Source: Dehalococcoidia bacterium
GTDB taxonomy: Bacteria > Chloroflexota > Dehalococcoidia > Lucifugimonadales > UBA3495
Direction: 5' to 3'
DNA: 64,000 bases
Assembly: GCA_965207275.1 (NCBI GenBank)
Contig: CBDBMH010000001.1
Location: 553,244-617,243, forward strand
Shown here: piece by piece, positions 1 through 64,000 of the stretch
Position numbering within the stretch: position 1 is the first letter of the stretch
How the letters are laid out: each line of letters begins with the position of its first letter
Made by a program: the position numbers and the translations under genes
The notes under the pieces: model-generated
What the model was told of the DNA's origin: nothing
The model's input: only the letters and a program-made list of their open reading frames with translations
The model's database searches: none

Positions 1-20
1 CGTCGAAACGGGGCTCGTTC

Positions 21-302
21 TTACGGGTCGTCATCAATGTCCTCCATTCTGAAAAGCTGGTTAAAGTCGCTCACGCCGAGGACCTTGAGCATCCGGTTGC
101 GGATGCGTCTCGATGGCGCCCGACCCCCGTTGACCAGCATGGAGACGTAGGCTGGAGTGACCCCGATCCGCCTGGCGAGCCAGGCCTGGGAGCGGTTGAG
201 CAGTTCCAGCCGCTCCCACAGGGCCGCCGCGTCGAGCCGGACGACGGTCCGTCCCCCACGCCCCCGAGGTCCCCGTACGTGATTGGTATGTTGCTTGCAC
301 AT
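21..302 (-). CDS. XRE/Cro-C1-type helix-turn-helix transcriptional regulator (93 aa)
   Basis: The ATG at 302 has a GGAGG about 9 nt upstream on the minus strand. HTH signature SQAWLARRIGVTPAYVSMLVNGGRAPS. It is the last gene of the minus-strand transfer cluster. Confidence 0.8.
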   Translation of the reverse strand: MCKQHTNHVRGPRGRGGRTVVRLDAAALWERLELLNRSQAWLARRIGVTPAYVSMLVNGGRAPSRRIRNRMLKVLGVSDFNQLFRMEDIDDDP

Positions 303-366
303 TGCTTGACTCCTCCTATCGGAAATGAGGCGATTTCGGATGATTTGGCGTTTTCCCTATTGCATT

Positions 367-1998
367 TCAACGCGCCAGGGGCAGTTGACCGGGTTCCCAG
401 TCTCCGGGTGTCCGCCAGGCCCTTCCCAGCGGCCCGGCGGATTCAAGGCCGGCCCGGTGGGACACCCGCAGGGGAACGTTGACCCCGGCCTGGCCCATCT
501 CGGCCTCCGCCTGCCGCAGGAAGCTGTCGGCGGCCATTTGGTCCTCGAAGACCACCAGAACGTCGGGCGGGAAGCCGTGGTCGTCGGTGGGCCGGCGGGT
601 GGAGTAGTAGCGCAGGTAGGGGGCCAGGCGGACGGTCATGGTGCCGGGCCTCACGGCGCGGCGCTCCCACTCCAGGAAGAAGGCCCAGGTCACGGGGCCG
701 CGCCGCAGCAGGCCGAAGGCGTCGGGGTGGACCGAGCGCGGACCGCCCTGGAAACGGAAGTGGCGGGAGGCCCGGTGGGGTGGGTCCAGCTGCGCCACCT
801 CCCACCCCAGGGCGCGGGACTGGACCGCCAGCGCCGCCAGGAAAGCATGGACGGCGGAGGTGTGGTCCAGGTTGCGGAGCAGTTGCCGGGACCTGCCGCC
901 GGAGACGTTGCGCCAGTAGAGGGGCTCGTCCTCATCCAGGGGAGAGACGCTCCACCGCTGTCTCGCCGCGCCAACGGAGGCGCGGTCGCGGCGGGCCAGC
1001 AGGGCCAGCCCCCGGTCGGTGACGGCCAGCCGCCCGCCCGCGCCCCTTGGCCTGGTCGTAAGACCGTGGCTTTCCAGGGATACCGTCAGCTGGGAAGCGC
1101 GGGGTTCCGACACGCCCAGCATCGCCGCCAGTTCCCGTCGGGACAGCCAGGGCCAGTCAGCCATCAGGTCCAGGGCCAGTTTCTGGCCGGGCCTCAGCAT
1201 TGCGGCCAGCGAGCATCTGGGCTGATCCTCGTCGCCGGGCAGTTCAGCCTTTGACAACGGCTCCTCTCCGGGAAGTTCTCCACCCGGCCGCAGCCGCTCC
1301 AGGGCGTAGCGCAGGTCCAGGCTGGCGTTCGCCGATGGGGGTCGCCAGATGCGGTGGTCGGGGCCGGCCAGCGCGGCGTCGTTTTCCAGGGCCAGCAGGG
1401 CGTTGACCGGGCTGCGGGCCAGGAGCCTGCGGGCGTGGCGAAGGCGCACCTCGTCGGGCGCCAGCGCCAGCACCAGGCCGGGCAGCGGCCCCTCGGCCAG
1501 CCGCCATATCCGCTTGGCGAAGCCGGTGCGGTCGGCGGTGGCTCCCTGCCGGAGAATGCCCAGGGAGCGCCCGCCGGGCAGCGAGATGGCGGCGTCCAGC
1601 GGCGCGGCCCGGTACCGTCGGAACCGGATGGGATGCGCGGCATTGGCGACGGTCGCGGCCAATCGATAGATCACGGCGACGGCATCCAGCCGGTCCAGCA
1701 GGATGCGCAGCCAGCGACCGGAGACGGGGAGGTCGCGCAACAGGCCGTCCACAGTATCGCCCCTGACCTCGGCCAGGCGCCGGAGTCCGGCGGCGGTGAG
1801 GTGGTAGCGGCGGGTCGTGGCGATGACGCCGGCGCCGTGGGGGATGGAAGCCAGGTATCCCCCGAGCTCCAGCTTCCCGGCGCCCCGGTAGGCCGCGCCC
1901 CGGGACCAGCCGGTGACGGCGGCCAGTTCCAGTCGGTCCACAAAGGGCATCTCGGCCAGCACCCCCAGCAGTTCCCCCTCCCAGGGCGCGGGCCTCAT
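367..1998 (-). CDS. Replication-relaxation-like protein with two winged-helix-like segments (543 aa)
   Basis: ATGA start/stop overlap with the upstream coupling-protein gene. Segments LLGVLAEMPFVDRLELAAVTGWSRGAAYRGAGKLELGGYL and DWPWLSRRELAAMLGVSEPRASQLTVSLESHGL resemble wHTH units of replication-relaxation family proteins of conjugative elements. The family call is from memory only. Confidence 0.5.
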   Translation of the reverse strand: MRPAPWEGELLGVLAEMPFVDRLELAAVTGWSRGAAYRGAGKLELGGYLASIPHGAGVIATTRRYHLTAAGLRRLAEVRGDTVDGLLRDLPVSGRWLRILLDRLDAVAVIYRLAATVANAAHPIRFRRYRAAPLDAAISLPGGRSLGILRQGATADRTGFAKRIWRLAEGPLPGLVLALAPDEVRLRHARRLLARSPVNALLALENDAALAGPDHRIWRPPSANASLDLRYALERLRPGGELPGEEPLSKAELPGDEDQPRCSLAAMLRPGQKLALDLMADWPWLSRRELAAMLGVSEPRASQLTVSLESHGLTTRPRGAGGRLAVTDRGLALLARRDRASVGAARQRWSVSPLDEDEPLYWRNVSGGRSRQLLRNLDHTSAVHAFLAALAVQSRALGWEVAQLDPPHRASRHFRFQGGPRSVHPDAFGLLRRGPVTWAFFLEWERRAVRPGTMTVRLAPYLRYYSTRRPTDDHGFPPDVLVVFEDQMAADSFLRQAEAEMGQAGVNVPLRVSHRAGLESAGPLGRAWRTPGDWEPGQLPLAR

Positions 1999-4643
1999 TC
2001 GCCACCCTCCTTATTGGCATTGGCGCCGTCGTTCCTCCTGCTGGTCTGCCGTCTCCGCTCCGCTTGATGGGGCGAGGGACTTCCGCCGTTCTGCTTTTCT
2101 GCCAGCAACCGGCGGTAGTCGCCGGCCTCCCGTTCCCCGGATTCGCCGCCTCCGGCGCCCTGGCCGCCGTTCTGCATCTCGGCCAGCAACCGGCGGTACT
2201 CACTGACCTTCTGCTCGCCGTCGGCTTCCCCCTCCATCAGACCGGACAGGTCATTGGACGGCAGAGTGTAGGCGGCGGTGGCGGAGCGGATGCGTTCTGC
2301 CACGGCGGGGTCACCGTCCTCGGGCTTGCGCACCATCATGGAGAAGGCGGGCATCCGCTCCTTTCCCACAGTGGCCCGGACGTAGCAGTGGTGCACGTCC
2401 AGCGACGTGATGTCGTCCTCGGACACCCGCTCCTTGCCCAGCTCCCACACCAGTTGACGGGCGTCGCTGCCGGCCACCTGGAACACCGCCAGGCAGCCCA
2501 CGTTGGCCAGGATGGTGTCCCGCATGGTGGGGGAGAGGTCGTCCAGCTTGGCCAGGCTCTGGGTCGCCAGGATGAAGGACGCGCCGAACTTGCCCAGCTC
2601 GCTGAGCATGGACTCGTAATCGACGCCGGGCATGGACTGCATCTCGTCCACCACCACCAATGCGCCCCGCCTTTGTGAGAATGCCAGCCCGCCCTGCTCC
2701 CTTATCACCGAGTCCACCAGGTTGAGCAGCGACGCCCCCACCAGGGCGGCCACGTCCCTCCCCACCGTTCCCTGGGAGGTGGACACCAGCAGGATGCCGC
2801 CGTCGAGGATGGTCTCCCGCAGGTCGATGGTGGAGCGGGGCTGGCCCAGGATGGCCCGCGCCCGCTTGGACGATGCGTAGTAGGAGAGTCGGGTCTGCAC
2901 CGGGGCCAGGGCCTCGGCCCGGTACTGGCGGTGCCAGCTGCCGAAGTCCCTCGCCCACCATTCCAGGATGTAGGGGTCGGAGACCTTGGCCAGCACCGAG
3001 TTGCGGTAGGGGTCATTGGACAGGAGGCGCAGCCCGTCCAGGATGGTGTGCTGCCGGTCGTCCGCCGTAGTCGGATGCTCGTTGGCCTCGTGCAGGGTCT
3101 TGACCGTCTGCTCCAGGATGGACTGCATCCTCGGCCCCCACTGCTCCCACAGGCCCCGCGCCACCCGCACGACGGAATCAGCAGTGCGGTCCCTATCGGA
3201 AAAGACGCGGGTGTCCAGCAGGTTGATGCCGGGGGCGCGGGTCTCGTCGGCCAGGTCTATCAGCCGTACCTTGTCCACCAGGGACTCGGGAACCTGTTCC
3301 AGGATTCCGGCCACCAGGTCGGCGTGGGGGTCAACCACCACGATGGCCTCGTCGTCGCGGCCCTCGGCCTTCTCGCGCAGCTTGTGGCTGACGATGTGGT
3401 GCATCAGGGTGGACTTGCCCATGCGGGTGCGTGCCACGTAGAGGTGGTGGCGGCGCAGCAGGTCCTCGGGGAAGCGGATGGGCTGCTGGGTTCCTGCCGT
3501 GGTGTCGCCCACCAGGGCGCCGCCGCTGACGCTGCGGGCCGAGGGGGACAGCGCCCGGGAGCCGGAGCGTTCCACCAGGGGCGTCTCGTCCCGCTCGCCG
3601 GGCGGGTGCCACAGCGACGCCGCTTCTCTCACTCCCAGGACGCTGCGCTTGCCGAACAACCCGGCCCCGGACGGGTGAAGGTTCATGACCGGCACGATGG
3701 GCTTCACGCCGCCGACCTTGAACCTGGCCCCGGCGGGGTGGTCGTAGTGGCGGTAGGCGGCGGCCACCGATTCCAGCACCTCGTTGGCCCGCTGCTCCCC
3801 CACGCCGTCGGGCAGGACGGCGATGATCTCCAGCTCGCCCTCGAAGGCGATGCGGCCCACCTTCTCCTTGATCAGCAGGGGGTCGTGGACCCGGTTTCTC
3901 GCCTGCTTCCAGCGCCACCAGGCCCAGCCGGCCACGGTGATGCCCAGCAGGGAGCCGGCGGCCAGCAGCGCAGTCTTGAGGATCTCCCCCTGCTGCACCC
4001 ACAGGTAGCCTCTGAGTGCAATGAGAGCGACCACGCCCAGGACGGCCATGGTCACCCCGTCCAGTTGCAGGGGCCTGGTCTGGTAGGTGTAGGAGGGGTC
4101 GGGGCGCTGGTAGCCGGGGTCCTTGAAGGCCCGCTGCTGGTGGGCCTGGGACCAGTCGGGACCCAGGGAGCGCAGCAGCAGCCGGGCCAGAACGCGCTCC
4201 CCCTCCCGCAGGTTGGAAAGGGCGCCGATGACCGACAGCAGCGGGTCGGAACCGGCGTCCAGCAGGTCGTCGTCCCGGAAGGTGCGCAGGGGCACGTACT
4301 CCGGCCCGCCGGCGCGGAGGGTCAGGCCCCAGGCGTGTTCGCCCCGGTGGACGAAGATGGGGTCCTCCTCCACCGGCACCTGCCGGATGCGGGCCTGGGG
4401 GTAGTGGGCGGAGAGTTGGCTGCGCACCACTTGGCCGTCCTGGCAGCGGGCCAGCAGGGTGACGCCGTTGGAGTCGCCCGCCAGTTCCAGGGAGAAGGGT
4501 TCGGGGACGGCGATGGACTGGAGCAGGTTCTCGACACCCAGCAGGGTACGCTCGCCGGTCCTGGGCGGCGTCACCGCCAGCAGGAAGGGAGGGCGCTTGT
4601 TGCGCCCATCGCCGAACAGCATCTTTTTGACGTTCAATTTCAT
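1995..4643 (-). CDS. Type IV secretion coupling protein (TraD/VirD4-like T4CP, 882 aa)
   Basis: Central TM segments. Walker A ARTRMGKSTLMHHIV, Walker B-like IVVVDPHADL, and a TraD/TraG C-terminal-type motif GALVVVDEMQSMPGVDYESMLSELGKFGASFILATQS. AAGAGG SD upstream. Confidence 0.8.
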   Translation of the reverse strand: MKLNVKKMLFGDGRNKRPPFLLAVTPPRTGERTLLGVENLLQSIAVPEPFSLELAGDSNGVTLLARCQDGQVVRSQLSAHYPQARIRQVPVEEDPIFVHRGEHAWGLTLRAGGPEYVPLRTFRDDDLLDAGSDPLLSVIGALSNLREGERVLARLLLRSLGPDWSQAHQQRAFKDPGYQRPDPSYTYQTRPLQLDGVTMAVLGVVALIALRGYLWVQQGEILKTALLAAGSLLGITVAGWAWWRWKQARNRVHDPLLIKEKVGRIAFEGELEIIAVLPDGVGEQRANEVLESVAAAYRHYDHPAGARFKVGGVKPIVPVMNLHPSGAGLFGKRSVLGVREAASLWHPPGERDETPLVERSGSRALSPSARSVSGGALVGDTTAGTQQPIRFPEDLLRRHHLYVARTRMGKSTLMHHIVSHKLREKAEGRDDEAIVVVDPHADLVAGILEQVPESLVDKVRLIDLADETRAPGINLLDTRVFSDRDRTADSVVRVARGLWEQWGPRMQSILEQTVKTLHEANEHPTTADDRQHTILDGLRLLSNDPYRNSVLAKVSDPYILEWWARDFGSWHRQYRAEALAPVQTRLSYYASSKRARAILGQPRSTIDLRETILDGGILLVSTSQGTVGRDVAALVGASLLNLVDSVIREQGGLAFSQRRGALVVVDEMQSMPGVDYESMLSELGKFGASFILATQSLAKLDDLSPTMRDTILANVGCLAVFQVAGSDARQLVWELGKERVSEDDITSLDVHHCYVRATVGKERMPAFSMMVRKPEDGDPAVAERIRSATAAYTLPSNDLSGLMEGEADGEQKVSEYRRLLAEMQNGGQGAGGGESGEREAGDYRRLLAEKQNGGSPSPHQAERRRQTSRRNDGANANKEGGE

Positions 4644-4677
4644 GTTGGTTGCCTCTTTCTATGGGAATTGATGGAGT

Positions 4678-6939
4678 TCAGTGCCTGGGCCCGGGCCGCC
4701 ACTCGATGACCTCGGTCTCCTCGGGTGTGGCCTCGATGCGGACGGGAAAGCGGTTGCCCCGGGCCAAGAGCAGCCCGTCCCCACGGGGACAGGACAGGAG
4801 CCAGCGTTGCAGCTCCTCGGGCAGGTCGAAGGCTTCGCCCACGGTGGAGACGGCGGCGGCGTCCTGCTGCAAGAGCAGCTTGAAGGCGGCGTTCTGGAGC
4901 AGCGCCCTGCCGCTGTGGCCGGTGATAGCCCGCGAGGAGTCCTCGGAGAGGAGGTCCTGCACGTCCTGGGTGATGAACTGCAATCCCAACCGGTGCTTGC
5001 GGGCGCGTTTCGCCATCGAGACCATGAAGGCGGCCCCCTCCGGGTGCTGCATGATGCTCCACACCTCGTCCACCACCAGCAGCCGGGGCCGGGGGTCCTG
5101 GGCGGCAGCGGCCCACACCGTCTCGGTGCAGACCATCGCGGCGGCGGGACGCAACTCCGGTTCCAGCAGGTGCAGGTCGAAGACGGTGACCAACGCCTCG
5201 CGGGCCAGCAGGTCGTCGCCTTCGTCGGAGAGCAGGTCCCGCAGGCTGCCGGTGGCGAAGGGCCGCAGCAGATGGGCGATCTCCGGGGTCTCCTCTCGCA
5301 GGAAGGCGTAGAAGTCGCGGAAGCCGGTGCGCTCCCGCCTTTCGGAGTAGTAACCGGCCAGGGCGTGGTCCAGGGAGGAACGCCGCTCGGCGGACAGCCT
5401 TTCCCCCACCATCACTTCAATCAACCGCCGCAGGCTGCCGATGCGCTGGAGGAGTTCCTCCGAATCTCCCCGGTCGATGACGAAGGGGTTCATGCCCTGG
5501 CCGGGGACGCCGGGGGAGAGGACACGCCCACCGGCGGCCCTTGCCATGTCGGTGTACTCGCCCTCGGGGTCGATGATGTAGGCCCGCACGCCCCGGCACA
5601 GCCCCCGCAGCACCCCCAGCTTGGTGGCAAAGGACTTGCCCGAACCGGAACGGGCCAGCACCGCCGTGTTTGCGTTGAGATGGGTGCCGTCGAAGGGGTC
5701 GTACACGATGGGGGCGCAGGCACGTAGGTCGATGCCGTAGAGGGTGCCGCTCCTGGTGTCCAGGTCCGGCGGCGAGAAGGGGAACAACCGCGCCAGTGAC
5801 GACGTGTCCAGCGTCCGCCACACCGCCACGGCGTTCAGGCCCAGGGGCAGGGTGGACAGCAGGCCCTCTCGCTGCCGGAAGGCCAGGTTGTCCAGCTTGC
5901 CCAGGGTGGCGGCGAAGTGGGCCCGGGCCTTCTGGGTCAGGTCCTTCAACGTGTCCTGGTCGTCGGCGTGCAATGTCACCGACAATGAGGCGTGGAACAG
6001 CCTTTCCCGGCCCCGCTGCACCTCGTCCCTGAGCCGCGACACGTCCTCCAGGGCGATCTCCGCCTCCGGCGACATGGAGCGGCCCCGCTTGAATGAGAGG
6101 GACTGGGCCGACTCGAAGCGGACCTTCTGCCATTCCAGGGTGCGGGCCGCCTGCTCCGTGGGTATGGCGCCCAAATGGATCGACAGGTCCATGGGCGCTC
6201 CGGCGGCCATTAGCCCTTGCAGGAAGCCGGGGGCTAATGACCTGGGCCACTTGCCCAGGTGCAGGGAGCGCACCAGCTTCCCGCCGATGCGGATGTCGCG
6301 GCGGTTGACCTCGACCTCCGTCTCGGCGTCCTCGTCCATTTCGTCGGGCGAGCCTCCCAGAGCGCAGGCCAGCAGCAGCAATTTCAGGGTTTCGCCGTTC
6401 AGGGGATACACCCCGAGACCGGCCCGGACCAGCAGCCCCCTCAGCTCGTCGGCGCGGGCATGCTCGCACACGGCGTAGAACCGCCGGTCCAGGATTCCCT
6501 CCCGGGTCTCCAGCGTGGTCAGCAGCCGTCCCAGGCTGTCGGCGGCGTCTTTCGTCTGCTGGGGGAGGTCATGGGGCTGGGCCTCGGTCAATTTGTCCCT
6601 CAAGCCCTGCAAGACCGGCGGGTGCTGCCTTACCAGCAGTTGCACCGGGAAGTCCACCGCGTTCAGGGAACCAGCGAAGGCGCCCAGCTTGGGCTCGTCC
6701 AGCTCCAGACCCATCACCTCCAGCACCGCCAGCTTCACCCCGTCCAGCCTGACCGGTCCGTCGTCCTCCAGGTGGGACAGCATGAAGAACAGGGGCAGGG
6801 GCGGCGGCAGCTTGGGTTCGACAGTAGCTTCCGCCGCCGTTTCGTCGGTCTCATCAGGTTGGGACCGGCCCGGCGGCCAGCGCCGGGCCAGGTCCTTCAG
6901 GTCCTTCGGGTTGGGTAGTGTCAGTTTCATAGTCGTCAA
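4678..6939 (-). CDS. VirB4/TraE-family conjugal transfer ATPase (753 aa)
   Basis: Walker A ARSGSGKSFATKLGVL and Walker B LLVVDEVWSIM, followed by ARKHRLGLQFITQDVQDLL. AAAGGAG SD. Sits between membrane components and the T4CP. Confidence 0.85.
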   Translation of the reverse strand: MTTMKLTLPNPKDLKDLARRWPPGRSQPDETDETAAEATVEPKLPPPLPLFFMLSHLEDDGPVRLDGVKLAVLEVMGLELDEPKLGAFAGSLNAVDFPVQLLVRQHPPVLQGLRDKLTEAQPHDLPQQTKDAADSLGRLLTTLETREGILDRRFYAVCEHARADELRGLLVRAGLGVYPLNGETLKLLLLACALGGSPDEMDEDAETEVEVNRRDIRIGGKLVRSLHLGKWPRSLAPGFLQGLMAAGAPMDLSIHLGAIPTEQAARTLEWQKVRFESAQSLSFKRGRSMSPEAEIALEDVSRLRDEVQRGRERLFHASLSVTLHADDQDTLKDLTQKARAHFAATLGKLDNLAFRQREGLLSTLPLGLNAVAVWRTLDTSSLARLFPFSPPDLDTRSGTLYGIDLRACAPIVYDPFDGTHLNANTAVLARSGSGKSFATKLGVLRGLCRGVRAYIIDPEGEYTDMARAAGGRVLSPGVPGQGMNPFVIDRGDSEELLQRIGSLRRLIEVMVGERLSAERRSSLDHALAGYYSERRERTGFRDFYAFLREETPEIAHLLRPFATGSLRDLLSDEGDDLLAREALVTVFDLHLLEPELRPAAAMVCTETVWAAAAQDPRPRLLVVDEVWSIMQHPEGAAFMVSMAKRARKHRLGLQFITQDVQDLLSEDSSRAITGHSGRALLQNAAFKLLLQQDAAAVSTVGEAFDLPEELQRWLLSCPRGDGLLLARGNRFPVRIEATPEETEVIEWRPGPRH

Positions 6940-6951
6940 CTCCTTTCTGGC

Positions 6952-7281
6952 CTATGGGATGGGAAAGACCTCGATGATGCGGCTGTTGATGGCGACGGCG
7001 ATGCCCTTGGCCAGCAGCACCACCACCAGGCCGACCACGGCCATAATTACGGCGTTCCTGGCCCGGCCCCTGTTCTCGCCCTCGGCGCCCTCGGCCATCA
7101 GGACGAACCCGGCCCAGACCAGGGCGAAGAAGCACAGGCCCACCCCGGCGTAGGCCATTCCCGTCAGCACGTTGTCGAAGGCGGCCTGCATCGCGGCCTT
7201 CTTTTCCCCGGTTGTCCCGGCGGCGACGGAGACCAGCGCCGCCGCCGGGGACAGGAGGATGGCGGGAATGCGCCCTACCAC
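6952..7281 (-). CDS. Small hydrophobic T4SS-associated membrane protein (pilin/VirB2-like topology)
   Basis: This is the C-terminal part of ORF 6952..7938. It has three hydrophobic helices: IPAILLSPAAALVSVAAG, MAYAGVGLCFFALVWAGFVLMA and AVIMAVVGLVVVLLAKGIAV. A putative GTG start overlaps the upstream stop (GTGGTAG). An alternative ATG lies at 7191, so the start is uncertain. Confidence 0.45.
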   Translation of the reverse strand: MVGRIPAILLSPAAALVSVAAGTTGEKKAAMQAAFDNVLTGMAYAGVGLCFFALVWAGFVLMAEGAEGENRGRARNAVIMAVVGLVVVLLAKGIAVAINSRIIEVFPIP

Positions 7282-8936
7282 GGAAAACCCCACCAGGAGG
7301 AATCGCCCACGGTGGTCTGCTCCGCTTTGGGCGGCTCCGGGGTGGGAGCGGGCACCACCAGCCCCGCGTAGGGGGCGTCGGCTCCCAGGCCCAGGGACCG
7401 GACCTGGCCCGTAATCGGGGTGGGGGCCAGGGCAATGGTCTCGGTGCGGGAGGGGGTTACGGCGCTGCGCTCCGTCTCCACTGCCCGCACGTGCTCCGGG
7501 TGATGGACCCGTATGCGCACCGTCTTGATGGTGGTGCTTTCGCCGCACCGGCACGTCACCCGCCGGGTGTAGACGTCGGTGCGCGCCGGGTGGTGGGTGG
7601 TCTGCAACATGGGCGGCAGCGGCACGTTCAGCGCCGCCGTAAGCTCCGCCGTGATCTCCAGTTCGTGGACCGCCTTCTCGTCGGGCACGGTCAGGGTGAA
7701 ATTGGTCTCGCCGCCCTGGACGAAGCTGGCGCTGGTCGTGTTGGAACCGGCGGATACGCTGACCGTTCCGGTAACGCCGGTGACGGTGGCGTCCAGCAGG
7801 GCCGGGACCGACTGGCTGAAGTGGCCGCCGTAGACCGGCAGATCCACCTCCTGGCGGGTCTCGGCGATGCACTCCGAGGCTATGACGCCGGTGATTGCCC
7901 CGGGCGTCCACTCCAGGGAGGTCATTGCCAGGTCGCACAGCTCCCCGTCGGCCTCGGGCAGGGGGTAGGGGATCTGGTTGCTCTTCAGGGACACCGCCCC
8001 GCTGCGGCCCAGGGCGTCCACCCAGGAGAAGGTGAGGGACGGCGAGGGTCCGTCCAGGGAGAGGTTGTAGCTCTTGGACTGCCCGGCGCTCATGGGAGTG
8101 TTGAACCCCATGCGCAGGGTCCGGCCGCTCCTGCCGCCGTAGGCTCTCCCCCGCAGGTGCAACTCGTGGGCCGCGCGGAGGGTGACGTTGGCGTGGTTGG
8201 CGGTTACGCTGATGCCCTCGATGAAGACTCGCCGCCCCGGCGCCGGGTCCGGCGGGACGAAGTAGATTTCGCCCAGCCGCCAGGCGTCTCCGTAGGGCTG
8301 GTCCTCGGGTTCGTCCTCGGTTTGGTCATCCGGGTCGTCGGCCAGGGCGCCGCCGGGCAGCAGCACCAGGGCCAGCACCGCCAGCGCGCCCACCCCGGCC
8401 ACGGCCAGGAACCGGCTCCACGGTTTCCTGTGCTTGACCATTTCGCGTTCGGTCCGAGGCCGGTTGGCGTCGGCGTCCCTGGAACGGCGGCCCTTGCCGA
8501 ACCAGCTGTGGGGGCGGAAGGGGCGCCGCCCCTTCTGCCGCGCCGCCTTCACCGCATTGCCCACCTTGCCCACCGCCTTCTTCGCCAGCAGCCGCAGCGG
8601 GTCGGGCTTGGCCTCCGGCACGGGCGGCGGCTCGCTGATTGCCAGCTCCGCCGGACAGCCGGCGTAGAGCCGGGCCCCCAGCTTGAACTTCAGCAGGTCG
8701 GCGGCCACCAGGGGCAGCCCCCGGCCGCCCACCTTGCCCACGGTCATGGCGATGCCCGTGATTCCCAGCAAGATGGCGATGCCCAGCTTCAGCCCCGAGG
8801 GGCCGAAGGGGAAGTAGCGGTATACGCCGTAGGCCACGGCGCAGGTCGCCACCACCGCCACGATCTGGGGGAAGGTGAACCACAGCAGCGCCTTGTCCTC
8901 GGCCTGCACGTGGGTTGGTACTTCGTGCTCTCTCAT
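7275..8936 (-). CDS. PrgI/VirB3-like membrane protein with a large C-terminal extracytoplasmic extension (553 aa)
   Basis: The N-terminus VPTHVQAEDKALLWFTFPQIVAVVATCAVAYGVYRYF plus a second TM helix matches the PrgI-family pattern. AGGAGGGAAGGA SD. The remaining ~400 aa are uncharacterised. Confidence 0.6.
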   Translation of the reverse strand: MREHEVPTHVQAEDKALLWFTFPQIVAVVATCAVAYGVYRYFPFGPSGLKLGIAILLGITGIAMTVGKVGGRGLPLVAADLLKFKLGARLYAGCPAELAISEPPPVPEAKPDPLRLLAKKAVGKVGNAVKAARQKGRRPFRPHSWFGKGRRSRDADANRPRTEREMVKHRKPWSRFLAVAGVGALAVLALVLLPGGALADDPDDQTEDEPEDQPYGDAWRLGEIYFVPPDPAPGRRVFIEGISVTANHANVTLRAAHELHLRGRAYGGRSGRTLRMGFNTPMSAGQSKSYNLSLDGPSPSLTFSWVDALGRSGAVSLKSNQIPYPLPEADGELCDLAMTSLEWTPGAITGVIASECIAETRQEVDLPVYGGHFSQSVPALLDATVTGVTGTVSVSAGSNTTSASFVQGGETNFTLTVPDEKAVHELEITAELTAALNVPLPPMLQTTHHPARTDVYTRRVTCRCGESTTIKTVRIRVHHPEHVRAVETERSAVTPSRTETIALAPTPITGQVRSLGLGADAPYAGLVVPAPTPEPPKAEQTTVGDSSWWGFPW

Positions 8937-8946
8937 TCCTTCCCTC

Positions 8947-9261
8947 CTATCCGCCGCCGGGTGGTTCGGGGGTGCCGGAGGGGGTGGTGCCGCTGTTGCT
9001 GGGGTCGGGCACGTCCAGGTCCACCGGCGAGCCGACGACGGCGTTGATCACCAGCTCGACGACGCCATAAGCGACGAGGGCCAGCACGATGCCGGCCAGG
9101 GCGGTCATCATGGCGGACTTGCCGCGCTCCATCTGGTTGGGCGCGCCGGAGGCGGTGAGGTACATGTAGGCGCCGTATATGAAATAGCCAACGCCGACTA
9201 CTCCCACCAACCCCAGCAGGATGCCCACCAGGTTGGAAATTGTTTGTGTCAGGTCTCCCAT
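8947..9261 (-). CDS. T4SS pilin-like small membrane protein (104 aa)
   Basis: Two TM helices (LVGILLGLVGVVGVGYFIYGAYMYL and AMMTALAGIVLALVAYGVVELVI) flank a short loop, as in TrbC/VirB2-type pilins. AAGGAGAG SD. Confidence 0.55.
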   Translation of the reverse strand: MGDLTQTISNLVGILLGLVGVVGVGYFIYGAYMYLTASGAPNQMERGKSAMMTALAGIVLALVAYGVVELVINAVVGSPVDLDVPDPSNSGTTPSGTPEPPGGG

Positions 9262-9404
9262 AGATTTCTCTCCTTGCGTGTTCAGGCTTGGTCCGTTCAG
9301 CTGCTGATTGGGCGGTCAGCTCCGTTGTCCTACTGGCACATGGCTCCACCTCCCGGGATGGATGGCGGCGCGAGACAGGTCCGCGCCCGTAGTTGTCGTT
9401 GCTG

Positions 9405-11066
9405 CTATGGCCCCTGGCTGCGGGGCGTGGGGCTGTTCTGGGCTGCGGGCGTGGCGTTGGAAGCCGCCGAGTTCACCGCGCCGGCCGCGTTGCTGGCGGC
9501 GCCGGTAGCGGCAGCCGCAGCCGCCACACCCGCCGGTCCTCCGGCGGCGCCGCCCGCGATCAGCCCCAGTGCCCGTCCCGAGCGCACCATGGAACCGGGC
9601 AGGGACATGCCGAAGTAGAGGGTGTGCAGCCAGGCGTCGAAGGTGCCGTGGTTCCCCAGCATCGCGGGGATGCGGCCCGCCAGGTACATGAAGGCGATGG
9701 CCATCAGCAGCATCCACACCAGGTCCTGGGCCGCCTCGCCGCCGGTGATGTCGGCGAACTGGTCCAGGAAGGCGAAGGCCAGGGCCACGGCGATGAGCTG
9801 CACCGCCTGCTGGAACACCGTGGTCATGAACAGCCGCAGCCAGTGGCGTCCCCAGCCCGCCGTGTGGGGCAGAATCCACAGCCCCAGGCCGATGGGCGCC
9901 AGGCACAGCAGGATGTCGATCAGGGCCAGGCGCAGGACCATCTGCACCAGCAGGTAGAGGACGAAGAAGCCGAAGACGATGTAGAGCAACGCGATGAACA
10001 CCGCCAGCCCGGTGTTGGCCGCCTGGACCGCCACCAGCAATGGGTCCAGGGGAGCGCGCAGGAGGTCGCCGGGCGTGACCTCCAGGGAGGCGGCGATGAA
10101 CTGCGATACTGCATGGGCCACGTCGATGACCAGGGCGCACCACCACAGCGACGACGCGGCGGCGGTCAGGCCCAGCACCAATCTGGGCACCATCTCCCGC
10201 CAGCCCGACTGGTGTCTTCCGAGATGTTCTTGGACGATGAAGCTCAGGCCCATCCAGCCCAGGATCACCACCAAAGCCCCGGAGGTCACGGCCCATACCG
10301 CCGTCCACGCCTTCCGGATGAAGGGATGTTCGTAGGTCAGGTTGGGCGGGGTGCCGGTGAGGATGTCTCCCATCAGCCCCCGGGCCTCCCCGTCGCACTC
10401 GGCGATTCCCGCTCCGATGATTCCCTGCACCACCCCGCACAGGGTCCCGTGGGCGCCCTCGACCAGCCACCCGGCGGCGGCCCGGGCCCATCGGTCCGGT
10501 TTCAGCGCGCCCAGCACTTTGTCCCACAACCCCTTGGGCTGGTGGACAGGAATCAATGCGTGGAAGACGTGGCGCTCGCCGCCGCCCTGGCGGGGAACCC
10601 CCAGGACCAGCAGGAAAGCCTGCTCCGGGTCCAGGTCGGGCTGCTGGTCCAGGGCCGGGTACTCGAAGGTGTACTCCCAGCCCTCGGAAAGCTTCTTGCC
10701 GCTCCCCTGGACCCGGTAGGTGTTGGTGATCCACTCGCCGGTGTCCGGGTGGCGGACGGAGTAGTACAGCTCGCTGACCTGGCGGCTGAAGACGGGACGG
10801 GCCACGAAGTCCCCCTCCTTCTTCCGCTCCACCATCTGCCGGTCCTTGTTGACCAGGCTGATGTCGTCGGGGGACTGGGCCAGGGCCACGCCGCTAATGG
10901 GGACAGCAATGATTGCCGTAATCAACAGCGCCACCGCCAACAACACGGCCCGGCGTATCAACCGGAGTTTCCTTTTCTCCGCCAAGTCGTTCACCTCACT
11001 TCGGTCTGGGCGGCGGCGGTTTCGCCAGCGCCGCCGGAGAGTGTGAACGGGCCAGGCCTTCCGCAT
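9405..11066 (-). CDS. VirB6/TrbL-like polytopic membrane protein (up to 553 aa)
   Basis: At least 6 hydrophobic helices and an Ala/Gly/Asn-rich C-terminal tail. First gene of the T4SS operon. The true start may be downstream: a TTG near 10990 follows GAGGTG. Confidence 0.6.
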   Translation of the reverse strand: MRKAWPVHTLRRRWRNRRRPDRSEVNDLAEKRKLRLIRRAVLLAVALLITAIIAVPISGVALAQSPDDISLVNKDRQMVERKKEGDFVARPVFSRQVSELYYSVRHPDTGEWITNTYRVQGSGKKLSEGWEYTFEYPALDQQPDLDPEQAFLLVLGVPRQGGGERHVFHALIPVHQPKGLWDKVLGALKPDRWARAAAGWLVEGAHGTLCGVVQGIIGAGIAECDGEARGLMGDILTGTPPNLTYEHPFIRKAWTAVWAVTSGALVVILGWMGLSFIVQEHLGRHQSGWREMVPRLVLGLTAAASSLWWCALVIDVAHAVSQFIAASLEVTPGDLLRAPLDPLLVAVQAANTGLAVFIALLYIVFGFFVLYLLVQMVLRLALIDILLCLAPIGLGLWILPHTAGWGRHWLRLFMTTVFQQAVQLIAVALAFAFLDQFADITGGEAAQDLVWMLLMAIAFMYLAGRIPAMLGNHGTFDAWLHTLYFGMSLPGSMVRSGRALGLIAGGAAGGPAGVAAAAAATGAASNAAGAVNSAASNATPAAQNSPTPRSQGP

Positions 11067-11380
11067 AACCTCCTGTGGGGGACAGCACGTATGAACGGAC
11101 TTTCAGGGCCTTACGTGGTCGGCCCTCCCCGTGATGTCATTGGGGTGTACAGGGATTTGCGTTTTGTCGTCAGGCGGGAAGGCGGGTCGTGTTGAACGTG
11201 AATCGGGGCGAAACCGGCCCCCTACAGGAGGTCAACGGTTAATGCTTTTCGTAAGTCCCCGTTCCAACGCCGGCGGACACGGTCCGTAGCTGGAGCGTGC
11301 ATTTCTGTCCAGCGGAAACCCGGGGAAGTCGTGCAAGGCCCCAAGGTGAAATGAGCAAATTTGTACGCGGAGGCGGGATC

Positions 11381-12226
11381 ATGGCAGAGGAGCAGCCGGG
11401 CATAGACAAGAGCAGGAGCATCGAGGACCTGCACCATCTGAGGCTGATGGCGCTGTTGGACGAGCAGGTGCGGGACAAGGGGGTGAGGAAGGCGGCGGAG
11501 GACCTGGGGGTGGACCACCGGACATTGGCGTCGAGTCTGGAGTCCGGGCAGCTGACCCGGCGGATGCGGGTGGCCCTGGACCGGGCGTTGCTGGCCGGGG
11601 AGGGGTCTCCGGCCAGGGAACAGAAGGATCGCAACGATCAGCTGGCCGGGCGGCTGGACGGGGTGGAAGAAAAGGTGGAGGAGCAGGGGCGGGAAATGAG
11701 CAAGGGCCTGTCCGCCGTGCAGGGGGAGGTGAAGCAGCTCAGGACGGAGCAGGAGCAATCAACGCGGCGCATTGAGGGACGGCTGGACCGGGTGGAAGGC
11801 GGCGGCGACGGCGCGGCGGCGGGAACGACGGCACAGGACAGCTCCGGCAGGCGTTCACCGCCCAGGTTGCGCCGGGAATTTCCAGACCTGGTGACCGTCG
11901 ACCCCGCCCCTGACGACGCATCGGTCTTCGGCGCCGCCTGGCCGCTGGTCCAGGAATGGCGGGAGCTGAGGAATACCCACCCCAGCCGGGGCAAGGGGCT
12001 GGAGTGGCTGCGGGCGGAAGAACGGATTCTCACGGTGGAGCTGGCCTTGCTGGAGGAACACGGCCTGACCCTGCCCCCGGAGACCTTCCCGTTGAAAGGC
12101 CTGGACCGCAGCGGGCAGGTCAACTGGCGGCGCCGGGCGCTGGACGAAACGGGCCGGGCCCGGAAGCGGCGGGAGTTGCTGCTGCGGCTGGGGCGGGCAC
12201 TGACGCTGGGGCGGTGGCGGCAGTAG
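11381..12226 (+). CDS. Hypothetical protein with a possible N-terminal DNA-binding region and central coiled coil (281 aa)
   Basis: ATG at 11381 preceded by GGAGG. Sequence KGVRKAAEDLGVDHRTLASSLESGQLTRRMR is HTH-like. The E/Q/R-rich segment GRLDGVEEKVEEQGREMSKGLSAVQGEVKQLRTEQEQ looks coiled-coil. Divergent from the T4SS operon. Confidence 0.5.
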   Translation: MAEEQPGIDKSRSIEDLHHLRLMALLDEQVRDKGVRKAAEDLGVDHRTLASSLESGQLTRRMRVALDRALLAGEGSPAREQKDRNDQLAGRLDGVEEKVEEQGREMSKGLSAVQGEVKQLRTEQEQSTRRIEGRLDRVEGGGDGAAAGTTAQDSSGRRSPPRLRREFPDLVTVDPAPDDASVFGAAWPLVQEWRELRNTHPSRGKGLEWLRAEERILTVELALLEEHGLTLPPETFPLKGLDRSGQVNWRRRALDETGRARKRRELLLRLGRALTLGRWRQ

Positions 12227-12243
12227 CTGCGGTGGGCCGGCCT

Positions 12244-12268
12244 GTTAACGTTGTTAATGTTGTTAACG
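12244..12268. repeat. AT-rich triple direct repeat GTTAAC-GTTGTTAAT-GTTGTTAAC
   Basis: Sequence GTTAACGTTGTTAATGTTGTTAACG stands out as an AT-rich patch in GC-rich non-coding DNA. It contains two HpaI-type palindromes (GTTAAC). Confidence 0.7.
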
Positions 12269-12432
12269 ATTTGCCGGTGGGACTCGCAGGGGCTATGCGG
12301 GAGGCTCGGGGAGGGGCGACAATTACACCGTTGTCTGGCTTTTCCAGTGTTTCCCGCCCTAGAAACCTGGGGGTCCATCCCTCAGCCCGGGCTTTGCCGA
12401 GAGGCTGGCCCACGAGGGAACGCTGCCGACGC

Positions 12433-12578
12433 GGGGTGTTCAAGTCCCTCGCAGGCAGCGCGGGCCGGTGGTTGGAGTGTTCAAGTCCTTCTTCCCCGGT
12501 CCGGTCCAGCGGGTTGGAGTGTTTAAGTCCTTCTCCCGTTGGGCAGTCCGGCGGCTGGAGTGTTTAAGTCCTTCTTCC
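12433..12578 (+). repeat. Four tandem 41-42-bp repeats with a conserved ~22-nt core GGAGTGTTYAAGTCCTTCTYCC (iteron-like)
   Basis: Cores start at 12433 (degenerate GGGGTGTTCAAGTCCCTC), 12474, 12516 and 12557, giving spacings of 41, 42 and 41 bp. The intervening ~20 nt are only loosely similar (CAGCGG-like). Confidence 0.8.
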
Positions 12579-13245
12579 GCCGGGCACCGTTCAGCGGTCC
12601 GGGGCTGATCCCTTCGGATTTCTGGACATCCGTCCTCTGGCCGGAGTTGATCGCTCCTGTCTCTGGGCGGCGGGTTCGGAGCGACTGATCCCGCTTCGTT
12701 CTCACCCTGGCTGTGGCGTCCGTGGGTTCGCTCGCGGCGCCCCAGCCGGAATCCCAACCCATCGAAGCGCACCGTGCGTTTCACCAGTGACCTAATTCCA
12801 ACGGCGGTATCCCAACCCAACGGATCATCATCATCGACAAGGAGGTCGCGGACAGAAACAACAGGGCATCCCGGAATCCCCCTGACCATTCGGTCCCAAC
12901 TGCGGAGCGGTTGCACGCTTCGCCCTCTCTTCACCATGCGGCTGGAACGCGGACAGCGCCCCGGCCGCTTCCTCACGCCTGCGGCATGGCTGCTGACTGA
13001 CAGCGGCGGGCCGCAGGTGCCACACGCTCCGGCCGGCCAGCGGCGGCAGGCCGGACGCTTGACGTTTCCACTCCCCTTCCTTCTCGCAGCAGGTCCCCGG
13101 GCCTAACACCCTGGGCGAGCTGCGTCTTTCGCCAACTCCCCACACCGGCGTTTTCCATTGCGGTGTCAGTACCGGGTCGGAGTGCGTCCGGCGCCGGGCG
13201 GCATACCCGTTTACCTACGTCGTTCACAAATTCAAGGAGGTGCGT

Positions 13246-13572
13246 ATGAGCATCACGGATCGGTTCTCCCAACTCAAGACCGTCGCGCTGGCGGTCGTTG
13301 ATTTCGTCAAGCGCCACAAACGGGCGTCCATTGCGGCGGCGGTGGCCCTGGTCATCCTGGGACCGCTGCTGACCGGCTCCGGCGGCGGGGCTTTCTTTCT
13401 CAACCTCATTGGCCTGGGCATCGCCGCCCTGGTGGTGCGGCGGATCATGCGGGCCAACGACCGCCACCGGGCGGCCCAGGCGCGGCAGGCCAATTGCCGG
13501 TGCCATTTCCACCGGCAGCAGCACACTCAGCAACAGACGGCGAATCAGCAACAACAAGGAGGCACCCCATGA
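13246..13572 (+). CDS. Small membrane protein with a Gln-rich tail (108 aa)
   Basis: AAGGAGG sits 6 nt before the ATG at 13246. Two TM helices (RASIAAAVALVILGPLL, FFLNLIGLGIAALVV). The stop overlaps the next start. Confidence 0.5.
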   Translation: MSITDRFSQLKTVALAVVDFVKRHKRASIAAAVALVILGPLLTGSGGGAFFLNLIGLGIAALVVRRIMRANDRHRAAQARQANCRCHFHRQQHTQQQTANQQQQGGTP

Positions 13573-14033
13573 CGACGATTACCCTGGAATCCCCATCTTC
13601 TACCGGCCGGTTGGAGGAACTGGTTGACCGGTTGCTGGCGGCCCTGTTCCTGCCGGAACCTGAGCGGGAGACCCCGGCATCCAACCCGGTCAGGATGGTC
13701 CACGAAGCCCGGCGGCTCAGGCAGTCGGGCGATCTGGACGGGGCGCTGGCGATGCTGGCAGACGTTGACACGGCCAACGCTTCGGAACTCCAACTCCGTT
13801 GGCTCTACGGCGAGTGGCTGGACATCGCCCGGCGCCGGTTCGCCGGAGACAACGCGGCGCTCTACAGCCCCGCCACCGGCAAAGCGGCGGTCCTGGTTCC
13901 CACGGGCGACGCCGCCGCCACCCTGCTAACGGCTGCCGTCCTGGGGATGCGCTGGCCTGTCGGCAAGACCGTTTCCCGCCGCAGCCTGCGGGGGCTGAAA
14001 CCGCTGGCGAAGGGAGGCGCGTCATGGTCGTAG
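13569..14033 (+). CDS. Hypothetical protein (154 aa)
   Basis: AAGGAGG precedes the ATG at 13569. Overlaps the previous stop and the following primase start. I recognise no motif. Confidence 0.5.
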   Translation: MTTITLESPSSTGRLEELVDRLLAALFLPEPERETPASNPVRMVHEARRLRQSGDLDGALAMLADVDTANASELQLRWLYGEWLDIARRRFAGDNAALYSPATGKAAVLVPTGDAAATLLTAAVLGMRWPVGKTVSRRSLRGLKPLAKGGASWS

Positions 14034-15085
14034 CCAACGCCACCGTTGACATCGCGGAACTCAAGGCCCGCAACCTCCTGGGCGACGTTGTGGAGGCCGC
14101 CGGGGTCGCCCTGCGGGGCAGGGGCCGGGTCAGGCAGGGCGTCTGCCCTTTTCATAAGGAAGGTGAGGGCAGCTTTACGGTGTACGGAGATAGTGAGAGG
14201 TTCTACTGCTTCGGCTGCGGCGCCGGTGGGGACGTGCTGGACTTCGTGCAGCGGACGGAGGGACTGACCCTGCCGGAGGCCATCCGGCGACTGGATGACG
14301 GCTCGGCGTCTGCGGCTACAGCGCCGTCCAACCGGGCTGCTCCAGGGCAACGTCCCACGGTTCCCCCGACTGTTCTGCCGCCCAGGGACCCGGCGCTGCT
14401 GACGGCGGCAGCGCGGTTCTACTCCGCGCAACTGCGGGGCAGCGCGACGGCCAGGGACTACCTGGCGTCGCGGGGCATCGGGTTGAACGCCGCCCAACGG
14501 CTGGGTCTGGGGTACGCAACGGGCCACGGCCTGCGGCCTTTCCTCGACTCCGCCGGGTTCGACAACGGGCGGCTCAGGGACAGCGGGCTGTTCCTGGAAC
14601 GGGGCCGGGAGCGGTTCGCCGGAATGATCACCGTTCCCGACGTTGCCAAAGGCAGGGTCCGGTGGCTCACCGGACGGGCGGTGCGGGCTGATGCCAAGCC
14701 CCGCTTCCAGGCGCTGCCGGGTCCCAAGCCGGTGCTCGGCCTGGCCGCCCTCGGTCCGGCGCCGTCCTGGGCAATTGTCACCGAAGGCGTCTTCGACTAC
14801 CTGACGCTGGCGGGCTGGGGATACCCCGCCTGCGCCGCCCTGGGCACCCAGGGCATGGACAAGGTGGCGGCGGCGCTGCGAGGCTGCCCCAGAGTGTTCC
14901 TGGCCTTCGACAACGACGATACGGGCCGGGAAGCCGCCGATGGTCTGAAGGAACTTCTGGGGCGCCGCGCCGCCGTGGTCCACCTGCCACAGGGCGTCTC
15001 CGACGTGGGCGAACTGGCGGCGCTGCCCCACGGCCAACTCCTCTTCCAACGCCTGCTGGCGCTGGCCGCCCGCAACGCCCGCTAG
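14024..15085 (+). CDS. DNA primase, CHC2 zinc finger + Toprim (DnaG-like, 353 aa)
   Basis: CHC2 finger CPFHKEGEGSFTVYGDSERFYCFGCGAGGDVLDF. Toprim residues IVTEGVFDYLTL and FLAFDNDDTGREAA. The longer ORF from 13799 is judged a GC-driven extension. Confidence 0.85.
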   Translation: MVVANATVDIAELKARNLLGDVVEAAGVALRGRGRVRQGVCPFHKEGEGSFTVYGDSERFYCFGCGAGGDVLDFVQRTEGLTLPEAIRRLDDGSASAATAPSNRAAPGQRPTVPPTVLPPRDPALLTAAARFYSAQLRGSATARDYLASRGIGLNAAQRLGLGYATGHGLRPFLDSAGFDNGRLRDSGLFLERGRERFAGMITVPDVAKGRVRWLTGRAVRADAKPRFQALPGPKPVLGLAALGPAPSWAIVTEGVFDYLTLAGWGYPACAALGTQGMDKVAAALRGCPRVFLAFDNDDTGREAADGLKELLGRRAAVVHLPQGVSDVGELAALPHGQLLFQRLLALAARNAR

Positions 15086-15111
15086 TCCTTCCCCCCGACC
15101 CTTCCCCTACC

Positions 15112-15143
15112 GGCCCGCCCTCCCCGGCGGGCCTTTCCTTTTA
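15112..15143 (+). terminator. Intrinsic terminator-like hairpin after the primase gene
   Basis: GGCCCGCC/GGCGGGCC 8-bp stem followed by TTTCCTTTT. Confidence 0.5.
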
Positions 15144-15274
15144 CACCCCTCAACCCATTTCTCCTGGGCCACCTCTGCCCATTTTCCCACGGGGCATTGC
15201 CCCGCCCACGGCTCTGCCTCCGGGCAGGCCGCGTTTCCGGCACACCCACAACAGAACCAATAAGGAGCAACGTC

Positions 15275-16153
15275 ATGTCCAACGAGAACGGCAACGGCAA
15301 CCACCACAGGAACGGGACCAGCCCTAACGGTAACAGCCCCAACGGGCAGGTTCACGAGACCCGCAACGGCAACTCCAACGGCCACCAGAACGGTAACGGC
15401 CACATCCCCAGCAACGGCGCCGCCAAGAACGGCAACGGGCACCACGGCGCCGACGCCATCCCCGCCCACGACCTCCTGTGGGACAGCCTCCCCGCCACGG
15501 TCACCGACAAGCTGGGCCAGCCCCTGGACGCCAGCCTGGTCTCCCAGCGCCGGGGCCGGGGCAACCGCAGCTTCTCCTATGTCGAGGGGCGCACCGTCAT
15601 CGACCAGGCCAACCGCATCTTCGGGTTTGGCGGCTGGGGCCACGAGGTCGTCGGCGACGTGCTGCTGCGGGACCTGGACCAGTTGAACACCCAGACCGGC
15701 GAGGTCCGGCGCATCCGGGCCTACTCCGCCACGGTGAAGGTCACCGTCCCCGGCGCTCCGCCCCGCACCGACGTGGGCTTCCAGCCGGTGGCCGAGGAGA
15801 CCGCCGAGGGCCACGAGACGGCGTTCAAGGGGGCGGTGACGGACGCGCTGAAGCGGGCGTTCCGCACCTTCGGCGCCCAATTCGGCAACGCCCTCTACGG
15901 CGACGTGGCTGGCCAGCCGGGCGGCGGCGCCGGGGACACCCTGGCCCCGGCCCTGCGCAAGACGCTGCTGGACCTGGGCGTCAGCCAGGGCTTCGACGAG
16001 GAGCGTGTCCGGCAGGCGGTGCGGGGCCAGACGGGCAAGGACCTGGACGAGCTGCCCGCCTCGGAGCTGACTCCGCTGGTGGAGCGGGCCGCCCGCAAGG
16101 TCCAGCAGCGGCAGGACGCCGAGGCCCAGGCTGCTGACAACGGCGAGCAGTAG
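15275..16153 (+). CDS. Rad52/Rad22-family single-strand annealing protein with an Asn/Gly/His-rich N-terminal tail (292 aa)
   Basis: Core motif RGNRSFSYVEGRTVIDQANRIFGFGGWGHEV...AYSATVKV...GHETAFKGAVTDALKRAFRTFG. TAAGGAG SD. The N-terminal ~60 aa are NGNGNHH-type low complexity. Confidence 0.8.
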   Translation: MSNENGNGNHHRNGTSPNGNSPNGQVHETRNGNSNGHQNGNGHIPSNGAAKNGNGHHGADAIPAHDLLWDSLPATVTDKLGQPLDASLVSQRRGRGNRSFSYVEGRTVIDQANRIFGFGGWGHEVVGDVLLRDLDQLNTQTGEVRRIRAYSATVKVTVPGAPPRTDVGFQPVAEETAEGHETAFKGAVTDALKRAFRTFGAQFGNALYGDVAGQPGGGAGDTLAPALRKTLLDLGVSQGFDEERVRQAVRGQTGKDLDELPASELTPLVERAARKVQQRQDAEAQAADNGEQ

Positions 16154-16184
16154 GCCGCGCCACCGAACCACCAACCCAGGCAAC

Positions 16185-16225
16185 GGGGCCGTCCTGCGGG
16201 GCGGCCCCGATTCTCATTTACCGGA
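16185..16225 (+). terminator. Hairpin plus T-rich tract after the annealase gene
   Basis: GGGGCCG/CGGCCCC stem followed by GATTCTCATTTACCGGA. Confidence 0.5.
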
Positions 16226-16251
16226 CCTCACACAACTGAGGAGGAAACGAC

Positions 16252-16569
16252 ATGACCGGAACCAGGATGCACACCCCCTGGGGCTATCCCCAGGACATAG
16301 AGGAGTTGGCCGAGGGCATCTGGCGGGTCTCCACCGCCGGCCACGGCGGGCTGAAGCTGAGCCGGGAGCGGTGGGAGGAACTCCCCGACGTGGTGCGGGA
16401 CACGTTCCTGACGCCGACCTTCGCGGAAGAGGACTGCGAGGAACCCATCGCCCGGACGCTCTTGGGCATCGGCGACGGGCGGGAGCGTGAGTTCGCCCTC
16501 AAGGTGGCGAACTGCTTTGACCGCTACGCCCCGGCGCTGTCCTACCTTGAAAAAGCGGGAGGTGGGTGA
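16252..16569 (+). CDS. Hypothetical protein (105 aa)
   Basis: GAGGAGG SD. Motif STAGHGGLKLS. I cannot assign a confident family. Confidence 0.55.
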   Translation: MTGTRMHTPWGYPQDIEELAEGIWRVSTAGHGGLKLSRERWEELPDVVRDTFLTPTFAEEDCEEPIARTLLGIGDGREREFALKVANCFDRYAPALSYLEKAGGG

Positions 16570-16970
16570 TGGCGGCCACGACGACCCGCCCCAGGCCCCG
16601 CAGCCTGCCCAGCGTGACGACCAAGCTGGCGACGGAGCTGGGCAACCTCTACGTCACCGTCTGCCTGGACGATGACGGCCAGCCCTTCGAGGTATTCGGC
16701 TCTCTCGGAAAAGCGGGCAGCCTCCAGCACGGGGTCACCGAGCTGGCCTGCCGCCTGGTGTCGCTGCACCTGCGCCGGGGGACACCCGTCGAGGAGATCG
16801 TGGACCAGTGCCAGGGCATCAGCGAGATGCAGCCCTGGCCCAACGTGATGGAGGACGGCAGCACGGTGTACGTCCGTGGATTGGGCGACGCCATCGCGTT
16901 GATTCTGCGGGGGCATCTGGAAGTCCAGGAGGACATGCAGGAACCCGACCTCAAGCTGGCCGCCGACTGA
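16569..16970 (+). CDS. TSCPD-domain protein (about 133 aa)
   Basis: TGATG stop/start overlap. The pattern LGNLYVTVCLDDDGQPFEVFGSLGKAGSLQHGVTELACRLVSLHLRRGTPVEEIVDQCQGI matches the TSCPD domain found at the C-terminus of class II ribonucleotide reductases. Confidence 0.7.
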   Translation: MAATTTRPRPRSLPSVTTKLATELGNLYVTVCLDDDGQPFEVFGSLGKAGSLQHGVTELACRLVSLHLRRGTPVEEIVDQCQGISEMQPWPNVMEDGSTVYVRGLGDAIALILRGHLEVQEDMQEPDLKLAAD

Positions 16971-16996
16971 CTAGCAACTCCTGACCGACAGGCGCA

Positions 16997-17043
16997 CGGG
17001 GCCGTCTCTCTTCGGAGGGCGGCCCCGCTGTTCATCTACCGGA
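16997..17043 (+). terminator. Hairpin plus T-rich tract after the TSCPD gene
   Basis: CGGGGCCG/CGGCCCCG stem followed by CTGTTCATCTACCGGA. Confidence 0.45.
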
Positions 17044-17071
17044 TACCGACTACATCGAGAGGAGACAGGAT

Positions 17072-18127
17072 ATGACGACCACCTTTGACAGCAAGACCGA
17101 CGCGTACTCCCGGCCCAACGCCCGCTTCGGCGACGACGGGACGCTGGCGATCCGGGCCTCGGCGGTGGGGAACTGCCGCCGCGCCCTGTGGTACGAGGCC
17201 ACCGGCCGCAAGGTCACCAACCCCCGCAGCGACGACTCCCTGACCATGCTGGACGCGGGCAACGCCCTGGAGCCGGTGGTGCTGCGGGCCATGCAGCGCT
17301 CCGGCTGGGACATCACCCCCACCGACCGGGACAACCCCCGGATGGTCTCCCTGCGCCTGGGCCCGACGCTGTTGGTCAGCGGCCACGTGGACGCCGCCGG
17401 CGTCGCCCCCATCTTCGGCATCGAACCCAGCATCGTCGAGGTCAAGACCCGGGGGCCGGAAGCCTACAAGAAGTGGCGGGTGATGGGCGCCGAGCGCAGC
17501 CACCCGGAGTCGGTGTGGCAGGCCGCCTTCTACACCTTCGCCGCCTTCGAGGAAGCCCGGGACGTGGTGATCGCCACCCTAGACACCGGCAACCGGGTTT
17601 GGGACTACGAGGTGATACCGGCCCGGCGGGTGGAGCGGGCCTTCGACCAAGCCTGCTCCCGTCTGGGCGAGCTGGCGGCCCACCACCTGGTCAACGGGCC
17701 GGACCCCTATGCCCTGCCGGAGCGGGACTTCACCGCCGAGGACTGGCAGTGCCGGCGCTGCCCCTTCCTCAACGCCTGCCTGCCCGGAACGGCGGCGGTG
17801 GAACCGGGGGATGAACCCGCCGTTGACGCCGAGCTGGTCAGCGACGAAGAGGCTCAAGCCGCCTTGCTGGAGTACGAGCAGGCCCAGGAGATGCTGAAGG
17901 CCATCGAAGAGGACAAGGCTTGGGCGCTGGGGATGCTGCGGACCTGGCTCACCCAGCAGGGCAGGGACAAGGCCAGGCTGGAGGGGCGGGAGAAGACCCG
18001 CACCGTGGGGAAGGTGAAAAGCACCCGCTACAACGTGAACCACAAGCGGCTGAACTCGCTGCTGGACCCGGAGACCAGGGCCACCATCGTTACCGAGAAC
18101 GTTTCCGAGTACGTCAGGGTCAGCTAG
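17072..18127 (+). CDS. PD-(D/E)XK exonuclease with Cas4/AddB-type Cys cluster (351 aa)
   Basis: N-terminal Cys (GNCRRALWY). Catalytic GHVDAAG...SIVEVKT. QxxxY motif (WQAAFYT). C-terminal CRRCPFLNAC. Likely partner of the adjacent annealase. Confidence 0.8.
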   Translation: MTTTFDSKTDAYSRPNARFGDDGTLAIRASAVGNCRRALWYEATGRKVTNPRSDDSLTMLDAGNALEPVVLRAMQRSGWDITPTDRDNPRMVSLRLGPTLLVSGHVDAAGVAPIFGIEPSIVEVKTRGPEAYKKWRVMGAERSHPESVWQAAFYTFAAFEEARDVVIATLDTGNRVWDYEVIPARRVERAFDQACSRLGELAAHHLVNGPDPYALPERDFTAEDWQCRRCPFLNACLPGTAAVEPGDEPAVDAELVSDEEAQAALLEYEQAQEMLKAIEEDKAWALGMLRTWLTQQGRDKARLEGREKTRTVGKVKSTRYNVNHKRLNSLLDPETRATIVTENVSEYVRVS

Positions 18128-18235
18128 GGATACTACGACGCTCCGTAGAGTCGGGGCGCGCACGGGGCAGCTTTCTCATACCGGATGAAGCCCTGCTACG
18201 GCAACCAAGACTCATAAATTAACGGAGGAACGGTC

Positions 18236-18667
18236 ATGGCGAAGACCATCAACAAGGTGGAACTCCTGGGGCGGGTCGGAAGCGATCCGGAGATGAAGTA
18301 CACGGCGTCGGGCGTCGCTGTTACCCAGCTCCGCCTGGCCACCGACCGGGTTCGCAAGGGCGGCGAGGCCGAGACCGAATGGCACCAGGTTGTGGTGTGG
18401 GACAAGTTGGCGGAAGCGGTTGCCAACTACGTCGAAAAGGGGCAACGGCTGTACGTCTCGGGCCGCCTGGCGCAGAACTCCTGGACCGGAGACGACGGCC
18501 AGCGGCGCTACCGCACCGAGATTCACGCCCAGGACGTGGTGTTCCTGGACTCCGCCCGCAACGGCAACAACGGCGGCAATGGCAGCAACGGCCACCACGC
18601 CGACGCCGGCAACGGGGTCCACACCGGCGCCTACCACCAGCCCGGCGACGAGGACTCCCCCTTCTAG
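18236..18667 (+). CDS. ssb: Single-stranded DNA-binding protein (143 aa)
   Basis: OB-fold signature INKVELLGRVGSDPEMKYTASGVAVTQLRLAT...WHQVVVWDKLAE...YVSGRL. Gly/Asn-rich linker and acidic tail DEDSPF. Confidence 0.9.
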   Translation: MAKTINKVELLGRVGSDPEMKYTASGVAVTQLRLATDRVRKGGEAETEWHQVVVWDKLAEAVANYVEKGQRLYVSGRLAQNSWTGDDGQRRYRTEIHAQDVVFLDSARNGNNGGNGSNGHHADAGNGVHTGAYHQPGDEDSPF

Positions 18668-18711
18668 CCCGACTACCAACCGCCTACGCCCATTCCAAGG
18701 CGCAACACGGA

Positions 18712-18750
18712 GCCGCTGCCTGCTAGCAGGCAGCGGCCCCGCTTTCATTT
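18712..18750 (+). terminator. Strong hairpin terminator after ssb
   Basis: GCCGCTGCCTGC/GCAGGCAGCGGC 12-bp palindrome followed by CCCGCTTTCATTT. Confidence 0.6.
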
Positions 18751-18775
18751 CCAGACTCATCGCAAGGAGTGAACC

Positions 18776-19333
18776 ATGCCCAGGAAGAAGCAAGCCAAGC
18801 AGGACGAACTGCCCCTGTCCATGCCCGAACCCGCCGTTCCCGCCACCCCGGAGGGCGAGGCGGTGCTGGAGGCCCTGCGGTCCAACCTGACCCTGCTGGG
18901 AGAGCTGGCCGCCCGCTACCAGGTGTCCTTCCAGCCGGGGCGCCCGGCCGATATGCCGCAGATAAATTGCCCCCAGGATGTCCACACCCTGCTGGGGCCT
19001 GAAATGTCTGCCCTGGCCCAGGAGCAGCTGCGGGTGCTGCTGCTGAACACCCGCAACCAGGTCACGGGCCAGCGGATTGTCTACCAGGGGAACGTGAATA
19101 GCTCGATAGTCAGGCCCGCCGAGGTGCTGCGACACGCCATCGTCGACTGCGCCACCAGCATCATTGTCGTCCACAACCATCCCAGTTCTGACCCGACGCC
19201 CAGCCCGGAGGACGTGAGCATCACCCGCGACCTGGCGGCCGGGGCCAAGCTGCTGGGCATCGACCTCCTGGACCACGTGGTCATCGGAGGCGACCGCTGG
19301 GTCAGCCTCAAAGAGCGGAAGCTGATGGACTAA
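18776..19333 (+). CDS. radC: RadC-like JAB/MPN domain protein (185 aa)
   Basis: JAMM motif VVHNHPSSDPTPSPEDV and the typical RadC C-terminal half. Confidence 0.85.
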   Translation: MPRKKQAKQDELPLSMPEPAVPATPEGEAVLEALRSNLTLLGELAARYQVSFQPGRPADMPQINCPQDVHTLLGPEMSALAQEQLRVLLLNTRNQVTGQRIVYQGNVNSSIVRPAEVLRHAIVDCATSIIVVHNHPSSDPTPSPEDVSITRDLAAGAKLLGIDLLDHVVIGGDRWVSLKERKLMD

Positions 19334-19428
19334 CCCATTCCCCCGAGACCGGCGCACCGCAGCCGGTTCCCACGCGGGAAGTCGATCCCCGCGCCTTCTC
19401 CCACACTTTCACCTACAGGAGGCAACCC

Positions 19429-20079
19429 ATGATTTCCACGGAATCCGCCGGAAACGGCGAGGACTTGTTCACGGTCAACGCCGGAGGCTACTCGGCCACC
19501 GCCGACGCCTTCGCCCGCGACCCGGACACCGAGGGCCTCTGGTTCCTGTCCATGGTGGGACCGCAGACCGCCCTCAAGGCCATCTGGGCCTCCCTGCTCA
19601 AGCAGCCCCCGGACGCCGCCTACATCATCAGGGGCATCAAGGGCATGGCATTGAGCGGCGGATACCAGCGGTGCCAGGTGCCCCATCACACCGTCGGCAC
19701 CTGGACCACCCGCATCGCCCGCCTGCCCGCCAGCCGGGGATGGCACGCATTGGTGTACACACGCCTGGCCGAATTCAGCTTCGAGCGTGACGACTTCCTT
19801 TTGCTGGCCCAGGAACAGGCCGAAGCGCCGGGGCTGCACCATCGCTTCCTCGACCGTCGCAGCCCCCTGCCCCTGCACCACTCCTGGCGGGACTGGCTCT
19901 GGCGGCGGGGGTTGGACACCGGCGAGATCGTCCCCCTGGAGTCCGCCGGACTGCTGGCCTACACCTGCAACCCCAGGGGCGAGGAGTTGAAGGCGGACCT
20001 GTCGGCGGCGGTGGCGGCAGGAACGCTGACTTTGAAAGAACACGATAACGACACCAAGGAGGACAACAACGATGGATAG
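19429..20079 (+). CDS. Hypothetical protein (216 aa)
   Basis: AGGAGG SD. No recognisable motif. The stop overlaps the next start (ATGGATAG). Confidence 0.5.
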   Translation: MISTESAGNGEDLFTVNAGGYSATADAFARDPDTEGLWFLSMVGPQTALKAIWASLLKQPPDAAYIIRGIKGMALSGGYQRCQVPHHTVGTWTTRIARLPASRGWHALVYTRLAEFSFERDDFLLLAQEQAEAPGLHHRFLDRRSPLPLHHSWRDWLWRRGLDTGEIVPLESAGLLAYTCNPRGEELKADLSAAVAAGTLTLKEHDNDTKEDNNDG

Positions 20080-20482
20080 GACGCTGAACCCTGTGAAGCG
20101 GGGCAACAAGCGCCGCCGCGCCCGCAACTGGAAGGCCTGGCAGCTCTTCTCGCCGGATGGAGACAGGTGCCGGTTCTGCCCCCACGGGGCCGCCGACCAC
20201 CTAACCAGTTCAGGGCAACCGCATTTCTACCAGCCTGCCGTCGAGCAGGACTGGCGGAAGTCCAACGAGAAGCTGTACCGCCACGAATTGGAGGACGGCT
20301 CGGAGGTGCTGGTCAAGCGCGTGACCGTCGCCAACCGCGCCGAACTGCTGACGGCCTTCTGCATCCAGTGCGCCAGGGACAAGCAGACCGGTCAGGTCCT
20401 GTGTTTCCAGCGCACCCTGGCCAAGGGCGAGGTCGTGGGACTGAAGAACTTCGCCAACGGAAACCACAACAACGGGAGGTAG
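20072..20482 (+). CDS. Hypothetical protein, basic N-terminus (136 aa)
   Basis: Overlapping start with the previous gene. Contains a CRFCPH motif. No family assigned. Confidence 0.45.
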   Translation: MDRTLNPVKRGNKRRRARNWKAWQLFSPDGDRCRFCPHGAADHLTSSGQPHFYQPAVEQDWRKSNEKLYRHELEDGSEVLVKRVTVANRAELLTAFCIQCARDKQTGQVLCFQRTLAKGEVVGLKNFANGNHNNGR

Positions 20483-20486
20483 CAAA

Positions 20487-20750
20487 ATGGCCGACACACA
20501 GACCCTGTACTTCCCCTGCCCCTCCTGCGGGGCAAGGTTCTGCCAGGTGGAGGAGCCGGACGGGGACATCCACGCCGGGGAGACCTACACCTGCAACGAG
20601 TGCGGCGCCGCCGTGGTCCTGGTTGCCCTGAGCATGGAGATGCTGGCCGACCCCGCCTCCATCCGCTGGGGCTGCCACTTCTGCCAGCCCGGCCCCTGCC
20701 GGTTGGCTCCATCCGGCGGCGGCGACTCATCCGAAAGCGATGCCAATTAA
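20487..20750 (+). CDS. Small zinc-ribbon protein (87 aa)
   Basis: Cys pairs CPSC...CNEC plus CHFC. GGGAGG SD. Confidence 0.5.
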   Translation: MADTQTLYFPCPSCGARFCQVEEPDGDIHAGETYTCNECGAAVVLVALSMEMLADPASIRWGCHFCQPGPCRLAPSGGGDSSESDAN

Positions 20751-20784
20751 CTCACCGAATCCAGATAGATGAAGGAGGACTGAC

Positions 20785-21819
20785 ATGAGACTAGCTGCTC
20801 AGGCAAAGGGGGGCTTCTACCCGACGCCGCCCCAGGTCGTTGACCTGACTACCAAGCTGCTCTATGGGGCCAGGGGCCGCGCCAGGAACGCTGACACCCT
20901 GCGCATCCTGGACCCCTGCTGCGGCGCCGGGGACGCCCTGGCCCAGTTCGCGGGCCTGCTGCGCGACCGCAGCACTGTGCCCGTGGAGACCTTTGGAGTG
21001 GAACTGCACCGGGACCGGGCGGAACAGGCCGCCCGGATCCTGGACCGCGCCCTGGCCTGCGACCTCTTCGCCACCACCATCGCCAACAACGCCTTCGGCG
21101 TGCTGTTTCTGAACCCGCCCTATGACCACGACTCGGAAGACAAGCGGATGGAACACGCCTTCCTGATGTATTGCACCCGCTACCTGGCCGAGGGCGGGCT
21201 GCTGCTGTTCATCGTCCCCAGGCAGCGACTCGCCGTCTCCGCCCGCTACCTGTCCTCCCACTACCGGGACCTGCGGTGTTGGGCCTTCCCCAACCCGGAA
21301 AGGGAGGTCTTTGACCAGGTGGTGCTCATCGGGCGGCGCAAGGCCGAGCCCAGCCCCGACCCCTACGCCGAGGAGCAGGTCAGGGGTTGGTCCTTCGGCG
21401 AGCCGGAGGAGTTCTCCCCCCGCCCCTACCCGGTCTACGACCCGATGGTGACGCCCGCCGGGGACATCCTATTCGCCACCCGCACCGTGGACCCGCTGGC
21501 CGCCGTCGCCGAGGCCCGGAAGACCGGCCTGTGGGCCAGCCAGGAGGTGAAGGACTCCCTGTGGCCCGCCGAGGACCGGCGCACCCGGCCCCTGATGCCG
21601 CTGCGCCGTGGTCACCTGGCCATGCTGGTGGCGGCGGGATTCCTGGACAACCTGGTGCTGGAGGCCGACGGGCAGCGCATCCTGGTCAAGGGCCGCACCA
21701 CTAAGGAGATGATCCTGGCCGAGGAGACCGAGAACACCGAGGTCTACCGGGAGCGACTAAAAACCACCGTGGTGGCCCTGGACCTGGACGGCGGGGAGAT
21801 CACCGACATCGCCGCATAG
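20785..21819 (+). CDS. N6-adenine DNA methyltransferase-like protein (344 aa)
   Basis: SAM motif ILDPCCGAGD and catalytic LNPPYD. GAAGGAGG SD. Immediately upstream of the SNF2 helicase. Confidence 0.75.
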   Translation: MRLAAQAKGGFYPTPPQVVDLTTKLLYGARGRARNADTLRILDPCCGAGDALAQFAGLLRDRSTVPVETFGVELHRDRAEQAARILDRALACDLFATTIANNAFGVLFLNPPYDHDSEDKRMEHAFLMYCTRYLAEGGLLLFIVPRQRLAVSARYLSSHYRDLRCWAFPNPEREVFDQVVLIGRRKAEPSPDPYAEEQVRGWSFGEPEEFSPRPYPVYDPMVTPAGDILFATRTVDPLAAVAEARKTGLWASQEVKDSLWPAEDRRTRPLMPLRRGHLAMLVAAGFLDNLVLEADGQRILVKGRTTKEMILAEETENTEVYRERLKTTVVALDLDGGEITDIAA

Positions 21820-21942
21820 CCCAGCGCCAATTACCAACCGGACGGCTGCAGCGCCAGCCGCCGCACGAAGGCCCCGCTGGTCTTGGACACCGGCGGGGCC
21901 TTCGCCTTGTTCAACGGCAACCCTCACTCAAGGAGACTACCC

Positions 21943-24291
21943 ATGAACCTTTCCGGTTTCATCGACACCTTCAAGGAGTCCATCGCCCGCCGGGTGGTGG
22001 AGTCCTACCCGCCCCTGTACCGGCCCTCGGAGACCCCGGTCCAACTGCCCCGGCTGCTTCGCAAGCCGATGGGCGGCCAGGAGGACGCCATCAAGGGGAC
22101 GGCCCTCTCATTGCAAGCCCACCGGGGCACCACCGTCGTTGGAGAGATGGGCACGGGAAAAACTTTCATCGGCGCCGCCGCCGCCCACGCCGCCGGCTTC
22201 CGGCGGGTGTTGATCTTGTGCCCACCCCACTTGACCCGAAAGTGGAAGCGGGAGGTGGAGGATACGGTGCCAGGCGCCCGGGCCGCCATCGTCGCCTCCA
22301 TCACCGACCTGGAACGGCTGCGGCTGTCCGTGGGTCCCGCACCTCTCTTCGCCATCATGTCCCGAGAAAGGGCCAAGCTCTCCTACCGATGGCAGCCCGC
22401 CGTCATCCAGCGCTGGGCTGCTGCCGGGGGGCGACTGGTACGGGACGAGCAGACCGGCGAGCCCTTCCGGGTGCCCTGCTGCCCCACCTGTCACGCCCAG
22501 GTGGTGGACAAGGACGGGGTTCCCCTGACGATAGAGGAACTCTCCCGCAAGCGCCGCGACTGCGACCTCTGCCGGTCCGGCCTGTGGCAGGCCGACGGCA
22601 CCGGCCCCCGAAGGTATCCCCTTGCGGACTACGTGAAGCACCGGATGAAGGGCTTCTTCGACCTGATGGTGGCGGACGAGGTGCATGAGTTTAAGGCAAG
22701 AGGCTCGGCCCAGGGCATCGCCGCCGGGGTGCTGGCCGACTCCTGCGGCAAGTCCCTCACTCTTACCGGAACGCTGACGGGTGGGTATTCGAGCACTCTC
22801 TTCCACCTGCTCTACCGCTTCTCGCCCGACATCCGGGCCGAGTTCGGACGCTCCGAGGAGGGGCGCTGGATACAGCGCTACGGCTTCCTGGAGCAGACGG
22901 TGCGCCAGTCCGACGACGGAGACTCCTTCGAGGACGGGCGCAACAGCCGCCGCAAAGGATACCGCAAGACGGTCAGGGAGCGGCCCGGCCTGGCGCCCTC
23001 GGCTCTCTTCCACCTCATCGGCAACTCGGTTTTCCTGCGCCTCTCCGACGTGGCCTCGGGGCTGCCTCCCTACGAGGAACAGGTGCTGCTGTCGGGCATG
23101 GACCGGGAGACGGACCACACCGGATTCTCGCAGCGCAAGGCCTACGACGCGGTGTTCGACACCCTGCGGCAGGCGCTGGCGGCGGCGCTCCAGAAGGGTT
23201 CCAAGCGGCTGCTGGCGACCTATTTGCAGACCCTGCTGGCCTACCCCGACGGCTGCACCCGGGGCGAGACGGTCTTCGACCCGCAGACCGGCAACATGCT
23301 CATCCAGATGCCGCCGTTGTCGGAAGACAAGCTCTACCCGAAGGAGCAGGCGCTGGTGGACCTGGTGGCGGCGGAAAGGCTGGCCGGACGCAAGGTGCTG
23401 GTCTACGCCACCCACACCGGAACGCGGGACATCACCGAACGGATGGAAGAGTTCCTGACCACTCACGGGTTTCGCGTGGCGGTGCTCAAGGCGGACTCGG
23501 TGGCCCCGGACCGCCGCGAGGCCTGGGTGGAGGAACGGGTCAAGCAGGGCATCGACGTGCTGATCTGCCATCCCCGCCTGGTGCAGACCGGCCTCGACCT
23601 CATCGACTTCCCAACATTGGCTTGGTTCGAGACGGATTACAGCGTCTACACCATGCGGCAGGCGTCGCGCCGCTCCTGGCGCATCGGGCAGAAACGCCCG
23701 GTGAAGGTCGTCTTCATGGCCTACCGGAACACCCTCCAGGCCGACGCGCTCAAGCTGGTGGCCAAGAAGCTGCAAAGCTCCCTGGCGGTGGAGGGGGAGC
23801 TGCCCGAGGACGGCCTGGCCGCCTTCGGGGACGACGGCGACGACCTGATGCTGGCGTTGGCCCGCCAGATCGCCAGCAGCGATGAGACCGACGCCGATGG
23901 GGAGTCCGTGGAGGACGTGTTCGCAAAGGCCAAGGACGCCGAGGCCAGCGCCGAGGAGTTCCTGGTAGACGACGGATGGAAGGCGGTTCAGGTCGAACCG
24001 GAGGCCGTCGTGGTCAACGGGAACGGGGCCAATGGTAACGGCCACTACGAAGCCATTGAGCACACCGTCGAACTGGCGCTGGGTGACGGCCACACCAACG
24101 GGAACGGCCACGATGAAGGACCCACCGAGGGGCAGCAGTCCCTGTTCTCCTGGGCCGAGTTCCTGGCCGACGAACCGGCCCAGCCCAGGGGACGGAACGG
24201 CAAGCCGAAGCCCGCCACCCTCTCCATGTTCGAGTGGGCCCTCACCGTCGAACAGGAAGGGGAAAAAGAGCCGGTGAGCGCGGGACGCTAG
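21943..24291 (+). CDS. SNF2/DEAD-like helicase with an inserted zinc ribbon (782 aa)
   Basis: Motif I GEMGTGKTF, motif II MVADEVHEF, motif VI QASRRSWRIGQKRPV. Cys4 insert CCPTCH...CDLC. AAGGAG precedes the ATG at 21943. The C-terminal tail has NGNGANGNGH low complexity. Confidence 0.85.
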   Translation: MNLSGFIDTFKESIARRVVESYPPLYRPSETPVQLPRLLRKPMGGQEDAIKGTALSLQAHRGTTVVGEMGTGKTFIGAAAAHAAGFRRVLILCPPHLTRKWKREVEDTVPGARAAIVASITDLERLRLSVGPAPLFAIMSRERAKLSYRWQPAVIQRWAAAGGRLVRDEQTGEPFRVPCCPTCHAQVVDKDGVPLTIEELSRKRRDCDLCRSGLWQADGTGPRRYPLADYVKHRMKGFFDLMVADEVHEFKARGSAQGIAAGVLADSCGKSLTLTGTLTGGYSSTLFHLLYRFSPDIRAEFGRSEEGRWIQRYGFLEQTVRQSDDGDSFEDGRNSRRKGYRKTVRERPGLAPSALFHLIGNSVFLRLSDVASGLPPYEEQVLLSGMDRETDHTGFSQRKAYDAVFDTLRQALAAALQKGSKRLLATYLQTLLAYPDGCTRGETVFDPQTGNMLIQMPPLSEDKLYPKEQALVDLVAAERLAGRKVLVYATHTGTRDITERMEEFLTTHGFRVAVLKADSVAPDRREAWVEERVKQGIDVLICHPRLVQTGLDLIDFPTLAWFETDYSVYTMRQASRRSWRIGQKRPVKVVFMAYRNTLQADALKLVAKKLQSSLAVEGELPEDGLAAFGDDGDDLMLALARQIASSDETDADGESVEDVFAKAKDAEASAEEFLVDDGWKAVQVEPEAVVVNGNGANGNGHYEAIEHTVELALGDGHTNGNGHDEGPTEGQQSLFSWAEFLADEPAQPRGRNGKPKPATLSMFEWALTVEQEGEKEPVSAGR

Positions 24292-24395
24292 ACCGCAAAG
24301 GCACACGGAGGGGCCGTCGCTAATCGAACGGCGGCCTCCCCGCACATGGCAAACCGGACGAAACGGCAACCAACGATTTCAGAGGAGATAAAACG

Positions 24396-24602
24396 ATGGC
24401 ACGTGTGTTTGTTTACGACGAACGGGAGTTCCCCGACCCCGACCCGGAGATGACAGTCGAGCAGGTGAAATCCACATTGGCCGACTTCTACGGGGAAATC
24501 GCCAACGCCTCGGTGAAGGAGACCCAGCGGGGCCAGGACACCATCTACGAGTTCCAGCGGCGGGTGGGCACCAAGGGCGCCTTCACCTTCGCCCGCAGCT
24601 AG
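24396..24602 (+). CDS. PRTRC system protein C-like ubiquitin-like (beta-grasp) protein (68 aa)
   Basis: The pattern EFPDPDPEMTVEQVKSTLADFYGEIANASVKE...IYEFQRRVGTKG matches my recollection of PRTRC protein C. JAB and ThiF genes lie in the same cassette. Confidence 0.75.
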   Translation: MARVFVYDEREFPDPDPEMTVEQVKSTLADFYGEIANASVKETQRGQDTIYEFQRRVGTKGAFTFARS

Positions 24603-24614
24603 GGAGGCAATCAA

Positions 24615-24845
24615 ATGGACAACCACACCCTGTCCGGTCTGCTGGCGGCAACCCCGCCGGCGGACCTGAAGATCATCGAGCTCACGGCGGAGCTCACCCG
24701 GCCCGACGGCTCCCTTGACTTGGACGCGGCGGCGGCCCGGCAGGCGGAGGCGGAACTGGCCTGCGCCCAGGCCGAGGAGTACGCCGCCGCCACCAAGCGG
24801 CTGCTGGGAGCGATGCGGTGGAAGCTGCGGCCCCGCCGCTCCTGA
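24615..24845 (+). CDS. Hypothetical protein of the PRTRC cassette (76 aa)
   Basis: GGGAGG SD. Ala/Glu-rich helical sequence. Confidence 0.45.
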   Translation: MDNHTLSGLLAATPPADLKIIELTAELTRPDGSLDLDAAAARQAEAELACAQAEEYAAATKRLLGAMRWKLRPRRS

Positions 24846-25663
24846 GCGGGCTGGCTCAATCGCTCCTGCGGCGTCCGCCGTCGCTGCGGGAGCTGGTCAC
24901 CCTTATCGGCTACGCCGAGGACTACGCCTGGTTCGCCGGCCTGGTAAGCCGCCTCTTTCCCCAGGAGGCCGAGGCGATTCTGGCCGCTCCCGACGTGAAC
25001 CGGAGGGTGGAGGGTTTTGCAGAACTTTTCCAGGAGCGGCACTTCCCCCTCTACGGCCCCTTCCTGGACTTCTGGCTGGACGAGGGCGACGAGCCTCCCT
25101 GGAGCTGGCTCAGGCGGGGAATCCCCTTCGACCTGGTGGGCTTCGGCTACGACGACCTGCACGAGATGTGGGACGGCTACCGGGAGGGGTTGTCGGCCCT
25201 GGCGCTGCTGGCCCAGCCGCCCGACTCCTTCTTCATGGGTCCCGAAGGGATGAGGACGGCCTGGCTGGAATCCGCCGCCGAGCGCATCCCCCAGGACACG
25301 CTGGAGCGGATTCCCGCGGGCGGCATACCCCTGGAGGCCCTGACCGAGGCGGTGCAGGAAACGGAGTTCCAGGGAGCGGCCCAGGCCGCCGCCTGGGTCT
25401 GGAGCGAGACCGGCAACTTCTTTCTCGACCACAACTACAGCGATGGCGATTACGACGGGTTCTCAGACCCCTGGGAGGAGGAAATCATCCGGGAAGGGAC
25501 AGAGGAATGGCAAAAGGCCAGCGCCCTGATCGACTCGGTGACCCAACTCGCCGGATGGCTGGAGGGAGACCTGCCGGGCCGCTTCGCCGGGATGCTGGAC
25601 TTCATCCTGCCCCAGCTTCCCGAACCAACGACACAACAGGAGGAAAACGATGACGACTGTTGA
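24818..25663 (+). CDS. Hypothetical acidic protein of the PRTRC cassette (281 aa)
   Basis: GTG start with GGGAG upstream. No recognisable motif. Ends by overlapping the protein B start. Confidence 0.5.
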   Translation: MEAAAPPLLSGLAQSLLRRPPSLRELVTLIGYAEDYAWFAGLVSRLFPQEAEAILAAPDVNRRVEGFAELFQERHFPLYGPFLDFWLDEGDEPPWSWLRRGIPFDLVGFGYDDLHEMWDGYREGLSALALLAQPPDSFFMGPEGMRTAWLESAAERIPQDTLERIPAGGIPLEALTEAVQETEFQGAAQAAAWVWSETGNFFLDHNYSDGDYDGFSDPWEEEIIREGTEEWQKASALIDSVTQLAGWLEGDLPGRFAGMLDFILPQLPEPTTQQEENDDDC

Positions 25664-26088
25664 CACCGACACCGCCCGCTGGTCCCTGCCGGGTCGGGCG
25701 GACATGCCCACCGACCAGCTCCAGGTGCAGTTGGAGGTCTACAACGAGACCGTCCTGCTGCGGGGCTTCGAGGGCGACACCAACTGGGTCAGGACTGTCT
25801 CGGCGGACGAGATCGCCAATGTGTTCACCCGGCACCTGGGATTCTCCTCGGGGCTGCTGCCCGAAAACACCCTCTGGTGGGGCCAGGGCGAGACCGGCCA
25901 GATGGTGGCCCTCTGGAGGCCGCCCCAGGTCTGGCCGGTGGCCCTGCAACGGGAAGCCTTCAAGCCGCCAGCACGGCTCAGGGTTCCAATGCCGGGGCTG
26001 GTGTTCGTCTGCTCACCGGCACGGGCGCCCTGGGTCTATGCCGCCCTGGAAAGGCCCAGCAACCCGGAGCAGCAGCTCTACCGCGCCC
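25650..26088 (+). pseudogene. PRTRC protein B-like gene, 5' fragment (interrupted by IS)
   Basis: AGGAGG SD and ATG at 25650. The reading frame runs into the IS left end after ...EQQLYRAP. It joins in frame with 27983..28251 once the IS and one GCCC copy are removed. Confidence 0.7.
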
Positions 26089-27978
26089 CCCAAATCCACC
26101 ACCTAATGGGAGGAAAAGACCTCGTTGGAGCCAGCGGCAAAGCTGGCTATGATGGTTACGGGACAAACACAACCATCACCAACGAGGTGCAGTCATTATG
26201 CAACAGGGAGTCCTGCCATTCCAGTATGGGACGGAGCATCGCGCGGGGGGCATGACGGGGCTGTCGGGGTTGGCGGTCTATCTGGAAATGGCCGATGCGA
26301 TGGGGCTGGGCGAGTCGATCCGGCGCTACGTGAAGGTCAAGGAGGGCGGACAGGGATGGACGGACCGGCAGATGGTCACCGCGCTGGTGCTGCTGAATCT
26401 GGCCGGTGGAGAAGGAGTGGACGACCTCCGGGTGCTGGAAGGGGACGAGGGTCTGGGCCGGATGTTGGGCCGGGTGGAGACGCACCGGCAGCGGGCTTGT
26501 GAGCGCCGGGAGGAGGGCAGCCGGTGGCGGGGCGGGCGGCGCCGCAGCGTCCCGTCTCCGTCGGCGGTGTTCCGGTACCTGGGCCGGTTCCACGACCCGG
26601 TTCAGGAGGAGGCCAGGCAGCCCCATACGGCGTACATACCCGCGCCCAGCGGCGCGCTGCGCGGGCTGGGGAAGGTCAACGCCGAGATGATGAGCTTCGT
26701 CCGGGACCACCTGGAGCAGGAGCAGGCGACGCTGGACATGGACGCGACGCTGATCGAGACCTACAAGCAGGAGGCGCTGTACTGCTACCAGGGCTACAAG
26801 GCCTACCAGCCGATGGTCACCTACTGGGCCGAGGCGGACCTGGTGGTCCATTCGGAGTTCCGGGACGGCAACGTGCCAGCGGGGTTCGAGCAACTGCGGG
26901 TGTTGCGGGAGTCGCTGGCCCATCTGCCGGAGGGCGTGGTGAAGGTGATGCTGCGGTCGGACACGGCGGGGTACCAAGTTGAGTTGTTGCGGTACTGCGC
27001 CGAGGGGAGGGATGAGCGGTTCGGAGTGATCGAATTCGCGGTGGGGGCGGACGTCACGGAGGGGTTCAAGCGTGCGGCAGCCGAAGTGGAGGAGAGCCAG
27101 TGGCGCCGGTTGCCCCGGATGGTGGGGGAGTTGGCGGTGGAGACGGAACAGGAGTGGGCCGAGGTGGACTTCGTGCCCGATAGATTGGCTTATTCCAAGA
27201 ATGATCCCGACTACCGTTTCATAGCGGTCCGGGAGCCGCTGAGGCGGCCGCCGCTGCCGGGCATGGAGGATGACCTGGAGTTGTCGGTTCCGGCGATGGA
27301 GATGCCGGACCGGGGCTGGTACAAGATCCGGGGGATAGTGACTAACCGGGAGCTACCGGGAGATGAGGTGGTGCGGTGGTACCGGGAGAGATGCGGGAAG
27401 GGCGAGGAGGTGCATGGTGTGCTGAAGGAGGACTTGGCTGGCGGGAGGCTGCCGTCGGGACAGTTCGGGGCCAACGCGGCCTGGTGGGCGATAGCGGCGC
27501 TGGCGTTCAACCTGAACTCGGCGGTCAAGCAGTTGGCCCTGGGCGGTCAGTGGGTGAACAAGCGGCTCAAGGCGGTGCGCTTTGCTCTGATCAATCTGGC
27601 CGGACGGGTGGTCTGCCACGCCAGGAAGCTGCTGATCCGGCTGGCCCGGGGCCATCCATCCTTCCCGCTGCTGGCGGGAGCGCACCGGAGAATAGCGGCG
27701 CTGGCCCACGGCCCACCCTGACCTGGGACGGTCTGCGCCACTACCGACGGGCATTCAAGCGACGGGGACTCCCGCCGTAGGGACACTGCGCCCTTCTCCA
27801 GGACCGGTTGGCATAGACCTCGCCCTGGCGTCGCCGGCCAACGCCCCAATATCCCCTTCCAGCGCCTACTCCTGCCACGCCAACCCACTGCCAACCTGTC
27901 AGCCGTCAGCCGATGCCCCAACCGGCCCAATCAAGGAGCCCCAAAACCATTTTTCTCCCATTAGGTGGTGGATTTGGG
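26089..27978 (+). mobile_element. IS element, IS1380-family-like, 1890 bp
   Basis: Terminal inverted repeats CCCAAATCCACCACCTAATGGGAG(G/A)AAAA: 24 perfect bp, then one mismatch, then 4 more matches. Flanked by a 4-bp direct duplication GCCC (26085-26088 and 27979-27982). Carries a single transposase ORF. Confidence 0.85.
26198..27721 (+). CDS. DDE transposase (IS1380-family-like, 507 aa)
   Basis: The N-terminal pattern GGMTGLSGLAVYLEMADAMGLGESI...GGQGWTDRQMVTALVLLNLAGGEGVDDLRVLEGDEGL is as I remember for IS1380/IS4-related transposases. Bounded by the IRs. Confidence 0.75.
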   Translation: MQQGVLPFQYGTEHRAGGMTGLSGLAVYLEMADAMGLGESIRRYVKVKEGGQGWTDRQMVTALVLLNLAGGEGVDDLRVLEGDEGLGRMLGRVETHRQRACERREEGSRWRGGRRRSVPSPSAVFRYLGRFHDPVQEEARQPHTAYIPAPSGALRGLGKVNAEMMSFVRDHLEQEQATLDMDATLIETYKQEALYCYQGYKAYQPMVTYWAEADLVVHSEFRDGNVPAGFEQLRVLRESLAHLPEGVVKVMLRSDTAGYQVELLRYCAEGRDERFGVIEFAVGADVTEGFKRAAAEVEESQWRRLPRMVGELAVETEQEWAEVDFVPDRLAYSKNDPDYRFIAVREPLRRPPLPGMEDDLELSVPAMEMPDRGWYKIRGIVTNRELPGDEVVRWYRERCGKGEEVHGVLKEDLAGGRLPSGQFGANAAWWAIAALAFNLNSAVKQLALGGQWVNKRLKAVRFALINLAGRVVCHARKLLIRLARGHPSFPLLAGAHRRIAALAHGPP

Positions 27979-27982
27979 GCCC

Positions 27983-28251
27983 CGGCCTTCAACGTCTTCC
28001 GGGACGGGCGGACCTGCCCCGGAAGCCACCGCTTCCCCGAGGAGGTGGGACTGATACCTGAGTCCTTCTTCCAGTCCTTCTTCTCCCTTACCGGAGACAC
28101 GAACGACCGGTCGAAGACGCACCCTGAGAATCTGCAAGCCTTATGGGAGGAACTCGATGGACAGACTGACTACCCGGTTGAGGACCTGGTTCCCCAGTGC
28201 ACCGTGGGGCAGGTCATCGCCGCCTGCGAAGGAAGGCGGGGCTACCGCTAG
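27983..28251 (+). pseudogene. PRTRC protein B-like gene, 3' fragment
   Basis: Continues ...(RAP)AFNVFRDGRTCPGSHRFPEEVG... to a TAG at 28249-28251, in frame with the 5' fragment after IS removal. Confidence 0.7.
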
Positions 28252-28891
28252 CGCGGCGCCCAACGCTGGCAATGCCGCGAGGCCGGTGGGCTACCTGGTG
28301 AACCATCCTGCCGGTCTCGGCGGTTTCCACGGCGTGGGGTACGACTACGTTCTCGGGTCGGGCGGCCTCTACGTCCAGTCCGAGAGCGCCCACCTTACGG
28401 TGCGGGTCCTGGTCGCTCCTTGCGAAGTGCGGGGACTGGCTCCCGTAACCGAGAAGTTGACTCTCACCCACGGCCCCATTCCGGCCCATGTCTTCGAGCT
28501 GGGGCTGGCCTGGATGCTGGCCGCGCCGGGCACCGAGCGGTTCTTCGCGGTGCGCTGGGACGGCGACCTCTACCGGCTGGTCGTGCCCCCGCAGGAGGGT
28601 ACGGCTTCGTCCCTCTCCTACCAGCCTCCCGCCGGGGTGGTCGCCGAGTTTCACTCCCACGGGCGCCACCGCGCCTTCTTCTCCGCCACCGACGACCGGG
28701 ATGAGCAGGGCTTCCGAATCTACGGCGTCGTGGGCCGCCTGGACAAGCCTGAACCGGAGCTAACCCTGCGAGTGGGCGTCTACGGCCACTTCGCGCCGCT
28801 GCGCTGGCGGCAGGTCTTTGGAGGACTGCCCCCCGGCCTGAGGCCGGCGGGCGAGGAGCCGGAGGCGACACCAAGCTACCCACTCATATAA
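28157..28891 (+). CDS. PRTRC protein A-like JAB/MPN metallopeptidase
   Basis: JAMM motif AEFHSHGRHRAFFSATDDRDE. The start is uncertain. The maximal ORF overlaps the protein B 3' end, and a GTG at 28286 is an alternative. Confidence 0.7.
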   Translation: MDRLTTRLRTWFPSAPWGRSSPPAKEGGATASAAPNAGNAARPVGYLVNHPAGLGGFHGVGYDYVLGSGGLYVQSESAHLTVRVLVAPCEVRGLAPVTEKLTLTHGPIPAHVFELGLAWMLAAPGTERFFAVRWDGDLYRLVVPPQEGTASSLSYQPPAGVVAEFHSHGRHRAFFSATDDRDEQGFRIYGVVGRLDKPEPELTLRVGVYGHFAPLRWRQVFGGLPPGLRPAGEEPEATPSYPLI

Positions 28892-28906
28892 GGAGGTAAC
28901 ACCACC

Positions 28907-29707
28907 ATGCCCTACTACCTGACCAACGAGTTCCTGCTGGACAACCCCTGGATCACCGTGGTGGGCTGCGGCGGCACCGGCGGCTTCGTCGCCGAAGGCC
29001 TCTGCCGCCTCTTCCAGGGCCGCGACGCCACCATCGTCCTGGTGGACCACGACCGGGTGGAACCCCACAACCTGCTGCTCCAGAATTTCTACGCCGAGGA
29101 CGTGGGCCGCTTCAAGAGCCAGGCCCTGGCCGACCGGCTGTCCCAAGCCTACCACCGGCCCGTGGGCTACTCGGTCTATCCCTTCCGGGGGGAAGATCCC
29201 CTGGCTGACGGCCAACGCTACCCCGGGCTCTCCTTCCACGACGGCCTGATCATCGGCTGCGCCGACAACGCCGCCGCCCGGCGCGCCATGGCCGAGTGCC
29301 TGCCCGGAGACCCCTGCCGCTGGCTCATCGACGCGGGCAACGACACCAACTGGGGTCAGGTATTGATTGGCAACGTGGCCCAGCGGATGCGCCTGGAGGA
29401 ACCGCCCTTCACCGGCGACACCTGCCTGCTGGCCCCGGCGCCGACGCTGCAACGCCCCGACCTTCTGACGGCGGTCTCCACCAGGCCACCGGACGTGGAC
29501 TGCGCGGCGGCCCTGGACCTCACCGACCAGGACCCGACCATCAACCAGATGATGGCCTCGCTGGTGTTGCAGGTGGTGCGCCGCATGGTGGCCGGGACCT
29601 GTCCCTTCCTGGCCCTCTACCTGGACATGGACCAGGGGACGGTGACCCCCAGCTACGTCACGCCGGAGACGGTGACACGGCTGATAGGCCGGACTGACGC
29701 CGGGTGA
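28907..29707 (+). CDS. ThiF/MoeB/E1-like adenylyltransferase of the PRTRC cassette (266 aa)
   Basis: Rossmann motif ITVVGCGGTGGFVAEGL, then VLVDHDRVEPHNLLLQNF and CADNAAARRA. AAGGAGG SD. Confidence 0.85.
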   Translation: MPYYLTNEFLLDNPWITVVGCGGTGGFVAEGLCRLFQGRDATIVLVDHDRVEPHNLLLQNFYAEDVGRFKSQALADRLSQAYHRPVGYSVYPFRGEDPLADGQRYPGLSFHDGLIIGCADNAAARRAMAECLPGDPCRWLIDAGNDTNWGQVLIGNVAQRMRLEEPPFTGDTCLLAPAPTLQRPDLLTAVSTRPPDVDCAAALDLTDQDPTINQMMASLVLQVVRRMVAGTCPFLALYLDMDQGTVTPSYVTPETVTRLIGRTDAG

Positions 29708-29754
29708 ACGGCGCAAACCAACATTCGCACAGCACCGACAAGGAGAATGAAACC

Positions 29755-30747
29755 ATGCCTGACGAAAAGGAAACCGCCACGACCATGTGGCAGGACCACC
29801 GGAGTGGGAAGCGGGGGCACGAGTTGATGACCAGGAAGCTGGCCGACACCATCCCCGCCCTCTACGCCAACGAGCGCGTGGCCGACTACGATACCGTCCT
29901 GGCCCGCGCCAAGCTCTTCAGTCCGTATAGCCAGTGGACCTGGTTCATAACGGAAATGGACCCCGCTACCGGAACCTGCTTCGGCCTGGTGGAAGGGTTG
30001 GAGCAGGAAATCGGCTACTTCGACCTCACCGAGCTGGCCGAGACCACCGTCTTCGGCGGCGTCCCCGCCGTGGAGCGCGACCTGTACTGGGAACCCAGGA
30101 CCCTGGGCGAGATCAAGAACGGCTCTCAGGGGGACTTGGCGCACAAAGCGGGAATCAGAGGGGGAGATACCATGAATGACGATACGGGAACGGAAATCCA
30201 CCCCGTCGACGTGGTGGACGTGGTGAACGTAGAGGAGTTCCTCTTCGGCGGCGTGACTGAGGAAACGGTGGACGAAGCGCCCGCCGAAGTTGCCGGAGAG
30301 CTTCTCGCTGGAGAAGCCACGGACGAGGCGGGCGACCTGGAAATCGCCGAGGAACAGGACGCCGAGGCGGAGACCGCTGCTGACGAACCCGATGATGCGG
30401 ATGATGACGGGAAGCAGCCCGCTCCTGCTGAGACCGAAACCACCGATGAATTGAAGGTGGTGCTGTCCATCAGGGGAGGCCGGGCCATCATCGGGGTACA
30501 GCAGCCCTTGGCGGACCCCCACATCGAGTCCTTCGACAGCCTGGACCTCCTGGGTCTGGCGTTGCAGGTCCCGGGGGTGGTCGAGAGGGCCAGGGACCGG
30601 TGGGAGGAAGCGCCCAAGTACCCGGCCTACGAAAAGCCCGCTCCCCCGGCCCGGCGGCAGCGCCAGCGGCGGCAGGCGCCGGTGGAGGCTGAGGCAGAGC
30701 AGGGAGAGACGGAGCAGGAGCAGCCGGAAACGCTGCGGCTGTTCTAG
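29755..30747 (+). CDS. DUF2958-like N-terminal domain protein with an acidic C-terminal half (330 aa)
   Basis: IPALYANERVADYDTVLARAKLFSPYSQWTWFITEMDPATGTCFGLVEGLEQEIGYFDLTELAE...VERDLYWEPRTLGEI matches the DUF2958 pattern common on conjugative plasmids. GGAGAATGA SD region. Confidence 0.65.
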   Translation: MPDEKETATTMWQDHRSGKRGHELMTRKLADTIPALYANERVADYDTVLARAKLFSPYSQWTWFITEMDPATGTCFGLVEGLEQEIGYFDLTELAETTVFGGVPAVERDLYWEPRTLGEIKNGSQGDLAHKAGIRGGDTMNDDTGTEIHPVDVVDVVNVEEFLFGGVTEETVDEAPAEVAGELLAGEATDEAGDLEIAEEQDAEAETAADEPDDADDDGKQPAPAETETTDELKVVLSIRGGRAIIGVQQPLADPHIESFDSLDLLGLALQVPGVVERARDRWEEAPKYPAYEKPAPPARRQRQRRQAPVEAEAEQGETEQEQPETLRLF

Positions 30748-30894
30748 GGTCGTCCGGGCCGTCCCATCAAGAGGAGGCCCATCGCTGTCGTGGCGGTGGG
30801 CCTCCCATTGATCCATATATGTGCGCCTTTTTTGTTGCTTTGCGATAACTCCAGGAACCAACCGGGGTCGGGCCGTGAGAGCGGGTGCGGGCCG

Positions 30895-31059
30895 CTACCG
30901 GCTCGGAGGATTGTTGCCCCGGCCGCCTCCCGAAGGGTTGCCCGTCGTGCTGGGCCCGTTCGGGGGCCGGCCTCCTCCTCCCTTTCCGCTGCCGCCCTTG
31001 CCGCCGCCACCTTTGCCACCGCCGCCCCGGCCGCCTCGCATCATCGGTACCTTGTTCAT
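30895..31059 (-). CDS. Small Gly/Lys/Arg-rich protein (54 aa)
   Basis: MNKVPMMRGGRGGGGKGGGGKGGSGKGGGGRPPNGPSTTGNPSGGGRGNNPPSR. AAAGGAG sits 7 nt before the ATG. A near-consensus promoter lies about 60 nt upstream. It is antisense to the flanking genes. A low-complexity artefact cannot be excluded. Confidence 0.4.
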   Translation of the reverse strand: MNKVPMMRGGRGGGGKGGGGKGGSGKGGGGRPPNGPSTTGNPSGGGRGNNPPSR

Positions 31060-31121
31060 ATTCAACTCCTTTGCGGCAGAATTTCGCCCACACATCCCGT
31101 CTTCGGATTGCTGGGGGCGGC

Positions 31122-31150
31122 ATTCTATCGGAGACGGCGGGGAATGGCAA
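31122..31150 (-). promoter_or_regulatory. Sigma70-like promoter TTGCCA-17 nt-TAGAAT for the small Gly-rich ORF
   Basis: Minus-strand TTGCCA (31150-31145), a 17-nt spacer, then TAGAAT (31127-31122). Confidence 0.4.
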
Positions 31151-31284
31151 GTCTGGTGTCTATGGCTGGAGGCCGCTCCTTTTGCCTGCATCAAGATGAG
31201 CCGGGCATCCCCGGCCGGTATAATGATGCCGGCGGGGTCATGGCCGTGGCTCCGCCGTTTCGCCCAAGGGCTCGGGGAGAGGAT

Positions 31285-32142
31285 ATGCCAGCAGAGGATA
31301 TTCAGCCAGTGCCGGAGGGCGCCGGTCTCTACGTGGACCTGGAGAACCTGCACGCCGACGCCCAGGTTCTGGTCAAGAGGCTGATCGAAAACTGGCCGGA
31401 CAAGGCGCCGGCCCTGTCCCGCTTGGCGCTCTACGTGCGGGCGGACCAGGTGGAGCTGTGGCGGCTGTGGGTGGCCAGCAGATTCCCGGACCTGGACCTG
31501 GCGGTCAGCGGCACCCAGCATTTCAGCATGTCGGCCACCAAGAACTCGGCGGACATTGCCATCGCAACCCACGCCATGGCCGACCTGGCGCTGGGAAGGG
31601 TTTCCCACGTGGTCGTCTTCAGCGACGACAGCGACTTCATCTCCCTCTACGCCGCGATTCGGGACGAGCCGGAGATTCCATTGCGGGATGGGAAGGTACC
31701 CTTTCTATGGGTGATTACCGACCGGGATGGCTCGGTGTCCGGCACGGTCAGGCAGTTCTTCCCGCCGGAGCAGCTTCACCTGGTCAGCGCCGGCGGAACG
31801 GAACAGGCCGGGCCGTCCAGGAAGGCCGCCTCTGCCACTGCCGGGGAGTCGCCGGCGGCGAAATCGCAGACCGCCGGAACGCCGGAGGAGATGGCCCGGT
31901 TCGTGGTGGAGCGCATCGAGGTGGGGCAGTTCAAGAGCACCGAATGCCAGAAGATTATCAAGGAACGCTGGCCCAAGCATTCCCTGGCATCAGCGGGCGG
32001 CGGGGCCTTTGGCATCGAGTTCAAGAACAACCTCTGGCCGGTTCTGAAAGGGCTGGGAGTCAAAATCCGCAATCCCGGGAAGAAACCGATCAAGTACGAG
32101 ATGACGGAGGAGGCGAAGCTGGCGGTAGGGGAGTCGGGATAG
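31285..32142 (+). CDS. NYN (LabA-like PIN-fold) domain protein with a C-terminal extension (285 aa)
   Basis: Acidic motifs LYVDLENL, TKNSADIAIATHAMAD and VVVFSDDSDF. GGGGAGAGG precedes the ATG at 31285. The upstream part of ORF 30790.. is judged non-coding. Confidence 0.75.
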   Translation: MPAEDIQPVPEGAGLYVDLENLHADAQVLVKRLIENWPDKAPALSRLALYVRADQVELWRLWVASRFPDLDLAVSGTQHFSMSATKNSADIAIATHAMADLALGRVSHVVVFSDDSDFISLYAAIRDEPEIPLRDGKVPFLWVITDRDGSVSGTVRQFFPPEQLHLVSAGGTEQAGPSRKAASATAGESPAAKSQTAGTPEEMARFVVERIEVGQFKSTECQKIIKERWPKHSLASAGGGAFGIEFKNNLWPVLKGLGVKIRNPGKKPIKYEMTEEAKLAVGESG

Positions 32143-32185
32143 CCTACCGGAAAGACCCTGCCCCTGCTGAACTCGCCGGACCCCT

Positions 32186-32213
32186 GGCCGCCCGCCTGTA
32201 TGCGGCCTTTTTG
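32186..32213. terminator. Hairpin plus T5 between the convergent NYN and HTH genes
   Basis: GGCCGC/GCGGCC stem followed by TTTTT. Confidence 0.5.
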
Positions 32214-32251
32214 CCTTTCGGGACCCTTGGGTGTTCCTATGGGATACCGCC

Positions 32252-32497
32252 TCAGCGGGTAAACAGGTGGCCGAGGCCCAGGCCGTCGGCCAGGTCCAGG
32301 AGCGCCAGCATGTGCTCGGCGCTGGGGCGCACTCCCAGGTTCCGCCAGCGCCACAGGGTGTGGGGATAGGTGCCGAGGCGGCGGGCAAGGTCGGCCCAGG
32401 ACAGGCCGGACTCCTGCCGGAACCTCTCCAGCCGCCGGGGGAAGTCCTCTGGAAAGGCGTAGGAAATTCTCCTGTATTCAATGCGCTGTCGCGGCAT
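32252..32497 (-). CDS. Helix-turn-helix regulator (81 aa)
   Basis: SGLSWADLARRLGTYPHTLWRWRNLGVRPSAEHMLALLDLA is HTH-like. Lies downstream of the giant gene on the same strand. Confidence 0.65.
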   Translation of the reverse strand: MPRQRIEYRRISYAFPEDFPRRLERFRQESGLSWADLARRLGTYPHTLWRWRNLGVRPSAEHMLALLDLADGLGLGHLFTR

Positions 32498-32656
32498 CGA
32501 GCCGGTCCTTGGGGACGTGGATCGTCACTCGCCACGCCATGTATGCGGCCTCTTCGCGTTCCGTGGTAAACCTGGGGGACGGCCCGTCCGGCGGCCCCGC
32601 AGCGGGTCACTGCGGAGCCGCTCGCAGCCGCGTCAGGATCTCGGGCCGCCGTCTCG

Positions 32657-34410
32657 CTACTGTTGCCAGTCCACCTTGTGGTTGGAGTCGTGGGCCAGGC
32701 CGGTGTGGGACAGGTCGGCATCGGTGTCGGTGGAGGCCGACTCGATGTCGCCGCCGTTCAGCTCCAGGGTGTTGGCGAGCACCGCGATGCCCTGGGGAGA
32801 GAAGTTCGGCTCAACCACCGTGAAGGTGAAGATGAGGGCCGTGCTGCCGCCGCCGCTGGCGTAGCCCGCCCACTTCTCCCCGTAGCTTGGGTCCATCTTT
32901 ATCTTGAGGCGCGGCGTTCCTCCCGACCTGTCCACGTCCACCGCCTCGTCGAAGGTGACCCGGATGCGGATCACGTCGTCCCTGGCGTAGGTGTCGTCGT
33001 CGCCGGGGTCGGAGACTATCGCTACGGCGGTCACCGCAGGCGGCGTTGCGGCCGCCACGGCGGCGGTGGCAGTGCTGGTCAGCGTTTCCGCGTGGCCGGC
33101 GTCATCGGTGAAGGACACCCGCACCTTGACGGTCTTGCCCTGATCTCCGCTGGCCAGGGTGTAGGCGCTGCCCGTGGCCCCGGATATGTCGGCGTCGGCG
33201 GCAACCCACTGGTAGCTGAAAGTCGCCCCGGTCAGTCCGTCGCTATCGGAGATGCCCGTGGTGTCCGCCGTCAGCGTCTCGCCCACCCGGGCCGTGCCGG
33301 TGATGGCCGGCGCGCCCGTGGCCGGACTGTTCTGCGACTGCTGCTGCTGTTGCCAGTCCACCTTGTGGCCGGAGTCATGGGCCAGGCCGGAGTGGGACAG
33401 GTTGGCGTCGGCGTCCGTGTTTGCCGACTCAATGCCGCCGCCGTTCAACTCCAGGGTGTCGGCCAGCACTGCGATGCCCTGGGATGAATAGTTGGGCTCA
33501 ACCACCGTGAAGGTGAAGATGAGGGCCGTGCTGCCGCCGCCGCTGGCGTAGCTGGCCCACTTGTCTCCGTAGTTGGGGTCCATCTTGATCTTCAGCCTCG
33601 GCGTGCCTCCCGACGTGTCCACGTCCACCGCCTCGTCAAAGGTGACCCGGACCTGGATCACGTCGTCCTTGGCGTAGGTGTCGTCATCGCCGGGGTCGGA
33701 GACTATCGCCACGGCGGTCACCGCAGGCGGCGTTGCGGCCGCCACGGCGGCTGTGGCCGCGCTGGTCAGCGTCTCCGAGTGGCCGGCGTCATCGGTGAAG
33801 GACACCCTCACCCTGACAGCCTTGCCCTGGTCGGCGCTGGCCAGAGTGTAGGTGCTGCCCGTAGCCCCGGATATGTCGGCGCCGGCGGCAACCCACTGGT
33901 AGCTGAAGGTCGCCCCGGTGATTCCGTCGCTGTCGGAGATGCCCGAGGTGTCCGCCGTCAGCGTCTCGCCCACCCGGGCCGTGCCGGTGATGGCCGGCGC
34001 GCCCGTGGCCGGACTGTTCTGCGACTGCTCCTGCTGCTCCCAGTCCACCTTGTGGCCGGAGTCGTGGGCCAGGCCGGTGTGGGACAGGTTGGCGTCCGCG
34101 TCCGTGTTCACCGACTCGATGTCGCCGCCGTTCAGCTCCAGGGTGTTGGCCAGCACGGCGATGCCCTGGGATGAATAGTTGGGCTCAACCACCGTGAAGG
34201 TGAAGATGAGGGCGGTTGCGCCGCTGCCGCTGGCGTAGCTTGCCCACTTCTCCCCGTAGTTGGGGTCCATCTTGAGCTTCAGCCTCGGCGTGCCTCCCGA
34301 CGTGTCCACGTCCACCGCCTCGTCGAAGGTGACCCGGATGCGGATCACGTCGTCCTTGGCGTAGGTGTCGTCAGCGCCTGGGTCGGAGACTGTGGCCACG
34401 GCGGTCACCG
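32657..34410 (-). repeat. About 2.5 tandem copies of a 687-bp (229-aa) coding repeat at the 3' end of the giant gene
   Basis: Protein units AVTAVAIVSDPGDDDTYAKDDVI...HKVDWQQQ...SFTDDAGH.ETLTS..TAAVAAATPP recur. Shadow ORFs 33252.. and 33918.. are nearly identical with a 687-nt offset. Confidence 0.8.
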
Positions 34411-37400
34411 CTGGCGCCGGCGTATTGTTCACCGCCGGCTGGTCGGCGAAGGCCACCGCTACCGGGCTGTCGCCCGGGACGTAGCTCACCGTGACGGTCT
34501 GGCCCGCATGCACCGGCGCCGCCAGGGTAAGAGTGATGGTGTCGCCGGTGGTCACCGGCCTGGCGTCGGCCAAGCTCACCGCCGCGCCGTCGGCCTTCAG
34601 CACGAACTGGTCCGCTGCGGGCCAATCGTAGCTCCAGCCCAGGTCGCCGTCGAACTCCAGCGTCACCGTCGCGCCGTCCACCGTCGCGGTTGACAGCGAC
34701 GGGCAGCCGAAGTCCTCGCGGGTGGTGCGGAAGGTCGCCGTCACCGAGCCGGTGGCGCCGTCAGGATCGGTCGCCGTCATGGTGACCACCGACTCGTAGG
34801 TCTGCGGCAGCGGCGGGTCCAGGGAGGCCAGCGCGCACTCGGTGTTGGCCTTGAAGAAGATGCGCTGGGTGGCGTCGCTGTACAGCAGATCGCCCGGCAC
34901 GTGCACGTCGTCGCGGACGGTGCTCAGCGAGAAGGTCAGCGCGTCGCCGTCGGGGTCCCGGAAGTCGGCCTTGGACGCCACGAGGCTGACCAGCGTGGCG
35001 GACGGCGCGTTCATACTGCCCGGCGCGTCGCCCACGAACATGGGCGCCCGGTTGGCGCCGCCCGGCGGCGACTGCGGCGGCGGCAATTGCCAGTCCACCT
35101 TGTGGTCCGGATCGTGGTCGAGGCCGTCGTGGGACAGGTCGGCGTCCGTCTGCGACGACGCCGAGACAATCGCGCCGCCGTTCAGTTCCAGGGTGTCCGC
35201 CAGCACGGCGATGCCCCGGGTGGACAGGTTGGGCTCCACCACCGGGTGGAAGAACACCAGCTCGTTCGTGGCGCTGCCGCTCTCATAGACCGCCCACTGT
35301 TCGCCCCAGTCCGCCGGGTCCATGTCGATCTTCAGGCGGGGCCGCCCGCCCGTGGTGGCCACATCCATCGCCTTGCTGAAGGTCAGGCGCACGCGGACTG
35401 TCTCGCCCATGGCGTAGGTGTCATCATCCCCAGGGTCCGAGGTAATTGACACGGCGTTCACCGTTGGCGGGTGGCCCACCGTGTTCACCACCGGCATGTC
35501 GATGACGTCGGCTATCTGGTTGCCGTCGATGTTCCACAGCCCCGGGTGGCCCCGCGGCCGCCGGTAGCTGAACGAGATCGTCTCGCCGGCAACAAAGTCG
35601 CGGCTCAGCGACAGCACCAGGCGACTCGCGTCGTCCGGATCAAACGCCGCCGCCGTCACCGTCACCGGTCCGCTCGACGCCTTGACCGTGAACCACTCCG
35701 GCTGCGGCTGGTAGTCGGTGTCGAAGGGGCGCGTGCCGTGCAGGATCAGGCTGCCGATGGTCGGTCTCTCGAATCCCGGCACGCACGTCTCCGTCCCCCC
35801 GTAGGTCACCGCCTGCCCGGAGATGTCGTTGGCCTCGGTGTCCCACAGGTTGCGCAGCCCGCCGCTGGCAGGCTTGGCGTAGCTCACCGTGAAGCTGTCG
35901 GTGCAGGGATACAGCTTTTCGGGCAGGCCCAGTTCCACCTTCTTGCCGCGCACCACGACGCTTTCGGCGGAGAACCACACATGGGAGAACGTGAAGGCCG
36001 AGGCCGCCGGCACGCTGGCCGGGTCCAGCTCCTTGTCGAAGGTCAACGTCAACACACTGCTCTGGTCCGCCGAGCCATCGCCGACGCCGGCCGTGTACAC
36101 CTTCGCCGACGCCACCGCCGGCGCGCCCGTGTCGGTGGGTCCCAGGTTGGTCATTGCCTCGTTCGAGAGGTTCCCCGCGTTGGCGCCGGCCAGGTCCCGG
36201 ACCGGGTTCGTGCCCGGCGCCGTGTAGGACACCGTCACCGCGCTGCTCGCCGCCACCGACGAGGCCAGGGTCAGCGTCACGGCGGTCTCGCTCACCGCGA
36301 CGCTACTGACCGTCACCCCGCTGCCCGCCGCCGTGACCGTGAAGGCGCTCGTAGCGGGCACCGAGCCGGTGTCCAGCGCCTCGTTGTAGTACAACGTGAC
36401 CTTCGTCCCGGCGACCACTGCCGAGTCCAGCGCCGGCGCGCTCGCGGCGGCCACGTTGGCCCAGATGCCGTTAATGTACTCCACCGGCGAACCGGAGGAC
36501 GCTCCCCGCAGCGGGTTCGCGTCGTCGCCCGGCGGGTCGTAGTACACCCGGGGCGTATGGCCCACAGGTACCGCTGAGGCCAGCGGGACCGTGACATGGT
36601 TCCCGTTCACCGTCGCCGTGCCCATGCCCTGAACCTGGGTTGACGTGCCGGTGCCGGCGCCGGTGCCGTTGACGCGGATCAGAGCAGTATTGACGGCGAG
36701 CCATGCCCAGCTCCCATGGCCACGTTCGTAGCTACCGTTTTCTATCGACCAGCCGGGCTCTCCGCCCGTATCTTCCCCGTGATCCGCCGTCATGCTGAGC
36801 GTTCCCGTGTTCGTCGAGTCCACAACCACGTAGTACGTCGTGTTGGCTGCAAGCACCTTGATCGCCGGCGCGGTGAAGGTGAGGTTGCCGGCGGCCAGCG
36901 TCGACGGATTGGTCAGCGTGGCAACCTCTGTCCCCGTATGAGTGTCCTGAAGGACCCTCACCCTCAAATCCGAACCTGGCGCAATGCTGAACTTCACGTC
37001 GACGCTGGTCAGGGTCACCGTGCTTGACCCCGTTGTGAACCCTTGGGCAGCGGTGGTATTCCGAAGAAGATGGCCTCGCGATGGGTCGACTGACTTCCCG
37101 ATGTTCGAGACCAGCACGCCCGCGGTGGGGATGGGGGCCGAACTCTGCACCCGGAACCGGCTTCCCGCCGGGGCCCAGCTCTCGTCCAGGGCCCGGTCGA
37201 AAGTCAGCGTCAGCTTCGCGCCCTCCACCCGCGCCGCGACGGGCACCGGGGGCGGGTCCGCCGCCGGCCGCGCCGCCGTAACGGTGAAGCTCCCCAACTT
37301 GTCCCCGCCGGCATACCGGAGGCGTTGCCCGTCGCCCGACCCTTCCGGGATGTAACTCACCGTCGCTTCCTTGCCGATGGGGACCCCCGAGCCCAGGGTC

Positions 37401-40027
37401 AGCGTCACCGTCGCGCCGCTGACCGCAACCTCGTTGGGGGATATGACGCCGACGGGAATCCCCTGATGGTAGGCGCCGTGCACCGCGAAGGACTGGCGCA
37501 ACCCGTACTGCGGCGCCGCGCTGAGCGCCGCCAGGCTCTCGCTGAAGGCCAGCGTCACGATCTTCCCATCGGTGGCGGCCACGGCCGCCGCCGTCACCGT
37601 TGGCGTTCTGGTGACCGAGCCGTTGACGCGGATCTGCAAAGCATTCTCGCTGGGTTGTCTCCAGATGCCTACCTGATGTGTGTGGGTTTTGTTTGCTATC
37701 GACCAGCCGGTCTGTCCGCCGGTATCTTCCCCGTCCGACAGCGTCAAGGACAGCGTCCCTCCCCCCGTCGTCGTGCTCAGGACCACGTAGTACTTCGTGC
37801 TGGCGGACAGCGTGGTGTTCGCCGGCGCAGTGAAGGTGAGGTCGGCGGCGGCCAGCGTAGTCGGATTGGTCAGCGTGGCAACTACTGTCCCCGTAGGCGA
37901 ACCCTGCCGGACCCTCACCCTCAAGTTGGAATCCGGCCCATGCTGGAACTTCACGTCGACGCTAGTCAGGGTCGCTGGGTCCGTCCCCGTCGTGAACTCT
38001 TGGGCGTGGGCAGACGTAAGCACCCCGCCTTGGTAAGGGGTGGCTGACTGACCAATGTTGGAGACGAGCACCGGCTCAGCCACCATAATATCGAAGGTGT
38101 CACTGACCGAGTTCGTGGAGTCGCTGGCGGTCACCTTGACCGACAACGTGGCGGCGTCGGTGGGCTGCGGCGTGCCCGAGAAGGTGCGGGTCGACGGCGT
38201 GAAGGTCAGCCAGGACGGCAGCGCGCTGTCGTCCGCCTGAGTCGCCGTGTAGGTCAACGTGTCGCCGTCGGCGTCAGTGAACGTGTTGGACGGGAAGGCA
38301 TAACTGAATGGCACTCCGACCTTCGCACTTTGATCCGGGATTTCGTTCGCCACCGTTGGCGTTCTGGTGACCGAGCCGTTGACGCGGATCTGCAAAGCAT
38401 TCTCGCTGGGTTGTCTCCAGATGCCTACCTGATGTGTGTGGGTTTTGTTTGCTATCGACCAGCCGGTCTGTCCGCCGGTATCTTCCCCGTCCGACAGCGT
38501 CAAGGACAGCGTCCCTCCCCCCGTCGTCGTGCTCAGGACCACGTAGTACTTCGTGCTGGCGGACAGCGTGGTGTTCGCCGGCGCAGTGAAGGTGAGGTCG
38601 GCGGCGGCCAGCGTAGTCGGATTGGTCAGCGTGGCAACTACTGTCCCCGTAGGCGAACCCTGCCGGACCCTCACCCTCAAGTTGGAATCCGGCCCATGCT
38701 GGAACTTCACGTCGACGCTAGTCAGGGTCGCTGGGTCCGTCCCCGTCGTGAACTCTTGGGCGTGGGCAGACGTAAGCACCCCGCCTTGGTAAGGGGTGGC
38801 TGACTGCCCAATGTTGGAGACGAGCACGTCCGAAACGGACACCGTGATATCGAAGGTGTCGCTGACCGAGTTCTTGGAGTCGTCGGCGGTCACCTTGACC
38901 GACAACGTGCCGGTGTCGGTGGGCTGCGGCGTGCCCGAGAAGGTGCGGGTCGACGGCGTGAAGGTCAGCCAGGACGGCAGCGCGCTGTCGTCCGCCTGGG
39001 TCGCCGTGTAGGTCAGTGTGTCGCCGCTGTCGGCGTCGTTGAAGGTGTTGGCCGGGAACTGGTAGCTGAAGGCCGATCCCGCCGTCGCGCTCTGGTCCGG
39101 GATCGCGTTCGCCACCGTAGGGAAGTTGTTGGTGCATTGGGTGCTGCTGAATGTCGTCTCGTAGGTCAGCTTCGCCTCCACCGTCGCGCCGTGCGGGTCG
39201 GTGGCCGTAAAGGTGACGACCGTGTGGTGCCTCGGGCTCGTTGGGAGCGGGGTGAGCTGGGCCAATCGGCACTGGGTCTTCGCCTTGAAGAACTGCCTGC
39301 CCAGGGTCTTGCTCCATTCTCTGTCGCCCGGGACATGGATGTCGTCGCGGCTCCAGGTTCGCGAGATCGTCAGGGTGTCGCCGTCGGGGTCGCTGACGCT
39401 GATCGGCAATGACACCAGCGTGCCGGACGGCGCGTTGATGGTGGCCCCCGCCCCGCTGAACACGGGGAGGTTGTTGGCGCCGTTCACCTTGTGGTTGGCC
39501 TGGGAAGTCCTCGGCAGGCCCGCGAAGGTGAGTCCGGCGTTGTTGTTGGTGAGGTCCTTCAGCGTGGCGCCGCTCGCCAGGAAAACCACCGCGTTGTTGA
39601 CGTGCCTCAGGGCCACGCCGCTGGGGTCCACGTCCGCCTCCACCACCGTGTAGGTGAAGGTCAGCGACGGCCCCGCGCCGCTCGTCCCCAGGCCGACCAG
39701 GGAGAAATCCCGGTCCGCCGAGCCGACCTGCGCGCGGGTCGTGATCGCCGCGTTGGCCGCACTCTTATCCCAATACACGTCCTGGTTCCAGGTGACCGTC
39801 ATCTGAATCAGGTCGCCGCGCATGTAGGTGTCCGGCGTCCCGTCGCCGTCCGCGTCGTGATTCGGCGTCGAGCTGATGGTGATGGCGGTGATGCTGGGCG
39901 CGGAGCTCTGCGCCTCCGCCGGACCGGGGCCGGTCGTCAGGACCAGGGCGAAGGCGGCAGCGAACAGGGCCAGCAGGCCAAGGAGTAGCCACCGGCGGAA
40001 GAAGGGTGAAAAAGCTGGGAACCTCAC
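32657..40027 (-). CDS. Giant secreted repeat protein (2456 aa) with cadherin-like (dystroglycan-type) and other Ig-like repeats
   Basis: GTG start with GGAGGTGA SD. Signal peptide LLLGLLALFAAAFALVLTTGPGPAEA. CADG-like units PDQSA..G..FSY.FP.NTF.DAD.GDTLTYTATQADDSALPSWLTFTPSTRTFSGTP. Many tandem units. Ends ...HKVDWQQ. Confidence 0.85.
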   Translation of the reverse strand: MRFPAFSPFFRRWLLLGLLALFAAAFALVLTTGPGPAEAQSSAPSITAITISSTPNHDADGDGTPDTYMRGDLIQMTVTWNQDVYWDKSAANAAITTRAQVGSADRDFSLVGLGTSGAGPSLTFTYTVVEADVDPSGVALRHVNNAVVFLASGATLKDLTNNNAGLTFAGLPRTSQANHKVNGANNLPVFSGAGATINAPSGTLVSLPISVSDPDGDTLTISRTWSRDDIHVPGDREWSKTLGRQFFKAKTQCRLAQLTPLPTSPRHHTVVTFTATDPHGATVEAKLTYETTFSSTQCTNNFPTVANAIPDQSATAGSAFSYQFPANTFNDADSGDTLTYTATQADDSALPSWLTFTPSTRTFSGTPQPTDTGTLSVKVTADDSKNSVSDTFDITVSVSDVLVSNIGQSATPYQGGVLTSAHAQEFTTGTDPATLTSVDVKFQHGPDSNLRVRVRQGSPTGTVVATLTNPTTLAAADLTFTAPANTTLSASTKYYVVLSTTTGGGTLSLTLSDGEDTGGQTGWSIANKTHTHQVGIWRQPSENALQIRVNGSVTRTPTVANEIPDQSAKVGVPFSYAFPSNTFTDADGDTLTYTATQADDSALPSWLTFTPSTRTFSGTPQPTDAATLSVKVTASDSTNSVSDTFDIMVAEPVLVSNIGQSATPYQGGVLTSAHAQEFTTGTDPATLTSVDVKFQHGPDSNLRVRVRQGSPTGTVVATLTNPTTLAAADLTFTAPANTTLSASTKYYVVLSTTTGGGTLSLTLSDGEDTGGQTGWSIANKTHTHQVGIWRQPSENALQIRVNGSVTRTPTVTAAAVAATDGKIVTLAFSESLAALSAAPQYGLRQSFAVHGAYHQGIPVGVISPNEVAVSGATVTLTLGSGVPIGKEATVSYIPEGSGDGQRLRYAGGDKLGSFTVTAARPAADPPPVPVAARVEGAKLTLTFDRALDESWAPAGSRFRVQSSAPIPTAGVLVSNIGKSVDPSRGHLLRNTTAAQGFTTGSSTVTLTSVDVKFSIAPGSDLRVRVLQDTHTGTEVATLTNPSTLAAGNLTFTAPAIKVLAANTTYYVVVDSTNTGTLSMTADHGEDTGGEPGWSIENGSYERGHGSWAWLAVNTALIRVNGTGAGTGTSTQVQGMGTATVNGNHVTVPLASAVPVGHTPRVYYDPPGDDANPLRGASSGSPVEYINGIWANVAAASAPALDSAVVAGTKVTLYYNEALDTGSVPATSAFTVTAAGSGVTVSSVAVSETAVTLTLASSVAASSAVTVSYTAPGTNPVRDLAGANAGNLSNEAMTNLGPTDTGAPAVASAKVYTAGVGDGSADQSSVLTLTFDKELDPASVPAASAFTFSHVWFSAESVVVRGKKVELGLPEKLYPCTDSFTVSYAKPASGGLRNLWDTEANDISGQAVTYGGTETCVPGFERPTIGSLILHGTRPFDTDYQPQPEWFTVKASSGPVTVTAAAFDPDDASRLVLSLSRDFVAGETISFSYRRPRGHPGLWNIDGNQIADVIDMPVVNTVGHPPTVNAVSITSDPGDDDTYAMGETVRVRLTFSKAMDVATTGGRPRLKIDMDPADWGEQWAVYESGSATNELVFFHPVVEPNLSTRGIAVLADTLELNGGAIVSASSQTDADLSHDGLDHDPDHKVDWQLPPPQSPPGGANRAPMFVGDAPGSMNAPSATLVSLVASKADFRDPDGDALTFSLSTVRDDVHVPGDLLYSDATQRIFFKANTECALASLDPPLPQTYESVVTMTATDPDGATGSVTATFRTTREDFGCPSLSTATVDGATVTLEFDGDLGWSYDWPAADQFVLKADGAAVSLADARPVTTGDTITLTLAAPVHAGQTVTVSYVPGDSPVAVAFADQPAVNNTPAPAVTAVATVSDPGADDTYAKDDVIRIRVTFDEAVDVDTSGGTPRLKLKMDPNYGEKWASYASGSGATALIFTFTVVEPNYSSQGIAVLANTLELNGGDIESVNTDADANLSHTGLAHDSGHKVDWEQQEQSQNSPATGAPAITGTARVGETLTADTSGISDSDGITGATFSYQWVAAGADISGATGSTYTLASADQGKAVRVRVSFTDDAGHSETLTSAATAAVAAATPPAVTAVAIVSDPGDDDTYAKDDVIQVRVTFDEAVDVDTSGGTPRLKIKMDPNYGDKWASYASGGGSTALIFTFTVVEPNYSSQGIAVLADTLELNGGGIESANTDADANLSHSGLAHDSGHKVDWQQQQQSQNSPATGAPAITGTARVGETLTADTTGISDSDGLTGATFSYQWVAADADISGATGSAYTLASGDQGKTVKVRVSFTDDAGHAETLTSTATAAVAAATPPAVTAVAIVSDPGDDDTYARDDVIRIRVTFDEAVDVDRSGGTPRLKIKMDPSYGEKWAGYASGGGSTALIFTFTVVEPNFSPQGIAVLANTLELNGGDIESASTDTDADLSHTGLAHDSNHKVDWQQ
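37590..39100 (-). repeat. Tandem 756-bp duplication inside the giant gene, about 480 bp per copy near-identical
   Basis: Shadow ORFs 37797..38036 and 38553..38792 translate identically. CACCGTTGGCGTTCTGGTGACCGAGCC occurs at 37595 and 38351, an offset of 756. Confidence 0.85.
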
Positions 40028-40032
40028 GGCGT

Positions 40033-40050
40033 CACCTCCAAAGGGAGGTG
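40033..40050 (-). promoter_or_regulatory. Hairpin sequestering the SD of the giant gene (CACCUCC-CUUU-GGAGGUG)
   Basis: On the minus strand, the 7-nt anti-SD CACCTCC pairs perfectly with the SD GGAGGTG across a 4-nt loop. The SD lies 7 nt upstream of the GTG start at 40027. Confidence 0.5.
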
Positions 40051-40092
40051 GGCGCTAGGCTCGGCGAGGTCGGGTTTAGGGCAGGAAGAGTC

Positions 40093-40103
40093 GGGGGGGG
40101 GGG
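40093..40103. repeat. Homopolymer G11 (C11 on the coding strand) upstream of the giant gene
   Basis: A run of 11 G at 40093-40103, 66-76 nt upstream of the GTG start. Confidence 0.9.
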
Positions 40104-40813
40104 TAAACTTGGCTAGAGCAACGTCCCCGGCCGGAGACGCCGCCAACGCGGCGGGCAGCCCGGCCGGGTTTGCCGGGGTCGGGGCCGCTTCAAGAGCATG
40201 ACTATGGCGATTGTTGAACACCTGCTCCGCTCCGCTTACAGTTATTTCGGGTGGGACCGCCGGGGCCGGTTCCTTATCGGAAATGGCCCATTCCTATCCC
40301 GGCATTGACATTACGCGCAAACCTGATTTCAGCCGTTGCCTGCCCCTGTCAGGAAGGGTGGAACTGATGCGCGACAACCAATGCGCAGGACGGGGGACAT
40401 TGCACCGAAGTCCTCCGCCCGGGCTGCGGTCCACTCTTGCTGTCGCGTTGCAACAGTGCAGCAGGCTGCGAGGCCCACATTGAAAATTGTGGAAGTCTCG
40501 GGCGGTCTTGCAAAGCTCATAAAGAACCAATTAATCCGGGAATTTGTGCTAGCTTTGCGATGGAGCGATTTGCCCAATGCGGTTGGTACTTTCTGCTCTT
40601 TTGGCCCGCAGGAATCTGTTGTACTTTGAAGATGGATCAACTCGCGGGGTGGAACTGGCATATGTGCTGGATCAGGTCTGCAACATCAAGGCCGACCGGA
40701 ATGCCGGGCTTGGCCACGGAGGATTGGACCCGGTGAGGGCTGGCGCCGCATCCGTGCAGCGGTGGGTGACGGGCGGCGTCCCCACCGACCCGGACGTGGT
40801 GCGCTTCGCCACC

Positions 40814-41956
40814 ATGATCTCCATCTGGGGCCGCTGGTCCATGTGGTGCGTGGTGGTCTTCCAGCTGTCCTACAGGCCGGAGACCTGGTACCCCGACGAC
40901 GCCGAGTACCTGGTCTTTCCGGTGGTCCTGGGGTTGTGCAACGGCTTCGTCCACCTCCGGGTCCGGGCGAGGAGGTACGTGACCTGGCGCTGGATGCTCT
41001 TCCTCGGAGCCGTGGACGTTACCCTGGTCACCTACAGCGTCATCCTCGGCGGCGGGGTTCCCAGCTACAGTTTCGTGGCCTACTATCCCGCCCTGGCCAT
41101 CTTCGCCGTGGTCCTGTCGTACATCTGGCTCAGTCTCACCTGGACCACGGCCACCGTCGCCGTCTACGTTACCGTGTGCCTGCTGGCGGGGGACGGCGTC
41201 GACCTGGATGCCGGGGAGGATAAGGCGCTGGTGGCGAGGTCGGCGGTGATGTACATCCTGGTGCTGGGAATCAACGTCATCACCCGTTTCGAGCGGTCGC
41301 GGTGGCGGTCTTCGGTGGCGAGGGAGCGGCGGATGCGCGAGGAGCGGATGGAACTGTCCCAGAGAATCCACGACACGACGGCCCAGACCGCCTACATGAT
41401 CGACCTGGGGATCCACCGGGCCAGGGAACTGGCCGGCGACTCCAACCCGAAGCTCATCGAGGCCCTGGACGGGACCTCCATGCTGTCGCGGTCGGCCATG
41501 TGGGAGATGCGGGGGCCCATCGACGCCGGCCACATAGTCGAGGGCCGGGAGTTGGGACGGGTCCTGTGGTCGCACTGCGCGACCTTCGAGAGGATCACGT
41601 CGGTGGCTACGGAGATGTCGCAGTCGGGGACCGAGCCTCCCCTTGCCACCGCCACCCGGGCCGGACTCTTCTCCATTGCGCACAACGCCCTGACCAATGC
41701 CTTCCTCCACGCCCGTCCGTCCCGGGTGGCGGTGGCACTGAGCTTCGGGGCCGACCGGATCGGGCTGTCCGTCTCGGACGACGGGGCGGGCCTGCCCGGA
41801 GACTATGCCCAGCGGGGCCGGGGCATAGAGGGCATGAGAGCGGAGGCCGGGCGCCTGGGTGGAGAGCTCACCATCGAGAGTTCCGAAGAAGGCGGAACGA
41901 CCGTCGCTTGCTCGGCGCCCTACCAAAGGGATGACGTGGATGACGCAGATGACTGA
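40814..41956 (+). CDS. Membrane sensor histidine kinase, NarL-partner type (HisKA_3 + HATPase)
   Basis: About 6 TM helices. H-box LSQRIHDTTAQTAYMIDLGI, N-box IAHNALTNAFLHA, G-boxes VSDDGAGLP and GRGIEGM. The start is uncertain. The maximal ORF begins at 40577, and the ATG at 40814 immediately precedes the first TM helix. Confidence 0.8.
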   Translation: MISIWGRWSMWCVVVFQLSYRPETWYPDDAEYLVFPVVLGLCNGFVHLRVRARRYVTWRWMLFLGAVDVTLVTYSVILGGGVPSYSFVAYYPALAIFAVVLSYIWLSLTWTTATVAVYVTVCLLAGDGVDLDAGEDKALVARSAVMYILVLGINVITRFERSRWRSSVARERRMREERMELSQRIHDTTAQTAYMIDLGIHRARELAGDSNPKLIEALDGTSMLSRSAMWEMRGPIDAGHIVEGRELGRVLWSHCATFERITSVATEMSQSGTEPPLATATRAGLFSIAHNALTNAFLHARPSRVAVALSFGADRIGLSVSDDGAGLPGDYAQRGRGIEGMRAEAGRLGGELTIESSEEGGTTVACSAPYQRDDVDDADD

Positions 41957-41966
41957 GGAGGCTGAG

Positions 41967-42647
41967 ATGCCGTCGGAAGGTTCGATACGGGTGATGGTGG
42001 TGGACGACCATCCCATCGTGCTGAAGGGCCTGCGGGAGGTCCTGGAGGCGTCGGGCCGCATCGAGGTGGTGGGGCTGGCCGAGGATGGGGAGGAGGCGGT
42101 GAGGATGGCCCGGGAACTGAAACCCGACGTCATCATCATGGACGTGATCATGCACCGCATGGACGGCATCGACGCCTGCCGGGAGATCATGGAGCTCCTC
42201 CCCAGCACACGGGTGATGATGCTCACGGCGTCGACCGAGGAGGATGCGGTCATCGAGGCCATCGCGGCGGGGGCCACCGGCTACCTTCAGAAGTACTCTC
42301 GGCCCGAGGAGCTGCTGCAGGCGGTCATGGACGTGGCCGAGGACCGGCTGCGAATTCCCGACCGGGCGACCAGGCAGGTCTTCGCGATGCTCCGCAACCA
42401 GCAACAGCTCGTGTCCGCCCCGGCCCTGGACCGGCTGACCGCGCTGGAGCGGGAGACCCTCAGGCTGTTCGCCAGCGGAAAGTCCTACGCGCAGATTGCC
42501 GAGCTGCGGGGCAACAGGAACGTGACGGTGCGAAACACCCTGTACCGCATACAGGATAAGCTGAGGATCAAGACCAAGCAGGAACTGGTGATCTGGGCCG
42601 TGCGTAACGGGCTCATGGACGACATCGTGGTGGGCGAGGAACCGTAG
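41967..42647 (+). CDS. NarL/FixJ-family response regulator (REC + LuxR HTH, 226 aa)
   Basis: VMVVDDHPIV and DVIIMDVIM receiver motifs. LuxR HTH LTALERETLRLFASGKSYAQIAELRGNRNVTVRNTLYRIQDKL. GAGGAGG SD. Confidence 0.9.
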   Translation: MPSEGSIRVMVVDDHPIVLKGLREVLEASGRIEVVGLAEDGEEAVRMARELKPDVIIMDVIMHRMDGIDACREIMELLPSTRVMMLTASTEEDAVIEAIAAGATGYLQKYSRPEELLQAVMDVAEDRLRIPDRATRQVFAMLRNQQQLVSAPALDRLTALERETLRLFASGKSYAQIAELRGNRNVTVRNTLYRIQDKLRIKTKQELVIWAVRNGLMDDIVVGEEP

Positions 42648-42773
42648 CCTTAGCCGGGGGCGTCGTGGGATTGGAACCGGATGGAGGATACGTTGGGAAT
42701 CTCACTGCGAAGGCCGCCAGGGGAGAAGGGAGCATTGGAGGACTTGTTGAAATCAAGGGGAGGGTCGAGATAT

Positions 42774-43175
42774 ATGAGGTTAATACCGTCGCAGTACATA
42801 CCGCTCATAGCGCTTGCGGCAGCAGTTTGCCTGATGGCCGCAACATCTTGCGGCGGAAATGACGAGGAGAAGCAGAGGGCTGCGGAGAGGACGCCGGCGC
42901 CCCCTGCCAATGAGACCGTCCCTGGAGAGATGGAGACTGCGGCGCGCACGTTTCTGGGCGGTGAGCTGGGTGTTGACGAGGGGGGACTCAGCCTCGTCAG
43001 CTCCGAAGGGATGCAGTGGTCCGACGCCAGCCTGGGATGCCCCCAGGAGGGCATGAGGTACGCCCAGGTGATTACTCCGGGCTACAAGCTGGTCTTCGAT
43101 TTGGCGGGTGCGTCCCACGCGGTGCATACCAACTCGGACGGGTCGCACATGGTGGTCTGCGGGGACGGGCGGTAG
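42774..43175 (+). CDS. Putative lipoprotein (133 aa)
   Basis: Signal peptide plus lipobox-like IPLIALAAAVCLMAATSCGG. Last GC-rich gene before the island. Confidence 0.55.
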   Translation: MRLIPSQYIPLIALAAAVCLMAATSCGGNDEEKQRAAERTPAPPANETVPGEMETAARTFLGGELGVDEGGLSLVSSEGMQWSDASLGCPQEGMRYAQVITPGYKLVFDLAGASHAVHTNSDGSHMVVCGDGR

Positions 43176-43291
43176 GGCTGGTAGGCGATTCGGCGGGTTG
43201 GCTGAATTGACTCCGCCAATGAGCAGTGTCTTGACCAAGATGCACTGAGTAAGCTCACATCTCAGCGATTGCTGAAAGAGAGGTGAAAGAA

Positions 43292-44149
43292 ATGAGTACG
43301 CTGCCAACCGTGGGCCCAATTGGGCCGGCAGATACCCAAAGACTATTCGAAGAATTGGCCGAATTGACGTGGGGATGGCTGGCTGACGCTAGGCGCTTGG
43401 GTTTAGGGTTTTCCGAAGATACCATTTCCGACTTAGCCATGCTGGAAATTGGGCGTTCTGGCTCAAACAGCGTCGGAGTTAAGCGGGTTTCGAAGCGCCG
43501 AGAGCGGGTTGTGGGATTCGACTGGCTATGGGTGATTCTCAGGTCCGGCCGGCTACCCACGTTCTATGTTGTTCAAGCGAAGAAACTGCAACTGTACGAA
43601 AGGCCTCCATACTCATACGGAAGACTGAGGTATCCCACCGGAGCAAATTACCAAATCGACGCCCTTGAGGACTTCGCAAATTGGTTAGGTGCGGTTCCGA
43701 TGTACTGCTTCTATAACAATGTTGATGACCTGACTGCCCAATTACATTGGAATTGTCAAATACAGCGGCCCCCGAATCCTCTCCAAATGGGATGCACTCT
43801 CGCCCCTCTGGATGTGGTGCGACCAATCCATGATGGCAGAGGCCCCAAGAACTTCCACGCGATTCATTGGAGGAACCCGGAAGCTCTACCTTGGAGGTGC
43901 CTGTTTCATCCCTCTTGCGCCAGTTTCAGTTTGGGCCCAGCATCAGACAGCCACCCTATCGCAAATAGGAGTGAAGGGATGAACAGGATGCTCGAATTCC
44001 TTCCAGTATTGACCTCGGGAGACGAGGATTGGATCGACGTGGAGGAACTCGTCCGCCAACTTGACCTCGACGAATTGGTCGACAGGTATGAAAGCCGGAG
44101 TTTCACACCAATACCTGACAGGATTTTCTTTGCCAATCTGGAGGACTAG
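43292..44149 (+). CDS. Restriction-endonuclease-fold (Mrr-like D...QxK) protein, island gene 1 (285 aa)
   Basis: GAGAGG SD 8 nt before the ATG. Putative PD-(D/E)XK elements are LAMLEIG (E), VVGFDWLWVI (D) and FYVVQAKKL (QxK), followed by NYQIDALEDF. The fold call is an inference from the motif pattern. Confidence 0.45.
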   Translation: MSTLPTVGPIGPADTQRLFEELAELTWGWLADARRLGLGFSEDTISDLAMLEIGRSGSNSVGVKRVSKRRERVVGFDWLWVILRSGRLPTFYVVQAKKLQLYERPPYSYGRLRYPTGANYQIDALEDFANWLGAVPMYCFYNNVDDLTAQLHWNCQIQRPPNPLQMGCTLAPLDVVRPIHDGRGPKNFHAIHWRNPEALPWRCLFHPSCASFSLGPASDSHPIANRSEGMNRMLEFLPVLTSGDEDWIDVEELVRQLDLDELVDRYESRSFTPIPDRIFFANLED

Positions 44150-44291
44150 CTAGCTTATGCTTATCGACGGCTTTGCCAGTCCTCATCGTTTCGCGGGGTC
44201 AAGGTCCGTTGCGTCAACCAGACGGAATACGAAGGGGTCGAGACTAGGGGCACCATCCGGCAACGTGTCGAACCGTCATTTGGGGCGTGAT

Positions 44292-44314
44292 TGGTGTTGT
44301 ATAATACATCACCA
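44292..44314 (+). promoter_or_regulatory. Palindromic operator overlapping a TATAAT -10 box upstream of the HTH gene
   Basis: TGGTGTTGTAT-A-ATACATCACCA forms 11-bp arms with one mismatch. TATAAT at 44300-44305 lies inside it, about 40 nt upstream of the ATG at 44343. Confidence 0.5.
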
Positions 44315-44342
44315 CTATCGCGTCCGCGTGGACGGAGACAAC

Positions 44343-44543
44343 ATGACGATGCCAGAGGAGTTCACGGTACCCCAAGCGGCGACCTACCTCAAGGTAAGTG
44401 AGGAAACCGTCCGAAGGAACATTCGGGCGAAGCGCCTTTCGGCGCTGCGACGGGGCACCCAATGGTTCATTCCTTCCGAGGTGTTGGTGCTGTTTGCCAA
44501 CTCATACGATCCGAAGACAGGGAAGATAAAGCGGATGCTCTAG
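44343..44543 (+). CDS. Excisionase/MerR-type helix-turn-helix protein, island gene 2 (66 aa)
   Basis: FTVPQAATYLKVSEETVRRNIRAKRLSALRRGTQWFIPSEVL is the classic excisionase-family DNA-binding pattern. Confidence 0.75.
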   Translation: MTMPEEFTVPQAATYLKVSEETVRRNIRAKRLSALRRGTQWFIPSEVLVLFANSYDPKTGKIKRML

Positions 44544-44609
44544 CGCCCCTTGGCACTTGAACCCTTGGCCGCGAGGAAGTAATGCAGATCAATACGTCCG
44601 GGAAACTAC

Positions 44610-44638
44610 TTGACTCAGACTAGTGGGTGCATAAGAAT
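44610..44638 (+). promoter_or_regulatory. Candidate promoter TTGACT-17 nt-AAGAAT upstream of the GHKL operon
   Basis: The -35 TTGACT is at 44610-44615 and the weak -10 at 44633-44638, about 50 nt upstream of the GTG at 44690. Confidence 0.3.
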
Positions 44639-44689
44639 GCGCCCGCGTAACGGAGCGGCACCGACCTGCTCTCCCAGGGAGAATATCTC

Positions 44690-46564
44690 GTGAACGAACG
44701 ACCCTCATGGTACTTCCCACCTAGAGGTTGGGGACTGGATGTAATCCAAGACTCGTCCAGCACACACTTTAGGGACGACCCCATTCCAAAACTCGTCAGG
44801 GAGGTTTTGCAAAACTCCCTGGACGCTAATGACAGGGATTTAGTCGGCCCGGTAGAGGTGGAGATCGCCGAGAGCTACGTTGATGGCCGGACCATCGGTG
44901 CCAAAGAGCTGCAGAAGCACCTGGATTCGTGCTTGGAGAGGGCGAAAGAGGAAGACAGAAAAAACGTCCAAGCGTTTTACGGCAGGGCTCTGCAGGCGCT
45001 CGAGGCCGAAGAAATCCGGTGCCTTCAGGTCGTAGACGCCGGTACACTGGGACTCGTCGGCCGCAGCTGGGACGCTCTCGTGTTCCAAGAAGGATCAGTT
45101 CAGAAATCGGGGGCCGCTCCCGGTGGGTCTAACGGTGTGGGGAAAAACGCGGTGCTCAACGTAAGCGATCTTCGCACCGTGTTTTACAGCACCAGATATA
45201 TTCAACGGCGTGAAGGCAGGGTGGAAAAGCTCCAGGGCAAGGCCACCTTGATGGACCATCGCAACCCCCAGGACAAGAGCGAGAGCCTACAGCACGTTGG
45301 CTTCTATTCGATGCCTCAAGGGGAGCCGGTTTTGACTACGCAGATTCCCGGCTTTTTCCGGCTCGACGACGTGGGGACCGGTGTATTCATCATGGGATTC
45401 AACCCCAGGTCGAATGATTGGACCAGGGAAGTAACCGCTGCGGTCATCGAGAATTTCTTTCACGCCATACATCACAAGAAGCTCGTCGTCAGAGTAAAGA
45501 ACCGCATTGATGACCCCATTCTGATTAACCACGAAACCCTTGACTGGCTCTTCGAGCGTGAAAGCAGCAATAAACCGGCATTTCATTACTACAAAGCTAT
45601 CAGAGACGTGGAACCGGGGGAGACAGACCCTATCGGAAAAATTGGGCCGCTCAACGCATACGTTTTCATCGGTTCCGGTCCTCGCAGGACCGCATATATA
45701 AACCGCAATGGGATGCTAATCACCGACAGCCGTGAGCAGAAAATCAATCCAATTGCTCCGCGTGGCAAGAGCCTGTGGCCGGATTACTGTGTCGTGGTGA
45801 CGCCAGAATCCGACAGGGGAGACGAATGGATAAGGCAAACGGAGAACACAAGCCATGACTCCATGTCGCCCCGACAATGTTTCGAGGGTAGGGAGCTGAC
45901 CGAGGCGGAGCGCTGGTTCAGGCAGGCCAGAAACACAATAAGCAAGATCATTGACGATGCCGCCCAGGTGCAGAAGTACGGCGATACCACCAATCTGAGT
46001 GAGTTGGCGTCCATGTTCCCGGACGAGTTTGACCCCGAAAGCCCAGGGAACAAACTGCTGAAGACGAAGACCACCAACACTAGACTCGTAATACCCCCGT
46101 CCGTTACACCGGACCCGGAGTCTGGTCCAGATCCCGAACCGGGGCCGGGTCCGGGGCCTGACCCTGATCCTCGTCCCAATCCTGGCCCGGGACCTAGGCC
46201 AGACCCGGGACCAAATCCGAGGCCAGGGCCGGTGCCAGGCCCGGGGCCGGGCCAAAGAAGAAGCCGGCGGCCACGTATTGAACGTCCGCGCTTGATTCCC
46301 ACGGACCGGACTTCGGCTACAGTGGCGTTCACCCCAATGAGTGAAACGCCGCAGGAAATAGCCATCCGATTGAGACCGGCCGGAGGCGAGTGGGGCCAAG
46401 AAAATCCAATCGAGGTCGTGAGTGCTAAGGTCGTAAGCCCGGCGGGCCAAGAAGCCAAAATTCAAGACGGGTCGGTTCAATTGACTCCGCAATCCAACGA
46501 GCGAGTGGTGATCGAGATAGAGACCAGCGATGCGCTTGACGACTTTGCATTCAGGATAGGGTAA
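44690..46564 (+). CDS. GHKL/Bergerat-fold ATPase (Hsp90/sacsin/MORC-like), island gene 3 (624 aa)
   Basis: N-box REVLQNSLDA, DxGxG VVDAGTLGL, G-loop GGSNGVGKNA. Pro/Gly/Asp-rich linker (DNA 46108-46255), then a ~100-aa C-terminal domain. GTG start with GGGAG SD. Confidence 0.75.
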   Translation: MNERPSWYFPPRGWGLDVIQDSSSTHFRDDPIPKLVREVLQNSLDANDRDLVGPVEVEIAESYVDGRTIGAKELQKHLDSCLERAKEEDRKNVQAFYGRALQALEAEEIRCLQVVDAGTLGLVGRSWDALVFQEGSVQKSGAAPGGSNGVGKNAVLNVSDLRTVFYSTRYIQRREGRVEKLQGKATLMDHRNPQDKSESLQHVGFYSMPQGEPVLTTQIPGFFRLDDVGTGVFIMGFNPRSNDWTREVTAAVIENFFHAIHHKKLVVRVKNRIDDPILINHETLDWLFERESSNKPAFHYYKAIRDVEPGETDPIGKIGPLNAYVFIGSGPRRTAYINRNGMLITDSREQKINPIAPRGKSLWPDYCVVVTPESDRGDEWIRQTENTSHDSMSPRQCFEGRELTEAERWFRQARNTISKIIDDAAQVQKYGDTTNLSELASMFPDEFDPESPGNKLLKTKTTNTRLVIPPSVTPDPESGPDPEPGPGPGPDPDPRPNPGPGPRPDPGPNPRPGPVPGPGPGQRRSRRPRIERPRLIPTDRTSATVAFTPMSETPQEIAIRLRPAGGEWGQENPIEVVSAKVVSPAGQEAKIQDGSVQLTPQSNERVVIEIETSDALDDFAFRIG

Positions 46565-46569
46565 CGGCA

Positions 46570-47421
46570 ATGACCACCTGGAACGACAGATTGCTCCCTC
46601 ACCCTTTGTTGGCGCCTTGGACGGACGACTACCCGGAGGCGGCCTTTACGGCGCAAGTTCCGCACGCCGTGATTAACAATGGCAAGCAAATCAACTTGAC
46701 CATCAAGTATCACCTGACCAGCCAGTCGCTTCGGGACTTGATCTCAGAAGGCAAAGCCCACTACGTAAGCCTGGTGGCGTGCGCAAAGACCTTTAGCCGC
46801 AATTCCTATCCCTGCGAACACGAGGACGACCTCTGTATCCTGGACGCCCAGGACTTCTCTGAGGAACTCAAGCTCACTCCCTATGTGGTAGCCAAGCAGC
46901 CCATAGACGGATTCACGTCCTCCGAACTCGTGGACGAAATCACCCGTTTCAAGCCAGATGGGTTCCACATTCCAACAGGGTCGATACTGGCCGTCGGAAA
47001 TTCTACTGAGGTGGAGTTGGAAGAAGGGGGTAGTCCCTTTGCGGTTATCGACCTGGTTGCTGACGCCAAAGTCGAAAGCGGCACATTCAAGGTCGATCTT
47101 GATGATAACCGAATAAAAGTCTACATGGCTCCGGGGGACAAAGACCAGATCGAGGCGCTGCGTCAACACGGAGAACAAAGCTGGGAAATGGCAGTGTTGT
47201 TCCCTTCCATCTATCTCCATGCGATTTCCGAGGCGTTGCGGAACCTGGCCTACTATCCCGAAAACCGCTGGGCGCGAACCATGCAGAGGGCGCTTGAACG
47301 CCACAGCATAGTAGTTGACGAAGACGAACTGAAAGATAATGCACTTACCCACGCGCAGACCCTCATGGAGCGGCCTGTGGGGACGTTGATGAAAGCCCTC
47401 AGCCGCGAGGAGGAGGGTTAA
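46570..47421 (+). CDS. Hypothetical protein, middle gene of the GHKL/PP-loop operon (283 aa)
   Basis: 6-nt gap from the upstream gene and a TAATG overlap with the downstream gene. No motif recognised. Confidence 0.6.
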   Translation: MTTWNDRLLPHPLLAPWTDDYPEAAFTAQVPHAVINNGKQINLTIKYHLTSQSLRDLISEGKAHYVSLVACAKTFSRNSYPCEHEDDLCILDAQDFSEELKLTPYVVAKQPIDGFTSSELVDEITRFKPDGFHIPTGSILAVGNSTEVELEEGGSPFAVIDLVADAKVESGTFKVDLDDNRIKVYMAPGDKDQIEALRQHGEQSWEMAVLFPSIYLHAISEALRNLAYYPENRWARTMQRALERHSIVVDEDELKDNALTHAQTLMERPVGTLMKALSREEEG

Positions 47422-49043
47422 TGGAGATGGCTGCGCAGGAATTCCAGATTTTAAGGCTGACGCAAGAGGCATACGACCAACTCTGGTTGTTCGCTAGGGA
47501 GAATCCAAAAGCCTATCTCGACCCTGACACAGACTTCAATCGGGTCCTGCTTGACCGCGGCGTTACCGACTATGCGGAGGATACAGGGATTGTTGCTGAC
47601 AGCCCCATAAGTCTCACGCCAGTGGAGAGGGTCCCAGCGAATCGGGCAGACCGGCAGGCCTTGGACTTCCACCGTTCGATGCCAGATTTGACTCCCAGCG
47701 CCGCTACCGACAGCCTGATGTGGACCTGGATGACCCATTTCAGGTTGCACTCGTACAGTATCAAGCGCTGGCGCTTGCAGGGGGACCTGACCAATCACAT
47801 CAGGAACCACTGGTTCGTGGGAAACGAGTCGGACGCCCTACGTCAAAACAACACCGCGTCGCGTACCTGGTGGATTGCCAACACGGCGATCAAGGCAGCA
47901 AAGGCTTCGGGAGGCGCCTTCACCGAAGAGGAGGCGATAAATCATTTCGCCAATAACCCCCGCCACTACCACAACATGATGGACTCGAACTTCAGCAGAC
48001 ATCCGGTCGTATGCGCCGAAATGTTGCTGGCGCTCATGACTGAGGCTAGAGGAATCTCTGGGGTGGGTTCCGACCAAATCTGGAAACGGATGAATTTAGC
48101 CGCCGGAACCCTGCTACTGGACGCGATGCCCAGGGAGCAGCTAAGGGAGCGCATCAACCACCACATCGACGAAATAATGTCGGTCTCTGACTTCGTGACA
48201 GACCGTACCAAGCTGCGGAATCGTGTTCCTTGTCGTGTACTCAGCCTGGGGGCAGGGGTTCAATCATCCTGTCTGGCCCTGCTTGCTGAACGAGGGGAAT
48301 ATGGCCTTCCCAAGCCCGACTTTGCCATCTTCGCCGATACAGGCTGGGAACCTCAGGCCGTTTACGACCACCTAGATTGGCTCAAATCGCAGCTCTCATT
48401 TGAAGTCATTCGTGTCAACAATGGGAACATTCGGGAAAACATACTACAAGGCCGGATGCCCGACGGGTCGAGGTTTCTAGGAATTCCCGCGTTCCTGCGC
48501 AATACTGACGGAAGCACCGGTATCCTGCACCGACAATGCACGACCCACTATAAGACAAAGCCAATCCACGATTACCTCAGAGACAGGCTAGGACTAAAGC
48601 CCGGCAGGAGGGCCCCTTCCGACGTCCAAGTGGAAATGTGGCTTGGAATAAGCACCGACGAAGCGATACGACAGAAGCCCGACCAGGAGGAATGGGTCAC
48701 AAAGCGGTACCCGCTCATCGACTTGGGGTTTAGCCGAGGTCAGTTGTTGAATTGGTTCAGAGAAAATTACCCTGGCCACCATTTACCTAGCAGTTCCTGT
48801 GTCGGATGTCCGTACCACAGTGACTCGGTCTGGAAGCAGTTGAAGGAAAGCGACCCCAAATCCTTCCAGGATGCTGTCTTCATCGACCAGGCGCTACGCA
48901 ATGTCCCTATTGTAAAAGACACGGTCATAGGAGAGGCATATCTCCATCGATCAAGGACCCCGCTGTTGGAAGTGGATCTTGAGGAGATACCCAGTTATGA
49001 AGACTTAATGCTGGATGAATGCGAAGGGCTTTGCGGGATTTAG
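47421..49043 (+). CDS. PAPS-reductase-like PP-loop enzyme with a ~270-aa N-terminal helical extension, island gene 5 (540 aa)
   Basis: PP-loop variant RVLSLGAGVQSSCLALL, then FADTGWEPQAVYDH. C-terminal Cys pair SSCVGCPYHS. I do not recognise the N-terminal half. Confidence 0.75.
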   Translation: MEMAAQEFQILRLTQEAYDQLWLFARENPKAYLDPDTDFNRVLLDRGVTDYAEDTGIVADSPISLTPVERVPANRADRQALDFHRSMPDLTPSAATDSLMWTWMTHFRLHSYSIKRWRLQGDLTNHIRNHWFVGNESDALRQNNTASRTWWIANTAIKAAKASGGAFTEEEAINHFANNPRHYHNMMDSNFSRHPVVCAEMLLALMTEARGISGVGSDQIWKRMNLAAGTLLLDAMPREQLRERINHHIDEIMSVSDFVTDRTKLRNRVPCRVLSLGAGVQSSCLALLAERGEYGLPKPDFAIFADTGWEPQAVYDHLDWLKSQLSFEVIRVNNGNIRENILQGRMPDGSRFLGIPAFLRNTDGSTGILHRQCTTHYKTKPIHDYLRDRLGLKPGRRAPSDVQVEMWLGISTDEAIRQKPDQEEWVTKRYPLIDLGFSRGQLLNWFRENYPGHHLPSSSCVGCPYHSDSVWKQLKESDPKSFQDAVFIDQALRNVPIVKDTVIGEAYLHRSRTPLLEVDLEEIPSYEDLMLDECEGLCGI

Positions 49044-49084
49044 AAACTGCACATGTTCCAAATTTGTAGCTGGCAGCACAGGCG

Positions 49085-49591
49085 ATGAGCACCGACCGAG
49101 AATTCTTCGACGACATCATTTCCATTCTGCAAAAGCATAGGTTGAGGTTCGTTCATTCTCCCCAGATGTGGCAGCAGTGCAATCTGCCGGTCACCCTGGA
49201 ATGGAATTCAGTGGAATTTTCGGAGAATAACGGTGACAGCGTTCCTTCGGATAAGTTTGGAGTCTACGCCTTTATGTTGGAGCCAAATTTCGCCGGTCCG
49301 CCTAAATCCGCATATCTGCTTTATATAGGAAAAACAGGCCGGCATTTTCAGGTGAGATACAAGGAGTACCTCTACGAAGAAGATCAAGGATTTGCCCGTC
49401 CCCCGATTTCCAGAATGCTGGAAAGGTGGAGCGGACACATTTCATTTCACTATGCTCCGATTGAGGATCCGGGTTTGCTTCGTCGAACGGAAGAGGCTCT
49501 CTTAAATGCCTGTATCCCTCCATACAATCGACAGTTCACGGGAAGAGTCGGAAGGGCAATTATGGCCTTTCGGCAGGATAGCGGAGGTTAA
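49085..49591 (+). CDS. Stand-alone GIY-YIG nuclease-like protein, island gene 6 (168 aa)
   Basis: GIY element FGVYAF. YIG element YLLYIGKTGRHFQVRYKEY with the conserved Arg. Distal EEALLNACIPPYN (Glu/Asn). Confidence 0.65.
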   Translation: MSTDREFFDDIISILQKHRLRFVHSPQMWQQCNLPVTLEWNSVEFSENNGDSVPSDKFGVYAFMLEPNFAGPPKSAYLLYIGKTGRHFQVRYKEYLYEEDQGFARPPISRMLERWSGHISFHYAPIEDPGLLRRTEEALLNACIPPYNRQFTGRVGRAIMAFRQDSGG

Positions 49592-49597
49592 TCCGAC

Positions 49598-50917
49598 ATG
49601 ACAACTTCATCGTCAACAAAACTCTTGCCCGCAATCCAAGGAAAGATAGGAGACTGGTACTACTATATGACCACGTTGCCTCTTTCTGAAGTTGCAGAAA
49701 GAGTCCAGCCAGCCCGTGAGTTAGTAACTCCGAAGGACATGAACGAGTGGATTCAACGAGAGGTAATTCCAACCCACATCCGACAGATAGCGGATTACCT
49801 CATGCACCGAGAACAGCATTTCTTCCCTGCCATCGTGGTTGGGGTTTACCTTGGAGAGCCAACTTGGCATGAAATTAACATAGAGGAAAATGCCCTCTTC
49901 GAGACTCCAGCCCTCGACCCCAGGTCGAGGTCCACCCTTGGCTTACTGGAACTGGATGGTACGGAGCGGTTGTACGCAATAGATGGTCAGCACCGCGTAG
50001 CGGGAATAAAGAAGGCGCTTGCCCGTTTAACCAAAGCGAATGATACTGAAGGCTATAACCGTCTGGCCAGTGAAGATCTGGCGGTAGTTTTTGTTTCCGC
50101 AGATATCGATAGGGAAGGCCAACGTGAACGAGTGCGCAGGCTATTTACTACTCTTAACAAGCAAGCGAAAAGGGTAACCGAGCCTGAAATCGTCGCCCTC
50201 GATGAGGACGACCCCGCTGCGATAGTTACTCGTTGGATCGCGATTCGCTATTCTGGATTGAAGGCGTTCAACCAAAACGGGAGTGAATCTGACCACAATC
50301 TCATTCAGTTGGGAAGGCAACACGAGATACGGCCGAACAATCGACGGAGCGTCACGACCATTGTAACTCTGTACCGCATGATAAAGAATGCGTTCCAGTT
50401 GGAACTCAAGGAAATCGCAGCAGAAAATAATCACGGTCGGCCTGCCGAAGAAACGCTAGAGAACCTCTACTCCAAGGCCGAGGCGCTATGGGATATGCTA
50501 AGGCTCTACGATCCGGCACTAGGCTATGTGTTGGCGTCCGACCCAAGTGATGAGCGCGCCGCAGCGTACCGCACCCTAGAAGGGGGACACATGCTGTTCC
50601 GTCCTGTAGGTTTGCAAGCGTTTTCTGGGGCTTTGGGGGTACTACGCGTGAGGGGGGTAGATACGGACTTAGCGGTAAGAAGCCTGTGCCGCCTACCGAC
50701 GGAGATCTCAATACCGCCTTGGGAGCACGTAGTTTGGAATCCCAGCACCCGCGGCATGATTACAGCGAACAGGACTCTGGCCGAAGCGCTATACCTTCAC
50801 ATGGTGGGGGAACGACCTCGGACGCTGAGGTATCCGATAGGAACTAAATACCGGGAGGCACTCGGCATACGAAACGGAGACCCATTGCAACAGGTAACGG
50901 TATTTGGGCTGGAGTAG
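49598..50917 (+). CDS. DGQHR-domain protein (DndB/DpdB-like ParB-fold), island gene 7 (439 aa)
   Basis: Exact motif LYAIDGQHRVAGI. N-terminal GKIGDWYYYMTTLPLSEVA...REV..THIRQIADYL resembles DndB-type proteins. Confidence 0.8.
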   Translation: MTTSSSTKLLPAIQGKIGDWYYYMTTLPLSEVAERVQPARELVTPKDMNEWIQREVIPTHIRQIADYLMHREQHFFPAIVVGVYLGEPTWHEINIEENALFETPALDPRSRSTLGLLELDGTERLYAIDGQHRVAGIKKALARLTKANDTEGYNRLASEDLAVVFVSADIDREGQRERVRRLFTTLNKQAKRVTEPEIVALDEDDPAAIVTRWIAIRYSGLKAFNQNGSESDHNLIQLGRQHEIRPNNRRSVTTIVTLYRMIKNAFQLELKEIAAENNHGRPAEETLENLYSKAEALWDMLRLYDPALGYVLASDPSDERAAAYRTLEGGHMLFRPVGLQAFSGALGVLRVRGVDTDLAVRSLCRLPTEISIPPWEHVVWNPSTRGMITANRTLAEALYLHMVGERPRTLRYPIGTKYREALGIRNGDPLQQVTVFGLE

Positions 50918-51147
50918 CCCTTCCTAGAACGGTTAACGTGCTAGTCCGTGTCTAGGTACACGTTGCGGAGGGTCTGTTAAACGGTCGTGGCCGTAAACGT
51001 GAGGTATCAAGGATTAGTCAGCATTTCTACTGGCTGCGCAGAGCCATAGTCCATGCTTTGACGCACCTCCTTCACAGGATGATCGCTCATATTCAGGGAT
51101 TGTCCTGATGACCCGAGGTATATCCCAGTTCCGAGGAGGCCCCGATA

Positions 51148-54100
51148 ATGGCGGGAACAGAAACCTTGAAAGATTTGTCGCGTGTTCAATCCTCCGTTGA
51201 TCGACTGGTCAATGCGTCAGAGGACCAACTGCCATCGGCCTTTGAGGAATTATCCCGGTCGATTCTTGAACACTATGGCGTAACTTACGACTCGACGGCC
51301 ACCAGTAAATTGTTCTCTCGTGATTTGCCTTTACCGGTTCAGAGCTTTGCGGCTACTTGGCTGGTTCGCTGCCTGACCAGGTCTTCCTCGGCACTCAGAT
51401 TTGGACATACTGAGCGACTAGCAGCCGACCTGTTCGACCAAATCTTCCAACACAATGTTTACCAGCGCGCCAACATTGACCATCGACAGCAGACTTTTGA
51501 GAAGTTACGAGCTTTAGAAGGGCATTTGCATTCGATATTGATTGATGCCGAAGGGCTGGTGTCAGTCTCTCCAAATCTAGGTCAGCTTAACTCCTTCCTT
51601 CAAAGACTATTGGCCTTCTTAAATCATCGTGGGAATCAACCTTTTCTAACCCACCTTTTGCCCGCTCCGTTGCTTCATCAGTCCCGAATCGCCAATTTGT
51701 TTCAAGTTGTAGCCGACTACGCTGACAATCTAGACGGTGATCCCATTCATAAGCGCGATGCTGCAGTGGAAGCTTGTGAGGAATTCGAAAGGGAGGCGCA
51801 GGAATTCGGCACTATAGATGCCGAGCGCATTCTAGGTGCCCTAGCCCGGCAGCTCAAGTCGGCTGTAGAGAGCCATTTCGAATCTTCGGAATCGGGCAAG
51901 AGCCCGACCCTTGCGTTCGGCCCCATTAGCAAGAAATATCCTTTGGAAAGGGTTAGTGAGACTGTTTCCTTCAGAATCAAAGTGGACAATCACGGCACCG
52001 GTCCGGCAAGGGACTTGAGGCTTGATGGAGTCGCAGTCGACGAGTGTCTTCTTATTCAGGCTTCCTCCATTGGTCTTGGAACCCTACAGCCCGGGGATTC
52101 CTTGGTCTTCGACATCGTGGCAAGTGTGGTTGCACCTTCCTCAGGGGCAACAATGGTGGCAGAATTTTCCTGGAGTTCGCCCGGGGGGAGGGTAGGGGAA
52201 ACCCACACTTTCGAAGTTCCTGCGCAACGAGGGGATGTTAATTGGGTTTCAGTAGAGCTCACTGAGCCTTATTCGCTGGAGCCAGTAGCCACAGAGGACG
52301 ATCTTATTGGCCGGAAGGCAGAGCTGACCCGCTTGCTTCGACTGGCCAACAGCCGGACAGTCGGGTCTGGGTTCATCTTTGGTCAAAAGAGAGTAGGCAA
52401 GACATCACTGGCTAACGCTGTTGAAGAGAGCCTTGAATCGAGTTCTGACATCAAATGGGTCGTGATAAACAAGGGTAGCGGGGATTACGTAGGAGACGAT
52501 GCTCATAGCAGTCTGCGAACGATGGGAGAAGTCCTGGCAGAAGCTATCATAGACCGAGTACCACATCTGAATGACACACCTATCCCGGACTTTACCAGTG
52601 GGCTCTCTCCTCTGTCTCGTTTGGTAGATCAAGCTCTCGTCCAAGGAGACCTGCGAATTCTATTCATTTTGGATGAATTCGATGAGTTGCCACCCGAGCT
52701 GTTCAGACGGACTGATCTGGCGACGGCTCTGTTTCAGCCACTGCGCCAGATAAGCAACAAACGAGGTTGTGGGTTCCTCTTGGTAGGGGGAGAAAGTATG
52801 CAGCAAATTGTCAATTCTCAAGGGGATCGCCTCAACAAATTCACTCCCATTGAACTAGACTACTTCACCAGATCAAACAACTGGAATGATTTCGTCGAGC
52901 TCATTAGGAGGCCAGTACAGGATTGGTTGACCATAAGCGATGGCGCTCTTGAGGAACTTTTCACTTCCAGTGCAGGGAATCCGTATTTCGCCAAGCTGTT
53001 GGCACGCCAACTGTTTGCAGATATGGTCGACAATCGCTATAGCGATGCGAGTGAAGTGGATATGGGTACTGCGATAGACCATACACTGTCCACAATTGGA
53101 GCCAACTCTTTCGCTCACTTCTGGACTGACGGTTTAGCCCAATCCCCTAACAACGCGGAAGAGATACGCATAACCAGGCGATCAGTCTTGATTGCAGCTG
53201 GCCGGGCCTTTCGGAAAAACCCTTTTGTCAACTATGAAGGCATTTGGGAGGAATTCAAGCACGCAGCCGGGTTGCCGGTAGAGGAACAGCGTTTTCGGAT
53301 TACATTGCAAGACTTCCTTCGTCGGAAGATATTTGTGGAGGATGAAGCTGGCGGCGTTAGTCCCAAGATTCCGCTATTTCGGTCTTGGCTGATGGACAAA
53401 GGGGTTAGAGACCTATTGGAGGATTCTCAAGAGCTAGATTACTTGAGGTCCAGGCTGCAAGAAGAAGAGGAAGTGCGGGTAACGGACGGTGAAATCTTGT
53501 GTCTCTCCGAGCGTCTGGAGAATTTCCGCTATCGCGGCCGCGCTATTGAGACGACGGCGATTAGGAGATGGCTCGGGCAATTCGACGGCCCCAGGGAACA
53601 GCGGTTGATGTTCCGGTTGGCATCGGCCGTGAGGTGTTACGACGAAGATGCCGTTCGGACCAAAATGCGCGAGGCCTTCGGTATCGTAATGCGGAATATG
53701 CGTACCGTAATCGAGCCAAGGGCAAGGGTACGCAATGACATCCTAGTTAGCCCTCTGGATGATTCACCGGCTAAGTCGGGATCGACCTATTGCCGACTGT
53801 TCGTCAGTGAGAACAGATTATCGACTAATTCAGTTCATACTCTGGAATCGCTGGAGCGAAGGTTTCCAACTAATAATGAGGTTCAACGCCTTGTGCTCAT
53901 TGATGATTTCTCTGGTACAGGGGCGACTTTGGCTGGCGGACTGAAACGGCATTCAGACCTTCTTCGCCGCCTGAACTCGGAGGGCGTCCGTATAATTGTC
54001 ATAGCCTTGGTAGGATTTTCGGAAGCCCGCGAACACATCGAGCACTTTGTCGAGCAGGCAGGAATCGAGGCTGATGTCTATTTCTGCGACGAGTTGGGCC

Positions 54101-54330
54101 CAGAACATAGAGCTTTCTCAGAGTCCTCCTCTATCTTTCCAGAGGTCGCTGAACGGGACCTTGCCAGACAAATTGCAGAGTCCAGGGGTGTGGCACTAGA
54201 GCGGAGGTTCCCCCTCGGGTACCAAGACACACAAGGGTTGATCGTCTTTCACCAAAGTTGTCCAAATAACACGTTGCCAATCTTTTGGTCTCGGAATGGG
54301 GATTGGAATCCATTGTTTCCGCGCATCTAA
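51148..54330 (+). CDS. Multidomain P-loop (STAND/ORC-like) NTPase with a beta-sandwich module and a C-terminal phosphoribosyltransferase domain, island gene 8 (1060 aa)
   Basis: Walker A GQKRVGKTSLANA and Walker B RILFILDEFDEL, preceded by LIGRKAELTRL. CARDB-like stretch KVDNHGTGPARDLRL...LGTLQPGDSLVFDI. PRPP-binding loop RLVLIDDFSGTGATLAGG. GAGGAGG SD. Confidence 0.75.
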   Translation: MAGTETLKDLSRVQSSVDRLVNASEDQLPSAFEELSRSILEHYGVTYDSTATSKLFSRDLPLPVQSFAATWLVRCLTRSSSALRFGHTERLAADLFDQIFQHNVYQRANIDHRQQTFEKLRALEGHLHSILIDAEGLVSVSPNLGQLNSFLQRLLAFLNHRGNQPFLTHLLPAPLLHQSRIANLFQVVADYADNLDGDPIHKRDAAVEACEEFEREAQEFGTIDAERILGALARQLKSAVESHFESSESGKSPTLAFGPISKKYPLERVSETVSFRIKVDNHGTGPARDLRLDGVAVDECLLIQASSIGLGTLQPGDSLVFDIVASVVAPSSGATMVAEFSWSSPGGRVGETHTFEVPAQRGDVNWVSVELTEPYSLEPVATEDDLIGRKAELTRLLRLANSRTVGSGFIFGQKRVGKTSLANAVEESLESSSDIKWVVINKGSGDYVGDDAHSSLRTMGEVLAEAIIDRVPHLNDTPIPDFTSGLSPLSRLVDQALVQGDLRILFILDEFDELPPELFRRTDLATALFQPLRQISNKRGCGFLLVGGESMQQIVNSQGDRLNKFTPIELDYFTRSNNWNDFVELIRRPVQDWLTISDGALEELFTSSAGNPYFAKLLARQLFADMVDNRYSDASEVDMGTAIDHTLSTIGANSFAHFWTDGLAQSPNNAEEIRITRRSVLIAAGRAFRKNPFVNYEGIWEEFKHAAGLPVEEQRFRITLQDFLRRKIFVEDEAGGVSPKIPLFRSWLMDKGVRDLLEDSQELDYLRSRLQEEEEVRVTDGEILCLSERLENFRYRGRAIETTAIRRWLGQFDGPREQRLMFRLASAVRCYDEDAVRTKMREAFGIVMRNMRTVIEPRARVRNDILVSPLDDSPAKSGSTYCRLFVSENRLSTNSVHTLESLERRFPTNNEVQRLVLIDDFSGTGATLAGGLKRHSDLLRRLNSEGVRIIVIALVGFSEAREHIEHFVEQAGIEADVYFCDELGPEHRAFSESSSIFPEVAERDLARQIAESRGVALERRFPLGYQDTQGLIVFHQSCPNNTLPIFWSRNGDWNPLFPRI

Positions 54331-54660
54331 TAGAGGTTTGTGGAAATCCATCGGTAGCGCGAAGCGCCGTTGCATACACGCATTCAAAAGTCCTACTGCT
54401 GCTCAATCCGTCAATCGGGAGTTTCTAGTACAACCGTCTTCCAGTTTGGTATTATAGGGTCACTAGCATCTCGAAGATGGTACTGTCTACCGTCAAGTCC
54501 GGCCCACCAAGCTGGATAAAATCAAGAACTTTCCACATCAGGTTCGCCCTGGACTTGTAGGCGCCCTTGGCCGCGCCCACTGTGAGGCCGCGTTTGGCCC
54601 TGCTGGTGGCAAAGGCGGCGAGGCGGTTGCAAACGGCCAATCACTGCACGGCAACCAAGC

Positions 54661-54693
54661 GAGACCGCCCCGGTAATCCGCCGGGGCGGTCTC
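54661..54693. terminator. Perfect 13-bp-stem hairpin (GAGACCGCCCCGG/CCGGGGCGGTCTC)
   Basis: Seen directly in the sequence. Lies downstream of the minus-strand gene ending at 54872. No clear U-tract. Confidence 0.4.
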
Positions 54694-54871
54694 CTGCCGG
54701 TCATGCCGGCAAAGAAGGACATTGCCGTTCCCCTGGCCGCGCCGCGCCGGGGGTCGCCGGGCCGCCACGTCCCCAGGTTGCCTTCCCTGCCGCGTGGCAG
54801 GGCAATGACCGCCGGCGAATTCGCCGCGTCCCGCAAGCCGGCTCACCGGCAGGTTCGGGGCGCTTCCCCGC

Positions 54872-55408
54872 TCATCCGGAGCGGCGCATCCTGGCCCACA
54901 GCCGGAGCGTTCCGCCAGCGCATACCGCCGCCAGGGTCGCCGCGATCAGTACCGTCTTGACCAGGGTGAGCGCCGCCGCCAGCCAGGCCAGCGGAGACGG
55001 CGCCCCGTCGTGGCTCAGGGCCAGCGCCGCCACCGTGACGTTCTCCAGCATATCCGCCGCGGCCAGGGCCAGCGGCAGCAGGTGCAGCGGCGCTCCGCCG
55101 CGAAAGAGCCGGAACAGGATGATAGCGAAAAGCAGGCCGTAGCAGGCCGGAAACGCCATGTCGACGGTCAACGCGGTGATGGCGTAGACGGCCCGAGCGC
55201 CGGCGTCGAGGCCGTCCAGGGCGTCGAACAGGGCCGCCGCCTCCCCGGGCGTGTACCAGCCCCGGCCGTCGAGCAGGTCCAGCCCGCCCAGTCGTACCTG
55301 GCGCCAGGCCAGGCCCGCCACGCAGCCGGCGACGCCCGCCAATGTCGCCGCCGCTACGGGCCAGTTGGCGCACCGCTCCACCGTCCCGCCCACCGACAAT
55401 GCCATCAT
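54872..55408 (-). CDS. Small polytopic membrane protein (178 aa)
   Basis: AGGAGGAG SD before ATGATG at 55408. Has 4-5 hydrophobic helices. The longer ORF reaching 55609 is judged an extension. Confidence 0.55.
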   Translation of the reverse strand: MMALSVGGTVERCANWPVAAATLAGVAGCVAGLAWRQVRLGGLDLLDGRGWYTPGEAAALFDALDGLDAGARAVYAITALTVDMAFPACYGLLFAIILFRLFRGGAPLHLLPLALAAADMLENVTVAALALSHDGAPSPLAWLAAALTLVKTVLIAATLAAVCAGGTLRLWARMRRSG

Positions 55409-55595
55409 CTCCTCCTGACCGGCCGGGCGCGCCGCCGTTTCCAGGGAGCTTCGCATTCCACCGCCGTCCTCCGGCGCCCTACCCGGAGCCACCTGGCCGA
55501 GACCAACCCGGCGGCGGACCTTGCGCACTAGTCTATCACGTCCGCGCGCCCACCGGCCGCAAGTCCTCGCCGGGCCGGAGGCGCGGGCAAGGGGA

Positions 55596-55622
55596 GGGGC
55601 CGGCAGCATCGCCGCCGGCCCC
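55596..55622 (-). terminator. GC-rich hairpin downstream of giant gene 55658..61396
   Basis: GGGGCCGGC/GCCGGCCCC stem. A near-identical hairpin follows the paralogous gene at 61644-61672. Confidence 0.5.
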
Positions 55623-55657
55623 CTTGCCTCGTGCTGGCTGTCCGGCCAGGCCCCGGG

Positions 55658-58600
55658 CTAGTCGTCGTCCACGATGGTCATGGTTCCCACCGCGTCGGGC
55701 GGGTGGTAGTTCCCGGGCAGGAACGCCTCCACCGCGAAGTACTCGTCCGGCTCGTCGTCCTCGTCCTGCTCCAGCCACACCTCCGCCGTCAGCACCGTCA
55801 CTCCCGGCTTGAACACCAGTTCTCCCTCCGCCGGCTGGTAGTCGGACCGGTGCGCCCGGTCGTCCAGCAGGTGGTAGGCCGGCGCGGTGTACCACCGCAC
55901 CCGGATCTCCTCGGTGGGCGCCGCCGACAGCGCCACCCGGAACTCCAGCACGTCGCCCTCCACCGCCGAGGCGTCCGCCACGGTCACGCTGATCTCCACC
56001 TCCGGGGCCGCGTCGTCGTTGTCGGCCACGGCCACCGTGGCCGCGCCCTGGGTCGAGGACACCGTGTAGTCGCTGCCCGCGTTCACCGTCGCCGTCACCG
56101 ACCCGTCGGTCTCGTCCGCGCTATCGTCCGTGGTGCCAACGGTCAGGGTGACGCTGCCCGTGGTGGGGACGGTCACCGTGCGCTGTCCCGTGGCCGCGCC
56201 GTAGTCGCCGGTCTGGGTGACCGTGACCTTCACGTCCAAGTTGGACGCCGGCGCCGGGCTGGCGCTGACGGTGAAGCTCGCGCTCCCGCCCTCGGTGATC
56301 CCGCCGCCCCCGCTGACGCTCACCACCGGGGTGGGGGCGTCGTCGTCGTCGGACACGGCCACCGTGGCCGCGCCCTGGGACGAGGACACCGTGTAGCCGC
56401 TGCCGGCGTTCACCGTGGCCGTGACCGAGCCGTCGGCCTCGTCGGCGTCGTCGTCGGTGGTGCCCACGGTGAGGGTGACGCTGCCCGAAGTGGGGACGGT
56501 CACCGTGCGCTTGCCGGTGGTGGCGCCGTAGTCGCCGCTCTGGGACACCGTGACGCTGACGTCCAGGTTGGACGCCGGGGCCGGGCTGGCGGTCACCGTG
56601 AAGACGGCGTCGCCGCCCTCGGTGATCCCGCTGCCGCCGCTGCCGCTCACCACCGGCGTGGGGGCGTCGTCGTTGTCGGCCACGCCGACCGTGGCCGCGC
56701 CCTGGGACGAGGACACCGTGTAGCCGCCGCCGGCGTTCACCGTGGCCGTCACCGACCCGTCGGCCTCGTCGGCGCTGTCGTCGGTGGTGCCGACGGTGAT
56801 GGTGACGCTGCCCGAAGTGGGGATCGTCACCGTGCGCTTCCCCGTGGCCGCCCCGTAGTCGCCGCTCTGGGACACCGTCGCGCTCACGTCCAGGTTGGAC
56901 GCCGGGGCCGGGCTGGCCGTCACCGTGAAGACGGCGTCCCCGCCCTCGGTCACCCCGCTGCCCGCGCTGACGCTCACCACCGGCGTGGGGGCGGCGTCGT
57001 CGTCGGACACGGCCACCGTGGCCGCGCCCTGGGTCGAGGACACGGTGTAGCCGCTGCCCGCGTTCACCGTGGCCGTCACCGACCCGTCGGTCTCGTCGGC
57101 GCTGTCGTCCGTGGTGCCGACGGTGAGGGTGACGCTGCCCGTGGTGGGGATGGTCACCGTCCGCTGGCCCGTGGCCGCGCCGTAGTCGCCGCTCTGGGAG
57201 ACCGTGACGCTGACGTCCAGGTTGGCCGAAGGCGCCGGGCTGGCGGTCACCGTGAAGACGGCGTCGCCGCCCTCGGTCACCCCGCTGCCGCCGCTGACGC
57301 TCACCTCAGGCGTGGGCGGCGGCGGAGGCGTCTGTGCCGCCTCCGCTTCCAGGGCGGTCAGCTCGACGACCACCAGGTCCCACACCGGGCTGCTGTGATT
57401 GTCGGCCATGTCCTGCGCCTCGGCCGCCGTCATCGGGCCGCCGGTGACGCCGGTGCCGTCGTGCTTGCCGAAGGCCAGCAGCACCCGGTTCCAGCGGTTA
57501 ACGTGGGCCGTCCCGTGCTGCGTCTGCGACGCCAGCTCCCTGACCTTCGCGATCACGTCCGGGTCCACCGTGTAGCCCGTCTGCTCCTCGACGACCGGGT
57601 CGTCGTTGTCTGCGACGCCGACCGTCTCCGACGACGGCGCCCCCACCGTGTAGCCGCTGCCCGCGTTGACGGTCAGCGTGACCGAGCCGTCGGCCTCGTC
57701 CACCTCGTCGTCCGTGGTGGCGATGGTCACCGTGGCGCTGCCCGACGTTGGGATGGTGACGCTGGCGGGCAGCGTCCCGTACCCGAAGTCCCCGGTCGTG
57801 GCGACCGTGACGCTCACCGCCAGGTCCGCCGCCGGGGCCGGGCTGGCCGTCACCGTGAAGACGGCGTCCCCGCCCTCGGTCACCCCGCTGCCCGCGGTGA
57901 CGCTCACCTCCGGCGTGGGGGCGGCGTCGTCGTCCAGCAGCGGCAACGTGACGCGGGAAGGGTCGCCCAGCGTGTAGCCCTCGCCGACCACAATTTGCGC
58001 CACCAGCGTGCCGTCGGACAGCGCGTCGTCGTCGGAGTAGGCGATGATGGTCTGCGATGCGGACGACTCGAAGGCCTTGATGACCAGCGTGAGGAACTGT
58101 TCACGCGCGACGCGGTCCGCACCCTCGCCCATCTCCTCGATAACGCTCACGATGACCGGCGTGTCGACCGGCGGGACCGGGCTGGCGCTGACCGTGAAGG
58201 TCACGTCGCCGCCCTCGGCCGCCGACAGCGCGTTGCTGGAGAGCGTCATCGTGGAGCCGTCGTTGAGCGTCCCCAGCGCCGAGAACGCGCGGCGGATCTC
58301 CGGCGGCGCAGTGGACGGCGGCGTGAACTGGTTGCAGTCCACCTTGACGCTGAACTTGTTCGACGGCCAGCCGGACGGCGACTGCAACTGCACGCAGAAC
58401 GTCACGGCCTCCCCCGGCACCTCGTCGTTGCGCAGGGTCACCGGCGTGATCGTGATCCGGTAGACCGGGTCGCCGGGGTTCGAGCGGTCGCGGTACGTGG
58501 TCTTCAGGCCGGTGTTGACGATGCCCGCCCTGTACGGCTCCTGGTTGACCACGCCGTCGTGCCCGATGACCCGGTCAACACGCCGCGAGTAGATGTACGT

Positions 58601-61396
58601 GGGCGGCGTATCCGTCAGGCTGTTGTCGGCCTCGACCTTGACGCGCCACTCCGAGAAGTGCTCCTCGGCGTCGTAGAGGTCGTTGCGCGGTTTACCGGGG
58701 CTGACCAGCGGCGGGCCGGTCGGCAGGTCCCACCACCAGTGGATGTTGAAGTAGTACTCGCACTCGCCGCCCGTCGTGTAGCTGTCGCACCTGTAGCCGA
58801 CGGCGTCGCCCGCGTTCGCCAGCAGCGTGCCCGTGTAGGCCGTGTCGACCGTCAGGTCGGCGGGCTGCGGCGACTTGGTGTCCACCACCTTGACCCGCAC
58901 GTCGTGCCAGGTGGAGAGGTTCCAGTCGATCCCGCGGCCGAGCCGGTCGCGGCCGGCGAACTTGTCGCCGGGCAACTCCAGCTCGTGCTGGATGATGTAC
59001 GCGTTGTGATCCTCATGGTCGGCGCAGTGGACGTTGACGCTGATCGTATGCCACTGATCCCAGTTGCTGGAGTCGAAGTCCAGCGAGATGTAGGTGTTGA
59101 CGGGCGGCCCGCCGGAGACCGCGTAGGTCGTGTCCTCGCCGGGCGGCCGCACGGTGATGCCGTTGCGGTAGAAGTTGGAGGCCCATATCTCCCGTTTCCA
59201 GATCTCGTTCCAGTGGTCGCTGTCGACCGGCCCCGTGGCGAGGCTGCCCTGCCGGTAGACGACGTACTTGGGGTTGTAGACATAGAGCTCGGCCAGGCCG
59301 ACGGGGTCGGCGTAGAGACGCACCCGGTAGGTGACCAGGTCCGTGGGGTGGGTGACGCCGCCCAGCTCGGAGACGTCGTTGGGCGCGGTATTACAGGCGG
59401 AGGGCTCGTCCACCACGATCATCCGCTGCCGTCCCTGCCAGCGGAGTAGTCCCCGCTGCAGCGGTTCCTCCACATCGGCCTGCACGATCTCCAGGCGCGG
59501 CCGCTTGTCGATGCGGAAGACCGGCGAGATGCCCAGGATTGAGTGGCTCTCAACCCTCGTGGTGGAAGCGCCCACCCAGGGGTTCCGGGCTTCTCCTTCT
59601 TCGAAGGACTGGCCGCGGACGACGTGTCCGCTGCTGCCCATGCTGCTCAACGCATGTTTCGTCCCGTCCGGTTGGGTGCCGCTCCAGTGCCAGTCGACGC
59701 GGGTGTCGCCGTCGACGACCGAGACGCTGGCCGCCGTCCTGCGGTCATGTTCGGACCAGTTCTCCCACGAGCTGCTGAAGAACCCCGCCGTGTCCCTGGC
59801 CACGCGCGGGCCGTTGAGCCAGTAGATCGCCGTGTCGCGGCCCGGGTCGATGTGGTCTCGGGCGTTGACCGTGGGCGTCGATCCCACCACCTTGAACGCG
59901 TCGGAATAGGGAATAATCGCCGGGTGCGAGCCGCCGGTGTGGCTGCCCGCGATGGAGTCCTGGACGTGGGCGTCGTAGTCGGCAATGTTGGCGGTGGTGG
60001 CGTCGCGCCAGGTGTTGGTCAGGAACAGCAACCGGAACTCGCCGCCGATACTGCGCAGCTCCTCGGGCACCAGCGGCCAGTCGGCGGGCACGGTGTAGGT
60101 GCCGTCGCCGTTCGCCTCGGGCGCCGGAGGCGGGATCTCGTCATCGATGATCGTCACCCGCAGCCAGTCGCGTCCGCCCACCTCGTAGCCGTCGAGGCCG
60201 CCGGTGAGCTTCAGGTAGAAGTGCTCGTAGTCCTCATGGTTGGCGTCGTCCTTGATTTCGACGCCGCCGGTGGTGTCCCGGTTGACCTCGACGGTCACGT
60301 TTTCCGTGCCGGCCGATATGGGCACGTCGATGTAGTCGGTGGTCACGGTGGACCCGTAGTCGTAGTCGCTGCTCTCGGTCGCGCTCCATCGGCCCTGATG
60401 CGGCTCCTGGGTCCGGAGCCGCACCGTGATGTCCTGGTAGGGTGCTGGACGCGCGTACAGCACCGCCTCATAGGAATCGGTCGAGCCTTCCACCACCGCG
60501 AGGGTGGTCCCGCCGAAGGAGACCTGCGGCGTGTCATCGTCCTTCACGAGCACGGTGACCGGGTTGAACGCTTCCTCGATGATGTAGCTGGAGCCCGGGA
60601 GGATCTCGAACGTGATCTTGCCGTCGGCTTCGTTGGTGTCGTCGTCACTGATGGGGATGTGGATGTCCACAACATTGACGGTCGGGTTGACCGTTGTGGT
60701 CGTGGTTCGGATCTCTGAGGCGACGACGAAGTCGCCTTCCTGGGTGACTCGGTACCTGATGGTGAGCGGGTTGGGGAACGAGCCGCCGCGTATGTTGGGG
60801 ATCGCCCGCACACGGAACTCCGCGTGCGCATCTTCACCTTCGGTATAGGTGGCGGGTCCGTCAGCGCTGGAGCCGATGGCGTACAGGGAGACGAGCGCCG
60901 TATTATTGGGGTCATAGTCGCCTCCCCTGCTGTCGTTGTCCACCACGGTGATCACGGCAGACTGGTCATCCAAATCCACCCGATAATGAGGCATCAACTC
61001 GATCGTCAGCGTGACCCAGCGTTCGGCTGTGTGGACATCGTCGTCCAAGATCGGGACATCCACAAAAAACCCTGAATTGCCTGCCGTGACCGTGTACTCC
61101 TTGTCAAGACCAGCACTCGTCGTTTCATCAGCGCGCGCCTCATCAATGGCGTTGTCCGACTGAGACAAGTGATAAACCAAGGTGAGGTCGCTGGTGAGGC
61201 TGCCGCCGCCGACGTCCCTCACGAGGACAATGAAACTCGCCACAGCGCCTGGGCCCTCATCGACCGTGGTGCGCACATAGTGAAGCACCGACACAACCGG
61301 CTGATTGCTCTGCGCGTCAGCCGGTTCCGCCGGCAGCGCTAACAGGGCCGTCGCCAGCAGCGCCAGGACGAGGGGCATCGCTCCAGCGCGCCTCAT
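55658..61396 (-). CDS. Giant secreted Calx-beta-repeat protein (1912 aa)
   Basis: Signal peptide MPLVLALLATALLALPAEPADAQ. GGAGAGG SD. Non-repetitive N-terminal ~1100 aa. C-terminal array of ~109-aa units (SV..GSGVTEGGDAVFTVTASPAP..NL.VSVTV..SGDYG...TVTIPT.GS.T.TVGTTDD..DE.DGSVT.TVNAGSGYTV) and a terminal Calx-beta-like domain ending TMTIVDDD. Confidence 0.85.
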   Translation of the reverse strand: MRRAGAMPLVLALLATALLALPAEPADAQSNQPVVSVLHYVRTTVDEGPGAVASFIVLVRDVGGGSLTSDLTLVYHLSQSDNAIDEARADETTSAGLDKEYTVTAGNSGFFVDVPILDDDVHTAERWVTLTIELMPHYRVDLDDQSAVITVVDNDSRGGDYDPNNTALVSLYAIGSSADGPATYTEGEDAHAEFRVRAIPNIRGGSFPNPLTIRYRVTQEGDFVVASEIRTTTTTVNPTVNVVDIHIPISDDDTNEADGKITFEILPGSSYIIEEAFNPVTVLVKDDDTPQVSFGGTTLAVVEGSTDSYEAVLYARPAPYQDITVRLRTQEPHQGRWSATESSDYDYGSTVTTDYIDVPISAGTENVTVEVNRDTTGGVEIKDDANHEDYEHFYLKLTGGLDGYEVGGRDWLRVTIIDDEIPPPAPEANGDGTYTVPADWPLVPEELRSIGGEFRLLFLTNTWRDATTANIADYDAHVQDSIAGSHTGGSHPAIIPYSDAFKVVGSTPTVNARDHIDPGRDTAIYWLNGPRVARDTAGFFSSSWENWSEHDRRTAASVSVVDGDTRVDWHWSGTQPDGTKHALSSMGSSGHVVRGQSFEEGEARNPWVGASTTRVESHSILGISPVFRIDKRPRLEIVQADVEEPLQRGLLRWQGRQRMIVVDEPSACNTAPNDVSELGGVTHPTDLVTYRVRLYADPVGLAELYVYNPKYVVYRQGSLATGPVDSDHWNEIWKREIWASNFYRNGITVRPPGEDTTYAVSGGPPVNTYISLDFDSSNWDQWHTISVNVHCADHEDHNAYIIQHELELPGDKFAGRDRLGRGIDWNLSTWHDVRVKVVDTKSPQPADLTVDTAYTGTLLANAGDAVGYRCDSYTTGGECEYYFNIHWWWDLPTGPPLVSPGKPRNDLYDAEEHFSEWRVKVEADNSLTDTPPTYIYSRRVDRVIGHDGVVNQEPYRAGIVNTGLKTTYRDRSNPGDPVYRITITPVTLRNDEVPGEAVTFCVQLQSPSGWPSNKFSVKVDCNQFTPPSTAPPEIRRAFSALGTLNDGSTMTLSSNALSAAEGGDVTFTVSASPVPPVDTPVIVSVIEEMGEGADRVAREQFLTLVIKAFESSASQTIIAYSDDDALSDGTLVAQIVVGEGYTLGDPSRVTLPLLDDDAAPTPEVSVTAGSGVTEGGDAVFTVTASPAPAADLAVSVTVATTGDFGYGTLPASVTIPTSGSATVTIATTDDEVDEADGSVTLTVNAGSGYTVGAPSSETVGVADNDDPVVEEQTGYTVDPDVIAKVRELASQTQHGTAHVNRWNRVLLAFGKHDGTGVTGGPMTAAEAQDMADNHSSPVWDLVVVELTALEAEAAQTPPPPPTPEVSVSGGSGVTEGGDAVFTVTASPAPSANLDVSVTVSQSGDYGAATGQRTVTIPTTGSVTLTVGTTDDSADETDGSVTATVNAGSGYTVSSTQGAATVAVSDDDAAPTPVVSVSAGSGVTEGGDAVFTVTASPAPASNLDVSATVSQSGDYGAATGKRTVTIPTSGSVTITVGTTDDSADEADGSVTATVNAGGGYTVSSSQGAATVGVADNDDAPTPVVSGSGGSGITEGGDAVFTVTASPAPASNLDVSVTVSQSGDYGATTGKRTVTVPTSGSVTLTVGTTDDDADEADGSVTATVNAGSGYTVSSSQGAATVAVSDDDDAPTPVVSVSGGGGITEGGSASFTVSASPAPASNLDVKVTVTQTGDYGAATGQRTVTVPTTGSVTLTVGTTDDSADETDGSVTATVNAGSDYTVSSTQGAATVAVADNDDAAPEVEISVTVADASAVEGDVLEFRVALSAAPTEEIRVRWYTAPAYHLLDDRAHRSDYQPAEGELVFKPGVTVLTAEVWLEQDEDDEPDEYFAVEAFLPGNYHPPDAVGTMTIVDDD
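55990..57330 (-). repeat. About 4 tandem 327-bp (109-aa) coding repeats
   Basis: Periodic recurrence of CACCGTGAAGACGGCGTC...GGTCACCCCGCTGCC blocks. The matching protein units are listed under the gene. Confidence 0.75.
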
Positions 61397-61643
61397 GACG
61401 GCGCCTCTCCACGAGATCGGGGGGCGGTGAATCTCCGCAGCGCGTTGGCCATGTCGTCGAACCTCCTCTTCGCCCGACTTATGCCACGACGCCGTGCGGG
61501 CGCTGGATCACTGTATTTCAAAGCCCAAGTACGTAGCTGCCGCAAACAGCCAACCTAGATTGGCCGCCAATCTGGGCGGAGGTGTCAAGGCAATCAACCG
61601 TTCCTGTTGTTGTTCAATCGATTCCGTCCGTGGTGCAGAACAA

Positions 61644-61672
61644 GGGGGCCGGCAGCGTCGCCGCCGGCCCCC
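61644..61672 (-). terminator. GC-rich hairpin downstream of the second giant gene
   Basis: GGGGGCCGGC/GCCGGCCCCC stem, a paralogous copy of 55596-55622. Confidence 0.5.
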
Positions 61673-61710
61673 CTTGCCCTGTTCTGCGCTGGCAGTCCGG
61701 CCCGGCCGGG

Positions 61711-64000
61711 CTAGTCGTCGTCCACGATGGTCATGGTTCCCACCGCGTCGGGCGAGACGAGGCTCCCGGGCAGGAACGCCTCCACCGCGAAGTACTCGTC
61801 CGGCTCCTCATCCTCGTCCTGCTCCAGCCACACCTCCCCCGTCAACTCCGTCACTCCCGGCGCAAACACCAGCTCTCCCTCCGTCGTCTGGTAGTCGGAC
61901 CGGTGCGCCCGGTCGTCCAGCAGGTGGTAGGCCGGCGCGGTGTACCACCGCACCCGGATCTCCTCGGTGGACGCCGCCGACAGCACCACCCGGAACTCCA
62001 GCACGTCGCCCTCCACCGCCGAGGCGTCCGCCACGGTGACGCTGATCTCCACCTCCAGCGCGGCGTCGTCGTCGTCGGCGACGCCGACCGTGGCCGCGCC
62101 CTGGGACGAGGACACGGTGTAGCCGCTGCCGGCGTTCACCGTGGCCGTGACCGAGCCGTCGGTCTCGTCGGCGCTGTCGTCGGTGGTGCCGACGGTGAGG
62201 GTGGCGCTGCCCGTGGTGGGGACGGTCACCGTGCGCTGGCCCGTGGTGGCGCCGTAGTCGCCGCTCTGGGAGACCGTCACGCTCACCGACAGGTTGGCCG
62301 CCGGGGCCGGGCTGGCCGTCACCGTGAAGACGGCGTCGCCGCCCTCGGTCACCCCGCTGCCCGCAGTGACGCTCACCACCGGCGCGGCGTCGTCGTCTGC
62401 GACGCCGACCGTGGCCGCGCCCTGGGACGAGGACACCGTGTAGCCGCCGCCCGCGTTCACCGTGGCCGTCACCGACCCGTCGGTCTCGTCGGCGTCGTCG
62501 TCGGTGGTGCCCACGGTGAGGGTGGCGCTGCCCGTGGTGGGGACGGTCACCGTCCGCTTCCCCGTGGTCGCGCCGTAGTCGCCGCTCTGGGACACCGTTA
62601 CGCTCACCGCCAGGTTGGACGCCGGGGCCGGGCTGGCCGTCACCGTGAAGACGGCGTCGCCGCCCTCGGTCACCCCGCTGCCCGCGGTGACGCTCACCAC
62701 CGGCGTGGGGGCGGCGTCGTTGTCGGCCACGCCGACCGTGACCGCGCCCTGGGACGAGGACACCGTGTAGCCGCTGCCCGCGTCCACCGTGGCCGTCACC
62801 GACCCGTCGGCTTCGTCAGTAGTATCGTCGGTGGTGCCAACGGTGAGGGTGACGCTGCCCGTGGTGGGAACGGTCACCGTCCGCTTCCCCGTGGCGGCGC
62901 CGTAGTCGCCGCTGGCGGACACGGTCACGCTCACGTCCAGGTTGGCCGCCGGGGCCGGGCTGGCGGTCACCGTGAAGACGGCGTCGCCGCCCTCGGTCAC
63001 CCCGCTGCCGCCGCTGACGCTCACCACCGGCGTGGGGGCGGCGTCGTTGTCGGACACGCTGACCGTGGCCGCGCCCTGGGTCGAGGACACGGTGTAGCCG
63101 CTGCCCGCGTTCACCGTGGCCGTCACCGACCCGTCGGTCTCGTCAGTAGTATCGTCGGTGGTGCCCACGGTGAGGGTGGCGCTGCCCGTGGTGGGGACGG
63201 TCACCGTCCGCTTCCCCGTGGTGGCGCCGTAGTCGCCGCTCTGGGACACCGTGACGCTCACGTCCAGGTTGGCCGCCGGGGCCGGGCTGGCGGTCACCGT
63301 GAAGACGGCGTCGCCGCCCTCGGTCACCCCGCTGCCCGCGCTGACGCTCACCACCGGCGTGGGGGCGGCGTCGTTGTCGGACACGGCCACCGTGGCCGCG
63401 CCCTGGGACGAGGACACGGTGTAGCCGCTGCCGGCGTTCACCGTGGCGGTCACCGACCCGTCTGTCTCGTCCGTACTGTCGTCCGTGGTGCCCACGGTGA
63501 GGGTGACGCTGCCCGTGGTGGGTATCGTCACCGTCCGCTGGCCCGTGGTGGCGCCGTAGTCGCCGCTCTGCGACACCGTGACGCTCACGTCCAGATTGGA
63601 CGACGGGGCCGGGCTGGCCGTCACCGTGAAGGTGGCGGAGCCGCCCTCGGTCACCCCGCTGCCAGCGGTGACGCTCACCTCAGGCGTGGGCGGCGGAGGA
63701 GGCGTCTGCGCTGACGCCGCTTCCAGGGCCGTCAGCTCGGTCACCACCTCGTCCCAGACGGGACTGCTGTGTTTGTCCGCCATCTCCTGGGCCTCGGACG
63801 CCGTCATCGGGCCGCCCGTGACGCCGGTGCCGTCGTGCTCGCCGAAGGCCAGCAGCACCCGGTTCCAGCGGTTCACGTGGGCCGTGCCGTGCTGCGTCTG
63901 CGACGCCAGCTCCCTGACCTTCGCGATCACGTCCGGGTCCACCGTGTAGCCCGTCTGCTCGTCAACGACCGGGTCGTCGTTGTCTGCGACGCCGACCGTG
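61711..64000 (-). CDS. Paralogous giant Calx-beta-repeat protein, 5' end outside the window (partial, more than 763 aa)
   Basis: The frame stays open from 63943 to the window edge (...TVGVADNDDPVVDEQTGYT VDPDVIAKV), mirroring residues of the upstream paralog. Five 109-aa units and the same terminal domain ending TMTIVDDD. Confidence 0.85.
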   Translation of the reverse strand, partial: TVGVADNDDPVVDEQTGYTVDPDVIAKVRELASQTQHGTAHVNRWNRVLLAFGEHDGTGVTGGPMTASEAQEMADKHSSPVWDEVVTELTALEAASAQTPPPPPTPEVSVTAGSGVTEGGSATFTVTASPAPSSNLDVSVTVSQSGDYGATTGQRTVTIPTTGSVTLTVGTTDDSTDETDGSVTATVNAGSGYTVSSSQGAATVAVSDNDAAPTPVVSVSAGSGVTEGGDAVFTVTASPAPAANLDVSVTVSQSGDYGATTGKRTVTVPTTGSATLTVGTTDDTTDETDGSVTATVNAGSGYTVSSTQGAATVSVSDNDAAPTPVVSVSGGSGVTEGGDAVFTVTASPAPAANLDVSVTVSASGDYGAATGKRTVTVPTTGSVTLTVGTTDDTTDEADGSVTATVDAGSGYTVSSSQGAVTVGVADNDAAPTPVVSVTAGSGVTEGGDAVFTVTASPAPASNLAVSVTVSQSGDYGATTGKRTVTVPTTGSATLTVGTTDDDADETDGSVTATVNAGGGYTVSSSQGAATVGVADDDAAPVVSVTAGSGVTEGGDAVFTVTASPAPAANLSVSVTVSQSGDYGATTGQRTVTVPTTGSATLTVGTTDDSADETDGSVTATVNAGSGYTVSSSQGAATVGVADDDDAALEVEISVTVADASAVEGDVLEFRVVLSAASTEEIRVRWYTAPAYHLLDDRAHRSDYQTTEGELVFAPGVTELTGEVWLEQDEDEEPDEYFAVEAFLPGSLVSPDAVGTMTIVDDD
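62040..63690 (-). repeat. About 5 tandem 327-bp coding repeats in the second giant gene
   Basis: Same unit as 55990-57330. I counted the period as 109 aa from the protein. Confidence 0.75.

Follow-up and report, generated by a model that had tools for sequence, protein, structure and literature searches.

Characterised effectors of phosphorothioation (PT) defence are few, comprising DndFGH, DndI, SspE, SspFGH, PbeABCD and TdpAB. Two of these, SspE and DndI, have been shown experimentally to combine a PT-sensing ParB-like NTPase with a nuclease, and both are encoded adjacent to PT writers (PMC9646914, PMC11662687). SspE (PDB 7DRR/7DRS) joins in one polypeptide a ParB-superfamily NTPase module with a DGQxR motif, namely a DUF262 domain (DGQQR), and a DNA-nicking nuclease of the DUF1524 HNH type; its gene is an optional addition to the writer and lies directly after sspABCD (PMC9646914). 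DndI of the IscS-DndBCDE-DndI system (PDB 9JFL), also a single chain of DUF262 and HNH domains, is a PT-sensing ParB-like ATPase and nickase that works with the Dnd writer; its gene lies between those of the writer and dndFGH and is co-transcribed with the latter, and the protein coexists with DndB (PMC11662687). The type IV restriction enzymes GmrSD and BrxU (DUF262 plus DUF1524) similarly couple a ParB-like NTPase to a modification-discriminating nuclease. DndB (TIGR03233), a protein of ~360 aa that bears a DGQHR motif and whose gene heads dndBCDE, is a regulator, specifically a repressor, of that operon (PMC4507180). Furthermore, URI endoDNases have been noted at the edges of Dnd modification systems, in some cases encoded on the other strand, and are treated there as stand-alone backup suicide effectors (PMC10853773); the text and one supplement of that report make no mention of a near-obligate DGQHR partnership or of its occurrence in Ssp, M33 and BREX-like contexts.

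Here we describe a locus in which a putative GIY-YIG nuclease and a DGQHR-domain protein are encoded side by side, behind a three-gene PP-loop module (Table 1). The window, meaning the whole stretch of DNA that was analysed, is 64,000 nucleotides of a Dehalococcoidia contig. The location of the pair matches that of the URI/GIY-YIG nucleases described in PMC10853773.

Table 1. Features of the PP-loop module and the adjoining gene pair in the window
Feature	Coordinates	Strand	Basis or position
PDC-M33A, GHKL-like ATPase with proline-rich linker, first gene of the three-gene PP-loop module	44690..46564	+	PADLOC PDC-M33A 1.4e-65
PDC-M33B	46570..47421	+	PADLOC PDC-M33B 7.5e-36
PDC-M33C, DUF6339 domain fused to SspD/PAPS-reductase-like PP-loop domain	47421..49043	+	PF19866 2.4e-22; PADLOC M33C 6.5e-22, SspD 6.2e-11
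Putative stand-alone GIY-YIG (URI) nuclease, 168 aa	49085..49591	+	ORF, ATG start; family alignments, profiles, AF2 model
GGAGG, Shine-Dalgarno-like element for the DGQHR gene	49583..49587	+	within 3' end of nuclease gene, 10 nt before the second ATG
DGQHR-domain protein, 439 aa	49598..50917	+	ORF, ATG start; TIGR03187, PF14072, AF2 model

Two neighbouring genes and their families

Taken by itself, the 168-aa protein matches no Pfam family even at E<=10, and the NCBIfam and PADLOC models do not match it either. In RefSeq, nucleases of this family carry the label 'hypothetical protein'. A phmmer search of the PDB with it returned no solved GIY-YIG structure, only a spurious peroxin match, and a profile of its close homologues (A1) likewise gave no GIY-YIG match there. 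The broader family profile (A2) was needed to obtain PDB matches, and all seven of these were GIY-YIG enzymes, namely UvrC N-terminal domains (5e-4 to 0.02) and T4 EndoII (0.086). The family comprises 753 representative clusters at 50% identity; among 140 aligned representatives, 78 match PF20815 GIY_YIG_2 (best 1.3e-6) and 57 match PF01541 (best 9.8e-7). The motif series stands in canonical order (G59-V-Y61, Y80-I-G82, R91, Y95, E136, N148), with G59, Y61, G82, R91, Y95 and E136 kept in 74/74 relatives, Y80 in 73 and N148 in 69. From residue 59 onwards the AF2 model (pLDDT 71.6) follows a strand-strand-helix-helix-strand-helix order, and its top Foldseek match in the PDB is T4 EndoII, at a weak level (E=0.28, probability 0.69, TM 0.39/0.48).

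Taken together, comparison of sequences places the putative nuclease solidly within the GIY-YIG superfamily, at the level of the family only. This agrees with a sequence-only reading of the locus, whose two ORFs lie at the coordinates given and whose quoted motifs were all found; the family-level HMM matches, the PDB-profile matches and the catalytic residues uphold the assignment, with weak support from the fold search. That reading had also held the nuclease to be free of any appended DNA-binding domain. The protein does indeed stand alone, but its catalytic core (about residues 57-150) is preceded by a conserved N-terminal extension of ~55 aa with conserved W29, W40 and P54.

The 439-aa protein contains the exact DGQHR motif that had been read from its sequence. 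A DndB-type ParB/Srx-like domain makes up its N-terminal half; R180, F183 and N187 are invariant there, and so is D129-G-Q-H-R133, a motif present in 74/74 relatives. The C-terminal ~190 aa are all-helical and carry invariant R325, W375 and W380. It passes TIGR03187 (99.9 bits; cut-off 58.85) and matches the Pfam DndB family PF14072 at 7e-26. The DpdB model (NF041060) fails at 15.5 against a cut-off of 300; TIGR04172 (PT-associated DGQHR protein 1) is not matched by the window protein and scores 20.6 against 450 with the homologue in locus L085. A partial PF03235 (DUF262) match, confined to residues 161-199, stays below its cut-off (18.1 against 33.2 bits), and the chain holds no PADLOC SspE match and no DUF1524/HNH nuclease domain. 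The AF2 model (pLDDT 82.5) retrieved BrxU as the top Foldseek match in the PDB (E=0.31) and SspE at E=3.2, neither of them significant, and a profile of the family (A3) gave zero matches to PDB sequences. The family counts at least 964 clusters at 90% identity.

We considered whether the DGQHR protein is simply DndB and rejected this. DndB is its closest sequence family, sharing the DGQHR motif, the PF14072 N-terminal region and linkage to PT clusters, and TIGR03233 is its second-best NCBIfam model. Nevertheless, it reaches 42.7 bits against the TIGR03233 cut-off of 328, and the L085 homologue 51.6 bits, whereas true DndBs in pair-bearing loci score 391-541 bits, those at 460-541 bits being encoded upstream of dndC. 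Canonical DndB occurs together with the pair in four loci (L052, L082, L085 and L087). Moreover, in contrast to DndB, the DGQHR protein is longer (~440 aa), and its gene comes after the GIY-YIG gene, either closing a writer or restriction operon at the 3' end or standing on the other strand; it is not the first gene of dndBCDE, before dndC. Hence the protein falls outside canonical DndB, although its relatives do adjoin dndCDE.

A near-obligate pair that moves as a cassette

The stop codon of the nuclease gene and the ATG of the DGQHR gene are separated by 6 nt. Since the nuclease gene itself contains the GGAGG element at its 3' end, the sequence suggests that the two genes undergo coupled translation. 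This arrangement is widely conserved. Starting from the nuclease, the DGQHR gene was the next gene in 14/14 genome loci; starting from the DGQHR protein, the nuclease lay just upstream in 73/75 testable metagenome loci, and one of the two exceptions is an IS5 insertion. The pair was also found in 4/4 viral-contig loci and on two RefSeq plasmids. In every pair except one, the interval between the HMM match envelopes of the two genes ranges from about -12 to +42 nt, and overlaps are frequent. Furthermore, the two proteins co-diverge (r=0.84 across 74 non-redundant pairs; Mantel 0/999). None of the listed relatives (120 of the DGQHR protein, 150 of the nuclease) is a GIY-DGQHR fusion. The pair extends across Chloroflexota, Acidobacteriota, Desulfobacterota, Latescibacterota, Alphaproteobacteria and archaea, and has culturable carriers in Roseobacter litoralis B14 (plasmid pROLI83) and in Rhizobium Ti plasmids.

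The pairing is thus close to obligate and far beyond chance, and the adjacency that had been noticed in a single sequence is conserved in genomes, metagenomes and viral contigs alike. Our literature search found no description of a GIY-YIG and DGQHR pair, which leaves standing the earlier impression that no such module had been described, with the qualification that URI/GIY-YIG nucleases in Dnd neighbourhoods are noted in general terms in PMC10853773.

Comparison of related loci revealed that the pair is an exchangeable cassette, optional for the M33ABC operon. The window and locus L004 share 86.3% nucleotide identity over 44341-49043, ending at the M33C stop codon, beyond which identity drops to ~68% in the pair; the recombination breakpoint between the M33 module and the pair is that stop codon. 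Locus L005 retains the pair together with only the last 51 nt of M33C. Conversely, M33ABC is intact without the pair in L100 and L103, and the pair is therefore not part of the core modification machinery. In L015 and in loci of the L085 type, the pair lies on the strand opposite to the writer. In the window the pair lies directly after the PP-loop operon, as the sequence-only reading had noted, but it is not specific to that operon: it is swappable and occurs also in Dnd, Ssp, BREX-like, SspFGH and Pbe contexts.

We also rejected an assignment of the pair to either of its other neighbours, the AAA+PRTase gene downstream and the DUF6615 gene upstream, since neither is conserved with it in any locus. 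A scan for promoters and terminators over 43000-54600 gave no signal above shuffled sequences and no site between M33C and the nuclease gene, and the island contains no tRNA and no Rfam family.

Phosphorothioation context of the pair

PT-writer genes accompany the pair in 40/49 loci of at least 10 kb (Dnd in 23, M33 in 9, Ssp in 5, Ssp with Dnd in 3). The remaining loci of this size include the arrangements SspG-SspH-pair and PglZ-BrxL-pair, a giant HerA/DUF87-ATPase protein that is possibly DndH-like, and a PAPS-reductase gene. On pROLI83 of R. litoralis, sspA-B-C-D is followed by the pair, which there takes the usual position of sspE. On a Rhizobium Ti plasmid the pair is followed by sspF-G-H, and in L010 the order PbeA-PbeC-x-pair adjoins dndCDEA. 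The flanks of L005 (+/-10 kb) and of the Rhizobium plasmid locus (+/-9 kb) hold no PT writer beside the pair; in L053 and L104 it immediately adjoins restriction modules, and the flank covered contains no writer. The pair is thus found adjoining the PT restriction modules SspFGH and Pbe as well as Dnd, Ssp, M33 and BREX-like writers, and its upstream neighbour varies widely: M33C, a 304-aa ORF, a DndE-ATPase fusion, SspD, SspH, BrxL or a 150-aa ORF after PbeC. On plasmids and viral contigs it resides in defence islands adjoining SIR2, PIN and PLD-helicase genes. Because the pair is often found beside other complete restriction modules (SspFGH, Pbe), it may be auxiliary and not 'the' restriction arm.

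In the window the neighbour is the PADLOC candidate system PDC-M33, of which M33A, M33B and M33C are all matched and adjacent, while the pair matches no PDC-M33 model. M33C is presumed to be the modification enzyme of this module, a writer of PT type. Searches of the PDB with the M33A, M33B and M33C sequences gave no meaningful match; the best match of an M33C profile (A4) was a 'PptA' entry (7.5e-5), with PAPS reductases next, and the M33A relative in L011 shows a weak HATPase_c match. We considered the published TdpABC PT system as a candidate identity for M33ABC. In a second M33 subtype, jackhmmer and hhalign established no firm link between the 304-aa and 453-aa ORFs and the halves of M33C; the 453-aa ORF has SspD/BrxP-like PADLOC matches.

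A proposed split effector and its alternatives

The sequence-only reading had suggested that the pair could be a sensing and restriction arm. This is the best-supported interpretation, drawing on context and on analogy with SspE and DndI, and we give an even chance to the proposal that the two genes work as a single unit, a portable effector cassette that consists of two proteins, belongs to PT defence islands and is analogous to a split SspE or DndI. The DGQHR protein would be a DndB-type ParB/Srx-fold NTPase that reads the state of DNA, discriminating PT-marked self from unmarked foreign molecules, and would be switched by nucleotide binding or hydrolysis. The GIY-YIG protein would bind to it, probably through the N-terminal extension of the nuclease, and the complex would defend the cell as the nuclease nicks or cleaves unmarked invader DNA. 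In the window, the cassette would be plugged in behind PDC-M33ABC, with the PP-loop domain of M33C as the presumed PT-type writer.

The logic would be that of the single-chain SspE and DndI, divided between two polypeptides and using another nuclease fold with a sensor that is DndB-like and not DUF262-like. Like SspE, the pair is an optional addition to a writer; like DndI, it coexists with DndB. Unlike either, it would assign a predicted PT-sensing role to a DGQHR protein and predicted GIY-YIG chemistry to a separate chain, and no significant sequence or fold match links the pair to SspE. GmrSD and BrxU differ in being single-chain enzymes with another sensor subfamily and another nuclease fold, and are not linked to PT. 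Across the 74 relatives the catalytic residues of the nuclease and the DGQHR motif are essentially invariant, indicating active sites under selection. This favours the proposal, as do the adjacency in fixed order, the co-divergence, the PT context, the exchange as a cassette and the precedent of SspE and DndI. On the other side of the balance, the sequence family nearest to the sensor domain is not DUF262 but DndB, which acts as a repressor of transcription (PMC4507180). The non-significant Foldseek matches to BrxU and SspE, the empty PDB search with A3, the absence of a fusion among the relatives listed and the pair loci with no writer in the flanks covered also weigh against it.

This affinity to DndB invites the alternative that the pair controls modification, the DGQHR protein serving as a DndB-like, NTP-modulated repressor or limiter of PT writing while the GIY-YIG protein assists modification, for instance through nicks that allow sulfur to be inserted or through the trimming of sites modified to excess. 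Such a role would fit the PF14072 and TIGR03233 scores given above, the demonstrated repression of dndBCDE by DndB (PMC4507180), the many Dnd-type pair loci (e.g. L008) without a canonical dndB upstream of dndC, and the use of the nickase SspB in modification by the Ssp system. However, canonical DndB stands alongside the pair in the four loci named above, and the pair is therefore not the DndB regulator. Nor is it part of the core chemistry, since it is dispensable for M33ABC and missing from most known dnd and ssp clusters. A specific role in writing is also hard to reconcile with the unrelated DNA-handling subunits of the writers served (DndD/E, SspB/C, the GHKL-type M33A, BREX-like), with loci such as L053 and L104, or with the swapping of the pair independently of the writer. 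We regard this explanation as unlikely.

Alternatively, the pair may be an addiction module or a 'suicide' effector of the abortive or backup kind, in which an indiscriminate GIY-YIG toxin is restrained by the DGQHR protein and freed upon failure or loss of the main PT system. The proposal made for stand-alone URI/GIY-YIG nucleases at Dnd edges (PMC10853773) points in this direction, and so does the resemblance of the tight gene pair to toxin-regulator pairs. Nevertheless, the partner, at ~420-440 aa and with a strictly conserved enzymatic motif, is no small antitoxin, and in L005 the pair has remained intact after loss of the adjacent writer; we hold this reading to be improbable.

A further candidate is a role in PT-DNA maintenance or repair, with a UvrC-like incision nuclease guided by a PT-reading ParB-like protein to damaged PT sites, for instance oxidised or desulfurised ones. 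PT linkages are chemically labile to oxidants, the best solved relatives of the nuclease profile are UvrC GIY-YIG domains, and the pair is found with every type of PT writer and coexists with other restriction modules. Yet the pair is exchanged as a cassette and has diverged more quickly than the writer, as conflict genes more typically do; plasmids and viral contigs carry it, it lies in the defence islands described above, and no other repair genes are linked to it, which makes repair distinctly improbable. Scarcely credible is a selfish homing cassette, in which a free-standing homing endonuclease of GIY-YIG type, helped by a ParB-like protein, would spread as it cuts cassette-less alleles and the link to PT islands would be incidental: many free-standing GIY-YIG genes are homing endonucleases, and the sharp identity breakpoint at the cassette edge and the 51-nt co-transferred flank in L005 would suit one, but the DGQHR partner is conserved with its active-site motif intact, and the upstream neighbours differ so widely between loci, in a context that is PT-related all the same, that there is no common homing site.

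Returning to the split effector, a wider proposition can be entertained. To our knowledge, DndB-type ParB-fold proteins have so far been known only as transcriptional regulators. We put forward, tentatively and as something rather less than probable, that a protein of this type may serve as a reader subunit, switched by nucleotide, for a GIY-YIG restriction nuclease that acts in trans. Together they would form a 'universal PT reader-cutter' for all classes of backbone-sulfur writer, including an as yet unrecognised PDC-M33 writer composed of a GHKL-like ATPase, M33B and a DUF6339-PAPS-reductase fusion, whether or not a cysteine desulfurase takes part in it.

If the pair is indeed a split analogue of SspE and DndI, it would add to the known effectors a class that relies on another nuclease chemistry, and would offer a functional handle on the role of DndB-type domains. 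It would also be a natural system in which sensor and cutter are separable for biochemistry. Moreover, the presence of the cassette flags PDC-M33, with its PAPS-reductase fusion, as a probable new DNA-sulfur writer.

Pairing of the nuclease and DGQHR genes

The sequence-only reading had described a GIY-YIG nuclease gene tightly paired with a gene for a DGQHR-motif protein, and both reading frames and every quoted motif were confirmed. The gap between them is six nucleotides, and the GGAGG for the DGQHR gene is located within the 3' end of the nuclease gene. When species-representative genomes were searched from the nuclease, the DGQHR gene lay directly downstream in all 14 loci (from Dehalococcoidia, Anaerolineae, Latescibacterota, Syntrophorhabdales, Bryobacterales, Hadarchaeota and Thaumarchaeota). 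Among 80 metagenome loci sampled from the DGQHR side, at 33-40% identity, 73 have the nuclease directly upstream, 5 are truncated by a contig end and 2 lack it, one of which carries an IS5 transposase in its place. Both genes are also present in 4/4 viral-contig loci and in the 2/2 RefSeq plasmid examples inspected. Gaps between the nuclease and DGQHR match envelopes are mostly -12 to +42 nt, with frequent overlap, and the pairwise identities of the two proteins are correlated (r=0.84, Mantel 0/999). Given this near-constant adjacency and these correlated identities, the nuclease and DGQHR genes behave as one unit.

Features of the island and its flanks (window coordinates)
Feature	Position	Strand
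ORF, 2456 aa	32657-40027	-
DUF6615 protein	43283-44149	+
Excisionase-type HTH	44157-44543	+
PDC-M33A (GHKL-like ATPase)	44690-46564	+
PDC-M33B	46570-47421	+
DUF6339 (PDC-M33C) fused to SspD/PAPS-reductase-like PP-loop domain	47421-49043	+
168-aa ORF	49085-49591	+
439-aa DGQHR ORF	49598-50917	+
1060-aa AAA ATPase with PRTase-CE domain	51148-54330	+
62-aa ORF	54452-54640	-
Repeat, ~31 nt	54466-54498	
ORF, 1912 aa	55658-61396	-

Family assignment of the two proteins

Since a direct search with the 168-aa protein matches no curated model, not even with the threshold relaxed to E<=10, the motif-based GIY-YIG call had to be tested. A word-indexed search returned 44 close homologue clusters, all without Pfam annotation, and an exhaustive profile search returned 753 representative clusters, of which almost all are 155-180 aa long. 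PF20815 is matched by 78/140 aligned representatives and PF01541 by 57/140 (best E about 1e-6), and the solved structures matched by the family profile are GIY-YIG enzymes only, namely N-terminal domains of UvrC, the best at 5e-4, and T4 EndoII. Residues G59, Y61, G82, R91, Y95 and E136 are invariant across 74 non-redundant relatives, with Y80 kept in 73 and N148 in 69; an N-terminal extension of ~55 aa is also conserved. The AF2 model has the expected GIY-YIG topology, and in a fold search with it EndoII ranks top at E=0.28, which is suggestive at most. With motifs, family profile, Pfam-matching relatives and catalytic residues in agreement, we accept the protein, on family-level evidence, as a member of the GIY-YIG superfamily.

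The 439-aa protein scores 99.9 against TIGR03187 (cut-off 58.85) and falls below the cut-offs of the models for canonical DndB (42.7 vs 328) and DpdB. Its C-terminal ~190 residues form a confidently modelled helical domain, for which no recognisable relatives were found. Identity with canonical DndB was rejected: four loci with the pair (L052, L082, L085, L087) also encode a bona fide DndB upstream of dndC (391-541 bits), and the same model gives the pair's DGQHR protein only about 50 bits. RefSeq labels the nuclease 'hypothetical protein' in Rhizobium sp. K1/93 pTi (L104, NZ_CP072148.1) and Roseobacter litoralis pROLI83 (L105, NZ_CP143425.1). For the partner its label is either 'DGQHR domain-containing protein' or 'DndB', the latter misleading. 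On the Rhizobium plasmids the name given is 'DNA sulfur modification protein DndB', probably a mis-assignment.

The island and the upstream PP-loop operon

The low-GC island that contains the pair reaches from ~43.0 to ~54.4 kb in the window (51-57% G+C vs 65-74% in the flanks); all its genes are on the + strand, and several defence candidates are stacked in it. Neither a tRNA, an Rfam match nor an integrase gene was found within the island; the sole mobility-type gene encodes the excisionase-type HTH, the greater part of which (from 44341) falls in an 86%-identical block common to the window and the compared locus L004. The ATPase with a central AAA/STAND-like region and C-terminal PRTase-CE domain (PADLOC PRTase_III-A, 6e-36) is a defence candidate separate from the pair and adjoins it in no relative. 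Neither the PRTase gene nor the DUF6615 gene nearby is conserved with the pair, and a tie to either was rejected. The right-edge repeat, overlapping the 62-aa ORF, has two copies in locus L005 (5812-5842, 7384-7415; 94-97% identical) and may be an IS end or other short mobile repeat. The giant high-GC flanking ORFs contain internally repeated, surface-protein-like segments and bear no relation to the pair.

The pair does directly follow the PP-loop operon in the window, as first noted, but it is a cassette separate from M33ABC, which is also found without it. Identity with L004 is 86.3% over 44341-49043, ending at the M33C stop, and falls to about 68% across the two genes of the pair. In L005, which carries an L004-type pair (84% identical), all that precedes it of M33C is the final 51 nt, and the DNA before that is unrelated; in L015 pair and M33-type module occupy opposite strands. 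Among four sampled M33C homologue contexts, the pair is missing from three (two M33ABC operons that are intact and a third operon riddled with IS elements) and present in one. HIT-family, 275-aa and HD-domain genes (L100, 7677-9592) follow M33ABC in the pair's window position and may be an alternative accessory cassette in the same slot. A thymidine-hypermodification gene, for a 5-hmdU DNA kinase helical-domain protein (PF18723, 2.7e-110), adjoins the M33-less pair of L005 just upstream (8812-9765).

The genes added in a second M33 subtype (L007, L011, L013, L015) encode a cysteine desulfurase and a stand-alone SspD/BrxP-like protein, which strengthens the case for reading M33 modules that include a PP-loop enzyme as sulfur-type DNA writers. 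Such a module, with a GHKL-like ATPase at its core, looks like an uncharacterised writer of the DNA phosphorothioation (PT) type. The best solved-structure match of the M33C PP-loop profile is the 'PptA' entry 21fy_C (E=7.5e-5), before classical PAPS reductases. The PADLOC candidate system PDC-M33ABC may or may not be the same as the published TdpABC system. The literature searched contains no mention of DUF6339 or PDC-M33.

Genomic contexts and proposed role

Among the 49 loci that span 10 kb or more, 40 have PT-writer genes in the flank examined. In L008 and many others the pair follows dndC-dndD-(DndE fused to HerA/DndH-like ATPase), with dndA opposite; elsewhere it is convergent with dndBCDE operons. 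It lies inside Ssp operons (sspA-B-C-D-pair in pROLI83; sspB-sspC-sspD-pair-sspA in L014), follows SspG-SspH (L053) or PglZ-BrxL (L065), precedes SspF-G-H (Rhizobium Ti plasmid), and follows PbeA-PbeC-x beside dndCDEA (L010). In L077 it follows a gene for a giant, possibly DndH-like protein in which a HerA/DUF87 ATPase is combined with a sigma-70 region 4 HTH. The DndE-HerA/DndH/mad8-like fusion (~494 aa; L008 8430-9914, with equivalents in L022, L036, L040, L044, L049 and L093), directly upstream of the pair in many Dnd-type loci, may work with it. Because every kind of writer also exists without the pair, a role as core modification machinery was rejected.

SspE and DndI, two PT effectors characterised by experiment, each combine an HNH nickase with a ParB-superfamily NTPase (DUF262, DGQQR motif); PT on self-DNA modulates the NTPase and so governs DNA binding and nicking. 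The dndI gene has the writer genes on one side and the restriction genes on the other, and is co-transcribed with dndFGH (PMC9646914, PMC11662687). The pair shares this logic of ParB-like protein plus nuclease and the genomic positions of sspE and dndI, but is split into two proteins, with a DndB-type DGQHR protein and a nuclease of another fold. Its DGQHR motif is invariant and its nuclease catalytically intact by residues. From the split logic and shared positions we propose, at even confidence, that the pair may be a two-protein PT-coupled restriction effector, in which the DGQHR protein would be a nucleotide-switched sensor of DNA state and the GIY-YIG protein the cutter. We infer the steps from a conserved pair in PT islands to a complex, to PT sensing and to restriction. 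The direction of discrimination may resemble that of DndI, with activity unless PT is sensed, or that of SspE. The SspE-like case fits slightly better with two loci in which the pair persists though no writer adjoins it: the flanks of L005 have none for 10 kb on either side, and those on the Rhizobium plasmid none for 9 kb.

A DndB-like control module is an unlikely alternative. The nearest published statement, in a 2024 Dnd survey, treats URI/GIY-YIG nucleases at Dnd neighbourhood edges as putative backup effectors (PMC10853773); we consider a backup or addiction nuclease improbable here, and PT-site repair slightly more so. A homing cassette is very improbable.

In the literature searched, papers that mention 'DGQHR' describe no nuclease partner, and GIY-YIG appears in connection with phosphorothioate, DndB or ParB in general mentions only. 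ParB-like NTPase plus nuclease PT effectors are a kind already known, of which we rate the pair a widespread, unstudied variant, testable in the culturable hosts Rhizobium sp. K1/93 and Roseobacter litoralis.

Follow-up and report, generated by a model that had tools for sequence, protein, structure and literature searches.

A single-polypeptide fusion of a STAND-like NTPase and a retron type III-A-like phosphoribosyltransferase as a candidate anti-phage immune protein on a low-GC island of a Dehalococcoidia bacterium

[quoted passage not shown] We consider it probable (roughly 0.6) that this fusion is a self-contained, single-protein immune system directed against phages, or more broadly against mobile elements, in which the PRTase would perturb PRPP or nucleotide pools and thereby cause abortive infection.

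The gene is a complete ORF with an ATG start, encoding 1060 aa plus the stop codon, and a Shine-Dalgarno-like GAGGAGG (51133..51139, +) can be read 8 nt 5' of the ATG. As described in the initial annotation, it is a single large ORF located downstream of a 230-nt gap, the preceding ORF terminating at position 50917; a sigma-70 scan of this gap for the promoter suggested there, a test that may not suit a Chloroflexota host, yielded no match. All the motifs quoted in that annotation were located at the expected places in the protein, the C-terminus of which reads ...PNNTLPIFWSRNGDWNPLFPRI. An identical 1060-aa protein is already on record (P0001), and the homologues in the databases carry only the label 'ATP-binding protein'. 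No defense-system model in PADLOC v2 or NCBIfam represents the full-length fusion, and we found no paper covering it. An AlphaFold2 model, built from an alignment of 66 homologues (mean pLDDT 87.1) and analyzed with DSSP, consists, in order, of helices, a beta-sandwich, an alpha/beta NTPase, further helices and an alpha/beta C-terminal domain.

The C-terminal domain (residues 796-1060; 53533..54327, +) was delineated with Pfam, PADLOC and BLASTP. The Pfam PRTase-CE profile (PF24390) matched residues 805-1059 over its full length (profile positions 1-253 of 253; E=4e-46; 158.3 bits, cut-off 27), and all five PADLOC PRTase_III-A models matched as well, with E values from 6e-36 to 1e-12. Across the whole domain, BLASTP aligned the fusion with a Bacillus plasmid PRTase (E=3e-20), a genuine retron effector whose gene neighbors that of an RT_III-A reverse transcriptase (2e-140). 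The canonical PRPP-binding loop proposed previously is present in the segment RLVLIDDFSGTGATL (residues 913-927), the loop itself being VLIDDFSGTGATL (residues 915-927; 53890..53928, +), in which L-V-L-I-D919-D920-F-S-G-T-G-A-T fits the hhhhDDxxxTGxT pattern. All of the 66 homologues, which span 26-83% identity, keep D919, G923 and G925 in this loop, and at least 90% of them have D920. A second signature, G1024-x14-P1039-N-N-x-x-P1044 (54217..54279, +), is common to the retron-associated PRTases; it reads PNNTLP in the fusion, aligns in register with PNNLLP of the Bacillus retron effector, and includes five residues (G1024, P1039, N1041, L1043 and P1044) that are invariant in the same 66 homologues. 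In the AlphaFold2 model, DSSP assigned strands to residues 865-869, 914-922, 948-957, 975-983 and 1032-1034, alternating with helices; Foldseek matches of the whole model all fell in the NTPase part.

The full-length PF24390 match and the canonical loop together answer affirmatively, at the level of sequence, the question, raised at the outset, of whether the C-terminal domain is a PRTase. The suggestion that it is an effector as in ShosT is borne out insofar as the domain is a PRTase of a defense-effector clade, but its nearest relatives are the retron type III-A effectors, not ShosT: PADLOC matches up to E=1 included no ShosT model, and a PDB sequence search at permissive thresholds retrieved no ShosT chain. 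Pfam Pribosyltran and PRTase_2 matched weakly, NCBIfam ComF very weakly (E=0.21), the APRT and OPRT loops aligned weakly with the PRPP loop in the PDB sequence search (E about 0.4-0.9), and none of the solved PRTase structures had a significant sequence match to the domain.

The P-loop NTPase core (residues 386-572; 52303..52863, +), recognized with Pfam and Foldseek, opens with LIGRKAELTRL (residues 386-396) and contains the Walker A motif GQKRVGKTS (residues 412-420; 52381..52407, +) and the Walker B motif LFILDEFDE (residues 505-513; 52660..52686, +), the latter within LFILDEFDEL (residues 505-514). In the 66 homologues, G412, R415, V416, G417, K418, T419 and S420 of Walker A and D509 and E510 of Walker B are invariant, and D512 and E513 are kept in at least 90%. 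AAA_22 (E=5e-9) was the sole Pfam NTPase model to score above its own cut-off; ATPase_2 (E=3e-6; 27.7 bits, cut-off 33.2) and AAA_16 (E=4e-5; 24.7 bits, cut-off 32.6) remained below threshold, NACHT gave E=0.14, and no Avs or bNACHT model in PADLOC matched the protein. The best structural neighbor in Foldseek was SSO1545, an Arch_ATPase (2fna_A; E=8e-10, TM-score normalized to target (TMt) 0.67), followed by ORC2 (3e-9), Cdc6, ORC4 and RuvB, with NLR resistosomes ranking lower. The alignments to SSO1545, ORC and Cdc6 extend over 412-443 columns, exceeding the 187-residue core, and so presumably take in the helical lid and the winged-helix region that follow it (residues 573-665; 52864..53142, +). 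The lid contains an invariant, GxP-like G610-N-P612, and the winged-helix region invariant H657, W659 and D661; judged by sequence, G610-N-P612 and H657 are candidates for the STAND GxP motif and the nucleotide-contacting histidine, respectively. The description of this part as an ORC/STAND-like P-loop thus holds for the P-loop, the Walker motifs and the SSO1545/ORC neighbors, whereas the STAND family models score below their cut-offs; we regard the NTPase as ORC/Cdc6/Arch_ATPase-type and STAND-like, with STAND membership partly shown.

Between the winged-helix region and the PRTase lies a helical linker with a small beta-hairpin (residues 666-795 by DSSP; 53143..53532, +), which had no family match and possibly holds a second winged helix. 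The helical repeats previously envisaged after the NTPase are replaced by the lid, the winged helix and this linker, with no recognizable repeats: TPR, LRR and WD40 families were found neither by Pfam in the protein nor in the AlphaFold2 model. Mean pairwise identity amounts to 54% in the NTPase, 47% in the PRTase and 38% in the linker.

The N-terminal all-alpha domain (residues 10-250; 51175..51897, +), a candidate sensor or specificity module, agrees with the helical region of about 250 aa reported originally, residues 11-246 forming only helices in the AlphaFold2 models, mostly with pLDDT >90. This domain had no match in Pfam, PADLOC or NCBIfam and no convincing fold match in PDB or BFVD, and varies more across the family than any other part (33% mean pairwise identity). 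It is followed by an Ig-like beta-sandwich (residues 255-360; 51910..52227, +; 36% mean pairwise identity), in which DSSP assigned seven to eight strands across residues 255-359 of the model and which includes an NxGxGxA motif (N281, G283, G285, A287). The beta-sandwich expected there is therefore present, but its sole family signal is a weak Pfam match to DUF11 (E=0.08), and Foldseek retrieved generic Ig-like folds (TRAP-beta, NBR1 FW and a FixG-related protein; TMt 0.44-0.53). The sandwich is not an insert, as it is located N-terminal to the NTPase and not inside it. The N-terminal region putatively acts as the sensor; its variability could merely mirror looser constraint.

The fusion is widespread. 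Database searches produced 110 homologue clusters, most of them full length at about 1056-1075 aa and with identity down to 26%, and of the clusters formed at 50% identity at least 87 are full length; the combination of domains is therefore not a chance event. A scan of species-representative genomes detected 174 loci, 80 of which were kept; these come from many bacterial phyla and some archaea, with a sporadic distribution, and the gene is missing from most genomes. The neighborhoods of the homologues include CRISPR-Cas with GmrSD, Dpd, TIR/ThsB with a relaxase, SIR2 with an MTase-HNH, transposases and Gabija, and the PADLOC families matched in a plain tally of the 121 immediate neighbors include mad2, GajB, components of type I, II and IV R-M systems, and PbeA. 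No flanking family is shared by more than 5 of the 81 loci, in keeping with a one-protein system.

In the window, the fusion gene resides in a low-GC island (43200..54540; GC 0.48-0.58 compared with 0.63-0.76 in the flanks). This 11-kb island has a GC content of about 0.52 and the genome one of about 0.68, demonstrating that the gene is of foreign origin and has been horizontally acquired. Family scans showed that the island also encodes a DndB/DGQHR protein, a DUF6615 protein, an excisionase-family HTH protein, a 168-aa ORF, and the candidate system PDC-M33 A/B/C, with an SspD-like part fused to its C protein. Elsewhere in the window (4678-15085), there are conjugation genes, namely those for a VirB4/TraG P-loop protein, a TrbL/VirB6 protein and a primase, and DNA 73-81% identical to window positions 415-7182 adjoins homologues of the fusion in five Dehalococcoidia loci (L012, L015, L017, L022, L072). 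That a conjugative element of Chloroflexota repeatedly carries the gene hints that it has a part in conflicts among mobile elements. On the question of biosynthetic versus defense context, then, the fusion gene and its homologues occupy defense or mobile-element surroundings and not biosynthetic ones.

The identity of the PRTase and the genomic context support the original reading of the gene as a one-protein abortive-infection or nucleotide-depletion system, for which we infer activation by oligomerization, PRPP depletion and an abortive-infection outcome. Under this model, the variable alpha-helical domain and the Ig-like module would sense an invader-derived cue, and recognition of the cue would free the ORC/Arch_ATPase-type (STAND-like) NTPase for ATP binding and oligomerization. 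Oligomerization, in turn, would gather the C-terminal PRTase-CE domains and might thus switch on the PRTase; type I PRTases usually work as dimers. The active enzyme would use up PRPP or otherwise disturb nucleotide pools, as is reported for the homologous effector of Retron-Eco11, so that phage replication would halt and the infected cell would be lost. In Retron-Eco11, the equivalent PRPP motif is essential, its mutation abolishing defense, and activation lowers PRPP by about 50% (P=0.04) with abortive infection, PRPP being the only metabolite significantly changed among the 14 quantified (PMC12746101). This evidence of depletion is modest and comes from a retron homologue that is 23% identical to the fusion.

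The alternative that survives best, although we consider it unlikely, is that the fusion is a defense protein in which the PRTase-CE domain does harm through its product, by attaching phosphoribose to a DNA or RNA base, an ATP-like nucleotide or a protein, or by making a toxic or signalling nucleotide. The validated system DS-32, which has two genes, combines a PRTase with a NADAR protein that resembles the DarG ADP-ribosyl-glycohydrolase antitoxin, a pairing that hints at reversible modification, and the NCBIfam DS32_1 model matches the region of the conserved C-terminal motif of the fusion (E=8.6e-4), albeit over only 38 residues (1022-1059). The invariant PNN..P and W..P.F.R motifs are clade-specific and lie outside the PRPP loop, suggesting a specialized acceptor site; furthermore, of the ligands tried with ShosT, PRPP was bound and the purines were not, and PRTases of Ter systems are proposed makers of signalling nucleotides. 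However, the family has no conserved neighbor, NADAR-like or other, that could act as a reversing partner, and the significant change confined to PRPP, 1 of 14 metabolites in Retron-Eco11 (PMC12746101), is more readily reconciled with depletion than with damage by a product.

We give slightly less credence to the idea of a new class of single-chain immune receptor, the previously undescribed N-terminal module of which would directly recognize a phage or conjugative-element protein and trigger ATP-driven assembly, with the PRTase then phosphoribosylating a specific macromolecular or nucleotide target instead of simply depleting PRPP. If true, such phosphoribosylation would be an effector chemistry new to NLR-like immunity, and would also account for the effectors of type III-A retrons and DS-32.

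It is more doubtful still that the protein is an accessory factor of conjugative elements involved in DNA processing, entry exclusion or maintenance by addiction, with the PRTase serving as a ComFC-like nucleic-acid binder and the NTPase, together with its winged helix, acting on DNA. The conjugation genes in the window, the related DNA beside homologues in the five Dehalococcoidia loci, the resemblance of the NTPase to the DNA-binding ORC/Cdc6 and RuvB families and the very weak ComF match are all compatible with such a role, but in other phyla most homologues come without the conjugation module, and no neighbor family recurs in over 5 of the 81 loci. Moreover, the closest relatives of the PRTase domain are proven defense effectors, and the conserved acidic pair of the PRPP loop argues for enzymatic activity and not mere binding. 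Integrative and conjugative elements commonly carry defense genes, so adjacency to a conjugation module is no argument against immunity. A housekeeping or regulatory nucleotide-salvage PRTase of core metabolism is highly improbable, because the canonical PRPP loop and the weak Pribosyltran, PRTase_2, APRT and OPRT signals that would favor it reflect a likeness limited to that loop, whereas the gene lies on a foreign low-GC island, is sporadically distributed over phyla and missing from most genomes, and has varying neighbors, many of them defense and mobile-element genes.

PRTase-like effectors, present in type III-A retrons, ShosTA, DS-32 and Ophion, are among the least understood toxic immune modules, and a one-polypeptide form, which would operate under an ATPase switch without a reverse transcriptase, ncRNA or antitoxin, would offer a much simpler handle on how such effectors are switched and how they act. 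As a single-protein immune system, the fusion would widen the NLR/STAND-like repertoire with an effector that targets nucleotide precursors and would add to these defenses a candidate sensor of a new kind, built from alpha and Ig parts instead of repeats.

Comparison with known systems places the fusion apart from each of them. It resembles Avs/AVAST and bNACHT proteins in that one polypeptide, encoded by a single-gene unit in defense islands, unites a putative sensor and an enzymatic effector with a P-loop switch that has a lid and a winged helix, and its NTPase structurally matches NLR resistosomes too. The order is reversed, however: the fusion begins with its putative sensor, which is alpha-helical and Ig-like instead of TPR, LRR or WD40, and ends with the effector. 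Its NTPase is closer to Arch_ATPase and ORC/Cdc6. We found no description in the literature of a PRTase effector in the STAND/NLR-like single-protein class. SSO1545/Arch_ATPase (PF01637) and ORC/Cdc6, the structural neighbors of residues ~386-665, have in common with the fusion a lid, a winged helix and, ahead of the P-loop, the GR-x-E helix, but they are 12-15% identical to it, lack effector and Ig-like domains and have no link to defense. With ShosTA, the fusion shares a PRTase-family domain as a toxic defense effector acting on nucleotide metabolism, whereas ShosT starts with a pyrophosphatase domain and is paired with a separate DprA-like antitoxin, neither of which occurs in the fusion; no PADLOC model of ShosA matched up to E=1 and the island has no DprA-like neighbor, and, on these grounds and the missing ShosT match, ShosTA identity was rejected. 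DS-32, the PRTase-NADAR pair from DefensePredictor, and Ophion, with OpnC, are validated defense systems that include PRTase-family proteins, but both are multi-gene and lack a fused NTPase, and the likeness of DS32_1 is restricted to the short segment noted above.

The most extensive relationship is with the type III-A retron effectors, such as that of Retron-Eco11, the PRTase domains of which are homologous over their full length to the C-terminus of the fusion and share with it the DD..G.G PRPP loop, the Gx14PNN..P...W.P.F.R signature and the defense contexts. Retrons require a reverse transcriptase and an ncRNA/msDNA, which are lacking in the fusion locus and the examined homologues: family scans identified no reverse transcriptase among the island ORFs, none was found near homologues in the seven contexts examined, and an Rfam scan of window positions 40000-57000 returned nothing relevant. 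The locus is therefore not a retron, and this identity was rejected. Whereas the retron effector ends in a winged-helix domain and is under the control of the RT-msDNA complex, the PRTase of the fusion is itself the C-terminal part of a 1060-aa chain, and its presumed controller is the NTPase to which it is fused.

The open reading frame at 51148–54330 (+) starts with an ATG, carries a GAGGAGG ribosome-binding site 8 nt 5' of it, and encodes a protein of 1060 aa. All motifs quoted in the initial annotation were found in this frame, an identical protein is already on record, and 110 homologue clusters were found at identities falling from 83% to 26%, most with proteins of 1056–1075 aa that align end to end, so that the single large ORF described initially is a genuine, intact gene rather than a chance frame. 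The 230-bp gap before it was confirmed as well, with 230 nt separating it from the preceding ORF. Scans for sigma-70 promoters and terminators gave nothing above the shuffle expectation, and no hits within this gap, and alignment of the regions upstream of close homologues revealed only patchy conservation, such as TTCACAGGAT some 70 nt upstream, which is not interpretable.

An AlphaFold2 model of the fusion protein built from 66 full-length homologues (mean pLDDT 87.1, pTM 0.67), a second model of residues 1–383 (pLDDT 87.6), and HMM scans together delineate five modules. The first, an all-alpha domain recognized in the structure models (residues 10–250), matched no family in the HMM scans and had no convincing structural neighbor in Foldseek searches against PDB and viral structures, where helices of the N-terminal region aligned with the Brr2 Sec63 unit, Integrator and STAT at TM-scores of only ~0.2. 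It is followed by an Ig-like beta-sandwich with an NxGxGxA motif (residues 255–360), which weakly matches Pfam DUF11 (E=0.08) and aligns in Foldseek with generic Ig-like folds only (target-normalized TM-score, TMt, 0.44–0.53). A P-loop NTPase with a helical lid and a winged helix (residues 386–665) is connected by a helical linker containing a small hairpin (residues 666–795) to a C-terminal PRTase-CE domain (residues 796–1060; Pfam PF24390, E=4e-46, full model coverage), in which the PRPP-binding loop, LVLI-DD-FSG-TG-A-T, is canonical, as originally read.

The NTPase matches Pfam AAA_22 (5e-9), with ATPase_2 and AAA_16 slightly under their cut-offs and NACHT at 0.14, and its nearest structure is SSO1545 (Arch_ATPase; E=8e-10, TMt 0.67), followed by archaeal ORC2/Cdc6, ORC4 and RuvB, with NLR resistosomes among the lower-ranked matches. 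The early label "ORC/STAND-like" is fair for this P-loop, but the sub-threshold ATPase_2, AAA_16 and NACHT scores do not establish firm STAND membership. Positions that do not vary across the 66 homologues include the GR motif preceding the P-loop, Walker A (G412–S420), Walker B (D509/E510), the lid sequence G610-N-P612, which is GxP-like, and residues H657, W659 and D661 of the winged-helix region. The catalytic residues of the ATPase and the PRPP loop are invariant in the family, and mean pairwise identity is 54% for the NTPase, 47% for the PRTase and 33–36% for the N-terminal alpha and Ig region, the most variable part of the protein. A profile search with the N-terminal module recovered only fragments of the same family and no other architectures and, therefore, gave no sign of effector swapping on the sensor-NTPase chassis.

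All five PADLOC models of retron type III-A effectors match the PRTase domain (6e-36 to 1e-12). A tblastn search of plasmids identified a Bacillus gene that scores 1e-121 against PADLOC PRTase_III-A and belongs to a genuine retron, because it adjoins an RT_III-A reverse transcriptase (2e-140); its product aligns with residues 797–1059 of the fusion protein (E=3e-20), including a C-terminal block, PLGY..TQ....F....PNN.LPIFW....W.P.FPR. The corresponding retron-PRTase signature, G1024-x14-P1039NNTLP1044, is invariant across the family, and solved PRTases align non-significantly and at the PRPP loop only (E ~0.4–0.9). Judged by these sequence comparisons, the C-terminal domain is a member of the retron III-A/PRTase-CE clade and is neither ShosT-like nor ComF-like. 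Kinship with ShosT or ComF was rejected, given that PADLOC matches up to E=1 included no ShosT model and comF matched at E=0.21; the PRTase assignment in the initial annotation is supported, with retron type III-A PRTases rather than ShosT as the closest known effectors. To judge by the name that Pfam gives it, PRTase-CE seems to have been catalogued as an effector domain.

With the PRTase domain alone as the query and a limit of E<=0.001, we retrieved representatives of 2020 clusters formed at 50% identity. The best 150 of these matches included 145 new proteins, 87 of them at least 1000 aa long, and 84 of these 87 contain a Walker A motif; the shorter proteins among the best 150 are mostly gene fragments. 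Phage and plasmid collections yielded stand-alone relatives of PRTase-CE only, not the fusion. A stand-alone PRTase_III-A-like protein of 318 aa (2e-34) is encoded on the Rhizobium beringeri plasmid pRlX2 (locus L090, 5341–10069), where its operon also includes genes for an MTase-like protein and for proteins of the CARF6 type (2e-118), with a SIR2 gene nearby; this is a further non-retron setting of the PRTase-CE effector, possibly under CARF signaling control. Staphylococcus phage SA 1306 Kay (OR844994.1, 104245–104835) contains an unannotated PRTase-CE-like segment that aligns with residues 871–1059 (26% identity, E=8e-8).

In the homologous effector of type III-A retrons (Retron-Eco11), the PRPP motif is needed for defense, and activation is accompanied by PRPP depletion and abortive infection (PMC12746101). 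In the preferred model, the N-terminal module of the fusion protein would sense an invader cue, upon which the NTPase might switch and oligomerize, as Avs- or NLR-like proteins do; the resulting clustering would activate the C-terminal PRTase domains, which could then collapse the PRPP or nucleotide supply. A serious, if rather improbable, alternative concerns the chemistry: PRTases of this clade might instead act by modifying a specific target or by producing a toxic nucleotide. This view is favored by DS-32, where a PRTase is paired with a DarG-like NADAR protein, and by ShosT, which bound PRPP but none of the purines tested.

Homologues elsewhere adjoin type I CRISPR-Cas with GmrSD, a Dpd cluster, TIR/ThsB genes with a relaxase, SIR2 with an MTase-HNH gene, HATPase_c_3 genes, and many transposases. 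Among 121 immediate neighbors in 80 genome loci, the commonest PADLOC families are mad2, GajB, components of type I, II, IIG and IV R-M systems, and PbeA. In all-against-all BLAST of flanking ORFs from these 80 loci and the window, no flanking family occurred in more than 5 of the 81 loci, and those reaching 5 mostly reflect synteny among close Dehalococcoidia; the fusion gene, therefore, behaves like a unit of one gene. Although sporadic, the family is very widespread, with 174 loci confirmed by a pattern scan of a species-representative genome collection. In the 80 loci kept, the closest relatives (49–61% identity) come from Chloroflexota, including Dehalococcoidia MAGs, and the others from Acidobacteriota, Cyanobacteria, Planctomycetota, Bacteroidota, Pseudomonas, Bradyrhizobium, Paraburkholderia, Mesorhizobium, and some archaea.

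In the window, the fusion gene sits at the right end of a low-GC island of 11 kb (~43200–54540; GC 0.48–0.58, against 0.63–0.76 in the flanks). At its left edge (43283–44543), the island encodes a 288-aa DUF6615 protein together with an HTH protein of the excisionase family (128 aa; TIGR01764, E=2e-8). Between 44690 and 50917 lies the candidate defense system PDC-M33, with components A (624 aa, E=1e-65), B (283 aa, 7.5e-36) and C (540 aa, 6e-11; DUF6339 fused to an SspD-like C-terminal part), followed by a 168-aa ORF of unassigned function and a 439-aa DGQHR/DndB-like protein. Together, these genes could form a DNA-modification-type defense cluster in an unusual arrangement. No integrase was found in the island, only the excisionase-family HTH gene, and neither tRNA genes nor convincing direct repeats mark its boundaries.

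Just left of the island, at 40577–42647, are genes for a HisKA_3 histidine kinase and a LuxR-type response regulator, whose overlap contains a 23-nt GC-rich inverted repeat (41644–41737; 96% complementary, arms 48 nt apart) with only a sub-threshold, spurious Rfam miRNA match. Relatives of this pair (66% nucleotide identity) occur near a 76%-identical fusion homologue on another metagenomic contig (L002/L003, 17459–18620), which also has repeats of the giant-protein gene (window 33049–34018), suggesting related host genomes or insertion regions. Giant ORFs flank the region at 32657–40027 (-; 2456 aa) and 55658–61396 (-; 1912 aa, no Pfam match at 1e-5); large Cadherin/fn3 proteins are encoded at similar positions in homologue loci, and this high-GC DNA also has long opposite-strand ORFs, such as 55631–59449 (+). 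The stretch that separates the conjugation genes from the island has genes (26198–27721 and 30790–32142) for a DDE_Tnp_1_4 transposase (E=4e-33) and for a protein with a NYN domain (4e-9); a NYN gene adjoins the fusion homologue at another locus, L004.

The conjugation genes, in the left part of the window, encode a VirB4/TraG P-loop protein (4678–6939, -), TrbL/VirB6 (9405–11066, -) and a CHC2-Toprim primase (13799–15085, +). DNA 73–81% identical to window 415–7182 is found directly beside fusion homologues in five Dehalococcoidia MAG loci (L012, L015, L017 and L022, at ~900–7700; L072, at 12058–18410), which makes the fusion gene family look like cargo carried repeatedly by a single family of conjugative elements. 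The same genes and linkage could mean that the protein serves the biology of the conjugative element itself, but we consider this unlikely, and prefer the interpretation as ICE cargo, because most homologues lack a conjugation module. The hypothesis that the locus is a retron was rejected, as no reverse transcriptase or ncRNA was found in the island or beside any homologue examined.

The full-length protein has no model in PADLOC v2 or NCBIfam (June 2026), and databases label the family "ATP-binding protein" or "PRTase-CE domain-containing protein". Literature searches found no paper under the name PRTase-CE and no description of this fusion. The proposed role in defense is credible and worth testing, but known sensor-switch and effector modules are expected to recombine in bacterial immunity. 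The protein shares its effector type with retron III-A, but its locus lacks the RT and ncRNA; it resembles Avs and NACHT proteins in its single-chain design, but matches no Avs or NACHT model; and it differs from NLR/Avs-type proteins in lacking a repeat sensor and in its reversed domain order. The fusion protein would work like a single-chain NLR/Avs-type defense protein equipped with a retron III-A-type effector, while being a member of neither system.
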